A stretch of 35,530 bases of DNA from positions 1-35,530 of the forward strand of contig NW_019029082.1 in assembly GCF_002105155.1 (NCBI RefSeq). The letters run 5' to 3'. Within the stretch, counting starts at the first letter, position 1. Each line of letters starts with the position of its first letter. A program made the translations under genes and the position numbers. Source of the DNA: Lobosporangium transversale (Eukaryota). A model generated the notes under the pieces. That model was not told the origin of the DNA and did no database searches. It saw nothing but the letters and a program-made list of their open reading frames with translations. Shown piece by piece: positions 1 to 35,530 of this stretch.

Positions 1-154
1 AAAAGGCCAAGAGTATGACGGTTCTTAAGGTACGGATGTCTAAGTAAAAACCTGTTATTAATAATGCACATCAACATTTACATGCAGAACTATTCCTAGT
101 ATGACCCAGAAAGACAGCTTTGCCTCCAAGGTATGGATGATATGAATAGTATGT

Positions 155-187
<33 letters not shown>

Positions 188-730
188 TCGCCTATGTAGT
201 TTTAAGTATAGTAGTAGCAAAAAGCATAAAATTTGTCGTCCAAAGGATTCGATCGAACGCTTTGCGCAAAAATAAATTTGCGTTTTGCAGATGTGCCACC
301 TAATGCTAAATTTTTTACTTTCTCGAATTAGTCTACATTTTTATAGCATATCCTAAAGTGATGTCATGGCAGGCAGAACCAGGGGTATACCTGGAGCAGT
401 TTATGGATTTATCACAGCAGAAGGCTTCTGGCCACAGTACCGATCACGGTGTACATTGGTAGAGAAAAACATGGATACGAATTGGCTCTTCACGGCCATA
501 CCGTGCGAACTTTGAGAGTTTCGCTTGTTTCATAGTTGAGGGCGATATCATTACTTTAGAGCGAGATTATGAAATAAAATTCCTCGCCTCTGTGGGTTCT
601 TGAAAAAAAAAAAAAAAAAAAAAGCAGAAGACTTCTCGTCACGACCCTGAGGGTCCTTGTTTTCAAAAAAAAAAAAAAAAAAAAACATAGAATGTATAAA
701 ATAAACCCCATTATTCTGATGGTCTGTTAT

Positions 731-764
<34 letters not shown>

Positions 765-996
765 AACAGGTGTTGTACTGTAGTAGTATGCCGATTATTA
801 GATACCGCTTTATTTACGATGCTAGTAATAGAAGGCAACCTATCGAGCTAACGTCTTAATATATCCTATCAGACCCAGGGTTGCAAAAAAAAGAGAAAAC
901 CCTCTATCAAATTGATTAACTACAAGCTGAAATTGGGTGTGTTCTCTATGTGATTGTTAGGTGTGTTTGTAACTACACACCCAATTCATTGGCCTC

Positions 997-1150
997 GTAA
1001 AAAATGTTTGCATCAAGGAGTACAAGCGCCACAGTAAAAAATGTTTACAGCAAAGAGTACAAGCGCCGCCAGCACACCAGGTGTAAAAAATTTTTACATC
1101 AAAGAGTACAAGCGCCATCAGTAAAAAATGTTTGCATCAAAGAGTACCAG
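997..1150 (+). repeat. Four imperfect ~37-49 bp tandem units (GTAAAAAATGTTTRCATCAARGAGTACAAGCGCC)
   Basis: Units start at 997, 1034, 1083 and 1121. Confidence 0.8.
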
Positions 1151-1659
1151 CATCCAATTACACATTCATGGCAGCCAATAACCATCAGCATTCACCACAG
1201 GTGCATACCTATTCTCTATTATCGGCGTTACGATCAGCAGCCATTTATATATTTTATTATTTTTACCAGATGCTGAAGGTTGTATTTATTAATTTTCCCT
1301 TCAAAGACTTAAATTTTATTTGATCAAACAATGGATCTTCATACTTTAAAGTTTTTATATATTTTCATTACAAGTTTTATTAGTACCCGCTCTTACCTGG
1401 ACGCTCGTCTGGAGGGAAGTTATGTTGCGATTAACAGTCATTTATATGGGTTTTTACTTTAGCTAAGATTTTTATCCTTTTTATTCAATCGATAATAAAG
1501 ACACCTTTCTCTCGTTCTCGTTTTACATTCGTTATATAGTATGATCCTAGTATATTTCAATCAGGTATAGAATAGGAATAGGACTATAGAACCGTTTATA
1601 TATGCCACAGAGAGACTGAGCGATGTAGAGCATATTCCGGTTCCGCATCGTATAAAAGC

Positions 1660-3063
1660 ATGGGCACCATGCTCCTCTGGATCATCACAACATTTCACAT
1701 CTTTAGTCTCTGCTCACTACATTTACACATACCTCATACATTTTCCCAGCCTTTCGTAGACACCGAAATGAACAGTATCACCGGTTTTTGCCATAATCCC
1801 ATTGATCTTTGCCAAGTTCAAGAGAGATCCTCCCGATTCGACAGCGCGTGGCAAGAGGAGCAGTATGTTGTTGATCTGTTCCGAAGCTTCCCCAACATTC
1901 TGGCGGGGGACGAATCAGCCGATGAATGGGATTGCACGTCGAAGCTTGAGGCGGAGGTGAGGTCGTTTACTCGCGATCTCATGGTCATGCTTAAGTGGCT
2001 CACGCAAGCGAAACAGTACGACTCAAGAACATGCGCCTGGGTTCATTCTATTATAGTCTCGACTAGGGGGATTATGGCCTACTGCTTCCGCCCTTTACCC
2101 GACATACACCTGAGCGTCCGCAGCACCCTATTCCTAGCAAATGAGTGTTATATAGATGACGATCTGATTCGCTCCGTTCTGGAGATTTTTCGGGTTGTCT
2201 ATAAAGATGTAAAAGGTGGCCCATACATGTTTATTCCGCCTTTGTATCTCCCGATATGGCGCGACGCCGACAACTCGGAGGAGGAATGCTATACATGGTT
2301 AGGTGAAGAGCTGAAAAACAGGCCTTCCAAAGCGTTTGCTGTAGTCCAAATGTCGGAGCATTGGGGAGTCCTCGTGGTGGACTTTGTTCAGAAATCCATA
2401 TCATTTGGGGACTCTCTGAAGAAGTTTATCCCTGTAGAAATACTCAATGGGATACAACGCTGGATGACGAGAAATGGCATCAATTTCCAGGCGGAGAAGT
2501 GGGGGAAAAGGGTGCAATATAACCTTAACGTACCTCGCCAGCCGTTAGGAAGTGGTTCCTGTGGGATTATTGCTCTCAACACGATCGAGCGAATCCTCAA
2601 CCCAAAGGTTGAGCGATGGTCACACGAAAGATCATGCTATCATCGTACGCGACTCCTGAGGCTAGTGACAGGCCAAACAACGGTGTGTTGCATCATTTTA
2701 TGAGTCAGGAGGACATGACCACGCTGCACTTCTACCACCTTTATGCTAATACGATATTAATTTTTGATATGTAGCTTCAACCTGGCGCCATTGAGGCAGT
2801 TTCCCCTCCACTTCCTCCAGTATCCACAAAGGAGAGTAGACCCGTGCCCGGTTCGACCAAAGTCCCTCAGACGTCTTCTCCCCGCCTTGCCCGAACACAG
2901 ACTCCAGTCCTCATCAACCCTTTGGAACTTGGCACACCCGAGGGGAGCACATCTGTATCTGATATAGATGTTGATTTTCAATTGGATCCTCTTCTTGATG
3001 ACGATGCTACAGCTCGCCATTTCTCAAGGGTAGGTTGGTACAATTCGGACTATAAAAGGGCGA

Positions 3064-3110
<47 letters not shown>

Positions 3111-3421
3111 TCATGTAATATTTATTAAGATGTATAAAAAATAAAAAAGTCTTTCTGACGCTTCACCGCCTTCCAAACATTCCGTGAATAGCTTTCCGCA
3201 AGCTCTATGTCACGTATCGGCACCGCTGATTGTTCGGTGGTCAATGATGACTTTTGGAGCCAATATGAAAGCGATGACAACGGCTCGTCAACACATAGCA
3301 GCGGCAGCGACAGTGATTCCTGGGACGATATCCAAGATGTATCGGCCCCTTTAAATGCAGATGCTGACGGTTGGGGGCCTAAAGATTTCGAGCACTTCGA
3401 TTCCATTGACGTGGCTGAGAA
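1660..3421 (+). pseudogene. Ulp1/C48-like cysteine protease gene, multi-exon, truncated by LTR-A; probably transposon-borne
   Basis: Motifs HWGVLVVD, SFGDSL and VPRQ..SGSCG give the H-D-Q-C order of Ulp1 proteases. GT-AG introns 2683-2774 and 3030-3191 keep the frame into ORFs 2844 and 3207. The acidic exon 3 is cut at 3421. The start may be ATG 1768. Confidence 0.75.
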
Positions 3422-3634
3422 TGCAAACGTGTTATACAATACTGACTCAAACCTTTGAGGAGGGCTCAACTATCACGCGCACCCCAGGCGCCAAGACGCC
3501 AAGCCCAAGTGCCAAGACACCAAGCCCCAACCCTATCAATTATCAGTATAAATAGTCCACTACGTTATAGCCAAATAAAGTATCCTTTGACCTTCGATTC
3601 CACCTAAGATCACCTTTGATTGTTACTATTTACA
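3422..3634 (+). repeat. 5' LTR, family A
   Basis: TGCAAACG...TTTACA; contains TATAAATA and AATAAA; four copies in the window. Confidence 0.95.
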
Positions 3635-3646
3635 TGGTAGCAAAGG
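3635..3646 (+). promoter_or_regulatory. Primer-binding site TGGTAGCAAAGG, likely tRNA-iMet
   Basis: Abuts the LTR and is complementary to a ...GCUACCA tRNA 3' end. The same 12-mer follows LTR-C at 19645-19656. Confidence 0.8.
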
Positions 3647-3784
3647 TTCATCGAACCACCGACCCCGCCAGAAACCGCTTATATTTCCCTCTGATATTTT
3701 TCCCTAGATCCCTCTGATATTTTCCTAGATAAAATTTAAAAATTTACCCCTGCATTTGATTTTTTTTTTTTTTTTTTTTTTGCC

Positions 3785-4756
3785 ATGGACAACCTCACCA
3801 CTTCCTTGAAAGCTCTTAACCTTGATGCCAGTACCAGCCTATCCGTGCAGAACGCTGTGCAAACCTTCCTCGAATCCCGACAGGATAGTGCTTCTAGCGC
3901 TGCCGCCTTTAATGACCATGTCCGCACGGTGGCTGCTGTGATAAAACCTACCAAACCAGAACCATACGAGGGAAATGTCGACGCTGTCGCGGTCCTCAAC
4001 TTCTTGGAGAACCAAGAAGAGTACTTCGAGATCATGGAGCTTAACCACTCCCGTTGGGTCCGATATACCGTTGTCAACCTGAAAGGAGACGCCAAGGCAT
4101 GGTGGCGAGACTCGGAAATGACAATTGATACACCATGGGACACTTTCCGAAGTAAATTCATCGAAAACTTCACACCCCCTGACACGGCTTCTTCAGCCCA
4201 GAAAGCACTGGTTCAATTAAAACAAGGTAAATCCTCAGTAGCGGAATACACTGCCAAATTCCGCCGCCTCCAACGCCTCACACCCAAACTGGAGGAATCA
4301 TGGCTTGTCCTCCATTATACCTACGGCCTTGTAGAAGACACAAGCAAGGAAGTCCTCCTTCGCCAGCCTCAGACTCTCAACCAGGCCATCAAGCAGGCTA
4401 CGATGATCCACAGCATTTTACATTCCTCTAGACCCCCCATCATGACAAACCAAACAAGCCAACCCACACCGACCCCGATGGACCTAGACGCAATGCAGAT
4501 GATGTTCAATAACTTCCTACTACAGAGTACAAACTCCACAGGCTTAGCGAACTTCCATCGCCCCCCCTCGACTAACAACAGACCACTCTCCAAGCTCACC
4601 GAAAATGACAGAACAAAACTGCGCCGCGCAGGCGCTTGCTTTCGCTGCAGAAAGAAGGGACACATGGCCAAGAACTGCCGCGTGACTAGGAACTTGAACA
4701 ACCTGGAACAACAAGACGACTACGACGACTCGGGAAAAGAGGAGAGCGAGCTGTAG
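3785..4756 (+). CDS. gag: Gag, family A
   Basis: Retrotransposon capsid motifs (AKAWW, LKQG.SSVAEYTAKF), PMDLD and zinc knuckle CFRCRKKGHMAKNC. Confidence 0.95.
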   Translation: MDNLTTSLKALNLDASTSLSVQNAVQTFLESRQDSASSAAAFNDHVRTVAAVIKPTKPEPYEGNVDAVAVLNFLENQEEYFEIMELNHSRWVRYTVVNLKGDAKAWWRDSEMTIDTPWDTFRSKFIENFTPPDTASSAQKALVQLKQGKSSVAEYTAKFRRLQRLTPKLEESWLVLHYTYGLVEDTSKEVLLRQPQTLNQAIKQATMIHSILHSSRPPIMTNQTSQPTPTPMDLDAMQMMFNNFLLQSTNSTGLANFHRPPSTNNRPLSKLTENDRTKLRRAGACFRCRKKGHMAKNCRVTRNLNNLEQQDDYDDSGKEESEL

Positions 4757-4809
4757 ACCAGGCCAGCCTCGCTCTCACCACCAACCCTCGAGTCCTGGGC
4801 TCTAGAGGG
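4732..4809 (+). promoter_or_regulatory. -1 ribosomal frameshift signal: G GGA AAA plus downstream RNA structure
   Basis: The heptamer is in the gag frame and the -1 frame is open from it into pol. The structure is conserved in family C. Confidence 0.8.
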
Positions 4810-7800
4810 CGTAGTCATATGGATTTAAGTAGTAACAACAGTAATAAAAACTCTAGTTCTCCTAAATCCATGATTATGCCTTCTCGCTCCTCTCCCATAT
4901 TTTCTCTATCCTCTCTCTTATCTCTACCCTCTAAAAGCACCTTGCACCACACCACTTCCATTCCTCCGGATTCCCTAAATCACCTCTCCCCCGATTCCCA
5001 TCCCGCGTCATCTGTCACTGAAATCAAATCATCTTCAAACCAAGACACAAATGAAAATTCACCTACCCCCTCTACTTCCCACGAACACCTTGCTAGTAAA
5101 CCACCCCGTCGTCGTCGTCGTCATGCCACACACCTCCAATCCCTGTCCGCTGTCTACACCAATGCGAGACGACTACTAACCTTCATTGGGGCCGTCAACG
5201 GACACCCTGCGCGAATCCTCATTGATGGTGGAGCAGAAGGAAATGTATTGAGTTCAAAATTTTGCAGAAAACATAACATTATCATAGACAACGCGAACCC
5301 TATCCCTATCATTCATCCGAATGGCACAGCAGTCATGTCCCCAGGAACCGCATCTGTTACCCTTGAACGTGGTTCCTATGGTGAAAAGATTCAAAGTATC
5401 ATCTACCCCTCGAAAAAATATGATCTCATCCTAGGGAAACCTTGGCTAACCGCAGTCAATCCCCAAATCAACTGGCGCACTAACGATTTACACTTTGAAC
5501 ACAATGGTAAACACATACTATGGGAATGTCGAGGGCATACCTCCTCCTCCGCTCGTCAAAATTGCCTTTCTGCCATAAACTTTGCTGCATTAGCATTAGA
5601 ACCCGAAACGACAACATTCTTGGCCCAAGTAAGAACCACTTCACCACCAACAAACCTAGACTCAACACTACCCGAATCGATTCAACAAATTGTCCAAGTA
5701 GAATTTCCAGACCTCTTTCCTGACACACTACCGGACGGACTCCCTCAGGATCGTGGCGATAGCATGCGAATCGAGACTGAAAATAATACCGATCCACCTG
5801 TAAGACCAGTCATTCGCTTATCAATTGCTGAATTAGACGAACTAAAAACACAACTCACAGAACTACTGCGCAAAGGCTTCATCTCTCCAAGTACATCACC
5901 CTACGGAGCACCAGTTTTATTCGTTAAAAAGAAGGATGGCGGACTGAGGATGTGCGTAGACTACAGAGGATTAAACAAAATAACCCGTAAGAATCGCCAT
6001 CCACTACCAAGAATCGACGAGCTAATAGATCGTTTCAGGACAGCACGATTTTTTACAAAGCTCGACTTACTATCCGGATATCATCAAATGCGCGTTCATC
6101 CAGACGACCGACATAAAACGGCATTTCGAACACGCTACGGTCACTATGAGTTTAACGTCGTCCCTTTCGGACTCACCAACGCACCTGCCGCCTTTTCAGC
6201 CATGATGCGCAACGTGTTGGATCCTGTGCTGGATAAATGCACCGTAGTTTACCTAGATGATATACTGATTTATTCTGATAACAAAGAGCAACATCTACAA
6301 GACATCAGAAACGTTCTTAGGCTCCTACGCAAGGCAGGCCTCTTTTGCAAGCTTTCCAAGTGTTCATTTATGCAAGAGGAGACAGAGTTCCTAGGCCATG
6401 TTATATCCAAAGATGGACTCAAAACAAACGGAGCACTGGTTAAAGCAGTTAGAGAATGGCCAACACCCACAACACAGCGCCACGTCATGCAGTTCCTTGG
6501 ATTAACAAACTTCTATCATCAATACATCGACCACTATGCTGATATCGCGCTTCCCCTTACTGATCTGTTAGGCTCAACTACAACATTCTACTGGAGCAAG
6601 CCTCACCAAGAGGCCTTTGAAAGACTGAAGCAGGCAGTCACCATGGCACCCGTACTCAGAATTTTTGACCCTGCCCTAGCAACTTCCGTCGAAACTGATG
6701 CATCAGGTTTCGCCATTGGTGCAGTCTTGTTCCAAACAGATCACAAGGGCGAATCGCGCCCTGTTGCCTTTACATCACGAAAGTTGAGCTCTGCAGAACG
6801 AAACTACCCAACCCATGAGCAAGAATTACTAGCTGTCGTCCACGCCTTAAGAACATGGCGGTACTATTTGGATGGATCTCATTTTATTGTCTATACTGAC
6901 CATGCCACATTGCAGCATTTTCCAACCCAGCCAAACCTGACTCGGAGACAGGCCAGATGGATGGAACTCCTACAAGAATACGACTTCAACTTCAAGTACA
7001 AACCAGGCAAAGACAACATCGTCCCCGACGCTCTCTCAAGGAGGCCTGACCACAAGGCGCAGGATCCCGCCAGTGAGCAGATTAACTCCATAGAAATAAG
7101 TTTGGACCCAGGCTTACGGCAGCGCCTGATAAAGTGTTACCCATATGACCTTAAGTTAGGATCACTTTACGAAAGCTGCCGCGAGGCAAGTCCCTCTGAT
7201 CGTTATTTTGTTGCTGATGACCTATTGTGGATTAACATCGCTGGACAGACACGTTTATGTATCCCGAATGATCCTAACATTCGCGCTCTCCTACTTCATG
7301 ATGCACATGATTCTCCCATTGCTGGCCACCTCGGCTTCGAGAAAACATATGAAACCATGCGAAGGACTTTCTTTTGGCCACGAATGGCCCGAGACACCAA
7401 GACTTACATTGCATCATGCGAACAGTGCCAGCGAAATAAACCACTGCTTCATCATCCTGCCGGATTATTCAAACCTCTCGATATACCTCTTGAACGATGG
7501 GAAACTGTCACCATGGACTTCATTGGCCCTTTACCCAAGACGAACCGAGGGTTCAATGCCATAACTGTATTCGTAGACAAGTTATCCAAACAAGTCCACT
7601 TCTGCCCTAGCCATACAACGGACACTGCTTCAGATATCGCGCGACTCTTCTTCAATAATGTCTTCCGACTCCATGGCATGCCACGAGCTATTGTATCGGA
7701 CAGAGACTCAAGATTCACGGGACACTTCTGGACCACATTGATGAAGCTCATGGGAACTAAACTCCATATGTCTACAGCATTCCATCCTCAGACAGACGGA

Positions 7801-8571
7801 CAGACGGAGCGAGCCAACAGGACCCTGGAGGAAATGCTACGATCTTATGTCTCGTACAAACAGAATGACTGGGACTTGCTCTTACCAATGATGGAATTTG
7901 CATACAACAACTCCGTCAACCCCTCCACAGGGTTTTCCCCCTTTTTCCTAAACCACGGTCATCATCCCATTGTCCCATCATCCCTCTTGAAACCACCAAC
8001 AACAGATGTACCGGCTATCTCTACCTTCATTTCCACTCAAGCCTCTGCGTTGGCGCAAGCACAAGACGCAATAGCGACAGCTCAGGACATCCAAAAACGC
8101 CAAGCAGATAAAGCACGATCACCCGCCAGGTTCACTGTAGGCGATAGTGTCTTACTGAGTACGGAGCATATCACTGTCGCAGCTCACGCAAACCGACCCT
8201 CCAAAAAGTTAGAACCAAAATTCATTGGACCATTCAAAATCATAGAGAAGATCAACGACAACGCGTACAAGCTCGAGCTACCTCCGAACATGAAACAACA
8301 CCCTGTCTTCAATACAGATTTATTACGACATTATCACGAATCCCCGGAGAATTTCGGCGAACGAGCACCTGCCAGACCCCCACCAGATTTAGTCGATGGC
8401 GAAGAAGAATATGAAGTGGAAAAGATTCTGGATTACAAACTATTTGGCAGAACCCCCAAGTGGCTCGTGAAATGGAAGGGATATCCTGACGAAGAAGCAA
8501 CATGGGAACGGAGATCCTCACTAGTTAATGCAAAAGAAGCACTGGAGGAACTTCAAAAAATGCAACAGTAA
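4732..8571 (+). CDS. pol: Pol: protease-RT-RNaseH-integrase-chromodomain
   Basis: LIDGGA protease, YLDD RT, TDAS RNase H, HHCC and DDE integrase, GPF motif, chromodomain YEVEKIL..WLVKWKGY..ATWE; no stops. Confidence 0.97.
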   Translation, partial: GKRGERAVDQASLALTTNPRVLGSRGRSHMDLSSNNSNKNSSSPKSMIMPSRSSPIFSLSSLLSLPSKSTLHHTTSIPPDSLNHLSPDSHPASSVTEIKSSSNQDTNENSPTPSTSHEHLASKPPRRRRRHATHLQSLSAVYTNARRLLTFIGAVNGHPARILIDGGAEGNVLSSKFCRKHNIIIDNANPIPIIHPNGTAVMSPGTASVTLERGSYGEKIQSIIYPSKKYDLILGKPWLTAVNPQINWRTNDLHFEHNGKHILWECRGHTSSSARQNCLSAINFAALALEPETTTFLAQVRTTSPPTNLDSTLPESIQQIVQVEFPDLFPDTLPDGLPQDRGDSMRIETENNTDPPVRPVIRLSIAELDELKTQLTELLRKGFISPSTSPYGAPVLFVKKKDGGLRMCVDYRGLNKITRKNRHPLPRIDELIDRFRTARFFTKLDLLSGYHQMRVHPDDRHKTAFRTRYGHYEFNVVPFGLTNAPAAFSAMMRNVLDPVLDKCTVVYLDDILIYSDNKEQHLQDIRNVLRLLRKAGLFCKLSKCSFMQEETEFLGHVISKDGLKTNGALVKAVREWPTPTTQRHVMQFLGLTNFYHQYIDHYADIALPLTDLLGSTTTFYWSKPHQEAFERLKQAVTMAPVLRIFDPALATSVETDASGFAIGAVLFQTDHKGESRPVAFTSRKLSSAERNYPTHEQELLAVVHALRTWRYYLDGSHFIVYTDHATLQHFPTQPNLTRRQARWMELLQEYDFNFKYKPGKDNIVPDALSRRPDHKAQDPASEQINSIEISLDPGLRQRLIKCYPYDLKLGSLYESCREASPSDRYFVADDLLWINIAGQTRLCIPNDPNIRALLLHDAHDSPIAGHLGFEKTYETMRRTFFWPRMARDTKTYIASCEQCQRNKPLLHHPAGLFKPLDIPLERWETVTMDFIGPLPKTNRGFNAITVFVDKLSKQVHFCPSHTTDTASDIARLFFNNVFRLHGMPRAIVSDRDSRFTGHFWTTLMKLMGTKLHMSTAFHPQTDGQTERANRTLEEMLRSYVSYKQNDWDLLLPMMEFAYNNSVNPSTGFSPFFLNHGHHPIVPSSLLKPPTTDVPAISTFISTQASALAQAQDAIATAQDIQKRQADKARSPARFTVGDSVLLSTEHITVAAHANRPSKKLEPKFIGPFKIIEKINDNAYKLELPPNMKQHPVFNTDLLRHYHESPENFGERAPARPPPDLVDGEEEYEVEKILDYKLFGRTPKWLVKWKGYPDEEATWERRSSLVNAKEALEELQKMQQ

Positions 8572-8651
8572 CACCAAAATTATTTTTCTCTGTTTCTTTT
8601 TTCTTTATTTTTCTTCTTTTTTTTTCTCTTCTCTCTTCCTTTCTTCTTTTA

Positions 8652-9299
8652 CTATCTCCTTTCCTCTCTTCCTCTCTTCCTTTTACCTCCCTTCTCTGCC
8701 CACTCCAGCATGGTAACAACCGCCATTTCCTCCATCAATCGACGACGTTCCCGTGCTCGCTCTTCTACACTCACATCCTGGGTCTGCAATGCACGAAACT
8801 CAAACGCTATCAGCGAAGAACACTCTCTTATCATCGACAGCCTCGGTCCCTCATGACGACTCCTCTTCCGTCGCCTCTCCGGCTCCTCAGGACCATCCTC
8901 TCCATCAACAGCTTCCCACTGTGCATTGTCACTCGTCGAACTTACAGAAGCCAAACGGACCCCAGCCCCCTCCACTCCCGACGTCGCTGAAGTACTCGAC
9001 TCCACATGATCTCTGGCTTCCCTCACAGTTGGCGAATCGCCCACCTCAGGATACTCCTCCTTCGGTAGCATCCGCCCCAAGATTACAGGTGAAAGACGTG
9101 GAGACAATTCCAACCTCGTATCTAGCTCTTCCTCCTGAGGCACAGAATAAGGCTGTGTGGCGTCAGGGTCATCTGAAGAACCCTGGGAGCTTGGTACCGC
9201 CGACCGCTGTGTCAATACAACTTCAGAAAACACGCCACCAGAAGGAGCACGACCTTTACGCGGTGGCATTGGATGAGAAGCCTTGCGTGAAGACATCAT
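8652..9299 (-). CDS. Antisense 215-aa ORF between pol and the 3' LTR, unknown function
   Basis: Open frame bounded by pyrimidine/poly-T tracts; basic clusters RRRKRSR and KRKRGR; charged helical C-terminus. No recognised domain. Confidence 0.45.
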   Translation of the reverse strand: MMSSRKASHPMPPRKGRAPSGGVFSEVVLTQRSAVPSSQGSSDDPDATQPYSVPQEEELDTRLELSPRLSPVILGRMLPKEEYPEVGDSPTVREARDHVESSTSATSGVEGAGVRLASVSSTSDNAQWEAVDGEDGPEEPERRRKRSRHEGPRLSMIRECSSLIAFEFRALQTQDVSVEERARERRRLMEEMAVVTMLEWAEKGGKRKRGREERR

Positions 9300-9357
9300 G
9301 GAGACTTTTTTCCTTTTTTTGAAATAAGCAAAGAGGAATGAGGAAAGAATGCAACAC

Positions 9358-9570
9358 TGTAAATAGTAACAATCAAAGGTGATCTTAGGTGGAATCGAAG
9401 GTCAAAGGATACTTTATTTGGCTATAACGTAGTGGACTATTTATACTGATAATTGATAGGGTTGGGGCTTGGTGTCTTGGCACTTGGGCTTGGCGTCTTG
9501 GCGCCTGGGGTGCGCGTGATAGTTGAGCCCTCCTCAAAGGTTTGAGTCAGTATTGTATAACACGTTTGCA
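9358..9570 (-). mobile_element. Solo LTR-A, inverted, inside the family A element
   Basis: Reverse complement of 3422-3634; 5-bp TSD AACAC at 9353-9357 and 9571-9575. Confidence 0.95.
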
Positions 9571-9804
9571 AACACGAACTCACCAACTCCATCGCCACTC
9601 ATTCACCCATCCTCATCCACATGATCTGCATGAACCGCATGACCAGTAATTTTAACCAATCAGACATCACCACATCTTTTTTTTATTTATTTATTATTTT
9701 ATTTATTTCTCCTCTCTTCTCTTCGTTTTCTTTATTTCCATCAATTTTTTTTTTTTCTCTTTTCTTCTTCGATTTATGATCTCCTTCATTTTTGACGGGA
9801 AGGA

Positions 9805-10017
9805 TGCAAACGTGTTATACAATACTGACTCAAACCTTTGAGGAGGGCTCAACTATCACGCGCACCCCAGGCGCCAAGACGCCAAGCCCAAGTGCCAAGA
9901 CACCAAGCCCCAACCCTATCAATTATCAGTATAAATAGTCCACTACGTTATAGCCAAATAAAGTATCCTTTGACCTTCGATTCCACCTAAGATCACCTTT
10001 GATTGTTACTATTTACA
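9805..10017 (+). repeat. 3' LTR, family A
   Basis: Appears identical to the 5' LTR; preceded by a polypurine tract. Confidence 0.95.
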
Positions 10018-10226
10018 CAAGGTGAGTGACAAGGCCGTGAAGGCTGGCCTGACCATCAGCCATGTTGAGACGAAGGGGAGTGGACAAGGGGACAGTGATG
10101 AGGTTATGTTTCGTGACGAGGCTCACATCGATGAAAGAAGCTTGCGCCCCAGAGTCGATGAGAGCTTTGGTTTGGACAGGGGGCTGACTAGGCAGGGACA
10201 AGGTTATATTAACTAAGAGGCAGATT

Positions 10227-11414
10227 CTAGGTCTTGAGGGCGAGGAAGTAGTGAGCATATTTCCTAGGATCCATTCCTCGTCGGGCTTCTAGAACGGATG
10301 CATGGATTGTCTTCTTGGTAGGGCAATTCAAGGCGATGTGGTTAGCGCCACCGCAATACAGGCAAAGACCCATATCTCTGCGGCGCTTTTTCTCTTCGGG
10401 TGTGAGACGTCGGGCACGCATGGCATCTACATCCATTGCCATAGATGGAGCCGCTGGGGCCGGAGTAGTGGTGCTCACTGGTGGGGGACGTCGGGCTGGT
10501 GGTGTCTGATGCTTGAAAGACTCGAAGCGGGGCCGCTGGCGACGATGTGATGACAGATTTCTATAGGCGTCGATTGCCGCGGTCTGCACCTCATGTACGG
10601 TCTTGAACTTAGACCACTGTGGCAAGAGCAGGCCATGGATTTCACTTGATAGACCTTTCTTGAAACGGGCCTTGAGGGCTCGGTCGTTCCAGCCACTGCG
10701 GGCGGCGAGGCGGCGAAACTCTGTTACATATTCGATCATCGAACCGGATTGACGGATGCAGGATAGTTGATGTTCAACATCTTCCTGCTCGAGATGGTCT
10801 CCGAAAAATTCTTCTAATGTCTCGATAAATACTTCGTAGGAAGTCAGGACTCCGGAGTCATCTTCGATTTCTCCATTGATGTACGGAGCAAAGTGCCGAG
10901 ATGCGTCACCATCTAGGCACTGCAGGGAGTAGTTAATCTTTTCTTCGTCGTTGGATAGGGCGTCAGGAAAACGTGCGAAGACAATTTGTAGACGAGCACG
11001 AAAATCCGAGAGGGACAGCTCATCGCTGTTTCCCTTAAACTTGGTAGTGAGGGGTTGCGGGATAGCAGTACGTGGCGTAGGAGCTGTGGCTCGATTTGCA
11101 AGTCAGCTCAGAATAGACTGCATATCTCTTTCGAAGGAGCGCTGCATATTTCTCTGTTCTTGATGCTGGGATGCAAGGGTCTCGATGGCGCTACGTAGGG
11201 TGATTAGCCCTGCGGGGTCAGGATTACTGTTCAGTTGGGCGTGCTGTTGGTTCACTACATCTCGGATATTCTGGATTTGCTGCTGCATTCCGCTAACGGC
11301 TTCAGCATGGGACTGGAGATGAGCCAAGACTTGACGGGGGTCTACATTAGGATCTTGGGCAAGTTCTTCTAGGGCTCGTGGTGTATAGATTTCAGGATGG
11401 GGGTTCTGGGACAT
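10227..11414 (-). pseudogene. gag: Gag, family B, with one in-frame TGA at 11103-11105
   Basis: ORFs 11103-11414 and 10227-10739 share a frame that is otherwise open; MAMDVD motif and CCHC knuckle. Confidence 0.85.
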
Positions 11415-11497
11415 GATTGTGAGATTGGGTTAACAAGGGAAAAATATAACTTGCTTAGGATAAGAGTGGGCAGAACAAGAATTTGTGGAGTCTGCAA

Positions 11498-12034
11498 TGT
11501 CAAGGACTGACAAAGGGTTTGCAAGGAAAGGTAAGTGAATGAATAACAAGAATGATAATGAGCTGAGAACTAGAATGGATTCACGAATAGTTTTATTGCA
11601 GACTGAGGTTTACTATGTTACAAATCTATCATATTTATACTTGTTTGACTGAAGCGGAGACGCGCTTCAAGAACTCTAAATAAAGCTTACTCAAATATTT
11701 CCTAAGGACTTTTACCATATGCGGAACTTCAAGTGTTGAGTTAACTTAATACACAGGATCCGAGGAAGATATCTGGTGCAATCTTATTTCAAGGTTCCTT
11801 GGCACTATAAGCCTTGGTTATTGGTTTATAGCTCTTCTAGAATCCTTGGAGCTATTCACGGAGCTAGAAAACTAGGAGACGCGACTTGGCTTGACAGGCA
11901 AACTATGCATGGAGGAATGAGTGAAGGAAATGGGCGGAACAAATTAATCAAGCACACGTGATCTTTTTCAGATTCGAATCAGACAAAAGTCATTCATCAA
12001 TTCATGAGCTAGACATTGCTTGCTGTTCGTGACA
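11498..12034 (-). repeat. 5' LTR, family B
   Basis: TGTCA...TGACA ends; near-identical to 18133-18669 (two substitutions seen). Confidence 0.95.
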
Positions 12035-12712
12035 GTAGAACTCCTTGGCTCATTTCTGGGAGGAGTAATCCATTGATATTCGGTAGGAGACCTAATAGGG
12101 GAGAGATCGGCTTCAGTGGGCAGTTGTGGCGATCTTCGAGGCGGAGTGAAGGGTGTGCCTGAAATCATTTGGTCGATATTTCCTTCGCTATACCAACCAC
12201 CAAGATCGTTGTATGAGAGTAGGTTATTGATATCAAAAGGGAAAGACATTTTACTATCTGAAGATTGCGAATAAAGTAGGTTGACAATGAGGATGAGATC
12301 GAGAATGAGATTGAGAATGATGTTGCCCATTTCTCGCAAATTCTATTATTTCTAATTAAAAACGAAGATTGAATTGGTTTGGTGGCCATGCATCTAATTC
12401 ATTCCTTCTATTCAAAAAATATATGCATTTTTGTCTTCGTACGTAAATTTTTATTTTTCAAATTTTTAATTCAAATTGAGTATTGTAAAATATATCCAGT
12501 TTATGACTTTTTGGCGAGGACTCTATTTCTACGTCTAGCCAGAATTGCTTAAATTTAGCCAAAAAAAAATATAAAAAATTGCCAATTTTATATTTTTATC
12601 ATTTTTTACCATAAAAGACCCGACTTTTTAGACTATAGAGGTTATCAACATTAGAAATCTCTATTCTATTAGTCATCTATGCTCTAGCCTAGAGTCCTTT
12701 AAAACCGTAGTG
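12035..12712 (-). mobile_element. Possible 5' end of a CACTA-like DNA transposon, with an ORF start (MSFPFDINN...) interrupted by LTR-B
   Basis: Minus strand begins CACTACGG at 12712; only one end is visible. Confidence 0.3.
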
Positions 12713-12716
12713 ACTA

Positions 12717-12921
12717 CAGTGGCTTCCAAAATTGTCCACATGTTCCACGCCCATGTTTTCCATCTTGATTAGAATAATAGCGATGTTTGCTTGCACTTTT
12801 ATCTTTATCAGAATAAACAAGTATGCCAATGATAAGTGTACTGGTCCAGTTTAAAATATCTCTAGTCTCATTCATCATGGTTTTTCATTGACAACAGTAT
12901 TTAATGTCATTTGGACAATTA
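12717..12921 (+). mobile_element. Orphan left end of a Tc1-like element
   Basis: TA followed by CAGTGGCTTCCAAAATT, resembling the TIR at 14468; no partner end. Confidence 0.5.
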
Positions 12922-12923
12922 TA

Positions 12924-14141
12924 CACTATCATGCAAAACTGAAAGTATAATTCATTCCCATGTCCATTTCTTTTTCTCATTCCTAGAAACCGTATATGCA
13001 TACACCACTCACACTTTGGTTTAATAAAGCTCCCGTCTTCTTCTACGTCATAGTTATGCGCTGTGGCATTAGCTTGTCTCATTTAGAAAGTTAATGACTT
13101 TTTTGTTCATGCACGTCTCTCTTTCAGTTTTGCATGTGCTCTCAAATGTTGCCCATGACAACATCTGGTCGTCATTAAATGCGAATAAAAGAAGGACGTT
13201 CTCTCTTTCCTTTATGAACACTTGCTTAACTCTCTCTTAACTACACCTTCACAGAATATGAGACCCACTCCACAAAGGAAAGTCAACGAAGCCAGGAGGT
13301 GAATGATGGCAGGCATGTCTACTAGAGAAGCTGCTGCTAGTGTCGGTATATCACAATGGACGGCCAACAAGATCTATGCAAAGAATAAAGAGTACATGCC
13401 AGTTAATAAAGGTGGTCGACCAAGGAAATTACCTATAGATATCACGCAGTATCTTAAGGTGAACATGAAACGAGGTACACTCAAGTCTGCAGTTGAGGCC
13501 ACCGTCAGGGCCAACCAGCTCATACCAGCGGCTGTTTCTGAGACCACCGTTAGACGACGGCTCAGGAGTCGGGATTGACAGCAAAGAGGCGTGTACGTAG
13601 GCCAGCTCTGCGGCGAAGACATATTAAAGCCCGTTTGCATTTTCACAACAAGTATAAGGAATGGACTCTGGAAGATTGGAAAAAGGTTATTTGGTCAGAT
13701 GAATCGAAAACAAGCCGAATCTGCTCTGATGGCGCGCAGTGGATCTGGGACGCACTCCGAGACGCCTCACTCGCAGGTCGGTGTAAGGCACTGTCAAGTT
13801 TGGAGGTGGTAACGTTAAAGTGTGGTCATGCTTCTCAGCTGTTAGTGACGCCCATGGTTGGAATACTATCTATTGATGTAAGGATATGGCTTACAAAAGA
13901 ATAAAGATCTTCGGCCATCGAATGAGCACATGCAAAACTGAAAGAGAGACGTGCATGAACAAAAAAGTCATTAACTTTCTAAATGAGACAAGCTAATGCC
14001 ACAGCGCATAACTATGACGTAGAAGAAGACGGGAGCTTTATTAAACCAAAGTGTGAGTGGTGTATGCATATACGGTTTCTAGGAATGAGAAAAAGAAATG
14101 GACATGGGAATGAATTATACTTTCAGTTTTGCATGATAGTG
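12924..14141 (+). mobile_element. Internally deleted Tc1/mariner element with 218-bp TIRs
   Basis: 12924-13141 is inverted at 13924-14141; TA on both sides; degenerate transposase ~13258-13830 (GGRPRKL, VSETTVRRRL, WKKVIWSDESK) with a stop and frameshifts. Confidence 0.9.
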
Positions 14142-14478
14142 TATTAACAAGGTATCACTGACCGTTGATGGCTGGACAAGCCCTTTCCAAGACAACTTCC
14201 TGGGGGTAACAGCTCACTGGATTTATCATGACTGGCGCCAACAAGAGCTGGTCATTGGATTTGAGCCATTGTATGGAGCGCATACAGGTGAGAACTTAGC
14301 GGAATCTCTGGCTAAGGTCATCGATCGATTTAAAATTGGTGACAAGCTTCTAAGTATCACCACCGACAATGCGTCAAATATGTCCAAAATGATCCGAGAG
14401 CTAGAAAAACATCCCAAGGCAGTAGAATGGTAATTCTCAGTCACTTTCAATAATGCTAGCGCATCTACAGTGGTCATC

Positions 14479-14691
14479 TGTAAATAGTAACAATCAAAGG
14501 TGATCTTAGGTGGAATCGAAGGTCAAAGGATACTTTAATTGGCTATAACGTAGTGGACTATTTATACTGATAATTGATAGGGTTGGGGCTTGGTGTCTTG
14601 GCACTTGGGCTTGGCGTCTTGGCGTCTGGGGTGCGCGTGATAGTTGAGCCCTCCTCAAAGGTTTGAGTCAGTATTGTATAACACGTTTGCA
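14479..14691 (-). mobile_element. Solo LTR-A within the Tc1 left TIR
   Basis: TSD TCATC at 14474-14478 and 14692-14696; two substitutions versus the other A LTRs. Confidence 0.95.
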
Positions 14692-15017
14692 TCATCAAAA
14701 GTCATTCAATGATTTTGAATTTTTAACATTCTCATTCCTTTTCTTCATTCTCATCTAGCATGTGGCTAGTATATTTGGGGTAGTGCATTTGTTCCCCACA
14801 CCTCATGATTACTTTCATGTCTCATTCCTAATTATGACTTCATTGTGAAATAAAACCAATTTCAATTTGACCTGCCTATTGAATGACTTCTGCTGAATTT
14901 CAATGTTGATTGCAAAAAAAACTTTTTCACTTCTCTTTTTTCTACCAAGATTACCTTCAGCTATATCTTCATACACCTCTACTTACAATTAACATTCCAC
15001 ATCGTTTAGTATTTATT

Positions 15018-16036
15018 ATGAGGACGCTTTCTAGGGAAAAGGTACAAAATGCTCAGGCCTTACTTCGACAAGGGAAGTCTACAAGCGAAGTGGCAAGGCA
15101 ACTTGGTATCTCTATTTCATCGGCAATAAGGATCAGGAGGGACGTCAAGGACAATATTCCTAAACCCAGAATGGGCAGACCCTCATTGGTTTCCCCTGCT
15201 ACCAAGAGGGTTATTGCACGCGAGGTTGATAGGGGAAACTTAGATCCATTCTGGCAGTTCAAGAATACATCAGATCGAGCCATGGAGTGCATGTCAGTGC
15301 AGAGACTGCCCGACGCTATGTAAAATCAGAGGGTTTGAAAAACTATGGCCGCCCATTCAAGCCTAGGCTGACAAAAATGCAGATTGCGAAAAGGAAAAAT
15401 TTTGCCCTCAACCACCTTGACTGGACTGTTGATGACTGGAAGCGAGTGATGTTCTCGGACGAAAAGCTTTTTGGAAGGCTAGGGTCCTTAGGAGGAAGAA
15501 CACAATATAGGCGACCCGGCCACAGGACTTTAGAAGATCAAGATGTTAGAGAGAGATCAAGGAGAGCACATAACAAACTTATGTGGTGGGGCTGTATCAC
15601 TTATCATGGTGTAGGCGATGGTTGCAGGATCCCTGTCACAGTTGATTCCTCTTTATATGTTGATGTTCTACAAGATTATGTCCTCGGCTCATGGAAGTGG
15701 TATGGCCAGGACCCTGAAAAGTTAATTTTTCAGCAGGACAATGCAAGTGTTCATACGAGTAGGATGGTTAAAGAGTTCTTAATTAAGTCACACATTACCA
15801 CTTTGGAGTGGCCTCCAGATTCTCCTGACCTCAACCCTATCGAGAATGTATGGGCCTACATGGATCATCGGCTCAAGGGATATGAGAAGGTACCAAAGGA
15901 TCTGGATGAACTATGGGAAAGACTACAGGATATCTGGACATCTATTCCACCTGACTTCCTTGATGAGCTATATGAAAGTATGCCACGAAGGGTAGAGGAG
16001 CTACATCGCAAGAAAGGAGGTCGTACACATTACTGA
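15018..16036 (+). pseudogene. Tc1 transposase with one frameshift near 15245
   Basis: HTH and GRP motif, then FSDE, FQQDNA and SPDLNPIENVW with 34 residues between D and E. Confidence 0.9.
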
Positions 16037-16768
16037 AGAACAGAAAAAAAAAACAAATAAAGCAAAGCTCCCGATTTTCTTCAAATGGCATTCAATGAGA
16101 TGCCAATAATTGGCATTCATCTAAATTTTCAATTAGCAACAGGAGCTCATTGACATTGTAGTAGGAGTGACATTGTCGATGGTCGAACTCGCTACGTAAG
16201 TTTCATTAGCGACAAGCAAGATCAAATTGGAGAAAGGAATGAGAATGTCGAAATTCCTAATTCATTGAATGACTTTTGATGACCACTGTAGTAATGAGTT
16301 ATCTCTAACGCTTCTCTTAAAAAAAATAAAAATAAATAAAAATAAAAAACATTAGGCCGCTCAAGGATGGCTTATACCATGTGCCATGCCTTGGACGCAT
16401 CATTAATCTGGCAGTTCAGGCGATTTTGGGCCCAAGTGGTTTGAATGACTTGGCTCCTGAAAATGACAGTCTCTACGTGAACAACAATGAGTGTGAGGAT
16501 GCGGTTGGGTTAACACTTGTAACGCTGAGTACATTACAGAAACTCAGAAAAGGCATTGTTAAGATCAGGTCAGTATTACTCTATAATCTTTGCACCATAT
16601 AGACCCATATAGCGTATACGATGATTTAATTTACCACTCACGTGGGGCAGACGATATCTTATAGTATATAAGATGTCGTCTGTCCAGAAATAAAGACCCC
16701 TCTCTTTGTCCTATTGAACTTTGGTTCCATATACATAGTAAGCTATATCAATTAGGCTAAAACATTGC

Positions 16769-17557
16769 ATTCTTGTAGCTGCGCAGACACAATTGTAGAA
16801 GCCAGACTGATTGCACGAGCCTCCTTATCTTGACTCAATCTCGATATATCCTCTACTTCTTCTACGTTATTTTTAGATGGTGCGAGAGCATTCCCATAGG
16901 TGCTGTCTTCACCGGATGGTTCAACTGGCCCCCACACTATTTCTGGCTCGGAATCTGACACATCCGAAGAATAGTCTCCACCATCATCACAGTCGTGCTC
17001 TTCAGGATCCGTATCAACGTCGCTAGCTTCATCATGATTGTAGAATTCGGAGCCTAGCTCAAGGTCTTCAGCTGCATCCTCACCGTTACTCGAAATTAAG
17101 GTATCAGTGGTGAGGACCTATAATTTGCATCAAGAAAAATAATTAATTATAAGCTAATCGAAATAGCTAGCATGTTCGTGATATTTATAAATACCATTGT
17201 GGACGGCTAATATTATCTATCTCAGAGAGGAGGAAGACAGAGAGTTAGAAATGAAGTAGGCTAATTTGAATTTACGCGTTTTTTTTTTTTTTTCTTTTTT
17301 TTAAAAAAATAAAAAGGTTACCTGGGACAGGAGATGGACTACAGAAACACGAAAAGGGCCTGAATGGAGTCTGCAGGAGAGCGATCCTGACATAAATAAA
17401 ATAGTAATGAGCGATGGAATAGGATTAGATGGCGATTGTGATTCGGAAGAAGCAACTGGCAGAAAAGGGTGGATTTAGCAAATAGCCTACTACGTCACCT
17501 CATTATAAATTCTAACAAAAAAATACCACTACGCAACTTGAGTATTTAAGGGAATTC
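16769..17557 (-). mobile_element. Truncated left end of MULE-1, inverted copy of 26646-27434
   Basis: 789-bp reverse-complement match including the TIR and the transposase start. Confidence 0.92.
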
Positions 17558-17795
17558 TTGCTAGGTCAAAGCGTACCACGGAAATGATACATATATCCTA
17601 GGATTTTTTCGGACTTAGACCTTCCTTTTTTAGTCTAACCGTTCGGATAAATTATTGGTAATCTATACTTAGATTCATTTAGATCTTACGTCATGACTGA
17701 CTCAATCTGAAACAATCTAGGAGTTTCCGGATGAGACCCGATTTGGATAATGATTCCTTTTTGGGTTACCGTTCACCCTCTCTCCCGAGAGTCCG
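17558..17795 (+). repeat. Displaced, slightly diverged fragment of the Penelope-like terminal repeat
   Basis: Reverse complement of ~30899-31137 with a few substitutions; bounded on both sides by MULE TIRs. Confidence 0.9.
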
Positions 17796-19448
17796 GAATT
17801 CCCTTAGATGTGATACCATTAAGGGTGATAATAAAGGCGATTTTAATACGTCATACTTTTTTTTTTTTTTTTTCACGCGTTTGCACAAAAACGATCTTGA
17901 TATCAATTCTTCTTATATACCTCTGTCTCTCCAGGTAAAAATCGTTGATAATATTCAGCTCGCAAACTGTTGCCATTACGCGTCGAATGTTGAATGAACT
18001 CTGAATGTAAATCAACATGTGTATTATTTTAGATCATTTCATCGAACAAGCATTATGGTGCGGAGGCTATGTTACCTTATCAATAATAAATATTTGCACA
18101 TATATTAATCACCTCTCGGTTCTCCTTGACCTTGTCAAGGACTGACAAAGGGTTTGCAAGGAAAGGTAAGTGAATGAATAACAAGAATGATAATGAGCTG
18201 AGAACTAGAATGGATTCACGAATAGTTTTATTGCAGACTGAGGTTTACTATGTTACAAATCTATCATATTTATACTTGTTTGACTGAAGCGGAGACGCGC
18301 TTCAAGAACTCTAAATAAAGCTTACTCAAATATTTCCTAAGGACTTTTACCATATGCGGAACTCCAAGTGTTGAGTTAACTTAATACACAGGATCCGAGG
18401 AAGATATCTGGTGCAATCTTATTTCAAGGTTCCTTGGCACTATAAGCCTTGGTTATTGGTTTATAGCTCTTCTAGAATCCTTGGAGCTATTCACGGAGCT
18501 AGAAAACTAGGAGACGCGACTTGGCTTGACAGGCAAACTATGCATGGAGGAATGAGTGAAGGAAATGAGCGGAACAAATTAATCAAGCACACGTGATCTT
18601 TTTCAGATTCGAATCAGACAAAAGTCATTCATCAATTCATGAGCTAGACATTGCTTGCTGTTCGTGACAGACCTTGCTTTCTGTGTAGAGTTCAGAAGTT
18701 ATTGAGGATAGTCTGTTGGATGATGTAGATGAAATAGATCGCGCTGATGATCTAGAAGAATTCGATTCTGACTGTGAGCATGGGAGCGAGGAATCAGACT
18801 CTGACCGGGACTCGTGGAACGTTGACTACAATGACTATTCGAGTGGGGCTTCGGATTCCGACCCAGAAATAGAGCCTGAATCATCTGCAGCTCCTGTTGA
18901 AGCCATTAGCATCCATCCTTCTGCGGATTTTGGTACCGGGGAAAGCTCACTCATGCCGGGTGGCTCAGAGAGTCCAGAACTAGACGAGAGTGTCATTGCG
19001 AACGCCAATGAAATAGCAACTGAGATTTTGTGCTCGGAGGTGCATGATTACCAATGGATTAAGTCGACTCTCGATGATGAAACGATCAAAGACATTGTAA
19101 ACGACTCCCGTACAGAACCGTATGACTACCTGCCCCGTATTTTTTACGTGAACGAGGAGGACTTCAGCGCTTGGCTTGAACAGGATAGTCTCGATCATTA
19201 TTTTGTTTGGATGCGCCGTGTACATCGAGATAATAAGGCAGATGGCAGAAGCAAATACTTTTATTTTCAAACCCACGAATGCCACCGTAACCATGACTCG
19301 CGAGGCCAAAATCGCGTTCAAACCGCTCAACAAGACTCCCCTCAAGACTCCTCTCAAGATTCCCCTCAAGACCCTGGGCAGGAACAAGGAGGCGCGTCTT
19401 TAAGAAGAGCCAAAAAGTTGGATGTAGAGCAAAGCTTCTAGTCCACAA
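17796..19448 (+). mobile_element. 5' part of a second MULE family (MULE-2), truncated by LTR-C
   Basis: Starts GAATTCCCTTAG like the MULE-1 TIR. ORF 18716-19441 resembles MULE-1 (YQWIKST, YDYLPRIFYV; KVGCRAKLLVH after a frameshift). Confidence 0.8.
18133..18669 (-). mobile_element. Solo LTR-B
   Basis: TSD GACCT at 18128-18132 and 18670-18674. Confidence 0.95.
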
Positions 19449-19710
19449 TGCAAGCGAAATCACTATAATAATTTTGTGCAACATAGTATTTCGCCCATAT
19501 TTCTAGAGCATTCCTTGCAACAGGATATTAACTAGTATAAATAGGTCTACTTTTCTATCTAGTTCTGTAGCATAGTTCCCCCTGAATAAAGATACCTTTA
19601 TTGCACCCTTAGATCCCCCTAGAACACTACCTTGATTTTTGCATTGGTAGCAAAGGAAACCACGACCACACCCAGAGAACTACAATTACCATTGAATTTC
19701 ACCCCTCGCC

Positions 19711-20682
19711 ATGGAACACTTGAATAACGCCCTTTCGTCCATCGATCTTCCTCTGAACATTCGCGAAGCCATAGCTACTGCTTTTAATCAGGCCCTCTCT
19801 ACTGCCAAAGCCAACGAAGCCGCTGAGAATGACCTAGCCAGAACCCTCGCCACGGTCCTAAAGCCACAGAAGCCTACGCCTTACGAAGGAGCTATTAACG
19901 CTGTTGCAGCCTTAAACTTTGTCGACAGCCTGGAGGAGTATTACACTATTGTCACACTCACGCCATCCAAATGGGTTCGATACGCTGTCCTCAGTCTCAA
20001 TGGCGAAGCCAAGGCATGGTGGAGAGATTCCGGGTTGAATCTCGATACACCTTGGGCTGACTTCCGTAAAGCATTCCTCCGTCAGTTCACCCCTCCAGAT
20101 TCTGCGAATGCAGCTCGCCGAGCGTTGGATAAACTTCGTCAGGGAAGGATGAGTGTGGCAGAATATACGAGCAAGTTTAGAAGCCACCTACGTCTGGCTA
20201 CAAATCTCGACAAAGACTCTGCTTTGCAAAAATACATGCTAGGCCTTGAGCCCGAAACAAGCAAGCAGGTAAGACTTAGACAGCCAGAGACGTTGGACGA
20301 TGCCATTGAGCAGGCGACCATTGTCCACAGTATTCTACATCCCATCGATGCCACCCCTGTATCCGCTACCCCGAACGCCTTATCACCCCATCATGAGAAT
20401 AATTCTGGCCCTACACCAATGGATCTCGATAACATGAGAATGTTGGTTGCCAACCTGTACACCTCTCTCCATCAGCAACGACCAAACAGAAACCACTCCA
20501 AGCCAAGCTCGCTACCCAAGCTCACAGCAGCTGAACGAGAACGTTGCGTTCGTGAGGGGCGTTGTTTCAGATGCCGGAACCGAGGTCATAGAGCCGAACA
20601 ATGCCAACGCACCTCTGTCTTTAATATAGAAAACAATGACCATACGCTTTCTGAGTCGGGAAAAGAGGAGGGCGAGCAGTAA
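19711..20682 (+). CDS. gag: Gag, family C
   Basis: Colinear with family A Gag; CFRCRNRGHRAEQC knuckle. Confidence 0.93.
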   Translation: MEHLNNALSSIDLPLNIREAIATAFNQALSTAKANEAAENDLARTLATVLKPQKPTPYEGAINAVAALNFVDSLEEYYTIVTLTPSKWVRYAVLSLNGEAKAWWRDSGLNLDTPWADFRKAFLRQFTPPDSANAARRALDKLRQGRMSVAEYTSKFRSHLRLATNLDKDSALQKYMLGLEPETSKQVRLRQPETLDDAIEQATIVHSILHPIDATPVSATPNALSPHHENNSGPTPMDLDNMRMLVANLYTSLHQQRPNRNHSKPSSLPKLTAAERERCVREGRCFRCRNRGHRAEQCQRTSVFNIENNDHTLSESGKEEGEQ

Positions 20683-21859
20683 ACCAGGCCTGCCTCGCCC
20701 CCTCTAGCCCCAGCCTTCAAGCCCTGGATAATAGAGGGCATGGTCAGTTACAGTTGATGACTACAAATAAAAATCCTTTGTGCACAAATATAACATCCAT
20801 GCCCCTTTCTGATCACTCTATTGCTCCCACTGCATCTACTTCCTTACATCTACTCTCTAAGTATTCACCTCATCCTGATCCCCATTCCCCTACTCATTCC
20901 TCATTGCTAAAAAACAATCCCCTCTCCGACCCTATTTTCCCCTCCACTGATCCTTTCACTGTTTCCACTTCACTCACTTCCACTCATTCATCTACCCCTA
21001 GTTCATCCAATCGCCACTCCCATTGTCGTAACGAAATTCGCCTTCAATCCTTCAGCCTTACCTATGACAAACATAAAAACTCTCGCCGACTCCTTACTTT
21101 CATTGGAGCAGTGAATGGTCGACCTGCGCGCATTCTTGTAGATGGAGGGGCCGAAGGCAATGTCATAAGTTCCTCTTTCTGCGAGAACACACATGTTCCG
21201 CTAATTGAGGGTAGACCCATTCCTGTCATTCTTCCCAACGGTACCGAGACAATTGCTCAGCACACAGCCACGTTCACCCTCGCCCGCAACGCGTATCAGG
21301 ATAAAATCAACGCCATTGTTTATCCTCTATCCAAATACGACCTAATTTTGGGTAAACCATGGCTGATGGATATCAACCCTCGCATCAATTGGCGAACAAA
21401 TGATCTGCATTTTGAATACCAAGGTACCCCGGTCTTGTGGCCTTGCACTGGCATCGACAGGAAGCCTAGACAGCGATCTTCCGTCATATCTGCTCTTAAC
21501 TTCCTTACCGTTGCCTCGGAACCTGATGCCTCTGTATTCCTCGCCCAAGTTCGAGTTCCAGTACCTGTCTCTAGCAGTAGTTCTGAACTACCGGACTCTA
21601 TCAAGCAAATCGTTCAAGTCGAATTCCCTGATGTCTTTTATACAACGCTTCCTGATGGCCTTCCCCCTGACAGAGGTGATAGCATGCGTATAGAGACTGA
21701 CCCTTATGCTGACCCACCTGTCCGACCTGTCATCAGATTGTCGATCGCTGAGCTTGATGAACTGAAGAAGCAGCTAACTGATCTTTTACAAAAAGGATTA
21801 ATCTCACCGAGCACCTCACCATACGGTGCTCCAGTCCTCTTTCTGAAGAAAAAGGATGG
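20658..21859 (+). pseudogene. pol: Truncated Pol, family C (protease and first RT residues)
   Basis: G GGA AAA at 20658-20664; LVDGGA; SPSTSPYGAPVLF. Confidence 0.9.
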
Positions 21860-22382
21860 TGTCACGAACAGCAAGCAATGTCTAGCTCATGAATTGATGA
21901 ATGACTTTTGTCTGATTCGAATCTGAAAAAGATCACGTGTGCTTGATTAATTTGTTCCGCTCATTTCCTTCACTCATTCCTCCATGCATAGTTTGCCTGT
22001 CAAGCCAAGTCGCGTCTCCTAGTTTTCTAGCTCCGTGAATAGCTCCAAGGATTCTAGAAGAGCTATAAACCAATAACCAAGGCTTATAGTGCCAAGGAAC
22101 CTTGAAATAAGATTGCACCAGATATCTTCCTCGGATCCTGTGTATTAAGTTAACTCAACACTTGGAGTTCCGCATATGGTAAAAGTCCTTAGGAAATATT
22201 TGAGTAAGCTTTATTTAGAGTTCTTGAAGCGCGTCTCCGCTTCAGTCAAACAAGTATAAATATGATAGATTTGTAACATAGTAAACCTCAGTCTGCCATA
22301 AAACTATTCTTGAATCTCCTAAGTTCATTCTTGTTCCTAAATCACTTACCTTCTCTTGCAATCGTCCTGTCAGTCCTTGACA
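21860..22382 (+). mobile_element. Solo LTR-B variant with a divergent 3' part and no TSD
   Basis: Matches the other B LTRs to ~22296, then diverges but ends TGTCAGTCCTTGACA; flanks GATGG/TTAAT. Confidence 0.9.
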
Positions 22383-22998
22383 TTAATACAAAGTAATATG
22401 GCAAATGTAATCAATATATACTTCTTCTTCTTCCTCCTCGATAATTCGACGACTTCGTTTACTCATTTTAAGAGATGTTTTGGGCTTAATTGAGATAATG
22501 CATGAAAAGGAAAAGAGAGAAAAAAAAAAAAAAAAAAAAGGAAAAGGAAAGGAAATGAGGCGAACTGAAGCGAATGCAAACACATTTGTTGTCCTGATGC
22601 CGCAGTTGAGTATTTAAGTATAACGCACCAGATATCTCGCACTCGTTGTTAGGCTTTATTTTCTATAAACATGTGTTTTAACCTTATCTTCATGGTAATA
22701 TTTTTCTTAATCCACGATTTAAATCCACATTTTGATTAAGAGTGCCGTGAGAAAAAATTTATAAAGATTTTAATCGGTTTATCAATGTACCGAATGATTC
22801 GGTATATCAAATGGATTGAATCGGTACAATCGAAGCACCGAATGTTCCGGTTTACCGAATGCATCGAATATTCGATACATTCGATTCGGTTTCGACAATA
22901 TATATTCATTCGGTTTCGATTCGATATGAACCTTACCTTGGTCAATTCGATTTCGGTTCGAAGGTGTATTGAATCGAATGTACCGATTAGGAGCACTG
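22383..22998 (-). mobile_element. Probable hAT-like element end with subterminal repeat array
   Basis: Minus strand starts CAGTGCTCC; many ATCGAA/ACCGAA/TTCGRT motifs in both orientations at ~22770-22990; short exon MSKRSRRIIEEEEEE downstream. Confidence 0.5.
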
Positions 22999-23027
22999 AT
23001 TCATTGAATGACCTTTGATGGCCACTG
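22999..23027 (+). repeat. Orphan Tc1 right TIR
   Basis: TTCATTGAATGACCTTTGATGGCCACTG plus TA; two mismatches to 16261-16288. Confidence 0.8.
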
Positions 23028-23029
23028 TA

Positions 23030-23539
23030 TATCCAAAAGTCTATGATACCTCTCATGAACAGGCCAGCAAACTCTCCTGACAGCAACCCAATAGAAAACA
23101 TATGGGCATACATGAAGGTGCAGTTGGATCATTATCCAGACAAGGCAAAGAATATGGAGGATCTCTGGGAGAGAGTCCAAGACGTATGGACACATATCCC
23201 TCCTGAATTCTTACACAAACTATACTGCGGTATGCCAAAGAGGATGAGGGAGTTATATAAGGCTAAAGGAGGGAACATCGTTAGGGGAAAAGAGAAGTAA
23301 CAGGAATAAATAAAAACAAGAAGTTGTTAAGTGCCATAATAGATGCAATGAGATGCTGAAAGCAAATTGCAATTAAATGCTAATTAGGCCACTGATGGCG
23401 ATGACGATGAGACTCCATGGAGGTGAGACAAATGAGAATGAGAAACGGTGGTGGCAGGGAGGATCATAAAGAAGAAGAAGGAGAATGAGGAATGAATGTT
23501 GAAAAATGCATTTTATTGCATCAGTTTTGGCACGCACTA
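23030..23539 (+). mobile_element. 3' fragment of another Tc1 element
   Basis: PANSPDSNPIENIW...GMPKRM in ORF 23043-23300; TIR-like TCAGTTTTGGCACGCACTA plus TA. Confidence 0.8.
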
Positions 23540-23766
23540 TAAATATCTAATTAACTTTGAAAGTGCATTTATTTTCATTACACATTTATCACAAAAGGCT
23601 GTAATAAAGCTGACCATTTCAAGCTACATTTAAATGTAATGTACTAAGTGCTCAAAGTCCCCAATATACAAAGTAACAGCTATTCAAACAGATCTGCAAA
23701 ATTATAAAGCCTATGTCAACAAAATGGGACGTCCGTACAATGTTGGTAAAAAAAATAGAATTGCTG

Positions 23767-26355
23767 TTAGACAGTCAACAGCTCATTGTCAATTCTTTGA
23801 CTATTGCCACTCTTGTCCTTCCAGTGAGCACTCATCTTCACTGTATCAAAACTCCTATCGTGCCAGAAATGCACCAAATTCACCCCTTGGTCCAGTTCCG
23901 CGTCGGTTTGCCAGTATGGGTGCTCAAGGTAGTCGTCCTCCCGAGTAAAATGAACAACCCAAGCTTCTTCTGCTGAGAGTAAGCGTTTATAAGTTGGCGT
24001 CTTGCTGATACAGTCCTTAATAGAAGATTGACTTCCTGTAGCCAAAAGCTCGATAACAACCGTCGGCTCTCCTGCTTTCTTGATGACAATATCACTATAT
24101 TTGTGGTCCTCAAGCTCATGGAGGTGCCACTGGCTAATGATCCCATATCCTTCTATTTTGTTTAGCCAGTTGGTGAGAATCCTCATCAATTCCGTGTCAT
24201 AGACGCTCTCCCGGAGGACTTTGGCATTGTATCCACCCATAACCTTAACTGTTCTCCCCGATCTTTTGTATGATCGATATTCCGACTGTATAATCAAGTT
24301 TTTATCGAAAAATCGAAGAGCAATCTTCATAGTCTCCAGAATATCCAATAATCCTCCTTGACTTTCCTTTGGGGGGTGACTCCGAAGGAGCGTGGGGATA
24401 TTTTGATGAATAATATATCTCCTCACAAACGAGTCAATGAATGCTGAGGCCATACGGTAGTTACTGCCATCAAGTCTTATCAGCACCCCTTCTGCAGTTA
24501 GGAAGTCTGCCAATCTCTGTTGTTCCATGTCTGAGATAGATATATCGCCGAGATACCCAATAAAATCTGTTCGGAGAAGTTAACAGCATCTGTAGCTGAT
24601 TCACTCAAAAGTGAATCGACCATCCTTCTAAAAGTATGGTCGAAAGCATCTCTCATCTGATTGTCTGTGGAGAAGTCCTGCCATGTATCGTAATCGAGAC
24701 AATTCGTCGAGTCGTTGACTTTCGAGCGAAGATCTCATGAATGGAGCGTCCACAAAGACAAATCATTCCTGGATGACTATTGACATTGAGCACAATTCAT
24801 TGTATTAGAATGGCACATCAACTCGTGGAGAGTTAACTAAGCTTAAAAAACATACCCATTTGACTTCCAGTGTATGTCTCGAATAATCTCATCATCTATT
24901 TTAATCATCTCATCTTCGCATAGTCATTAAAGAGCTGCTGCGTTTGATCAAGAGTGAAATACGGGTTCCTGATAGTATTGTTGACATTGAACGGGGTATG
25001 TGTTGACCTGTTGTGCTAAGGTGCTGAAGACTAAAGGTTCCACATAAGACAATACTGTCAATGGCGTATAAATGGTTGTTCTGTCGGATTGCTCGAAACG
25101 CCTGTAAGCATTGGTTGCGGATCTCGTCGCTTGCGTTAAACAGTAAATCAAACTCGTCAACCAAGATGACAATCTTCTCGTCCTTGAATTTAGTTCGACC
25201 GAAAGCATCGAGAAAATCTCGTTTGGTTGTAATATCATCGACTTTATAGTTGCGGCGAAGAGCATTTCCAAAAGTTTTCCAGAAATCAGGCTCATTATTG
25301 CCAACGGCAACTCCCTCAAATGATAGTCTAAATAAAAAATAGAGGGTCAGTACTGGTATATTAGCGCATACATTGCATCCACTTTATCCATTTTCACAGA
25401 AGTTGGCTTACGGGAGGCAGCGATATCCAAAGTCAGCTAATTGGGTGATAAGTCGATACAACCGTGTTGTTTTTCCAGAGGCACGTGCGCCTATGAGCAT
25501 CACTATCTCGCGGTCAAAAACGCCCTGTAGTATTTCCTCATTGTTGTCATGGTCCGCAGGATCCACATAGTAGACCTGATTAACTTCGTCGAATCTGATC
25601 GGTTCATTGACGGTCCACCTCTTTTTTTTCAAAAGTCGCGGTACTGAAAAAAATTAGAAAAAAAAAACAGCAAGACCTGTCAGAAGAGAAAATAAGGAAT
25701 CGGTTCCAATCCTTAAGGGAGAATTAGCTTACATAAGTCTTCGGCCCTCCTCTTTTTTTCCGAGTCTGTTGGTAAAGGAAGCAATGATAGAAATTTGCAA
25801 GAAAAAAAGAAAATAAGCATCAGAGGAAGTCGTCAAGCACATGTGCGATGATTAACCTTATGAAAAAAAGAGAAAGCCAATTAAACAAATGAGTCTTACT
25901 CGAAGTGGAAGTAGACGGATCTATACCGCAATAATGCGAAGGATCATTAGACATAATCAATGATTACAACAAGCGTCACCACATGGCATGCCGCAGTAAC
26001 AGGCACAATTAGAATTTAACGGCTTCTTACCTGCCGACGGCCTCTGGACAATGACGTGTATGGTTTTCTTTTCTGGTGTAGTGCCGAAAATCTCAGAGAT
26101 CTTGCTTGTTGCACAAAGCTTTTTTGCATTTGGGTGTTCTGAAAGTGTAATGGTTTTTTCGTCCTCATCGTCTCCGATTACGATGGAGACATGCCAGAGA
26201 TTCAATTTGTCGGCAACAATCTCTCGGAAGTCGTTTTCTTTTTCCTTCTTGATTGCTTTTTTGAGAGCAGCAATTGAGTCATCAGCATCCAATTGGACTT
26301 TAAATGCGGAAGAGTCGCCATCGAGAATGCAAAAGAGCATAATTTTTTGAGTCAT
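23767..26355 (-). pseudogene. Crinkler (CRN) family gene: CRN N-terminal domain, P-loop NTPase, PD-(D/E)xK-like nuclease; frameshifted
   Basis: LFCILDG..IHVIVQRP header; micro-exons 25900-25920 and 25733-25765 splice in frame; Walker A GARASGKTT; Walker B ILVDEFD; YSDIVI..VVIEL; about four frameshifts between 24570 and 25000. Confidence 0.85.
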
Positions 26356-26645
26356 CTTGGTTTAATTGCGCACTGAAAAAAAAAAAAAAAAAAAAAAAAG
26401 TAATTGGCAGTAAACCAGCAGAGAGCTAGTTTGATTAAAGTGAACTGAGCAAGAATGTTGGCGTTAATGTGAAGATTGAAAGAGAAATGCTTAGAGGAAG
26501 AGGGATGAAAGAAAAAAAAGATGGATGCGTGAGAAAAAAAAAAAAGAGTGGCAATAGGATGTGCTCACTAAAAATAAAATTACGTACACACGTATGGGGG
26601 CAAACTTAAGCCACTCCGTTTGTTTTTATTCCTCATCCATCATAC

Positions 26646-29600
26646 GAATTCCCTTAAATACTCAAGTTGCGTAGTGGTATTTTTTTGTTAGAATTTATAA
26701 TGAGGTGACGTAGTAGGCTATTTGCTAAATCCACCCTTTTCTGCCAGTTGCTTCTTCCGAATCACAATCGCCATCTAATCCTATTCCATCGCTCATTACT
26801 ATTTTATTTATGTCAGGATCGCTCTCCTGCAGACTCCATTCAGGCCCTTTTCGTGTTTCTGTAGTCCATCTCCTGTCCCAGGTAACCTTTTTATTTTTTT
26901 AAAAAAAAGAAAAAAAAAAAAAAACGCGTAAATTCAAATTAGCCTACTTCATTTCTAACTCTCTGTCTTCCTCCTCTCTGAGATAGATAATATTAGCCGT
27001 CCACAATGGTATTTATAAATATCACGAACATGCTAGCTATTTCGATTAGCTTATAATTAATTATTTTTCTTGATGCAAATTATAGGTCCTCACCACTGAT
27101 ACCTTAATTTCGAGTAACGGTGAGGATGCAGCTGAAGACCTTGAGCTAGGCTCCGAATTCTACAATCATGATGAAGCTAGCGACGTTGATACGGATCCTG
27201 AAGAGCACGACTGTGATGATGGTGGAGACTATTCTTCGGATGTGTCAGATTCCGAGCCAGAAATAGTGTGGGGGCCAGTTGAACCATCCGGTGAAGACAG
27301 CACCTATGGGAATGCTCTCGCACCATCTAAAAATAACGTAGAAGAAGTAGAGGATATATCGAGATTGAGTCAAGATAAGGAGGCTCGTGCAATCAGTCTG
27401 GCTTCTACAATTGTGTCTGCGCAGCTACAAGAATACTCTTGGATTGAGTCGACGGTCCCAGAGGCTAAGATTAAGGATATTGTTGATGGCCTCAGGATTA
27501 AGAAACAGGACTACGATTATTTGCCGCACGTATTCTATGTGGACAAAAGGGACTTTGAACTGTGGAAAGACCGAGATGGCAGCGATCACTTTTTTATTTG
27601 GAATAAAGGCAACTCTGAGATAAATGGTAGAAATGAAGACAATGAAGACTCTGAAATCACCAACGACAATGATAGCAAAGGCAAACTGCGTTCATTTCAA
27701 CTTTATTTCTGCCACTGTGCAGGCGCCCCACGCAAAAAAAAGATTACTGACCAAGATCAACTACTTGAGAGGCCAGCCAAGAAAACTCGCAATGTTTATA
27801 AACCGACCAAGAAAGTAGGCTGTAAAGCCAGGCTAATTGTTCATGACGTAAAACCCGATATGGAAGAGTTCGCAAGTAGAGGAGAAAGGAACCAGCTGCG
27901 TGTGATATATTACTACAAGCACACTGGGCATACTCTTGCCAGTCTCGAGGACTTTCAGCATCTCAGAGTGACAGAAGAAACAAAATCGCGAATTCGAAAC
28001 CTTGTCCGTTTAGGTCTCTGTACAAGAAAGATTCTGACAAGGATAAACCTGACTGGTAGCCAGGCATTCTCGCGACACCAAAGAGGGTCTTTAGAGCGTG
28101 ACCATGTCCTGAAGTATGAGGATGTGTACAATATTTATTATAAATATTCAAGTGGGCAGAGTCAGCTTGAAAAGAATGACTTAGTCTCGATGAGGCTGTG
28201 GATGGACAAACTAAAGGACAAGGGCTTCACTGTATTCACACTCGCCTACCACATCATAATAGACGGAGTGAATCATGCAAGATTTGCATATGGGTTTATG
28301 TCGCCGTTCCAGAAATCAGTTTATGGATCCAATTTTAAACACATTGGGCTAGATTCAACACATGGAACAAATCGCTCTAAACACGAGCTTTACACCATAA
28401 TTGTGCGGAACCCACAAAGTCTGAGTGCTATCCCAGTTGCCTTCTTGCTTACGAACGATCATAGCCATGTACCGTTGGCAAGATGGTTGACACATATCAG
28501 AGAAACCATTGGCTCACCTGAATACATCACCACTGATGATGCTCGAGCAGAATATAAAGCAATCCGATTGGCGTTTGGAGACTCAGCCACAGTTCATTTA
28601 TGTCTATGGCATGTTATGAAAGCTTGGAGCACCAAGCTTCGAAGTGTTATCCGTGCAACGCAAGACAAGGCTGCTAAGGAGTTGAGGGAAGAAGCGATGG
28701 GAGAGCTCCGTAGAATTTTGTTTGATCCAAACCGTACGCGAGCTGAGACTCTTATTTCAGAATTCGAGTTGAAATGGCAGGATCATAATGAGGGCAAAGT
28801 CTGGAATTATTTTAGGGAACGCTACCTCAGTGAAGACCGAAGGAGAAGGTGGATGAAATGTTATCGTATGGGAAAGTTTTATGCTGGGATGGATACTAAC
28901 AATTACGTCGAGTCCTGGCACAACCACCTTAAGTCGCACTTCTTACGAGGTTATACAAACTGCAGAGGAGATAGATTGATTTATATCTTAACTCATGATG
29001 TAGATGAGTTTTACCAAATGATGGCAATGCAGACCGTGCGGCGCTATGGGCGACATTCAAAAGGCGAGAGAGATGACATTCACCAAAGAAAATTTCTAGA
29101 TGGACTAGAAGACCTTCCACAGCGCATTGTTCACGAGCAGCAAGTGGGTGACCGAACCGTTTACTGTGTGCGCTCGTTCTCCGTATCTGGCGGATATTAT
29201 TTCGTGGTTGCCACGAATCAAACTATCTCAAGATGTAACTGTCAGTACTTTATGTATTCTCAGCGCCCCTGCAGACATATGTATCTTTTGCATCAAGTTC
29301 ATAAGGATAACCCAGACCCACCGCTCCACATCATACACGATGTCCTTGAGAGGGTCCCTGATAGACATGCTATGATCCAGAATTACCAAGATGGCCTGGA
29401 AGGGGATGTTAACCCAAGCATCAGTGATGCCCTGTTGGAGGTAGAGGATGCTGAAGCAGAGGAGGTTGCTGAGGCAGAGAGGATTGCTGATGCGGTTACT
29501 GAATCTTTGGAGATACTCAAAAAGGGCCTCCATGATTCAGATAGCATTGTGAGATGTCCCGACGCAGCAAGGGAGTTAAGTGATATGGTTGAACGGTATT

Positions 29601-30666
29601 TTTCTTTACAAAGAACGATAAATACATCTGGGAACCAAAAACGGCAGCGCCAATAAAAAAAATTTTTTTTACATGTATATATTTGATTTAAAAACTATTC
29701 AATCCAATTCAATCAAAGAGAGCACAATCAAAATAGCCAATCAGAAATCAGGATTTCATTTCTTTTTTTTTTTTTACAGAACGATGAAAAAAGAAAATCC
29801 ATTCTCTGTTGATGGAGAATATCTACAAGACTGAAAATCATATATTTGGTAGGGAAGACCCATCGGTACGATTTAAAAAAAAGTTGAAAAGATTCGGTTA
29901 AGTCTTCAGTAGGATACCTCCATTCAAAGAACTTGTACATCGAAAATAATCAGGATTATGATCATCTTCTTTCGTTCAAAAGTAATATTACTCTGTCAGT
30001 AATGGCGATACACATTGTAAAATATAGATTCAAGTAGCCAAAAGCTATATCTATAAGTCGTATATATGCACTCCAAGGAACCAGCAATGCGGTTGTCAAG
30101 AAAATGGCCATTGAATTCTCTAAATAGAGTAATATCTGGAATTTATAGTCTCTCCTTCATCTTTAAACAACAAGGATTGTTATTTTTGTAAACTAAGTCG
30201 CTGTAAAAATACCACAGTTGGATTCAGCATTGACATGTCCTTTTAACCTGAAAATATGGTGAAGTTTGAAGGTTTTATCATAGAGCTCTACTTTTTTTAC
30301 TAATTTCAACGAAACATTTTTTTAGACAAGTGTCTACCAAGCTATACTTGGTTTCCAAAGTCAGTTTTTATGTCACTACGGATACTCAATTTCTTCAGAA
30401 ACTTCAATTGCTACCCTAGATCGCTTTATATTAGTGTCTTTTGTCATTATCCAAAGTTTGGTTTGGATTGAGATTCATTTGAATGACTTTTACATATGAG
30501 AACTGGTTTTCCCATATGATTATGGACTTAGAGACAGGTTAGATTGAACTTCCATGTATATTTCGGCTCACATGACCCACATGGCCCACATGACTTGTAT
30601 GGAAATAACTTTTATTTTTTATAAGGGCGTCTCATATTTGGCCAACTTGAGTATCTAAGGGGACTC
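26646..30666 (+). mobile_element. MULE-1, full-length Mutator-like DNA transposon
   Basis: 24-bp imperfect TIRs (GAATTCCCTTAAATACTCAAGTTG versus GAGTCCCCTTAGATACTCAAGTTG, three mismatches); intact transposase; no TSD visible. Confidence 0.88.
27006..29656 (+). CDS. MULE transposase with SWIM zinc finger, ~857 aa
   Basis: LDSTHGTN, TTDD, CLWH, TNNYVESWH and CNC..PCRH. Predicted ATG-only exon 27006-27008, intron 27009-27085, exon 2 open from 27086. Confidence 0.9.
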
Positions 30667-30760
30667 CTTATTTGGAGCCAGCAAACCGGTTATTTGTGGC
30701 TTTCTACTCCTTAACTAGGGTCACGTGACAAAATTTATTTTAGGTATCTATTTTTAGGGT
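30667..30760 (-). repeat. Remnant of an older Penelope-like terminal repeat
   Basis: Matches ~31143-31237 with one substitution and one T fewer; ends at TTTTTAGGGT. Confidence 0.85.
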
Positions 30761-31289
30761 TTTTGATAAGTAGGATGGGTTTTTTTGTGAAAAAGTGGAA
30801 AAAGTGACTGAGAGTGAGAAAGAAGACTGCGGGACAAGTGCTTGTTTCGATCTTTTCTCTTCAGCCTTGTCTTCTTTTTATACTTTTTTCACGCCTCTCG
30901 GACTCTCGGGAGAGAGGGTGAACGGTAACCCAAAAAGGAATCATTATCCAAATCGGGTCTCATCCGGAAACTCCTAGATTGTTTCAGATTGAGTCAGTTA
31001 TGACGTAAGATCTAAAATTAATCTAAGTATAGATTACAAATAATTTATCCGAACGGTTAGACTAAAAAAGGAAGGTCTAAGTCCGAAAAAATCCTAGGAT
31101 ATATGTATCATTTCCGTGGTACGCGTCGACCTAGCAAACAGGTTTATTTGGAGCCAGCAAACCAGTTATTTGTGGCTTTCTACTCCTTAACTAGGGTCAC
31201 GTGACAAAATTTATTTTTAGGTATCTATTTTTAGGGTCTATTTTTAGGGTTCTATTTTAGGGTTTTTTTAGGGTTATTTTTAGGGTTTT
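30756..31289 (-). repeat. Proximal pseudo-LTR
   Basis: Appears identical to 34383-34916 (offset 3627). Confidence 0.95.
30819..30877 (-). ncRNA. Type I hammerhead ribozyme
   Basis: Minus strand AAAGAAGAC-AA-GG CTGAAGA GA-AAAGA-TC GAAA CAAG-CA-CTTG TC / CC-GCA-GTCTTCTTT; predicted GUC cleavage between 30833 and 30832. Confidence 0.85.
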
Positions 31290-31316
31290 CTTTTAGGGTT
31301 ATTTTTAGGGTTAGGG
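31213..31316 (+). repeat. Internal variant telomeric repeat tract
   Basis: TTTTTAGGT, TTTTTAGGG, TCTATTTTTAGGG, TTATTTTTAGGG etc., ending in TTAGGG. Confidence 0.9.
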
Positions 31317-31472
31317 TCAAGGAGGGTCAGCTCTGGCCTATACCATGAACCTGAGAAAACTCCTAAAAAATCTAAAGAAAACTTACTAAGTCTAAAAAAC
31401 CGGACCTATTTTGTCGGGGATGAGGGCTAGTTATAATATAAGATACGGAAGAGATCTCATTGAACTAGTCAT

Positions 31473-34367
31473 CTACAATCGACTCCTTATTGGGGCGGAT
31501 TGGAGAATCTTTTTATTATAGGTGTTCAACTGGTTGCGCAGGTTGGAGCCTTTATAAATTATCCATGTGGTTTGTGTATTCTCATAACGGGCAGGTTTGA
31601 GGGTATGGATATCTCGTAGAATCATACGTCCAAACTGTTCAAGTTTGTCACGTCCAGGGATGTTATGGAGGAACATTTTTTTGATAATAGTATCATTTTT
31701 CTGAGACGAGGGTGCCGGGTACAAAAGAGTATTCCGTTCATCGTATGAGTGTAATCTGAGTTGATTGTTGATTACATGTGAGGGGTAGTTTCTATTAAGA
31801 AGATGTTGGGCAAATTGTGCTGTGGCATGGGTGTGGAAAGAAGACTGACTAGAGTTTCTAATTAGTCTTTGGTTTTCACCATTAATCCAGTTAAAAACAT
31901 ATTTCCTAGGGTAGTATGTATCTGGATCAGTGTATAGGTGTTTATTAACGGGTTTGTCGAAAGGAGCAATAGTAAATCGGGTTGGACTAGTATTGTTATC
32001 GACAGAAATAAGAAGGTCGAGCATAACTACTTGTTGACCATTGTTACCATGGTCGATAGTGATATTAAGACTTTGACAAGAGGCATAAATCTGATGAAGT
32101 TTAATGTCAATGTATGGTTTCAAAAGATTGAATGTCTCTTTAGACCAGGGAAGGTTATCATGTTTGGTAGTTCTGATTATGGCAAAGCCATCATCTATAT
32201 ACCGGAACAGGGTGATGTCAAAGAAATCGAGTTTATAGAAAAACATTGGGGAATTAGTGCCAACTGGAAGGTTGTCAGGAAAAACTCCATGGAATTGTTG
32301 TTGTTTCTCTACGCAGCATGCAAAGAGGCGGGCTATGGTGGGTGCCATGGGAGTTCCCATAGCTAAGCCTTTGACTTGTCTGTAATTATTTGTAAGGTCA
32401 GAGACAAGGCAGTTCTTATTAACCCATTCTGCGAGTTTCAGACATATTTGGATTTCATAATTGTAAGAATGATTGCAGAAGTAGTGTAGTATGGTTTTTC
32501 TGGCTTCTTCAAAGTCGATGTTACCATACATGTTGATGACGTCGAAAGCTGCTAATGAGTAATGGCAGTAAGGATCAAAGTCAAAATTTTCTAGATAACG
32601 TATTAGTGTGGGGGTGTCGGGAAGATCTCTAGGGAACTCATTAAGTAGAGGGCGCAGGTTTCTATCGACAAACTGACTAATAGTGTGTGTTATCCAAGGG
32701 AAAGAGGGGACTATAGGTCTAGCACCGGGTGGTGACTTATGTATTTTAGGTAAAAGATACATAACTGGGACAGTATAGAAGTTAGGATTGGTTCTAACAT
32801 TATCTCTTATTAGTTTAGCTTCTGAGAGTAATTTATTTTTAATTCTAAGAGGACTAAGATTGACTATAGAAAAGAGTGAGTTTATCATATTGTCAATGGA
32901 GAACGAAGGGCACGGGACATAACAGGAAGTATCTGTTAGAAGTTTCGTAGTCTGGGATGTATACCAGTCTAGGTCCATAATAGTGAGTCCTAAGTTTTTA
33001 TCAGCAGGGCCAATGATAAGTTTATGGGTAAGCATAAAGTTAATGGTCTTGTTGATTTTGGAAAGGAGTTTTTTGTGAGGATTGTTTTCTCTGATTTTAG
33101 TTATATTATTAATTAACTGAGGTTTGTAGGCATCGAACAGAACATTAGCTAGATTAATATCTAGTTTATTAATATTCCTACAAAGTTGGTTACGCAATTT
33201 CTTTAGTTCTGAGCTCAGAACAACATAGTTGGGAGGTTTATGTATATTGAAATTGACTCCTTTATTTAAGACTTGAAGAATATCATGGGGGATGGATTGT
33301 ACGGAAGACATATTGTTGACTCCGACAAAATCATGTAAATCTACTTTTTTTGTTTCTGAGGGGATGGGGCTTTTTTCACGGGGCCTTTTCCTTTCTTTAC
33401 ATGGGTGGTTTTCTTGGAGGACGTTGGGGGACCACCTTTCTTCTTGTCTTTCTTCGCCATCGATGGGCCTTTTGGTCCTTTGTATTTGTTGGTGTCGTTC
33501 TGTCGACGTGATGGCTTGGGTTTGCTTGGCTTCTTCTTCGAGGCGTCCTTCTTGGTATTCTAGAGGGAAAGTAGAGTTGATCTTAGAATAGATTATATTT
33601 AATCGTGGAGCAAACCAAAGGGAAACAATTATCTTGAATACCTTTAATCCAAGATTTAATTGCTGGAATTCTGCAGTGGCTCGTAATACTTGCACTTGAG
33701 CAGAAAACTCAATAGCAGTGGCACGAATCAGCTTGTAGGTGAAGTCTTTACCCAGATTATTCAGATGAGAATTGTTTTCAACGGCCACAAGGGCAGATGA
33801 AAGGGTGTCCGCTAGCTGTCTGGGGAGGGTGTCATTGAGTTCACTTTGGCATTGTTGGATGATATTTGCTTTGTCAGCTTTAATGGCCGATACTAACAAA
33901 TTGTCAAACGAAGTGCTAAGTGTAGCAAGGACGTCCTTTGACAGGGTAACACGGTTATTGTTGACAGTAAGATGTCCCCAATAGCCTAGTTGTGTCTTAG
34001 CGTTGACTTCACGCAGAATCTTCTGAGCCATTCGGATTTTATCCAAAAGAATGGCCGCCTTATTGACAAATTTGCTTAAGATGTCTGCGGCAACCCTGTC
34101 AGTCATCGTTCCCTTTTTGAAAGAGGGAAGATAGGAACCAGGGTTCAGAGAGGTGTCACTATTCCCAATATGATTATTGAGACGAGCGACGAGCTGCTCG
34201 AGGGTGGGAAGGTCTGCCGGTGCAGTCCCTCCTCCCATCTCGGCATCGGCATCGATCATAGCCTGACCTGGAACTTGTTGACCTGGGGTGACTTGGAAGA
34301 CATCCTGGTTTCCACGGGCAGAGCTTGACGATGAGGAGGGGCCGGGGGCAGCGTGAGTATTGACCAT
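31473..34367 (-). CDS. Penelope-like reverse transcriptase ORF, 964 aa unspliced
   Basis: PADKNLG, LPKIHK..RPIV, FDVINMY, GLAMGTPMAP, FRYIDD, MLDL and DKP motifs; the C-terminus ends without an endonuclease. Confidence 0.93.
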   Translation of the reverse strand: MVNTHAAPGPSSSSSSARGNQDVFQVTPGQQVPGQAMIDADAEMGGGTAPADLPTLEQLVARLNNHIGNSDTSLNPGSYLPSFKKGTMTDRVAADILSKFVNKAAILLDKIRMAQKILREVNAKTQLGYWGHLTVNNNRVTLSKDVLATLSTSFDNLLVSAIKADKANIIQQCQSELNDTLPRQLADTLSSALVAVENNSHLNNLGKDFTYKLIRATAIEFSAQVQVLRATAEFQQLNLGLKVFKIIVSLWFAPRLNIIYSKINSTFPLEYQEGRLEEEAKQTQAITSTERHQQIQRTKRPIDGEERQEERWSPNVLQENHPCKERKRPREKSPIPSETKKVDLHDFVGVNNMSSVQSIPHDILQVLNKGVNFNIHKPPNYVVLSSELKKLRNQLCRNINKLDINLANVLFDAYKPQLINNITKIRENNPHKKLLSKINKTINFMLTHKLIIGPADKNLGLTIMDLDWYTSQTTKLLTDTSCYVPCPSFSIDNMINSLFSIVNLSPLRIKNKLLSEAKLIRDNVRTNPNFYTVPVMYLLPKIHKSPPGARPIVPSFPWITHTISQFVDRNLRPLLNEFPRDLPDTPTLIRYLENFDFDPYCHYSLAAFDVINMYGNIDFEEARKTILHYFCNHSYNYEIQICLKLAEWVNKNCLVSDLTNNYRQVKGLAMGTPMAPTIARLFACCVEKQQQFHGVFPDNLPVGTNSPMFFYKLDFFDITLFRYIDDGFAIIRTTKHDNLPWSKETFNLLKPYIDIKLHQIYASCQSLNITIDHGNNGQQVVMLDLLISVDNNTSPTRFTIAPFDKPVNKHLYTDPDTYYPRKYVFNWINGENQRLIRNSSQSSFHTHATAQFAQHLLNRNYPSHVINNQLRLHSYDERNTLLYPAPSSQKNDTIIKKMFLHNIPGRDKLEQFGRMILRDIHTLKPARYENTQTTWIIYKGSNLRNQLNTYNKKILQSAPIRSRL
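33341..34367 (-). CDS. Predicted spliced 314-aa ORF1-like protein with a Lys-rich tail (exons 34367-33642 and 33559-33341)
   Basis: GTATTC...CTAAG...CTCTACTTTCCCTCTAG 82-nt intron; the spliced frame gives 72 aa with 25 Lys. Confidence 0.6.
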
Positions 34368-34382
34368 CTTGAGAGGAACTTG

Positions 34383-34916
34383 AGGGTTTTTGATAAGTAG
34401 GATGGGTTTTTTTGTGAAAAAGTGGAAAAAGTGACTGAGAGTGAGAAAGAAGACTGCGGGACAAGTGCTTGTTTCGATCTTTTCTCTTCAGCCTTGTCTT
34501 CTTTTTATACTTTTTTCACGCCTCTCGGACTCTCGGGAGAGAGGGTGAACGGTAACCCAAAAAGGAATCATTATCCAAATCGGGTCTCATCCGGAAACTC
34601 CTAGATTGTTTCAGATTGAGTCAGTTATGACGTAAGATCTAAAATTAATCTAAGTATAGATTACAAATAATTTATCCGAACGGTTAGACTAAAAAAGGAA
34701 GGTCTAAGTCCGAAAAAATCCTAGGATATATGTATCATTTCCGTGGTACGCGTCGACCTAGCAAACAGGTTTATTTGGAGCCAGCAAACCAGTTATTTGT
34801 GGCTTTCTACTCCTTAACTAGGGTCACGTGACAAAATTTATTTTTAGGTATCTATTTTTAGGGTCTATTTTTAGGGTTCTATTTTAGGGTTTTTTTAGGG
34901 TTATTTTTAGGGTTTT
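34383..34916 (-). repeat. Distal pseudo-LTR merging into the telomere
   Basis: Direct repeat of 30756-31289; ends 16 nt upstream of the ATG. Confidence 0.95.
34446..34504 (-). ncRNA. Type I hammerhead ribozyme, second copy
   Basis: Same sequence as 30819-30877; predicted cleavage between 34460 and 34459. Confidence 0.85.
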
Positions 34917-35530
34917 TTTTAGGGTTTTTTAGGGTTTTTTAGGGTTTTTTAGGGTTTTTTAGGGTTTTTTAGGGTTTTTTTAGGGTTTTTTAGGGTTTTT
35001 TAGGGTTTTTTAGGGTTTTTTAGGGTTTTTTAGGGTTTTTTAGGGTTTTTTTAGGGTTTTTTAGGGTTTTTTTAGGGTTTTTTAGGGTTTTTTAGGGTTT
35101 TTTAGGGTTTTTTAGGGTTTTTTTAGGGTTTTTTAGGGTTTTTTAGGGTTTTTTAGGGTTTTTTAGGGTTTTTTAGGGTTTTTTTAGGGTTTTTTAGGGT
35201 TTTTTAGGGTTTTTTAGGGTTTTTTAGGGTTTTTTAGGGTTTTTTAGGGTTTTTTAGGGTTTTTTAGGGTTTTTTAGGGTTTTTTAGGGTTTTTTAGGGT
35301 TTTTTTAGGGTTTTTTAGGGTTTTTTAGGGTTTTTTAGGGTTTTTTAGGGTTTTTTAGGGTTTTTTAGGGTTTTTTAGGGTTTTTTAGGGTTTTTTAGGG
35401 TTTTTTAGGGTTTTTTAGGGTTTTTTAGGGTTTTTTAGGGTTTTTTAGGGTTTTTTAGGGTTTTTTTAGGGTTTTTTAGGGTTTTTTAGGGTTTTTTAGG
35501 GTTTTTTAGGGTTTTTTAGGGTTTTTTAGG
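34917..35530 (+). repeat. Telomere (TTTTTTAGGG)n
   Basis: About 60 T6AG3 units, some T7, with the G-rich strand running to the sequence end. Confidence 0.97.

Follow-up and report, generated by a model that had tools for sequence, protein, structure and literature searches.

Penelope-like elements are the closest relatives of telomerase, and both the formation of their pseudo-LTRs and the role of their hammerhead ribozymes are still debated (PMC8557442). One unit followed by a partial copy of itself is the standard pseudo-LTR form of these elements (PMC8557442), and a circular intermediate was proposed for them in 2014 (PMC4209133). The only biochemical test, published in 2024 on a Penelope reverse transcriptase (RT), found synthesis to initiate internally, 111-118 nt into the ORF and 85-92 nt past a cut located at 26 nt, and uncleaved RNA was the dominant substrate (PMC11167929). 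In Terminons, telomere-complementary repeats come right after the 3'-terminal hammerhead (PMC6431247).

The window, i.e., the whole stretch of 35,530 nt analyzed here, covers positions 1-35,530 of the forward strand of contig NW_019029082.1 from Lobosporangium transversale (GCF_002105155.1). An earlier note on this DNA had described an insert of one 3627-nt unit plus 534 nt, and the within-window comparison bears this out. Positions 30756-31289 are repeated at 34383-34916 with an offset of 3627 and zero mismatches over 534 nt, the limits of the exact repeat being set by mismatches at 30755 and 31290; the insert is 4161 nt long, or 1.147 units. This partial tandem forms pseudo-LTRs of the kind seen in Penelope-like elements, both on the minus strand. 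The proximal one (30756..31317) comprises a telomere-complementary 9-mer, a ribozyme, an upstream region and a telomere tract, while the distal one (34383..34916), identical to 30756-31289, terminates inside that tract. Beyond it lies a plus-strand telomere array (34917..35530), mostly TTTTTTAGGG, which accounts for 52 of the 61 telomere units counted in 34900-35530; a limited literature search on telomere motifs found TTTTTTAGGG named for the plant Cestrum elegans only. As in telomeric Penelope-like elements, the element sits at the chromosome end with its 5' end facing the telomere and with reverse-complement telomeric repeats near the hammerhead.

The left flank (30668..30759, minus strand) is what is left of an earlier insertion of this element. 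It aligns with 31144-31236, up to the first repeat of the tract, with one substitution and one indel in 93 nt, and is likely the chromosome end that received the insert. Since this older copy terminates in ...TTTTTAGGG, the junction homology actually displayed is AGGG(T) only, and pairing over the full 9 nt would require a T run added by telomerase. The tract itself (31218..31317, minus strand), which did not figure in the earlier account, is degenerate, C-rich in the RNA and devoid of any run of perfect T6AG3 repeats. Three ends fall inside such telomere tract: 30759, 34916 and about 31306.

The unit carries an intact ORF of 964 amino acids (31473..34367, minus strand), with a helical N-terminal part and a TERT-like RT (YIDD). 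Its assignment to the Penelope/TERT group comes from 91 homologs, many with a GIY-YIG endonuclease (nearest E 4e-207), from the motifs DK, PK.HK, RP and Y/FIDD conserved in the homolog alignment, and from Foldseek, where TERT made up 8 of the 10 top hits, with low TM-scores and LINE-1 ORF2p ranking second. Pfam returned no family for the 964-aa protein itself. Searches of solved structures did not find an RT with the single sequence or a 10-sequence profile, and gave an RT match with a 58-sequence profile. The ORF ends about 240 aa beyond YIDD and lacks GIY-YIG, as in endonuclease-deficient telomeric elements; none of the 36 locus ORFs carries the GIY-YIG motif. In a tree of 98 rows, P0001-P0010 form a clade (SH-aLRT 99) separate from all 34 GIY-labeled rows. 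No named Coprina or Athena protein was among the homolog matches, and none of the 52 pattern matches in viral contigs was a relative. We classify the element as a telomeric Penelope-like retroelement without an endonuclease, in the usual unit-plus-pseudo-LTR form; the label Coprina type is based on the fungal host and the architecture.

Rfam gave no match at the gathering score. A motif scan located one and the same type I hammerhead core twice on the minus strand, at 34491 and at 30864, within a distal copy (34447..34503, predicted cut between 34460 and 34459) and a proximal copy (30820..30876, predicted cut between 30833 and 30832). The full core and stems I-III are present in both repeats and in the two close relatives, L001 and L002, whose ribozymes agree at 59 of 63 nt; the predicted fold is not the minimum-energy one (-7.1 versus -10.8 kcal/mol). 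The motif was found in 22 of the 41 relatives' loci. Contigs of relatives started within 50 nt of the hammerhead in 4 of 21 cases, against 0.3 expected, possibly owing to assembly breaks. A putative TATA-like box (34504..34509, minus strand) lies just upstream, 18 nt from the ribozyme core, and occupies the same place in L001.

The 9-mer AGGGTTTTT is present at 30756 and 34383. Its proximal copy (30756..30764, minus strand) is the junction itself, presumably the RT start and the 3' end of the element. The distal copy (34383..34391, minus strand) lies in the leader, where 92 nt separate the predicted cut from the ATG; the cut is 68 nt away on its 5' side and the ATG 15 nt away on its 3' side. 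The earlier note had the insert beginning exactly at this 9-mer of the 5' UTR, about 70 nt past the cut. From 31318 to 34844 there are just two 9-nt matches to (T6AG3)n, at 34383 and 34404, both inside the 92-nt leader, and such a match was reached in 12 of 2000 leader shuffles. None of the junctions found map to the second match (34404..34412, minus strand). A telomere motif recurs 68-75 nt past the cut in both close relatives (0 of 300 shuffles each). Of the 18 distant relatives tested, 17 do not preserve the 9-mer; L025, nearly the same as L026/L027, and L029, whose stems are weak, had been set aside.

Other chromosome ends were read through assembled run contigs, which reveal no RNA ends. 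Together with the window they gave five proximal junction types, four of which start within the 11-nt span 34383-34393, in line with the clustering at the 9-mer that had been anticipated. These are the window's own junction, pure telomere repeats (run X1), the element's own ORF at 33096-33125 joined via 7/8 microhomology (X2 and X3), and the tract at 31258-31306 (X7); the fifth type lies elsewhere, at 31823 (X1-X3). The ORF and tract partners fit re-priming by a nascent DNA end. Contig depth over 30766-31852 was about 1.7-2.3 times that of the 5' half of the ORF in X1-X3, which we did not accept as copy number. Run X7 has no cover at 30848-31121; this may reflect filtered records and was given no weight.

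We consider that the RT was probably primed by a G-rich chromosome end at the 9-mer, and that the template was, somewhat more likely than not, a linear RNA uncut at that ribozyme. Priming of the telomere type is well supported by the junction clustering, by both close relatives and by the absence of an endonuclease. The G-rich end would pair with the 9 nt that match the telomere, 68 nt beyond the predicted cut, and the RT would copy pseudo-LTR, ORF and leader from the linear RNA. Orientation and position at the telomere and the missing GIY-YIG domain are consistent with this account, as is the lack of loose ends or joints at the cut site in four runs. Since the TATA-like box would set the RNA start inside the ribozyme, the distal 534 nt could not come from one pass on one linear RNA. 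They may derive from a read-through RNA longer than one unit, or the new DNA end may have restarted at this same site on a second template. Synthesis, or trimming at a later stage, would leave an end within the telomere-like tract of the element, to be capped by telomerase. A fungal Penelope-like hammerhead cleaves well as a monomer in vitro (PMC4209133), so that uncleaved template may be rare; the Anolis ribozyme is protein-dependent.

As the earlier proposal deduced, the template has to run unbroken through the cut site, and its telomere-primed half is supported; nothing here singles out its circle from the jump or the read-through RNA offered beside it. That both hammerheads cut, that a host tRNA ligase closes the 3627-nt monomer and that 9-mer-primed RT rolls 1.15 times around it seems to us possible but rather unlikely. 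The geometry fits exactly, the two pseudo-LTR copies are identical, and the ribozyme is conserved, fungal motifs of this kind cutting efficiently. Retrozyme RNAs with type I hammerheads are circularized by RtcB in vitro (PMC7229834). In four distant relatives (L011, L015, L020 and L023) an exactly spliced leader duplicate begins at the hammerhead cut site, which points to end-joining there. Run X7 also holds a 551-nt ribozyme-bearing tract-to-9-mer repeat junction, in a contig of depth 367 versus 85 for the spliced ORF contig. The junction of a circle, however, equals genomic sequence and is invisible in these data, the rolling amounts to just 1.15 rounds, and the window holds no multimer. Re-priming at the 9-mer by a nascent end lets tandems arise with neither rolling nor a circle. 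Closed contigs in 7 of the 41 relatives (terminal repeats of 53-123 nt) were rejected as evidence of RNA circles, because tandem DNA gives the same. For the Anolis element, cleavage is dispensable in vitro and no RNA-seq reads begin or end at the cut (PMC11167929). A 5' hammerhead can also have a role in translation instead (PMC13725137).

The element also carries an 82-nt GT-AG intron (33560..33641, minus strand), stop-free in the RT frame. This 3n+1 intron is conserved; it is kept in the window's genomic copy, as spliceosomal introns are in Penelope-like elements, and is skipped, with GT-AG ends, in one contig of X7, a run classed as RNA by guess only. Read from the sequence, splicing would yield a 314-aa protein with a lysine-rich tail and a stop at 33341, and the intron would switch between a basic ORF1-like protein and an ORF1-RT fusion. 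An AATAAA inside the RT frame (33261..33266, minus strand) may be the poly(A) signal used by the short spliced mRNA; the X7 spliced contig stops at an adapter at 33257. Earlier literature may already describe both the intron and the clustering of junctions. An extended version of the circle has two ribozyme-made circles, an unspliced 3627-nt template for telomere-primed rolling RT and a 551-nt retrozyme-like pseudo-LTR, beside a capped, spliced, internally polyadenylated mRNA for the basic ORF1, and we hold it only tentatively, as unlikely. If true, it would directly demonstrate the circular intermediate put forward in 2014 and reveal a fungal retrozyme beside its parent.

Copying at the DNA level is improbable. 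An eroded end would invade a tandem-bearing chromosome end via AGGGT, and break-induced replication, a process reportedly favored by arrays of these elements, would copy to its telomere. The family is multi-copy (several branches), the junction homology displayed is just 5 nt and the genomic copy still has its intron. However, the 92 nt of near-perfect homology to 31144-31236, which would have served recombination far better, went unused, and different left partners all meet the same 11-nt window; moreover, only this copy's origin is accounted for, as the donor still needs an RT origin. Least probable is a cleaved linear monomer on which a 68-nt strong-stop cDNA is made as far as the cut 5' end, after which the RT jumps to a cut 3' end, either on that monomer or on a different one: it would give the same product, R2-type RTs can jump end to end and the splice-duplicate boundaries in the four distant relatives fit, yet neither 68-nt abortive copies nor extra bases, loose ends or joints at 34459-34460 were found in four runs, whose contigs drop rare forms, and both cut-site crossings in the window are exact.

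Among known systems, non-LTR retrozymes (PMC7229834; bioRxiv 10.64898/2026.07.22.740005) compare with the 551-nt junction of X7, which would correspond to a non-coding tandem unit that stems from a pseudo-LTR and contains one type I hammerhead; they are, however, animal sequences of 170-400 nt with circles shown, against a single junction contig, RNA or DNA, here. The Poseidon element of Anolis carolinensis (PMC11167929) shares the RNA-internal RT start, which falls in an A/C-rich site about 70-90 nt past the cut, at the pseudo-LTR/ORF junction; unlike the present element, it encodes a GIY-YIG endonuclease, its ribozyme depends on protein, and its primer and start site share no homology. The Athena/Terminon elements of bdelloid rotifers (PMC6431247, PMC8557442) likewise have a short reverse-complement telomeric stretch immediately past the 3'-terminal hammerhead, by which they attach to the G-rich overhang, and form head-to-tail chains; in contrast to these, the element here is 3.6 kb long, lacks accessory genes, has a fungal host, and its telomeric stretch is shorter than one repeat and 68 nt from the cut. 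Coprina-type fungal elements (e.g., Coprina-1_Alen, PMC13159263; hammerheads, PMC4209133) are likewise telomeric and endonuclease-deficient with a TERT-like RT, and have direct repeats at both ends, a type I hammerhead, telomeric repeats and a helical ORF1-like region before the RT. Here, unlike in those, the ORF is continuous and the 3n+1 intron would make the difference between ORF1 and the ORF1-RT fusion, the telomere is TTTTTTAGGG, and the start site consists of one 9-mer, located past the ribozyme and separate from the longer tract. The layout is already known for the family; the value of this intact, young copy, with its identical repeats, mapped start site and mapped ribozyme, is as a test case for circular versus linear templates and for splicing that would switch between ORF1 and the RT fusion.

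Self-comparison of the window revealed a repeat at an offset of 3627 nt, with zero mismatches over 30756-31289, so that the insert (30756-34916) measures one unit plus 534 nt, or 1.147 units. A type I hammerhead core is found in both repeats on the minus strand, with its cut predicted at 34460|34459, which precedes the telomere-complementary 9-mer (34383-34391) by 68 nt and the ATG by 92 nt. The repeat identity and the distance to the cut confirm the geometry proposed in an earlier note, in which one unit plus 534 nt starts at the 9-mer just past the ribozyme. An Rfam search did not detect the hammerhead and the active fold lies 3.7 kcal/mol above the minimum-energy fold; cleavage at this site is thus a prediction. 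The telomere of this fungal host (34917-35530) consists mostly of TTTTTTAGGG units (52/61), a motif named only for the plant Cestrum elegans in the available parts of PMC10767889 and PMC10100673. Over 59% of its length, a neighbouring ORF matches at 100% identity a protein carrying the name of the fungus Lobosporangium transversale. Outside the element's own degenerate telomere tract (31218-31317), only two 9-nt telomere matches are present, both in the leader (the 9-mer and 34404-34412), and 12 of 2000 leader shuffles reach an equal match.

The flank at 30668-30759 derives from an earlier copy of the element: it corresponds to 31144-31236, differing by one substitution and one indel, and breaks off once the tract has completed its first repeat. 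At the window's proximal junction the visible homology amounts to AGGG(T), and T residues supplied by telomerase would be needed to make up the full 9 nt.

Junctions were also surveyed in the contigs of four sequencing runs carrying the same organism label (DNA runs X1, X2 and X3, and X7, a probable RNA run). The window itself may derive from X1, and the junction shared by X2 and X3 was counted once. Pure telomere repeats are joined at about 34393 in X1, the differing base being deduced from contig overlap. In X2 and X3 the element's ORF (33096-33125) is joined at 34387 with a 7/8 match, and in X7 the tract (31258-31306) is joined to the 9-mer, giving a 551-nt unit. In a fifth type (X1-X3), foreign sequence of 255 nt or more meets the element at 31823, inside the ORF. 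Including the window's own, four of the five proximal junction types listed start at the 9-mer site, the clustering that the earlier note had proposed as a check, and telomere-type priming there is supported. No loose ends or joints at the cut site or the second telomere match occur among the pieces listed for the four runs. The X7 junction would define a retrozyme-like repeat (30756-31306) and is absent from the pieces listed for X1-X3. X2 and X3 also hold a diverged, low-depth element copy at 32697-33009 (29 differences in 313 nt), which suggests a second subfamily.

Among 41 relative loci fetched, 22 carry a hammerhead motif. The close relatives L001 and L002, with about 50% amino-acid identity to the element, share its layout: the ORF and a C-rich tract, then the hammerhead and, some 70 nt further on, a telomere-complementary motif ahead of the ATG; their C-rich tracts match the TTTTTTAGGG telomere, and each motif scores better than 300/300 shuffles. 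Since the motif is kept in these two, but only L024 (2/300 shuffles) has a comparable match among the 18 distant loci tested, some of them near-copies, the fixed 9-mer is a subfamily feature. Four distant relatives (L011:1700-2790, L015:2390-3490, L020:3365-4550 and L023:2240-3320) have two hammerheads. The first, with loop CACG and core CUGAUGA (CCGAUGA in L020), is followed by a leader of four exons and three GT-AG introns. The second lacks A6 of the core in 4/4 and has the complementary loop CGTG; it is followed by an exactly spliced leader copy from the cut site, with 0 mismatches in 267-278 nt. The leaders are 54-67% alike across loci. These features suggest that the two hammerheads work as a heterodimeric pair and that one copy has been repeatedly regenerated from spliced RNA.

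Copying from the 9-mer arrives at the cut 68 nt on; the template therefore has to be unbroken at that point, and the earlier note's reasoning on this is sound. Identical DNA would result from a circle, from uncleaved RNA or from a template jump. We lean towards an uncleaved linear RNA, on which the reverse transcriptase (RT) would start at the 9-mer and simply pass the cut site. The X2/X3 and X7 junctions fit nascent DNA ends starting afresh at the site, and we count them for this reading. The Anolis Poseidon RT counts for it too: in the available part of PMC11167929 it initiates 111-118 nt inside its ORF while the cut lies at 26 nt (by subtraction, a spacing of 85-92 nt), ribozyme mutants insert normally and the main substrate is unprocessed RNA. 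Terminons, attached via telomere-complementary repeats directly after a 3'-terminal hammerhead (PMC6431247, in part), count likewise. A TATA-like box found near the hammerhead by sequence scan may place the RNA start inside the ribozyme; the linear template would then need one re-priming step.

The circular template of the earlier note is possible, if distinctly less probable, and the idea is not new: available parts of PMC4209133 already propose circles with more-than-unit copying. In favour of a circle, the same paper reports efficient cleavage of a monomeric fungal Penelope-like hammerhead, RtcB closes retrozyme RNAs in vitro (PMC7229834, in part), the greatest contig depth listed for X7 falls on the 551-nt junction, and the spliced leader copies of the four distant relatives start at a cut site. 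A 5' hammerhead may instead serve translation (PMC13725137, in part). Among the papers listed, no title or abstract opening reports that an autonomous Penelope-like element forms a circular RNA. Recombination is improbable, as the 92-nt homology adjoining the window junction went unused. A cleaved monomer with a jump, giving the same DNA, is the least probable source.

In one X7 contig 33560-33641 is missing, with GT-AG at its borders; the contig terminates in an adapter at 33257, shortly beyond an AATAAA. This splicing would shift the frame to give a 314-aa protein (stop 33341), with lysine making up 33% of the final 80 residues. At the same codon, L001 and L002 carry candidate introns (100 and 94 nt, respectively) whose length is likewise 3n+1 and which have no stop in the RT frame; the predicted spliced tails are 34% and 25% lysine. 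Intron retention would yield the RT fusion, and removal a lysine-rich ORF1-like protein. No such ORF1/RT splice switch was found in the titles and abstract openings of the matches listed; primary papers on endonuclease-less elements may bear on its novelty. For other clades, Craig et al. depict introns that are conserved and a frameshift that follows ORF1 (PMC8557442, in part); related literature includes PMC13159263, PMC5680766, PMC3846280, PMC10767889, PMC10100673 and bioRxiv 10.64898/2026.07.22.740005.

Further inward, a MULE transposon (26646-30667; ORF 27242-29656), for which no target-site duplication was seen, borders the old element copy that ends at 30668. Within 16769-17795, the left 789 nt of the MULE recur in inverted orientation next to another element piece (17558-17795), which matches 30899-31137 at about 97% and is followed by a further similar end. 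This looks like an old element copy split by the MULE and rearranged. Nested subtelomeric elements at 3418-10017, 11498-22316 and 15287-16036 comprise Ty3/gypsy chromovirus-type gag and pol ORFs with LTR-like repeats and a Tc1-type transposase.

The minus-strand ORF (34367-31473) encodes a 964-aa Penelope-type RT in which the GIY-YIG domain is absent. In a Foldseek search with its model, TERT provided 8 of the top 10 matches, at low TM-scores, with LINE-1 ORF2p second. In a tree of 98 rows, the protein falls in a clade separate from all 34 GIY-labelled rows, as labelled by Pfam and our own motif. By its fungal host and architecture, and with no named Coprina protein in the tree, we class it as a telomeric Penelope-like element that lacks the endonuclease, putatively of the Coprina type; it adds to a known kind, and its value is as a test system.

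Follow-up and report, generated by a model that had tools for sequence, protein, structure and literature searches.

Penelope-like elements (PLEs) of the Coprina group in fungi and the Athena group in rotifers are described (PMC8557442, PMC6431247, and PMC13159263) as endonuclease-deficient, as encoding a TERT-like reverse transcriptase (RT) with a DKN motif and without GIY-YIG, as flanked by direct terminal repeats, and as lying at chromosome ends with the 5' end outward and a reverse-complement telomere repeat just past the hammerhead; Coprina elements have one ORF and Athena elements two, with exceptions (PMC13159263). The hammerheads of fungal elements and the circle hypothesis were published in 2014 (Cervera and de la Pena 2014, PMC4209133): type I motifs occur in both pseudo-LTRs, have a large helix III, and act as monomers, and cleavage, circle ligation, and more-than-unit reverse transcription were proposed. 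In the green anole Poseidon element, reverse transcription initiates at a defined internal position past the cut and leaves a genomic 'tail', hammerhead mutants are unimpaired for in vitro insertion, and unprocessed RNA is the main substrate (PMC11167929). Both the role of the hammerhead and intron retention in PLEs are called unexplained in PMC8557442.

The element analyzed here lies in a 35,530-nt stretch of Lobosporangium transversale DNA (contig NW_019029082.1; the window), and its features are collected in Table 1. It is an endonuclease-less, TERT-like PLE at a fungal telomere, most likely in a host of the family Mortierellaceae, and shares with Coprina and Athena the TERT-like RT with DKN, the lack of GIY-YIG, the direct terminal repeats, the outward 5' end at a chromosome end, and the telomere-complementary repeat past the hammerhead; our literature search returned no such element described for Mortierellaceae. 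Unlike Coprina and Athena as presented in these papers, it fuses ORF1 and RT via a retained in-frame intron, splicing of which gives a lysine-tailed ORF1. The 964-aa protein carries the DKN motif at residue 456 and YIDD at 723, the D-K, KHK, D, QG, and RxxDD columns are invariant in a 103-sequence alignment, and the structure model (pLDDT 92.9) had TERT as its top three matches in a PDB fold search (E 1.8e-9 to 2.4e-8). GIY-YIG was detected neither by motif nor by Pfam nor among the 50 fold matches listed. Pfam assigned no family to the 964-aa protein and RVT_1 matched weakly in one of six close relatives; a PDB sequence search (query A1) gave no matches and the ESM Atlas no usable match for ORF1. 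In P0001-P0005, the ORF1-RT fusion can be read without interruption. The pseudo-LTRs reflect a partial tandem arrangement, and the element is oriented with its 5' end outward and capped by (T6AG3)n telomere repeats, while the older pseudo-LTR remnant adjoins the end of a MULE-like transposon. The telomere-complementary nonamer has a proximal copy at 30756-30764, is kept in two related elements (L001 and L002), and is mostly unpaired in the predicted ensemble, and the reverse-complement telomere repeat AAAAACCCT lies downstream of the hammerhead in all three elements. An LTR retrotransposon was rejected, as integrase, RNase H, and protease are absent and the RT is TERT-like; a host telomerase gene was rejected on account of the pseudo-LTRs and truncated copies.

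Table 1 Features of the element and its surroundings in the window
Feature	Position	Strand	Remarks
Older pseudo-LTR remnant (97.9%)	30668..30760	-	Full element joined onto it
Proximal pseudo-LTR	30753..31312	-	Reaches 77-80 nt beyond predicted cut
Proximal hammerhead motif	30819..30877	-	Identical to distal motif; predicted cut between 30833 and 30832
Variant telomere-like repeat block, pseudo-LTR start	31200..31320	-	Distal copy about 34830-34930
ORF1-RT fusion frame, 964 aa	31473..34367	-	Reads through retained intron
Second exon of spliced ORF1	33341..33559	-	72-aa tail, 27 K/R; RT frame open too
GT-AG intron, 82 nt	33560..33641	-	Phase 0, 3n+1, stop-free in ORF frame
Distal pseudo-LTR including leader/tail	34380..34936	-	99.3% identity to proximal copy over 560 nt
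Telomere-complementary nonamer AAAAACCCU	34383..34391	-	68-76 nt past cut; putative priming site
Putative outer helix, could extend helix I	34411..34519	-	~9-10 bp, 34519-34509 with 34423-34414
Distal type I hammerhead motif	34446..34504	-	Predicted cut between 34460 and 34459; kept in L001, L002
Telomere (TTTTTTAGGG)n	34930..35530	+	51 units with six T, 7 with seven

An earlier note on this DNA had described paired hammerhead ribozymes within the pseudo-LTRs of a PLE, and this placement was borne out. Two identical motifs are present on the coding strand, each with the core CUGAAGA, a 2-bp helix II capped by a 5-nt loop, GAAA, a GUC site, and a helix I of 2 bp, an internal loop (AA/GCA), and 9 bp, just as described. 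Likewise, cuts after C 34460 and C 30833 would delimit a 3627-nt unit (34459 to 30833), with the first AUG 92 nt from the predicted cut and no upstream AUG in the window. Helix III had to be redrawn: the proposed CAAG/CUUG pairing would close a 2-nt loop, and within a single strand helix III comprises four pairs (ACAA/UUGU) around a 4-nt loop, a fifth pair being possible only between two motif copies. All elements of the type I core (CUGANGA, GAA, A15.1-U16.1, and H17) are present in order, following the hammerhead consensus as in PMC4209133, and the three helices, with helix I open, contain only standard pairs in all three sequences. A relaxed hammerhead descriptor found two sites in the whole window, both of them the pseudo-LTR motifs. 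Shuffled controls gave 0 matches for the pseudo-LTR (2000 dinucleotide shuffles) and 9 for the whole window (200 shuffles); based on these counts, a chance motif was rejected. Because the distal and proximal motifs are one duplicated sequence, they count as one observation. The covariance-model check suggested in the earlier note came out negative, in that a scan of 29500-35530 with Rfam at E <= 10 returned three weak unrelated matches and none to the curated hammerhead families.

The earlier note had named missing core conservation in related elements as one part of what would refute it; the motif is kept in L001 and L002, with 90% identity compared to 50-63% for the flanks and 63% for RT-coding DNA. 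Differences are limited to N7, H17, the loops, and the internal loop; within the core only N7 (A/U) and H17 (C/A) change, both of which are free in the hammerhead consensus. None of 26 helix pairs varies among these three sequences. The position of the motif relative to the nonamer and the AUG is fixed in 3/3 elements, with cut-to-AUG distances of 92, 102, and 92 nt. A search of metagenome_contigs yielded 2 loci out of 463 candidate stretches, and viral_contigs yielded none by either protein search or hammerhead pattern.

Predicted folding energies agree with the earlier suggestion that such motifs can act as dimers. In the window, the double hammerhead was predicted at -25.3 kcal/mol compared to 2 x -8.0 kcal/mol for the active and 2 x -11.3 kcal/mol for the inactive single folds. 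The active fold of one copy thus lies above the predicted minimum (-8.0 versus -11.3 kcal/mol; z -0.65), and in a 141-nt context it lies 10 kcal/mol above it. In all three elements, the helix III hairpin alone has a predicted energy of +0.4 to +0.7 kcal/mol and the helix III self-duplex one of -7.5 to -8.5 kcal/mol. The double hammerhead is itself above the lowest-energy dimer (-25.3 versus -30.2 kcal/mol in the window, -20.9 versus -28.9 in L001, and -24.5 versus -31.1 in L002). Because helix III is marginal on its own but can pair with a second copy of itself, these models suggest that the hammerheads likely cut as a pair only. In having a self-complementary helix III of 4 bp and a helix II of 2 bp, the motif is nearer to dimer-type animal motifs than to the fungal motifs of PMC4209133. 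Both strands of the putative outer helix are kept in L001; this helix overlaps a TATA-like box (34509-34502) that occurs at the same place in L001 and is followed by a pyrimidine-rich leader, a sequence context that would allow a capped start inside the leader.

The 3' junctions of element copies bear on the nature of the template. In the window, 34383 is joined to the older remnant; 34383 is joined to the 31306-equivalent in a joint in run X7 and in loose ends in X5 and X8; and 34387 is joined to 33123 in X2, X3, and X5. All three junction types lie 68-77 nt downstream of the cut (34383-34387 equivalents), none of the joints or loose ends listed lies at the cut site, and contigs run through the cut site without a break in 5/5 DNA runs (X1, X2, X3, X5, and X8); the read data consist of contigs only, in which copies at other chromosome ends are visible solely as contig joints. 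Because RT started 68-77 nt past the cut in all three junction types seen, the template was re-ligated or uncut, and because the DNA contigs are also unbroken, we conclude that it was continuous across the cut, as a circle or as uncut RNA. These observations speak against the linear monomer released by cleavage as the functional form, and the junction position excludes it as template. DNA and contigs cannot tell a circle from uncut RNA because the ligated junction sequence is identical.

Our working hypothesis, held tentatively and with slightly less than even confidence, is that read-through RNA is cut by the paired hammerheads into a 3627-nt intron-containing unit that becomes a circle and likely the RT template, along the circle route proposed for PLEs (PMC4209133). 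Specifically, an RNA with two motifs would form the double hammerhead via the self-complementary helix III and be cut at both sites; pairing in helix I and in its outer extension would hold the cut ends, which would then be ligated; and the circle would resist recutting, because a single motif is left and the inactive fold is preferred. The chromosome 3' end would pair over 5-9 nt with AAAAACCCU, unlike in Poseidon, which encodes an endonuclease and needs no homology for priming (PMC11167929). RT would then copy 77 nt, cross the junction, circle once, and continue to the telomere-like block, giving a 1.15-unit pseudo-LTR/ORF/pseudo-LTR copy that telomerase would cap; this is the copy form observed.

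The junction data fit equally well with a linear uncut template, which we consider possible but doubtful. Here, a capped transcript starting in the leader, carrying a single inactive hammerhead close to its 3' end, would be primed at the nonamer, and RT would add the distal pseudo-LTR by a homology-guided switch onto another RNA molecule, leader and tail being identical in sequence; the hammerheads would only trim read-through multimers from tandem arrays. The preference of a single motif for the inactive fold, the TATA-like box and pyrimidine-rich leader shared in position with L001, and the findings in PMC11167929 that cleavage is dispensable in vitro and that RNA-seq reads lack ends at the cut are all in line with this arrangement. 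However, because the second switch would sometimes fail, leader-start DNA ends would be expected, and no leader-start joint or loose end is among those listed, in contigs that drop rare forms. Moreover, in AT-rich DNA about one TATA-like match would be expected by chance in each pseudo-LTR, which is close to what is seen, and the match overlaps the outer helix; a linear template offers a weaker reason for the 90% conservation of the motif.

Two other roles for the motif are less probable. Cleavage could serve expression, with the 5'-OH left 92 nt ahead of the AUG allowing cap-independent translation of ORF1 and ORF1-RT and uncut RNA acting as template; we regard this as improbable. The similar cut-to-AUG distances in the three elements and the lack of an upstream AUG in the window speak for such a role, whereas the spliced RNA described below is most readily explained as a capped transcript of polymerase II. 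In fungal viruses, type I hammerheads in 5' UTRs with a helix II of 0-2 bp cleave in vivo and one of them is required for translation, but the effects given for the motifs alone are small (PMC13725137). We give the lowest probability to the motif being kept for a non-cleavage role, as a protein-binding or promoter element, or as a passenger serving ORF-less, retrozyme-like pseudo-LTR repeats. Stems that are invariant and without covariation are what sequence-specific binding predicts, but the restriction of core changes to positions free in the consensus and the fixed spacing to nonamer and AUG argue against a non-cleavage role of either kind; for the passenger, there is an ORF-less junction of tail to pseudo-LTR start in DNA and in X7, and hammerhead parasitism of PLEs is raised in PMC8557442.

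Returning to the paired-cut circle, the predicted unit RNA kept its 3627-nt spacing but contains an 82-nt spliced intron that the earlier note had missed, and therefore more than one RNA form exists. The spliced joint (33559-33642) was found in X7, presumed to be an RNA run, and in 0/5 DNA runs; the intron is present in the DNA of all five and in L001 and L002. The introns of the latter are 100 and 94 nt long and also phase 0, 3n+1, and stop-free, shared properties with a joint chance of about 0.006 by shuffling. Gene models P0158 and P0242 support the second exon. The element has one ORF unspliced and two products with splicing: spliced ORF1 is a 314-aa protein with a basic lysine-rich tail, probably an RNA-binding partner, and when the intron is kept the frame enters the RT. 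We propose that the RT is encoded solely by intron-retaining RNA and that solely such RNA is copied into the genome. The listed X7 contigs cover the RT in two short pieces (31540-31736 and 32330-32480) and otherwise leave most of it bare, along with the hammerhead, the larger part of the pseudo-LTR, and the inside of the intron; their holes and depths are not used as evidence. A retained-intron protein test on 73 longer RT relatives gave 37/73 for the linker, 36/73 for a control RT region, and 26 upstream compared to a shuffle expectation of 16, so that the linker is not set apart; the retained-intron claim is limited to the close family. According to PMC5580714, the plant Ty1/Copia element EVD similarly makes a short structural protein from spliced RNA and an enzyme fusion plus template from unspliced RNA; EVD belongs to an unrelated retroelement class, and its splicing is shown to be coupled to early termination. 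Our literature search did not find a description of the intron switch, which clade papers of 2007 and 2017 may contain, and a supplement search gave 0 matches for Mortierell and 2 unrelated ones for intron; the switch in the window element may be new here, though perhaps already published.

Joined together, the circle and the switch suggest an RNA of two fates, a reading we consider unlikely as a whole: spliced RNA would give ORF1, and retained RNA would become a paired-cut 3.6-kb coding circle for cap-free ORF1-RT and for telomere copying from the telomerase-like nonamer. If true, one mechanism would lie behind PLE introns, hammerheads, and pseudo-LTRs. The 34383-to-31306 junction would give a 551-nt ORF-less unit, with no array in the window. 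Non-LTR retrozymes, described in animals (PMC7229834 and bioRxiv 10.64898/2026.07.22.740005), likewise consist of tandem units that lack an ORF and carry a type I hammerhead derived from pseudo-LTRs; here there is a junction alone, neither array nor circle, and the 551-nt units, if true, would be the first fungal retrozymes. The family is intact and spliced, has near-identical copies in several public runs, and most likely belongs to a culturable fungal family; therefore, both the intron switch and the choice between a circular and an uncut template are directly testable. As a separate observation, the X7 ORF1 contig runs into adapter and ends at 33257, close to an AATAAA (33266) whose letters also encode a conserved NK.

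The window ends in telomeric repeats, (TTTTTTAGGG)n, that begin at about 34930 and comprise 51 six-T and 7 seven-T units. The neighboring 964-amino-acid ORF is flanked by direct repeats of 560 nt (pseudo-LTRs) that are spaced 3627 nt apart and are 99.3% identical. The ORF protein contains DKN and YIDD motifs, and no GIY-YIG motif was found in its 964 residues; the C-terminal 622 residues are predicted to fold with a mean pLDDT of 92.9, and their best three structure matches in the PDB are telomerase reverse transcriptases (RT). Endonuclease-deficient Penelope-like elements are built in this way, as described in the available parts of PMC8557442, PMC6431247 and PMC13159263. At 31447 and 32260 the window copy mismatches the contigs of each of the three DNA runs compared.

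Each repeat carries an identical 59-nt type I hammerhead motif (34504-34446 and 30877-30819) and, as the earlier note had proposed, the predicted cuts delimit a unit of 3627 nt (34459-30833) with the first AUG at +92 from the cut. Helix III is also present, with 4 bp and a 4-nt loop within one strand, but the fifth pair that the note had counted requires two strands. Rfam hammerhead models did not match the motif; a relaxed descriptor matched only the two motif sites in the window, and gave no matches in 2000 shuffled pseudo-LTRs and nine in 200 shuffled windows. Conservation of the core in relatives was borne out in L001 and L002, two loci out of 463 metagenome candidates that carry elements with about 50% protein identity to that of the window: the motif is 90% identical in both, compared with 50% in the 300 nt upstream (L001 only), 59-63% in the leader and 63% in RT-coding DNA. 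Differences among the elements are confined to N7, H17, the loops closing helices II and III, and the 3' strand of the internal loop; because none of 26 helix pairs varies among the three sequences, covariation gives no support. Around helix I, the window and L001 both retain an outer helix of ~9 bp; the L002 sequence starts at helix I, lacking the 5' side. We conclude that the hammerhead motif is real and conserved, within a known kind of telomeric retroelement. L001 has a terminal repeat of 123 nt (1-123 equals 3888-4010; unit 3887 nt), which is a collapsed tandem or a circular assembly, the two being indistinguishable.

In folding predictions for all three elements, the energy of helix III is unfavorable for a hairpin (+0.4 to +0.7 kcal/mol) but favorable for a self-duplex (-7.5 to -8.5 kcal/mol). 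A single motif is predicted to fold preferentially into an inactive form: the invariant strand ahead of the core (34498-34493), a repeat of the 5' arm of helix III, can base-pair with the strand that holds the cleavage site (34466-34460). This conserved fold may be an off switch. For the window, the calculated energy of the double hammerhead is -25.3 versus -16.0 for two active and -22.6 for two inactive single folds; for L001, the double hammerhead (-20.9) lies above two inactive single folds (-24.4), and in all three elements a lower-energy dimer than the double hammerhead is predicted. We infer from these models that cutting is pair-dependent and probably protein-assisted. In this the motif would differ from the fungal motifs described in the accessible portion of PMC4209133, which are monomer-active with a large helix III, and its dimer type would be a variant feature for a fungal element.

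The proximal copy continues 77-80 nt beyond the cut, as far as a nonamer complementary to the telomere. In the window and in public runs (DNA runs X1, X2, X3, X5 and X8; presumed RNA run X7) there are three junction types, all at the nonamer and each allowing 5-9 nt of possible pairing. No joint or loose end at the cut site is among those listed, and single contigs span this site in five of five DNA runs from four studies (X1 and X5 being one sample). A linear cut monomer was rejected as the template: RT primed at the nonamer would run off it after 77 nt. The template thus runs unbroken through the cut site, owing to re-ligation, to a lack of cutting or to a precise switch that bridges it. The fixed priming site, which excludes the linear monomer, is a variant feature. 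The window copy measures 1.15 units, which fits the prediction for a circle, a route proposed in the part of PMC4209133 available; we give a re-ligated circle slightly less than an even chance. Identical DNA would also result if RT were primed on uncut RNA and then switched, by homology, from the leader to a tail; we consider this a serious but somewhat less probable alternative. For an anole element, the available text of PMC11167929 describes internal initiation and cleavage that is dispensable in vitro, with the cut site free of read ends.

Cut-to-AUG distances in the three elements are 92, 102 and 92 nt. Translation from the cut end, as the earlier note suggested, is plausible: in fungal viruses, according to the portion of PMC13725137 available, type I hammerheads that have a very short helix II cut themselves in vivo and can assist translation without a cap. 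An ordinary capped start is allowed instead, with a TATA-like box at 34509 that is present in L001 too and a pyrimidine-rich leader. Junction type 2, from tail to pseudo-LTR start without the ORF, joins 34383 to the equivalent of 31306 (X5, X7 and X8). If repeated, it would give 551-nt hammerhead units resembling the animal non-LTR retrozymes in the accessible parts of PMC7229834 and bioRxiv 10.64898/2026.07.22.740005; here, the junction alone is seen.

Features of the element, its junctions and the neighboring mobile DNA
Feature	Position	Strand	Remarks
964-aa ORF	34367-31473	minus	5' end toward telomere; adjoins telomere
Telomere-complementary nonamer	34391-34383; proximal 30764-30756	minus	kept 68-77 nt after cut in 3/3 elements
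Junction type 1	nonamer to older pseudo-LTR remnant		seen in window
Junction type 2	nonamer to start of telomere-like block		X7 joint; X5, X8 loose ends
Junction type 3	nonamer to copy shortened at 33123		X2, X3, X5
MULE-like transposon	26646-30667		transposase 27860-29656, Pfam MULE; imperfect terminal inverted repeats, about 23 nt
Older pseudo-LTR parts	30668-30760; 17558-17795 (inverted)		
Inverted copy of MULE left arm	16769-17557		789 nt, perfect; adjoins 17558-17795
gag-pol LTR element	3785-8571		repeats 217 nt
Additional gag-like ORFs			repeats 221 nt and 537 nt
DDE_3 transposase	15377-16036		
Peptidase_C48 ORF	1660-2703		

A 1097-nt contig of X7 omits precisely 33641-33560 (GT-AG, 82 nt), and because this intron is removed exactly we treated X7 as RNA, which is a guess; the spliced joint was found in none of five DNA runs. 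Splicing shifts the frame, such that ORF1, the N-terminal product, terminates at 33341; it is then 314 aa long, of which the last 72 form a tail containing 27 K/R. Introns lie at the same place in L001 (100 nt) and L002 (94 nt), in phase 0, of length 3n+1 and free of in-frame stops, whereas each other frame holds 2-3 stops; splicing gives tails of 80 and 85 aa, respectively. By shuffling, the probability that all three introns are open by chance is about 0.006, treating them as independent though they are 56-58% identical. The related proteins P0001-P0005 (P0001 being that of L001) read through the intron stretch, and the gene models P0158 and P0242 (Entomortierella chlamydospora and Linnemannia hyalina) represent the spliced, lysine-tailed form; both named ORF1 relatives are Mortierellaceae. 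Over the same bases, the tail frame is slightly more conserved than the RT frame (identities 30 versus 27, 34 versus 25 and 49 versus 44). Apart from internal methionines, nothing upstream of the conserved region offers RT a frame of its own, and RT would therefore be made most simply from RNA that keeps the intron; the X7 contigs listed include none with the intron retained. The layout was also tested in 73 more distant relatives, where the test did not discriminate. The retained-intron switch, backed by the spliced contig, is a variant feature whose intron may already stand in clade-defining papers; its logic resembles the splicing of plant Copia EVD as covered in the part of PMC5580714 available. 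The P0242 cluster holds five identical-cluster gene models of L. hyalina, one with the assembly's lowest locus number, which would fit an element that occupies several chromosome ends. A second, diverged subfamily at 33239-33979 (X3, X5 and X7) has 106 differences over 742 nt, and X7 shows it spliced as well. Since its intron lacks 2 nt and neighboring indels differ, its read-through may fail to reach RT in frame.

The MULE-like transposon appears to have split an older pseudo-LTR. The named relatives of its transposase are all Mortierellaceae and, together with the two named ORF1 relatives, make a host from this family the most probable. The two parts are separated by 6 nt in pseudo-LTR coordinates, and no target-site duplication is evident at the split. 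The inverted pseudo-LTR part and left-arm copy suggest a later 9-kb inversion. The remaining subtelomere is nested mobile DNA (3418-10017, 11498-22384 and 12921-16282), and the ORF at 25957 we take to be Crinkler-like. Over 33050-34900, X8 carries 230 C>T and 22 G>A changes and looks like a bisulfite library.

Follow-up and report, generated by a model that had tools for sequence, protein, structure and literature searches.

A retained intron predicted to switch a telomeric Penelope-like element of Lobosporangium transversale between an ORF1-like protein and a reverse transcriptase fusion

Introduction

Among endonuclease-less (EN-minus) telomeric Penelope-like elements (PLEs), Coprina elements are described, in the part of PMC13159263 available to us, as typically having one ORF and Athena elements two. 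According to the legend to Figure 1 of PMC8557442, a frameshift with a pseudoknot can set ORF1 apart, and triangles in the same figure mark conserved introns; the accessible text of that paper gives the significance of intron retention in PLEs as unknown and places the known introns in 5′ UTRs. For plant Ty1/copia elements, experiments reported in the accessible text of PMC5580714 indicate that splicing leads to a frameshift, a stop codon and premature termination, and that intron retention yields the full-length RNA.

Here we analyse a stretch of 35,530 nt from L. transversale (the window; contig NW_019029082.1, positions 1 to 35,530), the end of which carries a PLE whose long reading frame contains an intron. 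The original prediction for this locus was that an 82-nt GT-AG intron with a branch-like CTAAG lies within the ORF, that its removal gives a 314-aa basic ORF1-like protein, that its retention allows readthrough to the reverse transcriptase (RT), and that a -1 slip at an A AAA AAG heptamer offers a second route back into the RT frame. The intron, the spliced protein and readthrough on retention are supported by the evidence below; the slip is not.

Results

On sequence grounds, the window end is an EN-minus telomeric PLE, with the following features.

34901..35530, minus strand: telomeric repeat array, CCCTAAAAAA read on the minus strand, capping the 5′ end of the element at the window end
34380..34900, minus strand: 5′ pseudo-LTR (pLTR), 521 nt, sharing 99.8% identity with the 3′ pLTR by blastn
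34502..34509, minus strand: TATA-like TATAAAAA, of putative function, directly upstream of the hammerhead-like motif
34447..34503, minus strand: hammerhead-ribozyme-like motif, CUGAAGAG...CGAAAC...GUC, with closing pair AAGAAGAC/GUCUUCUU
31473..34367, minus strand: 964-aa ORF of the unspliced RNA, comprising ORF1 core, intron-coded peptide, linker and PLE-type RT
33642..34367, minus strand: coding exon 1, 242 aa, common to both products
33560..33641, minus strand: intron of 82 nt inside the 964-aa ORF, phase 0, GT-AG, of length 3n+1, GTATTC...CTCTAG
33341..33559, minus strand: dual-coding segment, giving a 72-aa Lys-rich tail and TAG in the spliced frame and an E/Q/R-rich linker in the RT frame
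33344..33350, minus strand: A AAA AAG heptamer, not conserved and probably incidental
33257..33266, minus strand: candidate internal 3′ end; AATAAA occupies 33266-33261, where LNKG has its N-K codons, and the spliced contig ends at 33257
30753..31273, minus strand: 3′ pLTR, preceded by short telomere-like repeats (about 31320-31274)
30760-30668: truncated further pLTR head, after the 3′ pLTR

This anatomy agrees with that of EN-minus telomeric PLEs as set out in the available parts of PMC8557442 and PMC13159263: a DKN-type RT of the PLE/TERT group, no GIY-YIG domain, a subterminal site, a telomeric cap and short reverse-complement repeats. The RT motifs are ADKN at aa 455 and YIDD at 32201-32190. 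A Pfam search with the 964-aa protein of the window returned zero families, GIY-YIG included; PF00078 is present in its relatives, and the GIY-YIG domain PF01541 was not found in the close ones. When a profile was built from the protein and eight relatives, its PDB matches were to telomerase RT (TERT) only (E 0.003). The pLTR-to-pLTR interval contains no ORF other than that of 964 aa, and one of the relatives described below, L003, is also flanked by telomeric (TAACCC) arrays. The near-identity of the two pLTR copies indicates that the element was recently active.

The TATA-like sequence has a similar counterpart in L001 and L003. Core nucleotides of the hammerhead-like motif, which was called against the hammerhead consensus, are conserved in all four aligned elements (the window and L001-L003), with no covariation among them; an outer helix is predicted, free folding does not yield a hammerhead, and an Rfam search detected none.

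Within the 964-aa ORF, the 82-nt intron has no stop in the RT frame and four in the +1 frame, and a branch-like TCTAAGA (CTAAG at 33586-33582) lies 28 nt upstream of the acceptor. Exon joining gives the 314-aa protein, ending in the 72-aa tail NTKKDASKKK...PQKQKK (25 K, 2 R, 3 D) and the TAG at 33343-33341. The sole public run containing the stretch, X1, is available as contigs, and that it is RNA is our guess. A 1097-nt X1 contig of depth 84.9 covers 34412-33257 and omits exactly 33560-33641, which has CT..AC ends on the forward strand. The intron is spliced out, given that the contig skips it, with the reservation that the RNA status of X1 is a guess and that the spliced junction could in principle be a DNA form. 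No X1 contig spans the intron unspliced, and the RT region is covered by only two short contigs, of depth 4.5 and 2.2 (four contigs aligned in all), contig depth being a poor measure of expression. The spliced contig ends 84 nt past the stop and 4 nt past AATAAA, its terminal letters being adapter rather than poly(A).

Gene models lend further support to the spliced product. A protein search with exon 1 returned seven proteins, one of which is an NCBI entry identical to the 314-aa spliced protein, annotated as hypothetical, from three L. transversale contigs. Five more are hypothetical proteins of 332-354 aa from Entomortierella, Gryganskiella, Linnemannia (two) and Mortierella, in which LGLK-like residues run into the same Lys-rich tail (PS/H-R/K-R...KFKGP), and the seventh is a partial protein that does not include the tail region. 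These models are predictions, and the 314-aa model may share RNA data with X1. Together with the spliced contig, they back the basic ORF1-like protein in six Mortierellaceae species. The exact 964-aa protein had no match in the protein collection.

The first AlphaFold model of this ORF1-like protein (ORF1p) was poor (pLDDT 48.5) and gave zero Foldseek matches. A model trimmed to residues about 85-240 of the exon 1 product is a three-helix bundle (pLDDT 77, pTM 0.63); its best match, at Z 10.7, is among designed or unrelated bundles and under the level that is meaningful for helical bundles, so that the fold is generic. The structure search with the trimmed model gave no viral match, Pfam holds no family for ORF1p, Atlas matches were unnamed or under the bar, and 73 pattern matches in viral contigs included none that was related. 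The disordered basic tail probably binds nucleic acid.

A metagenome scan recovered 39 loci, comprising five whole single-ORF loci, 16 with two overlapping ORFs and 18 that were partial or broken and were not used. All five whole single-ORF relatives have an intron at the same place (L001, 100 nt; L002, 94 nt; L003, 85 nt; L006, 73 nt; L008, 82 nt), in each case of phase 0, of length 3n+1, with GT..TAG ends and more AT than the flanks; in L003 and L008 the candidate chosen was tied with others on a simple score. The RT frame of these introns is free of stops; their +1 frame contains 2-5. The basic +1-frame tails are 40-103 aa long, with 16-30 K+R and 1-4 D+E, and end near the start of the RT N-terminal motifs. 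When the whole ORF of the window was scanned by a fixed rule for a frame-shifting intron followed by a basic tail, only this acceptor was returned (with two donors 15 nt apart). The same scan, the thresholds of which were chosen post hoc on data already seen, matched the linker in all six single-ORF elements, with one additional downstream match in L008, and none of the nine two-ORF loci scanned or of three other window ORFs.

Two further comparisons bear on how widely the intron is distributed. In an unrooted FastTree phylogeny of the RT, the six intron-containing elements are spread over deep branches of one clade, and the intron group forms its own supported branch apart from the named basidiomycete and ascomycete matches, Microbotryum and Pochonia, in a tree that holds no reference Coprina sequences. 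At the protein level, 86 of 126 long relatives had the landmark motif and were used (40 were dropped). Of the 52 closest proteins, eight of which were part of the query alignment, 41 have in their linker window the K-V dipeptide specified by the AAG|GT donor, against 21.7 +/- 3.4 in shuffled sequences; in a control window the count was 30 of 52 against 24.6, and in 34 more distant proteins 15 against 9.8. The K-V-x patterns were picked after looking at the alignments, and V-[SR] was unenriched (30 of 52 against 29.7). The K-V excess suggests that the intron may be clade-wide.

Within the dual-coding segment, the three pairwise comparisons between the window, L001 and L002 gave mismatch counts of 29/29/40, 24/25/43 and 21/23/37 for the three codon positions of the spliced frame, the third position being highest each time, and identity was 42, 49 and 61% in the spliced frame against 40, 36 and 54% in the RT frame. 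Substitutions favour the spliced, Lys-rich frame; selection acts for the tail while the RT frame stays open. The 25 Lys of the window tail compare with 16.6 +/- 2.3 in shuffles synonymous in the RT frame, none of 5000 reaching that number, and Lys exceeds the synonymous null in five of the six elements, the exception being L006 (P 0.37). An open +1 frame of 72 codons is unremarkable alone, occurring in 37% of window shuffles (0.21-1.0 across elements). The intron is free of stops in the RT frame in all six elements, at a chance of 0.11-0.27 each; the joint probability of 10^-4.6 overstates their independence because the elements are related. Among the closest three elements the intron peptides share 35-44% identity, with mismatches mostly at position 3. 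Taken together, the stop-free intron and the conserved peptide point to translated retention, in support of the predicted readthrough to the RT.

The two-ORF relatives offer a counterpart to this arrangement. In each of the 16 loci the end of ORF1 is overlapped by the RT ORF in the -1 frame, and in 15 this end is basic (K+R 25-40%). A_AAA_AAC occurs in the opening 70 nt of the overlap in ten, other heptamers in four and none in two. L013 and L033 are nearly copies of each other, and 11 of the 12 loci included in the RT tree cluster in one branch. The arrangement is in keeping with the ORF1 frameshift given in the Figure 1 legend of PMC8557442. Retaining a 3n+1 intron gives the same frame change as the predicted -1 frameshift, where the basic tail begins. 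The consistent -1 frame, with A_AAA_AAC at the start of the overlap in ten loci, makes it likely that intron retention substitutes for the predicted -1 frameshifting at the same position. A search for spliced forms of distant relatives with a mixed exon-1 profile gave one weak match (E 0.008).

Discussion

We consider it quite probable that the spliced form of this element yields a 314-aa helical, Lys-tailed protein, and that the RT is likely made only from intron-keeping RNA, as a predicted 964-aa fusion. Spliced RNA would be the abundant form, probably terminated about 85-110 nt past the stop by an internal poly(A) site; with such an early end it could not encode the RT. The AATAAA at this place was considered as evidence and rejected: it occurs in three of the six elements only, at a codon-usage chance of about 0.4-0.5 each. 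Unspliced full-length RNA would serve both as the RT mRNA and as the template for retrotransposition, and genomic copies would keep the intron because this unspliced RNA is what is copied. In the fusion, a near-neutral E/Q/R linker would take the place of the basic tail. Splicing efficiency would then set a high ratio of ORF1p to RT for assembly of the RNP.

The second route envisaged in the original prediction, in which a -1 slip at A AAA AAG on spliced RNA would add the RT to the tailed ORF1p while retention supplies the fusion without the tail, is in our view quite improbable, and we reject it. The heptamer does sit in the right frame, L001 has A_AAA_AAC 12 codons ahead of its stop, and the distant two-ORF relatives share the -1 geometry with A_AAA_AAC sites; the site of those relatives, however, lies at the start of the overlap and not at its end. 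Just one of the six elements has a heptamer at its last two tail codons; three others have one elsewhere in the tail and two have none. This is at chance level for Lys-rich codons: in the window P is 0.19 for the last two codons and 0.84 for anywhere in the tail, and 43-85% of shuffled tails are expected to contain some such heptamer. The 74 nt downstream fold at -9.4 kcal/mol (z -0.22), no better than shuffles in a search limited to structures other than pseudoknots, and neither a stable downstream structure nor a conserved signal of heptamer plus stimulator was found. The spliced contig ends before the RT core. Moreover, with a working slip nothing would oblige the intron to keep its RT frame open, and all six elements keep it open.

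A further reading, which we consider improbable, accepts the splicing and ORF1p but derives the RT from another RNA, by way of an internal start or of a different in-frame splice bypassing the linker; the open frame of the intron would then be incidental or vestigial. That no intron-retaining contig was seen in X1 speaks for it, as does a Met after VNN in the window. In P0001-P0007, however, Ile stands in place of this Met, and P0009 lacks it; no stop interrupts the RT frame of the intron at any of the six DNA loci, and the long relatives all read through. We regard as very improbable a reading in which the skip stems from a processed DNA copy, or from a cryptic intron that the host splices incidentally, and in which only the single ORF gives a functional product. 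It would be helped by the status of X1, which as RNA is only a guess, and by the ability of PLE RTs to copy RNAs. Selection on the spliced frame, a tail motif kept in the gene models of six species and identical intron geometry in deep-branching relatives all count against it, and the depth of 85 against 2-5, with its unevenness, fits RNA better than DNA. We retain the reading in which splicing gives the Lys-tailed protein and intron retention the RT fusion.

Extending this reading beyond L. transversale, we lean slightly towards the view that the 'single-ORF' telomeric PLEs of a whole, deep clade are two-protein cassettes in disguise. Retention of a 3n+1 intron would in them have taken over from the -1 frameshift at the same position, together with a basic tail that is dual-coding and under selection and with an internal poly(A) site. 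Intron retention in PLEs would thereby gain a testable role, as a switch between a structural protein and an RT fusion, and, if the reading holds across the clade, a function, since only unspliced RNA would both encode the RT and be copied. Frameshifting and splicing would have been exchanged at one homologous position, the RT tree being unrooted and no direction claimed. The definition of fungal EN-minus elements by 'one ORF' would need revision, and the ORF1 genes would have been misannotated as host hypothetical genes across Mortierellaceae, forming a family of false host genes. A recently active element that is transcribed, if X1 is RNA as we guess, in a culturable fungus provides a system in which to test these ideas.

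In the available text of PMC8557442 with its supplement, PMC13159263, PMC5408684, PMC4209133, PMC6431247, PMC3846280 and bioRxiv 10.64898/2026.07.22.740005 we found no PLE in which an intron is described as controlling a switch between ORF1 and RT; an earlier mention may exist elsewhere. Spliceosomal introns retained through retrotransposition are described in the accessible accounts of Penelope (D. virilis) and Chlamys-3 (PMC8557442, PMC3846280). Those introns differ from the present one in lying in the 5′ UTR or promoter region or in producing N-terminal isoforms, with no ORF1/RT switch described in these accounts.

In its anatomy the element resembles Coprina, which, as far as the available text of PMC8557442 and PMC13159263 goes, likewise lacks an endonuclease, resides at chromosome ends beneath a telomeric 5′ cap and has pLTRs with a hammerhead-like motif, short reverse-complement telomeric repeats and a DKN RT. 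It differs in that Coprina is described there as having one ORF (PMC13159263), or two plain ORFs in Ascochyta lentis, whereas here one genomic ORF of 964 aa hides a spliced second product, making two predicted products. With Athena/Terminon and other two-ORF EN-minus PLEs it shares a helical or coiled-coil ORF1 upstream of the RT. It is set apart from Athena, which has two ORFs and bdelloid rotifer hosts, by its one genomic ORF and fungal host, and the change of frame would come from keeping a 3n+1 intron instead of from slippage of the ribosome, while the genomic sequence by default reads as the fusion.

The expression strategy itself resembles that of plant Ty1/copia elements with shGAG (EVD, BARE1) and of Drosophila copia, in which, according to the part of PMC5580714 at hand, a single gag-pol-like ORF gives a spliced short mRNA for the structural protein and an unspliced polyprotein. 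As in those elements, the spliced isoform here is frameshifted to a stop. Copia belongs to an unrelated retroelement class, and the likeness would represent convergence, in the sister group of telomerase, on the mode of expression of plant copia; and where the copia frame stops promptly, the shifted frame here adds a selected basic domain of 40-100 aa. What is new, in our view, is the use by a telomeric PLE of a copia-like splicing strategy with a truly dual-coding segment, which we take to be real and conserved and for which the demonstration is partial.

Telomeric units and pLTR copies

The telomeric array (35530-34901) is built of an unusual 10-mer, TTTTTTAGGG on the plus strand, with an 11-mer now and then. 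The unit differs in single-ORF, intron-bearing metagenome relatives, being TAACCC in L003 and variants of CCCTAAA in L001 and L002, and each unit matches short repeats within its own element.

One 79-nt contig of the public run X1, at a depth of 367, fuses the pLTR end, past the hammerhead-like motif, to a telomere-like pLTR head:

34383/31306; 30753-31306, pLTR end/head joint in the X1 contig

This contig is compatible either with pLTRs arrayed in tandem at other genomic sites or with an abundant retrozyme-like RNA. An internal pLTR piece of 239 nt (97.5% identity) lies at 17558-17795, approximately 13 kb from the element and inverted relative to it.

Other subtelomeric ORFs

The following ORFs and elements were identified:

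1660-2703, plus, Ulp1-like protease ORF
3785-8571, plus, Ty3/gypsy element with chromodomain
15018-16036, plus, Tc1-like DDE_3 transposase ORF
19711-21926, plus, related Ty3/gypsy copy, truncated
within 23767-26355, minus, Crinkler N-terminal domain ORF (Pfam PF20147, E 5e-24)
27860-29656, plus, MULE transposase ORF

Given the MULE, Tc1-like and Ulp1-like ORFs, the subtelomere in the window is transposon-dense. The Crinkler-domain ORF sits upstream of a 253-aa ORF in the same region and strand for which Pfam returned no match, and the two are probably exons of a single CRN-like gene.

Candidate recoding signals

In the chromodomain-bearing Ty3/gypsy element the gag stop codon lies 60 nt upstream of the pol ATG. 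A similar ACCAGGCC..CCTCGC stretch (repeat family D15) follows the gag end in both copies and is possibly a readthrough or recoding signal. Among the two-ORF relatives of the telomeric element, RT lies in the -1 frame overlapping a basic ORF1 tail (L011, L013, L015-L018, L021, L023-L026, L029-L031, L033, L035). In several of these loci, complementary stretches resembling GAGGGGC...GCGCCTC come after A_AAA_AAC and are a candidate stimulator of frameshifting.

Possible wider reach of the hidden intron

Four more distant long relatives outside the intron clade (proteins P0043, P0083, P0112, P0069) also contain K-V-S/R, K-V being the residues encoded at the AAG|GT donor, followed by a Q/G/E/R-rich linker. 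This protein-level pattern hints that the hidden intron may extend beyond the clade to other fungal Coprina-like elements.
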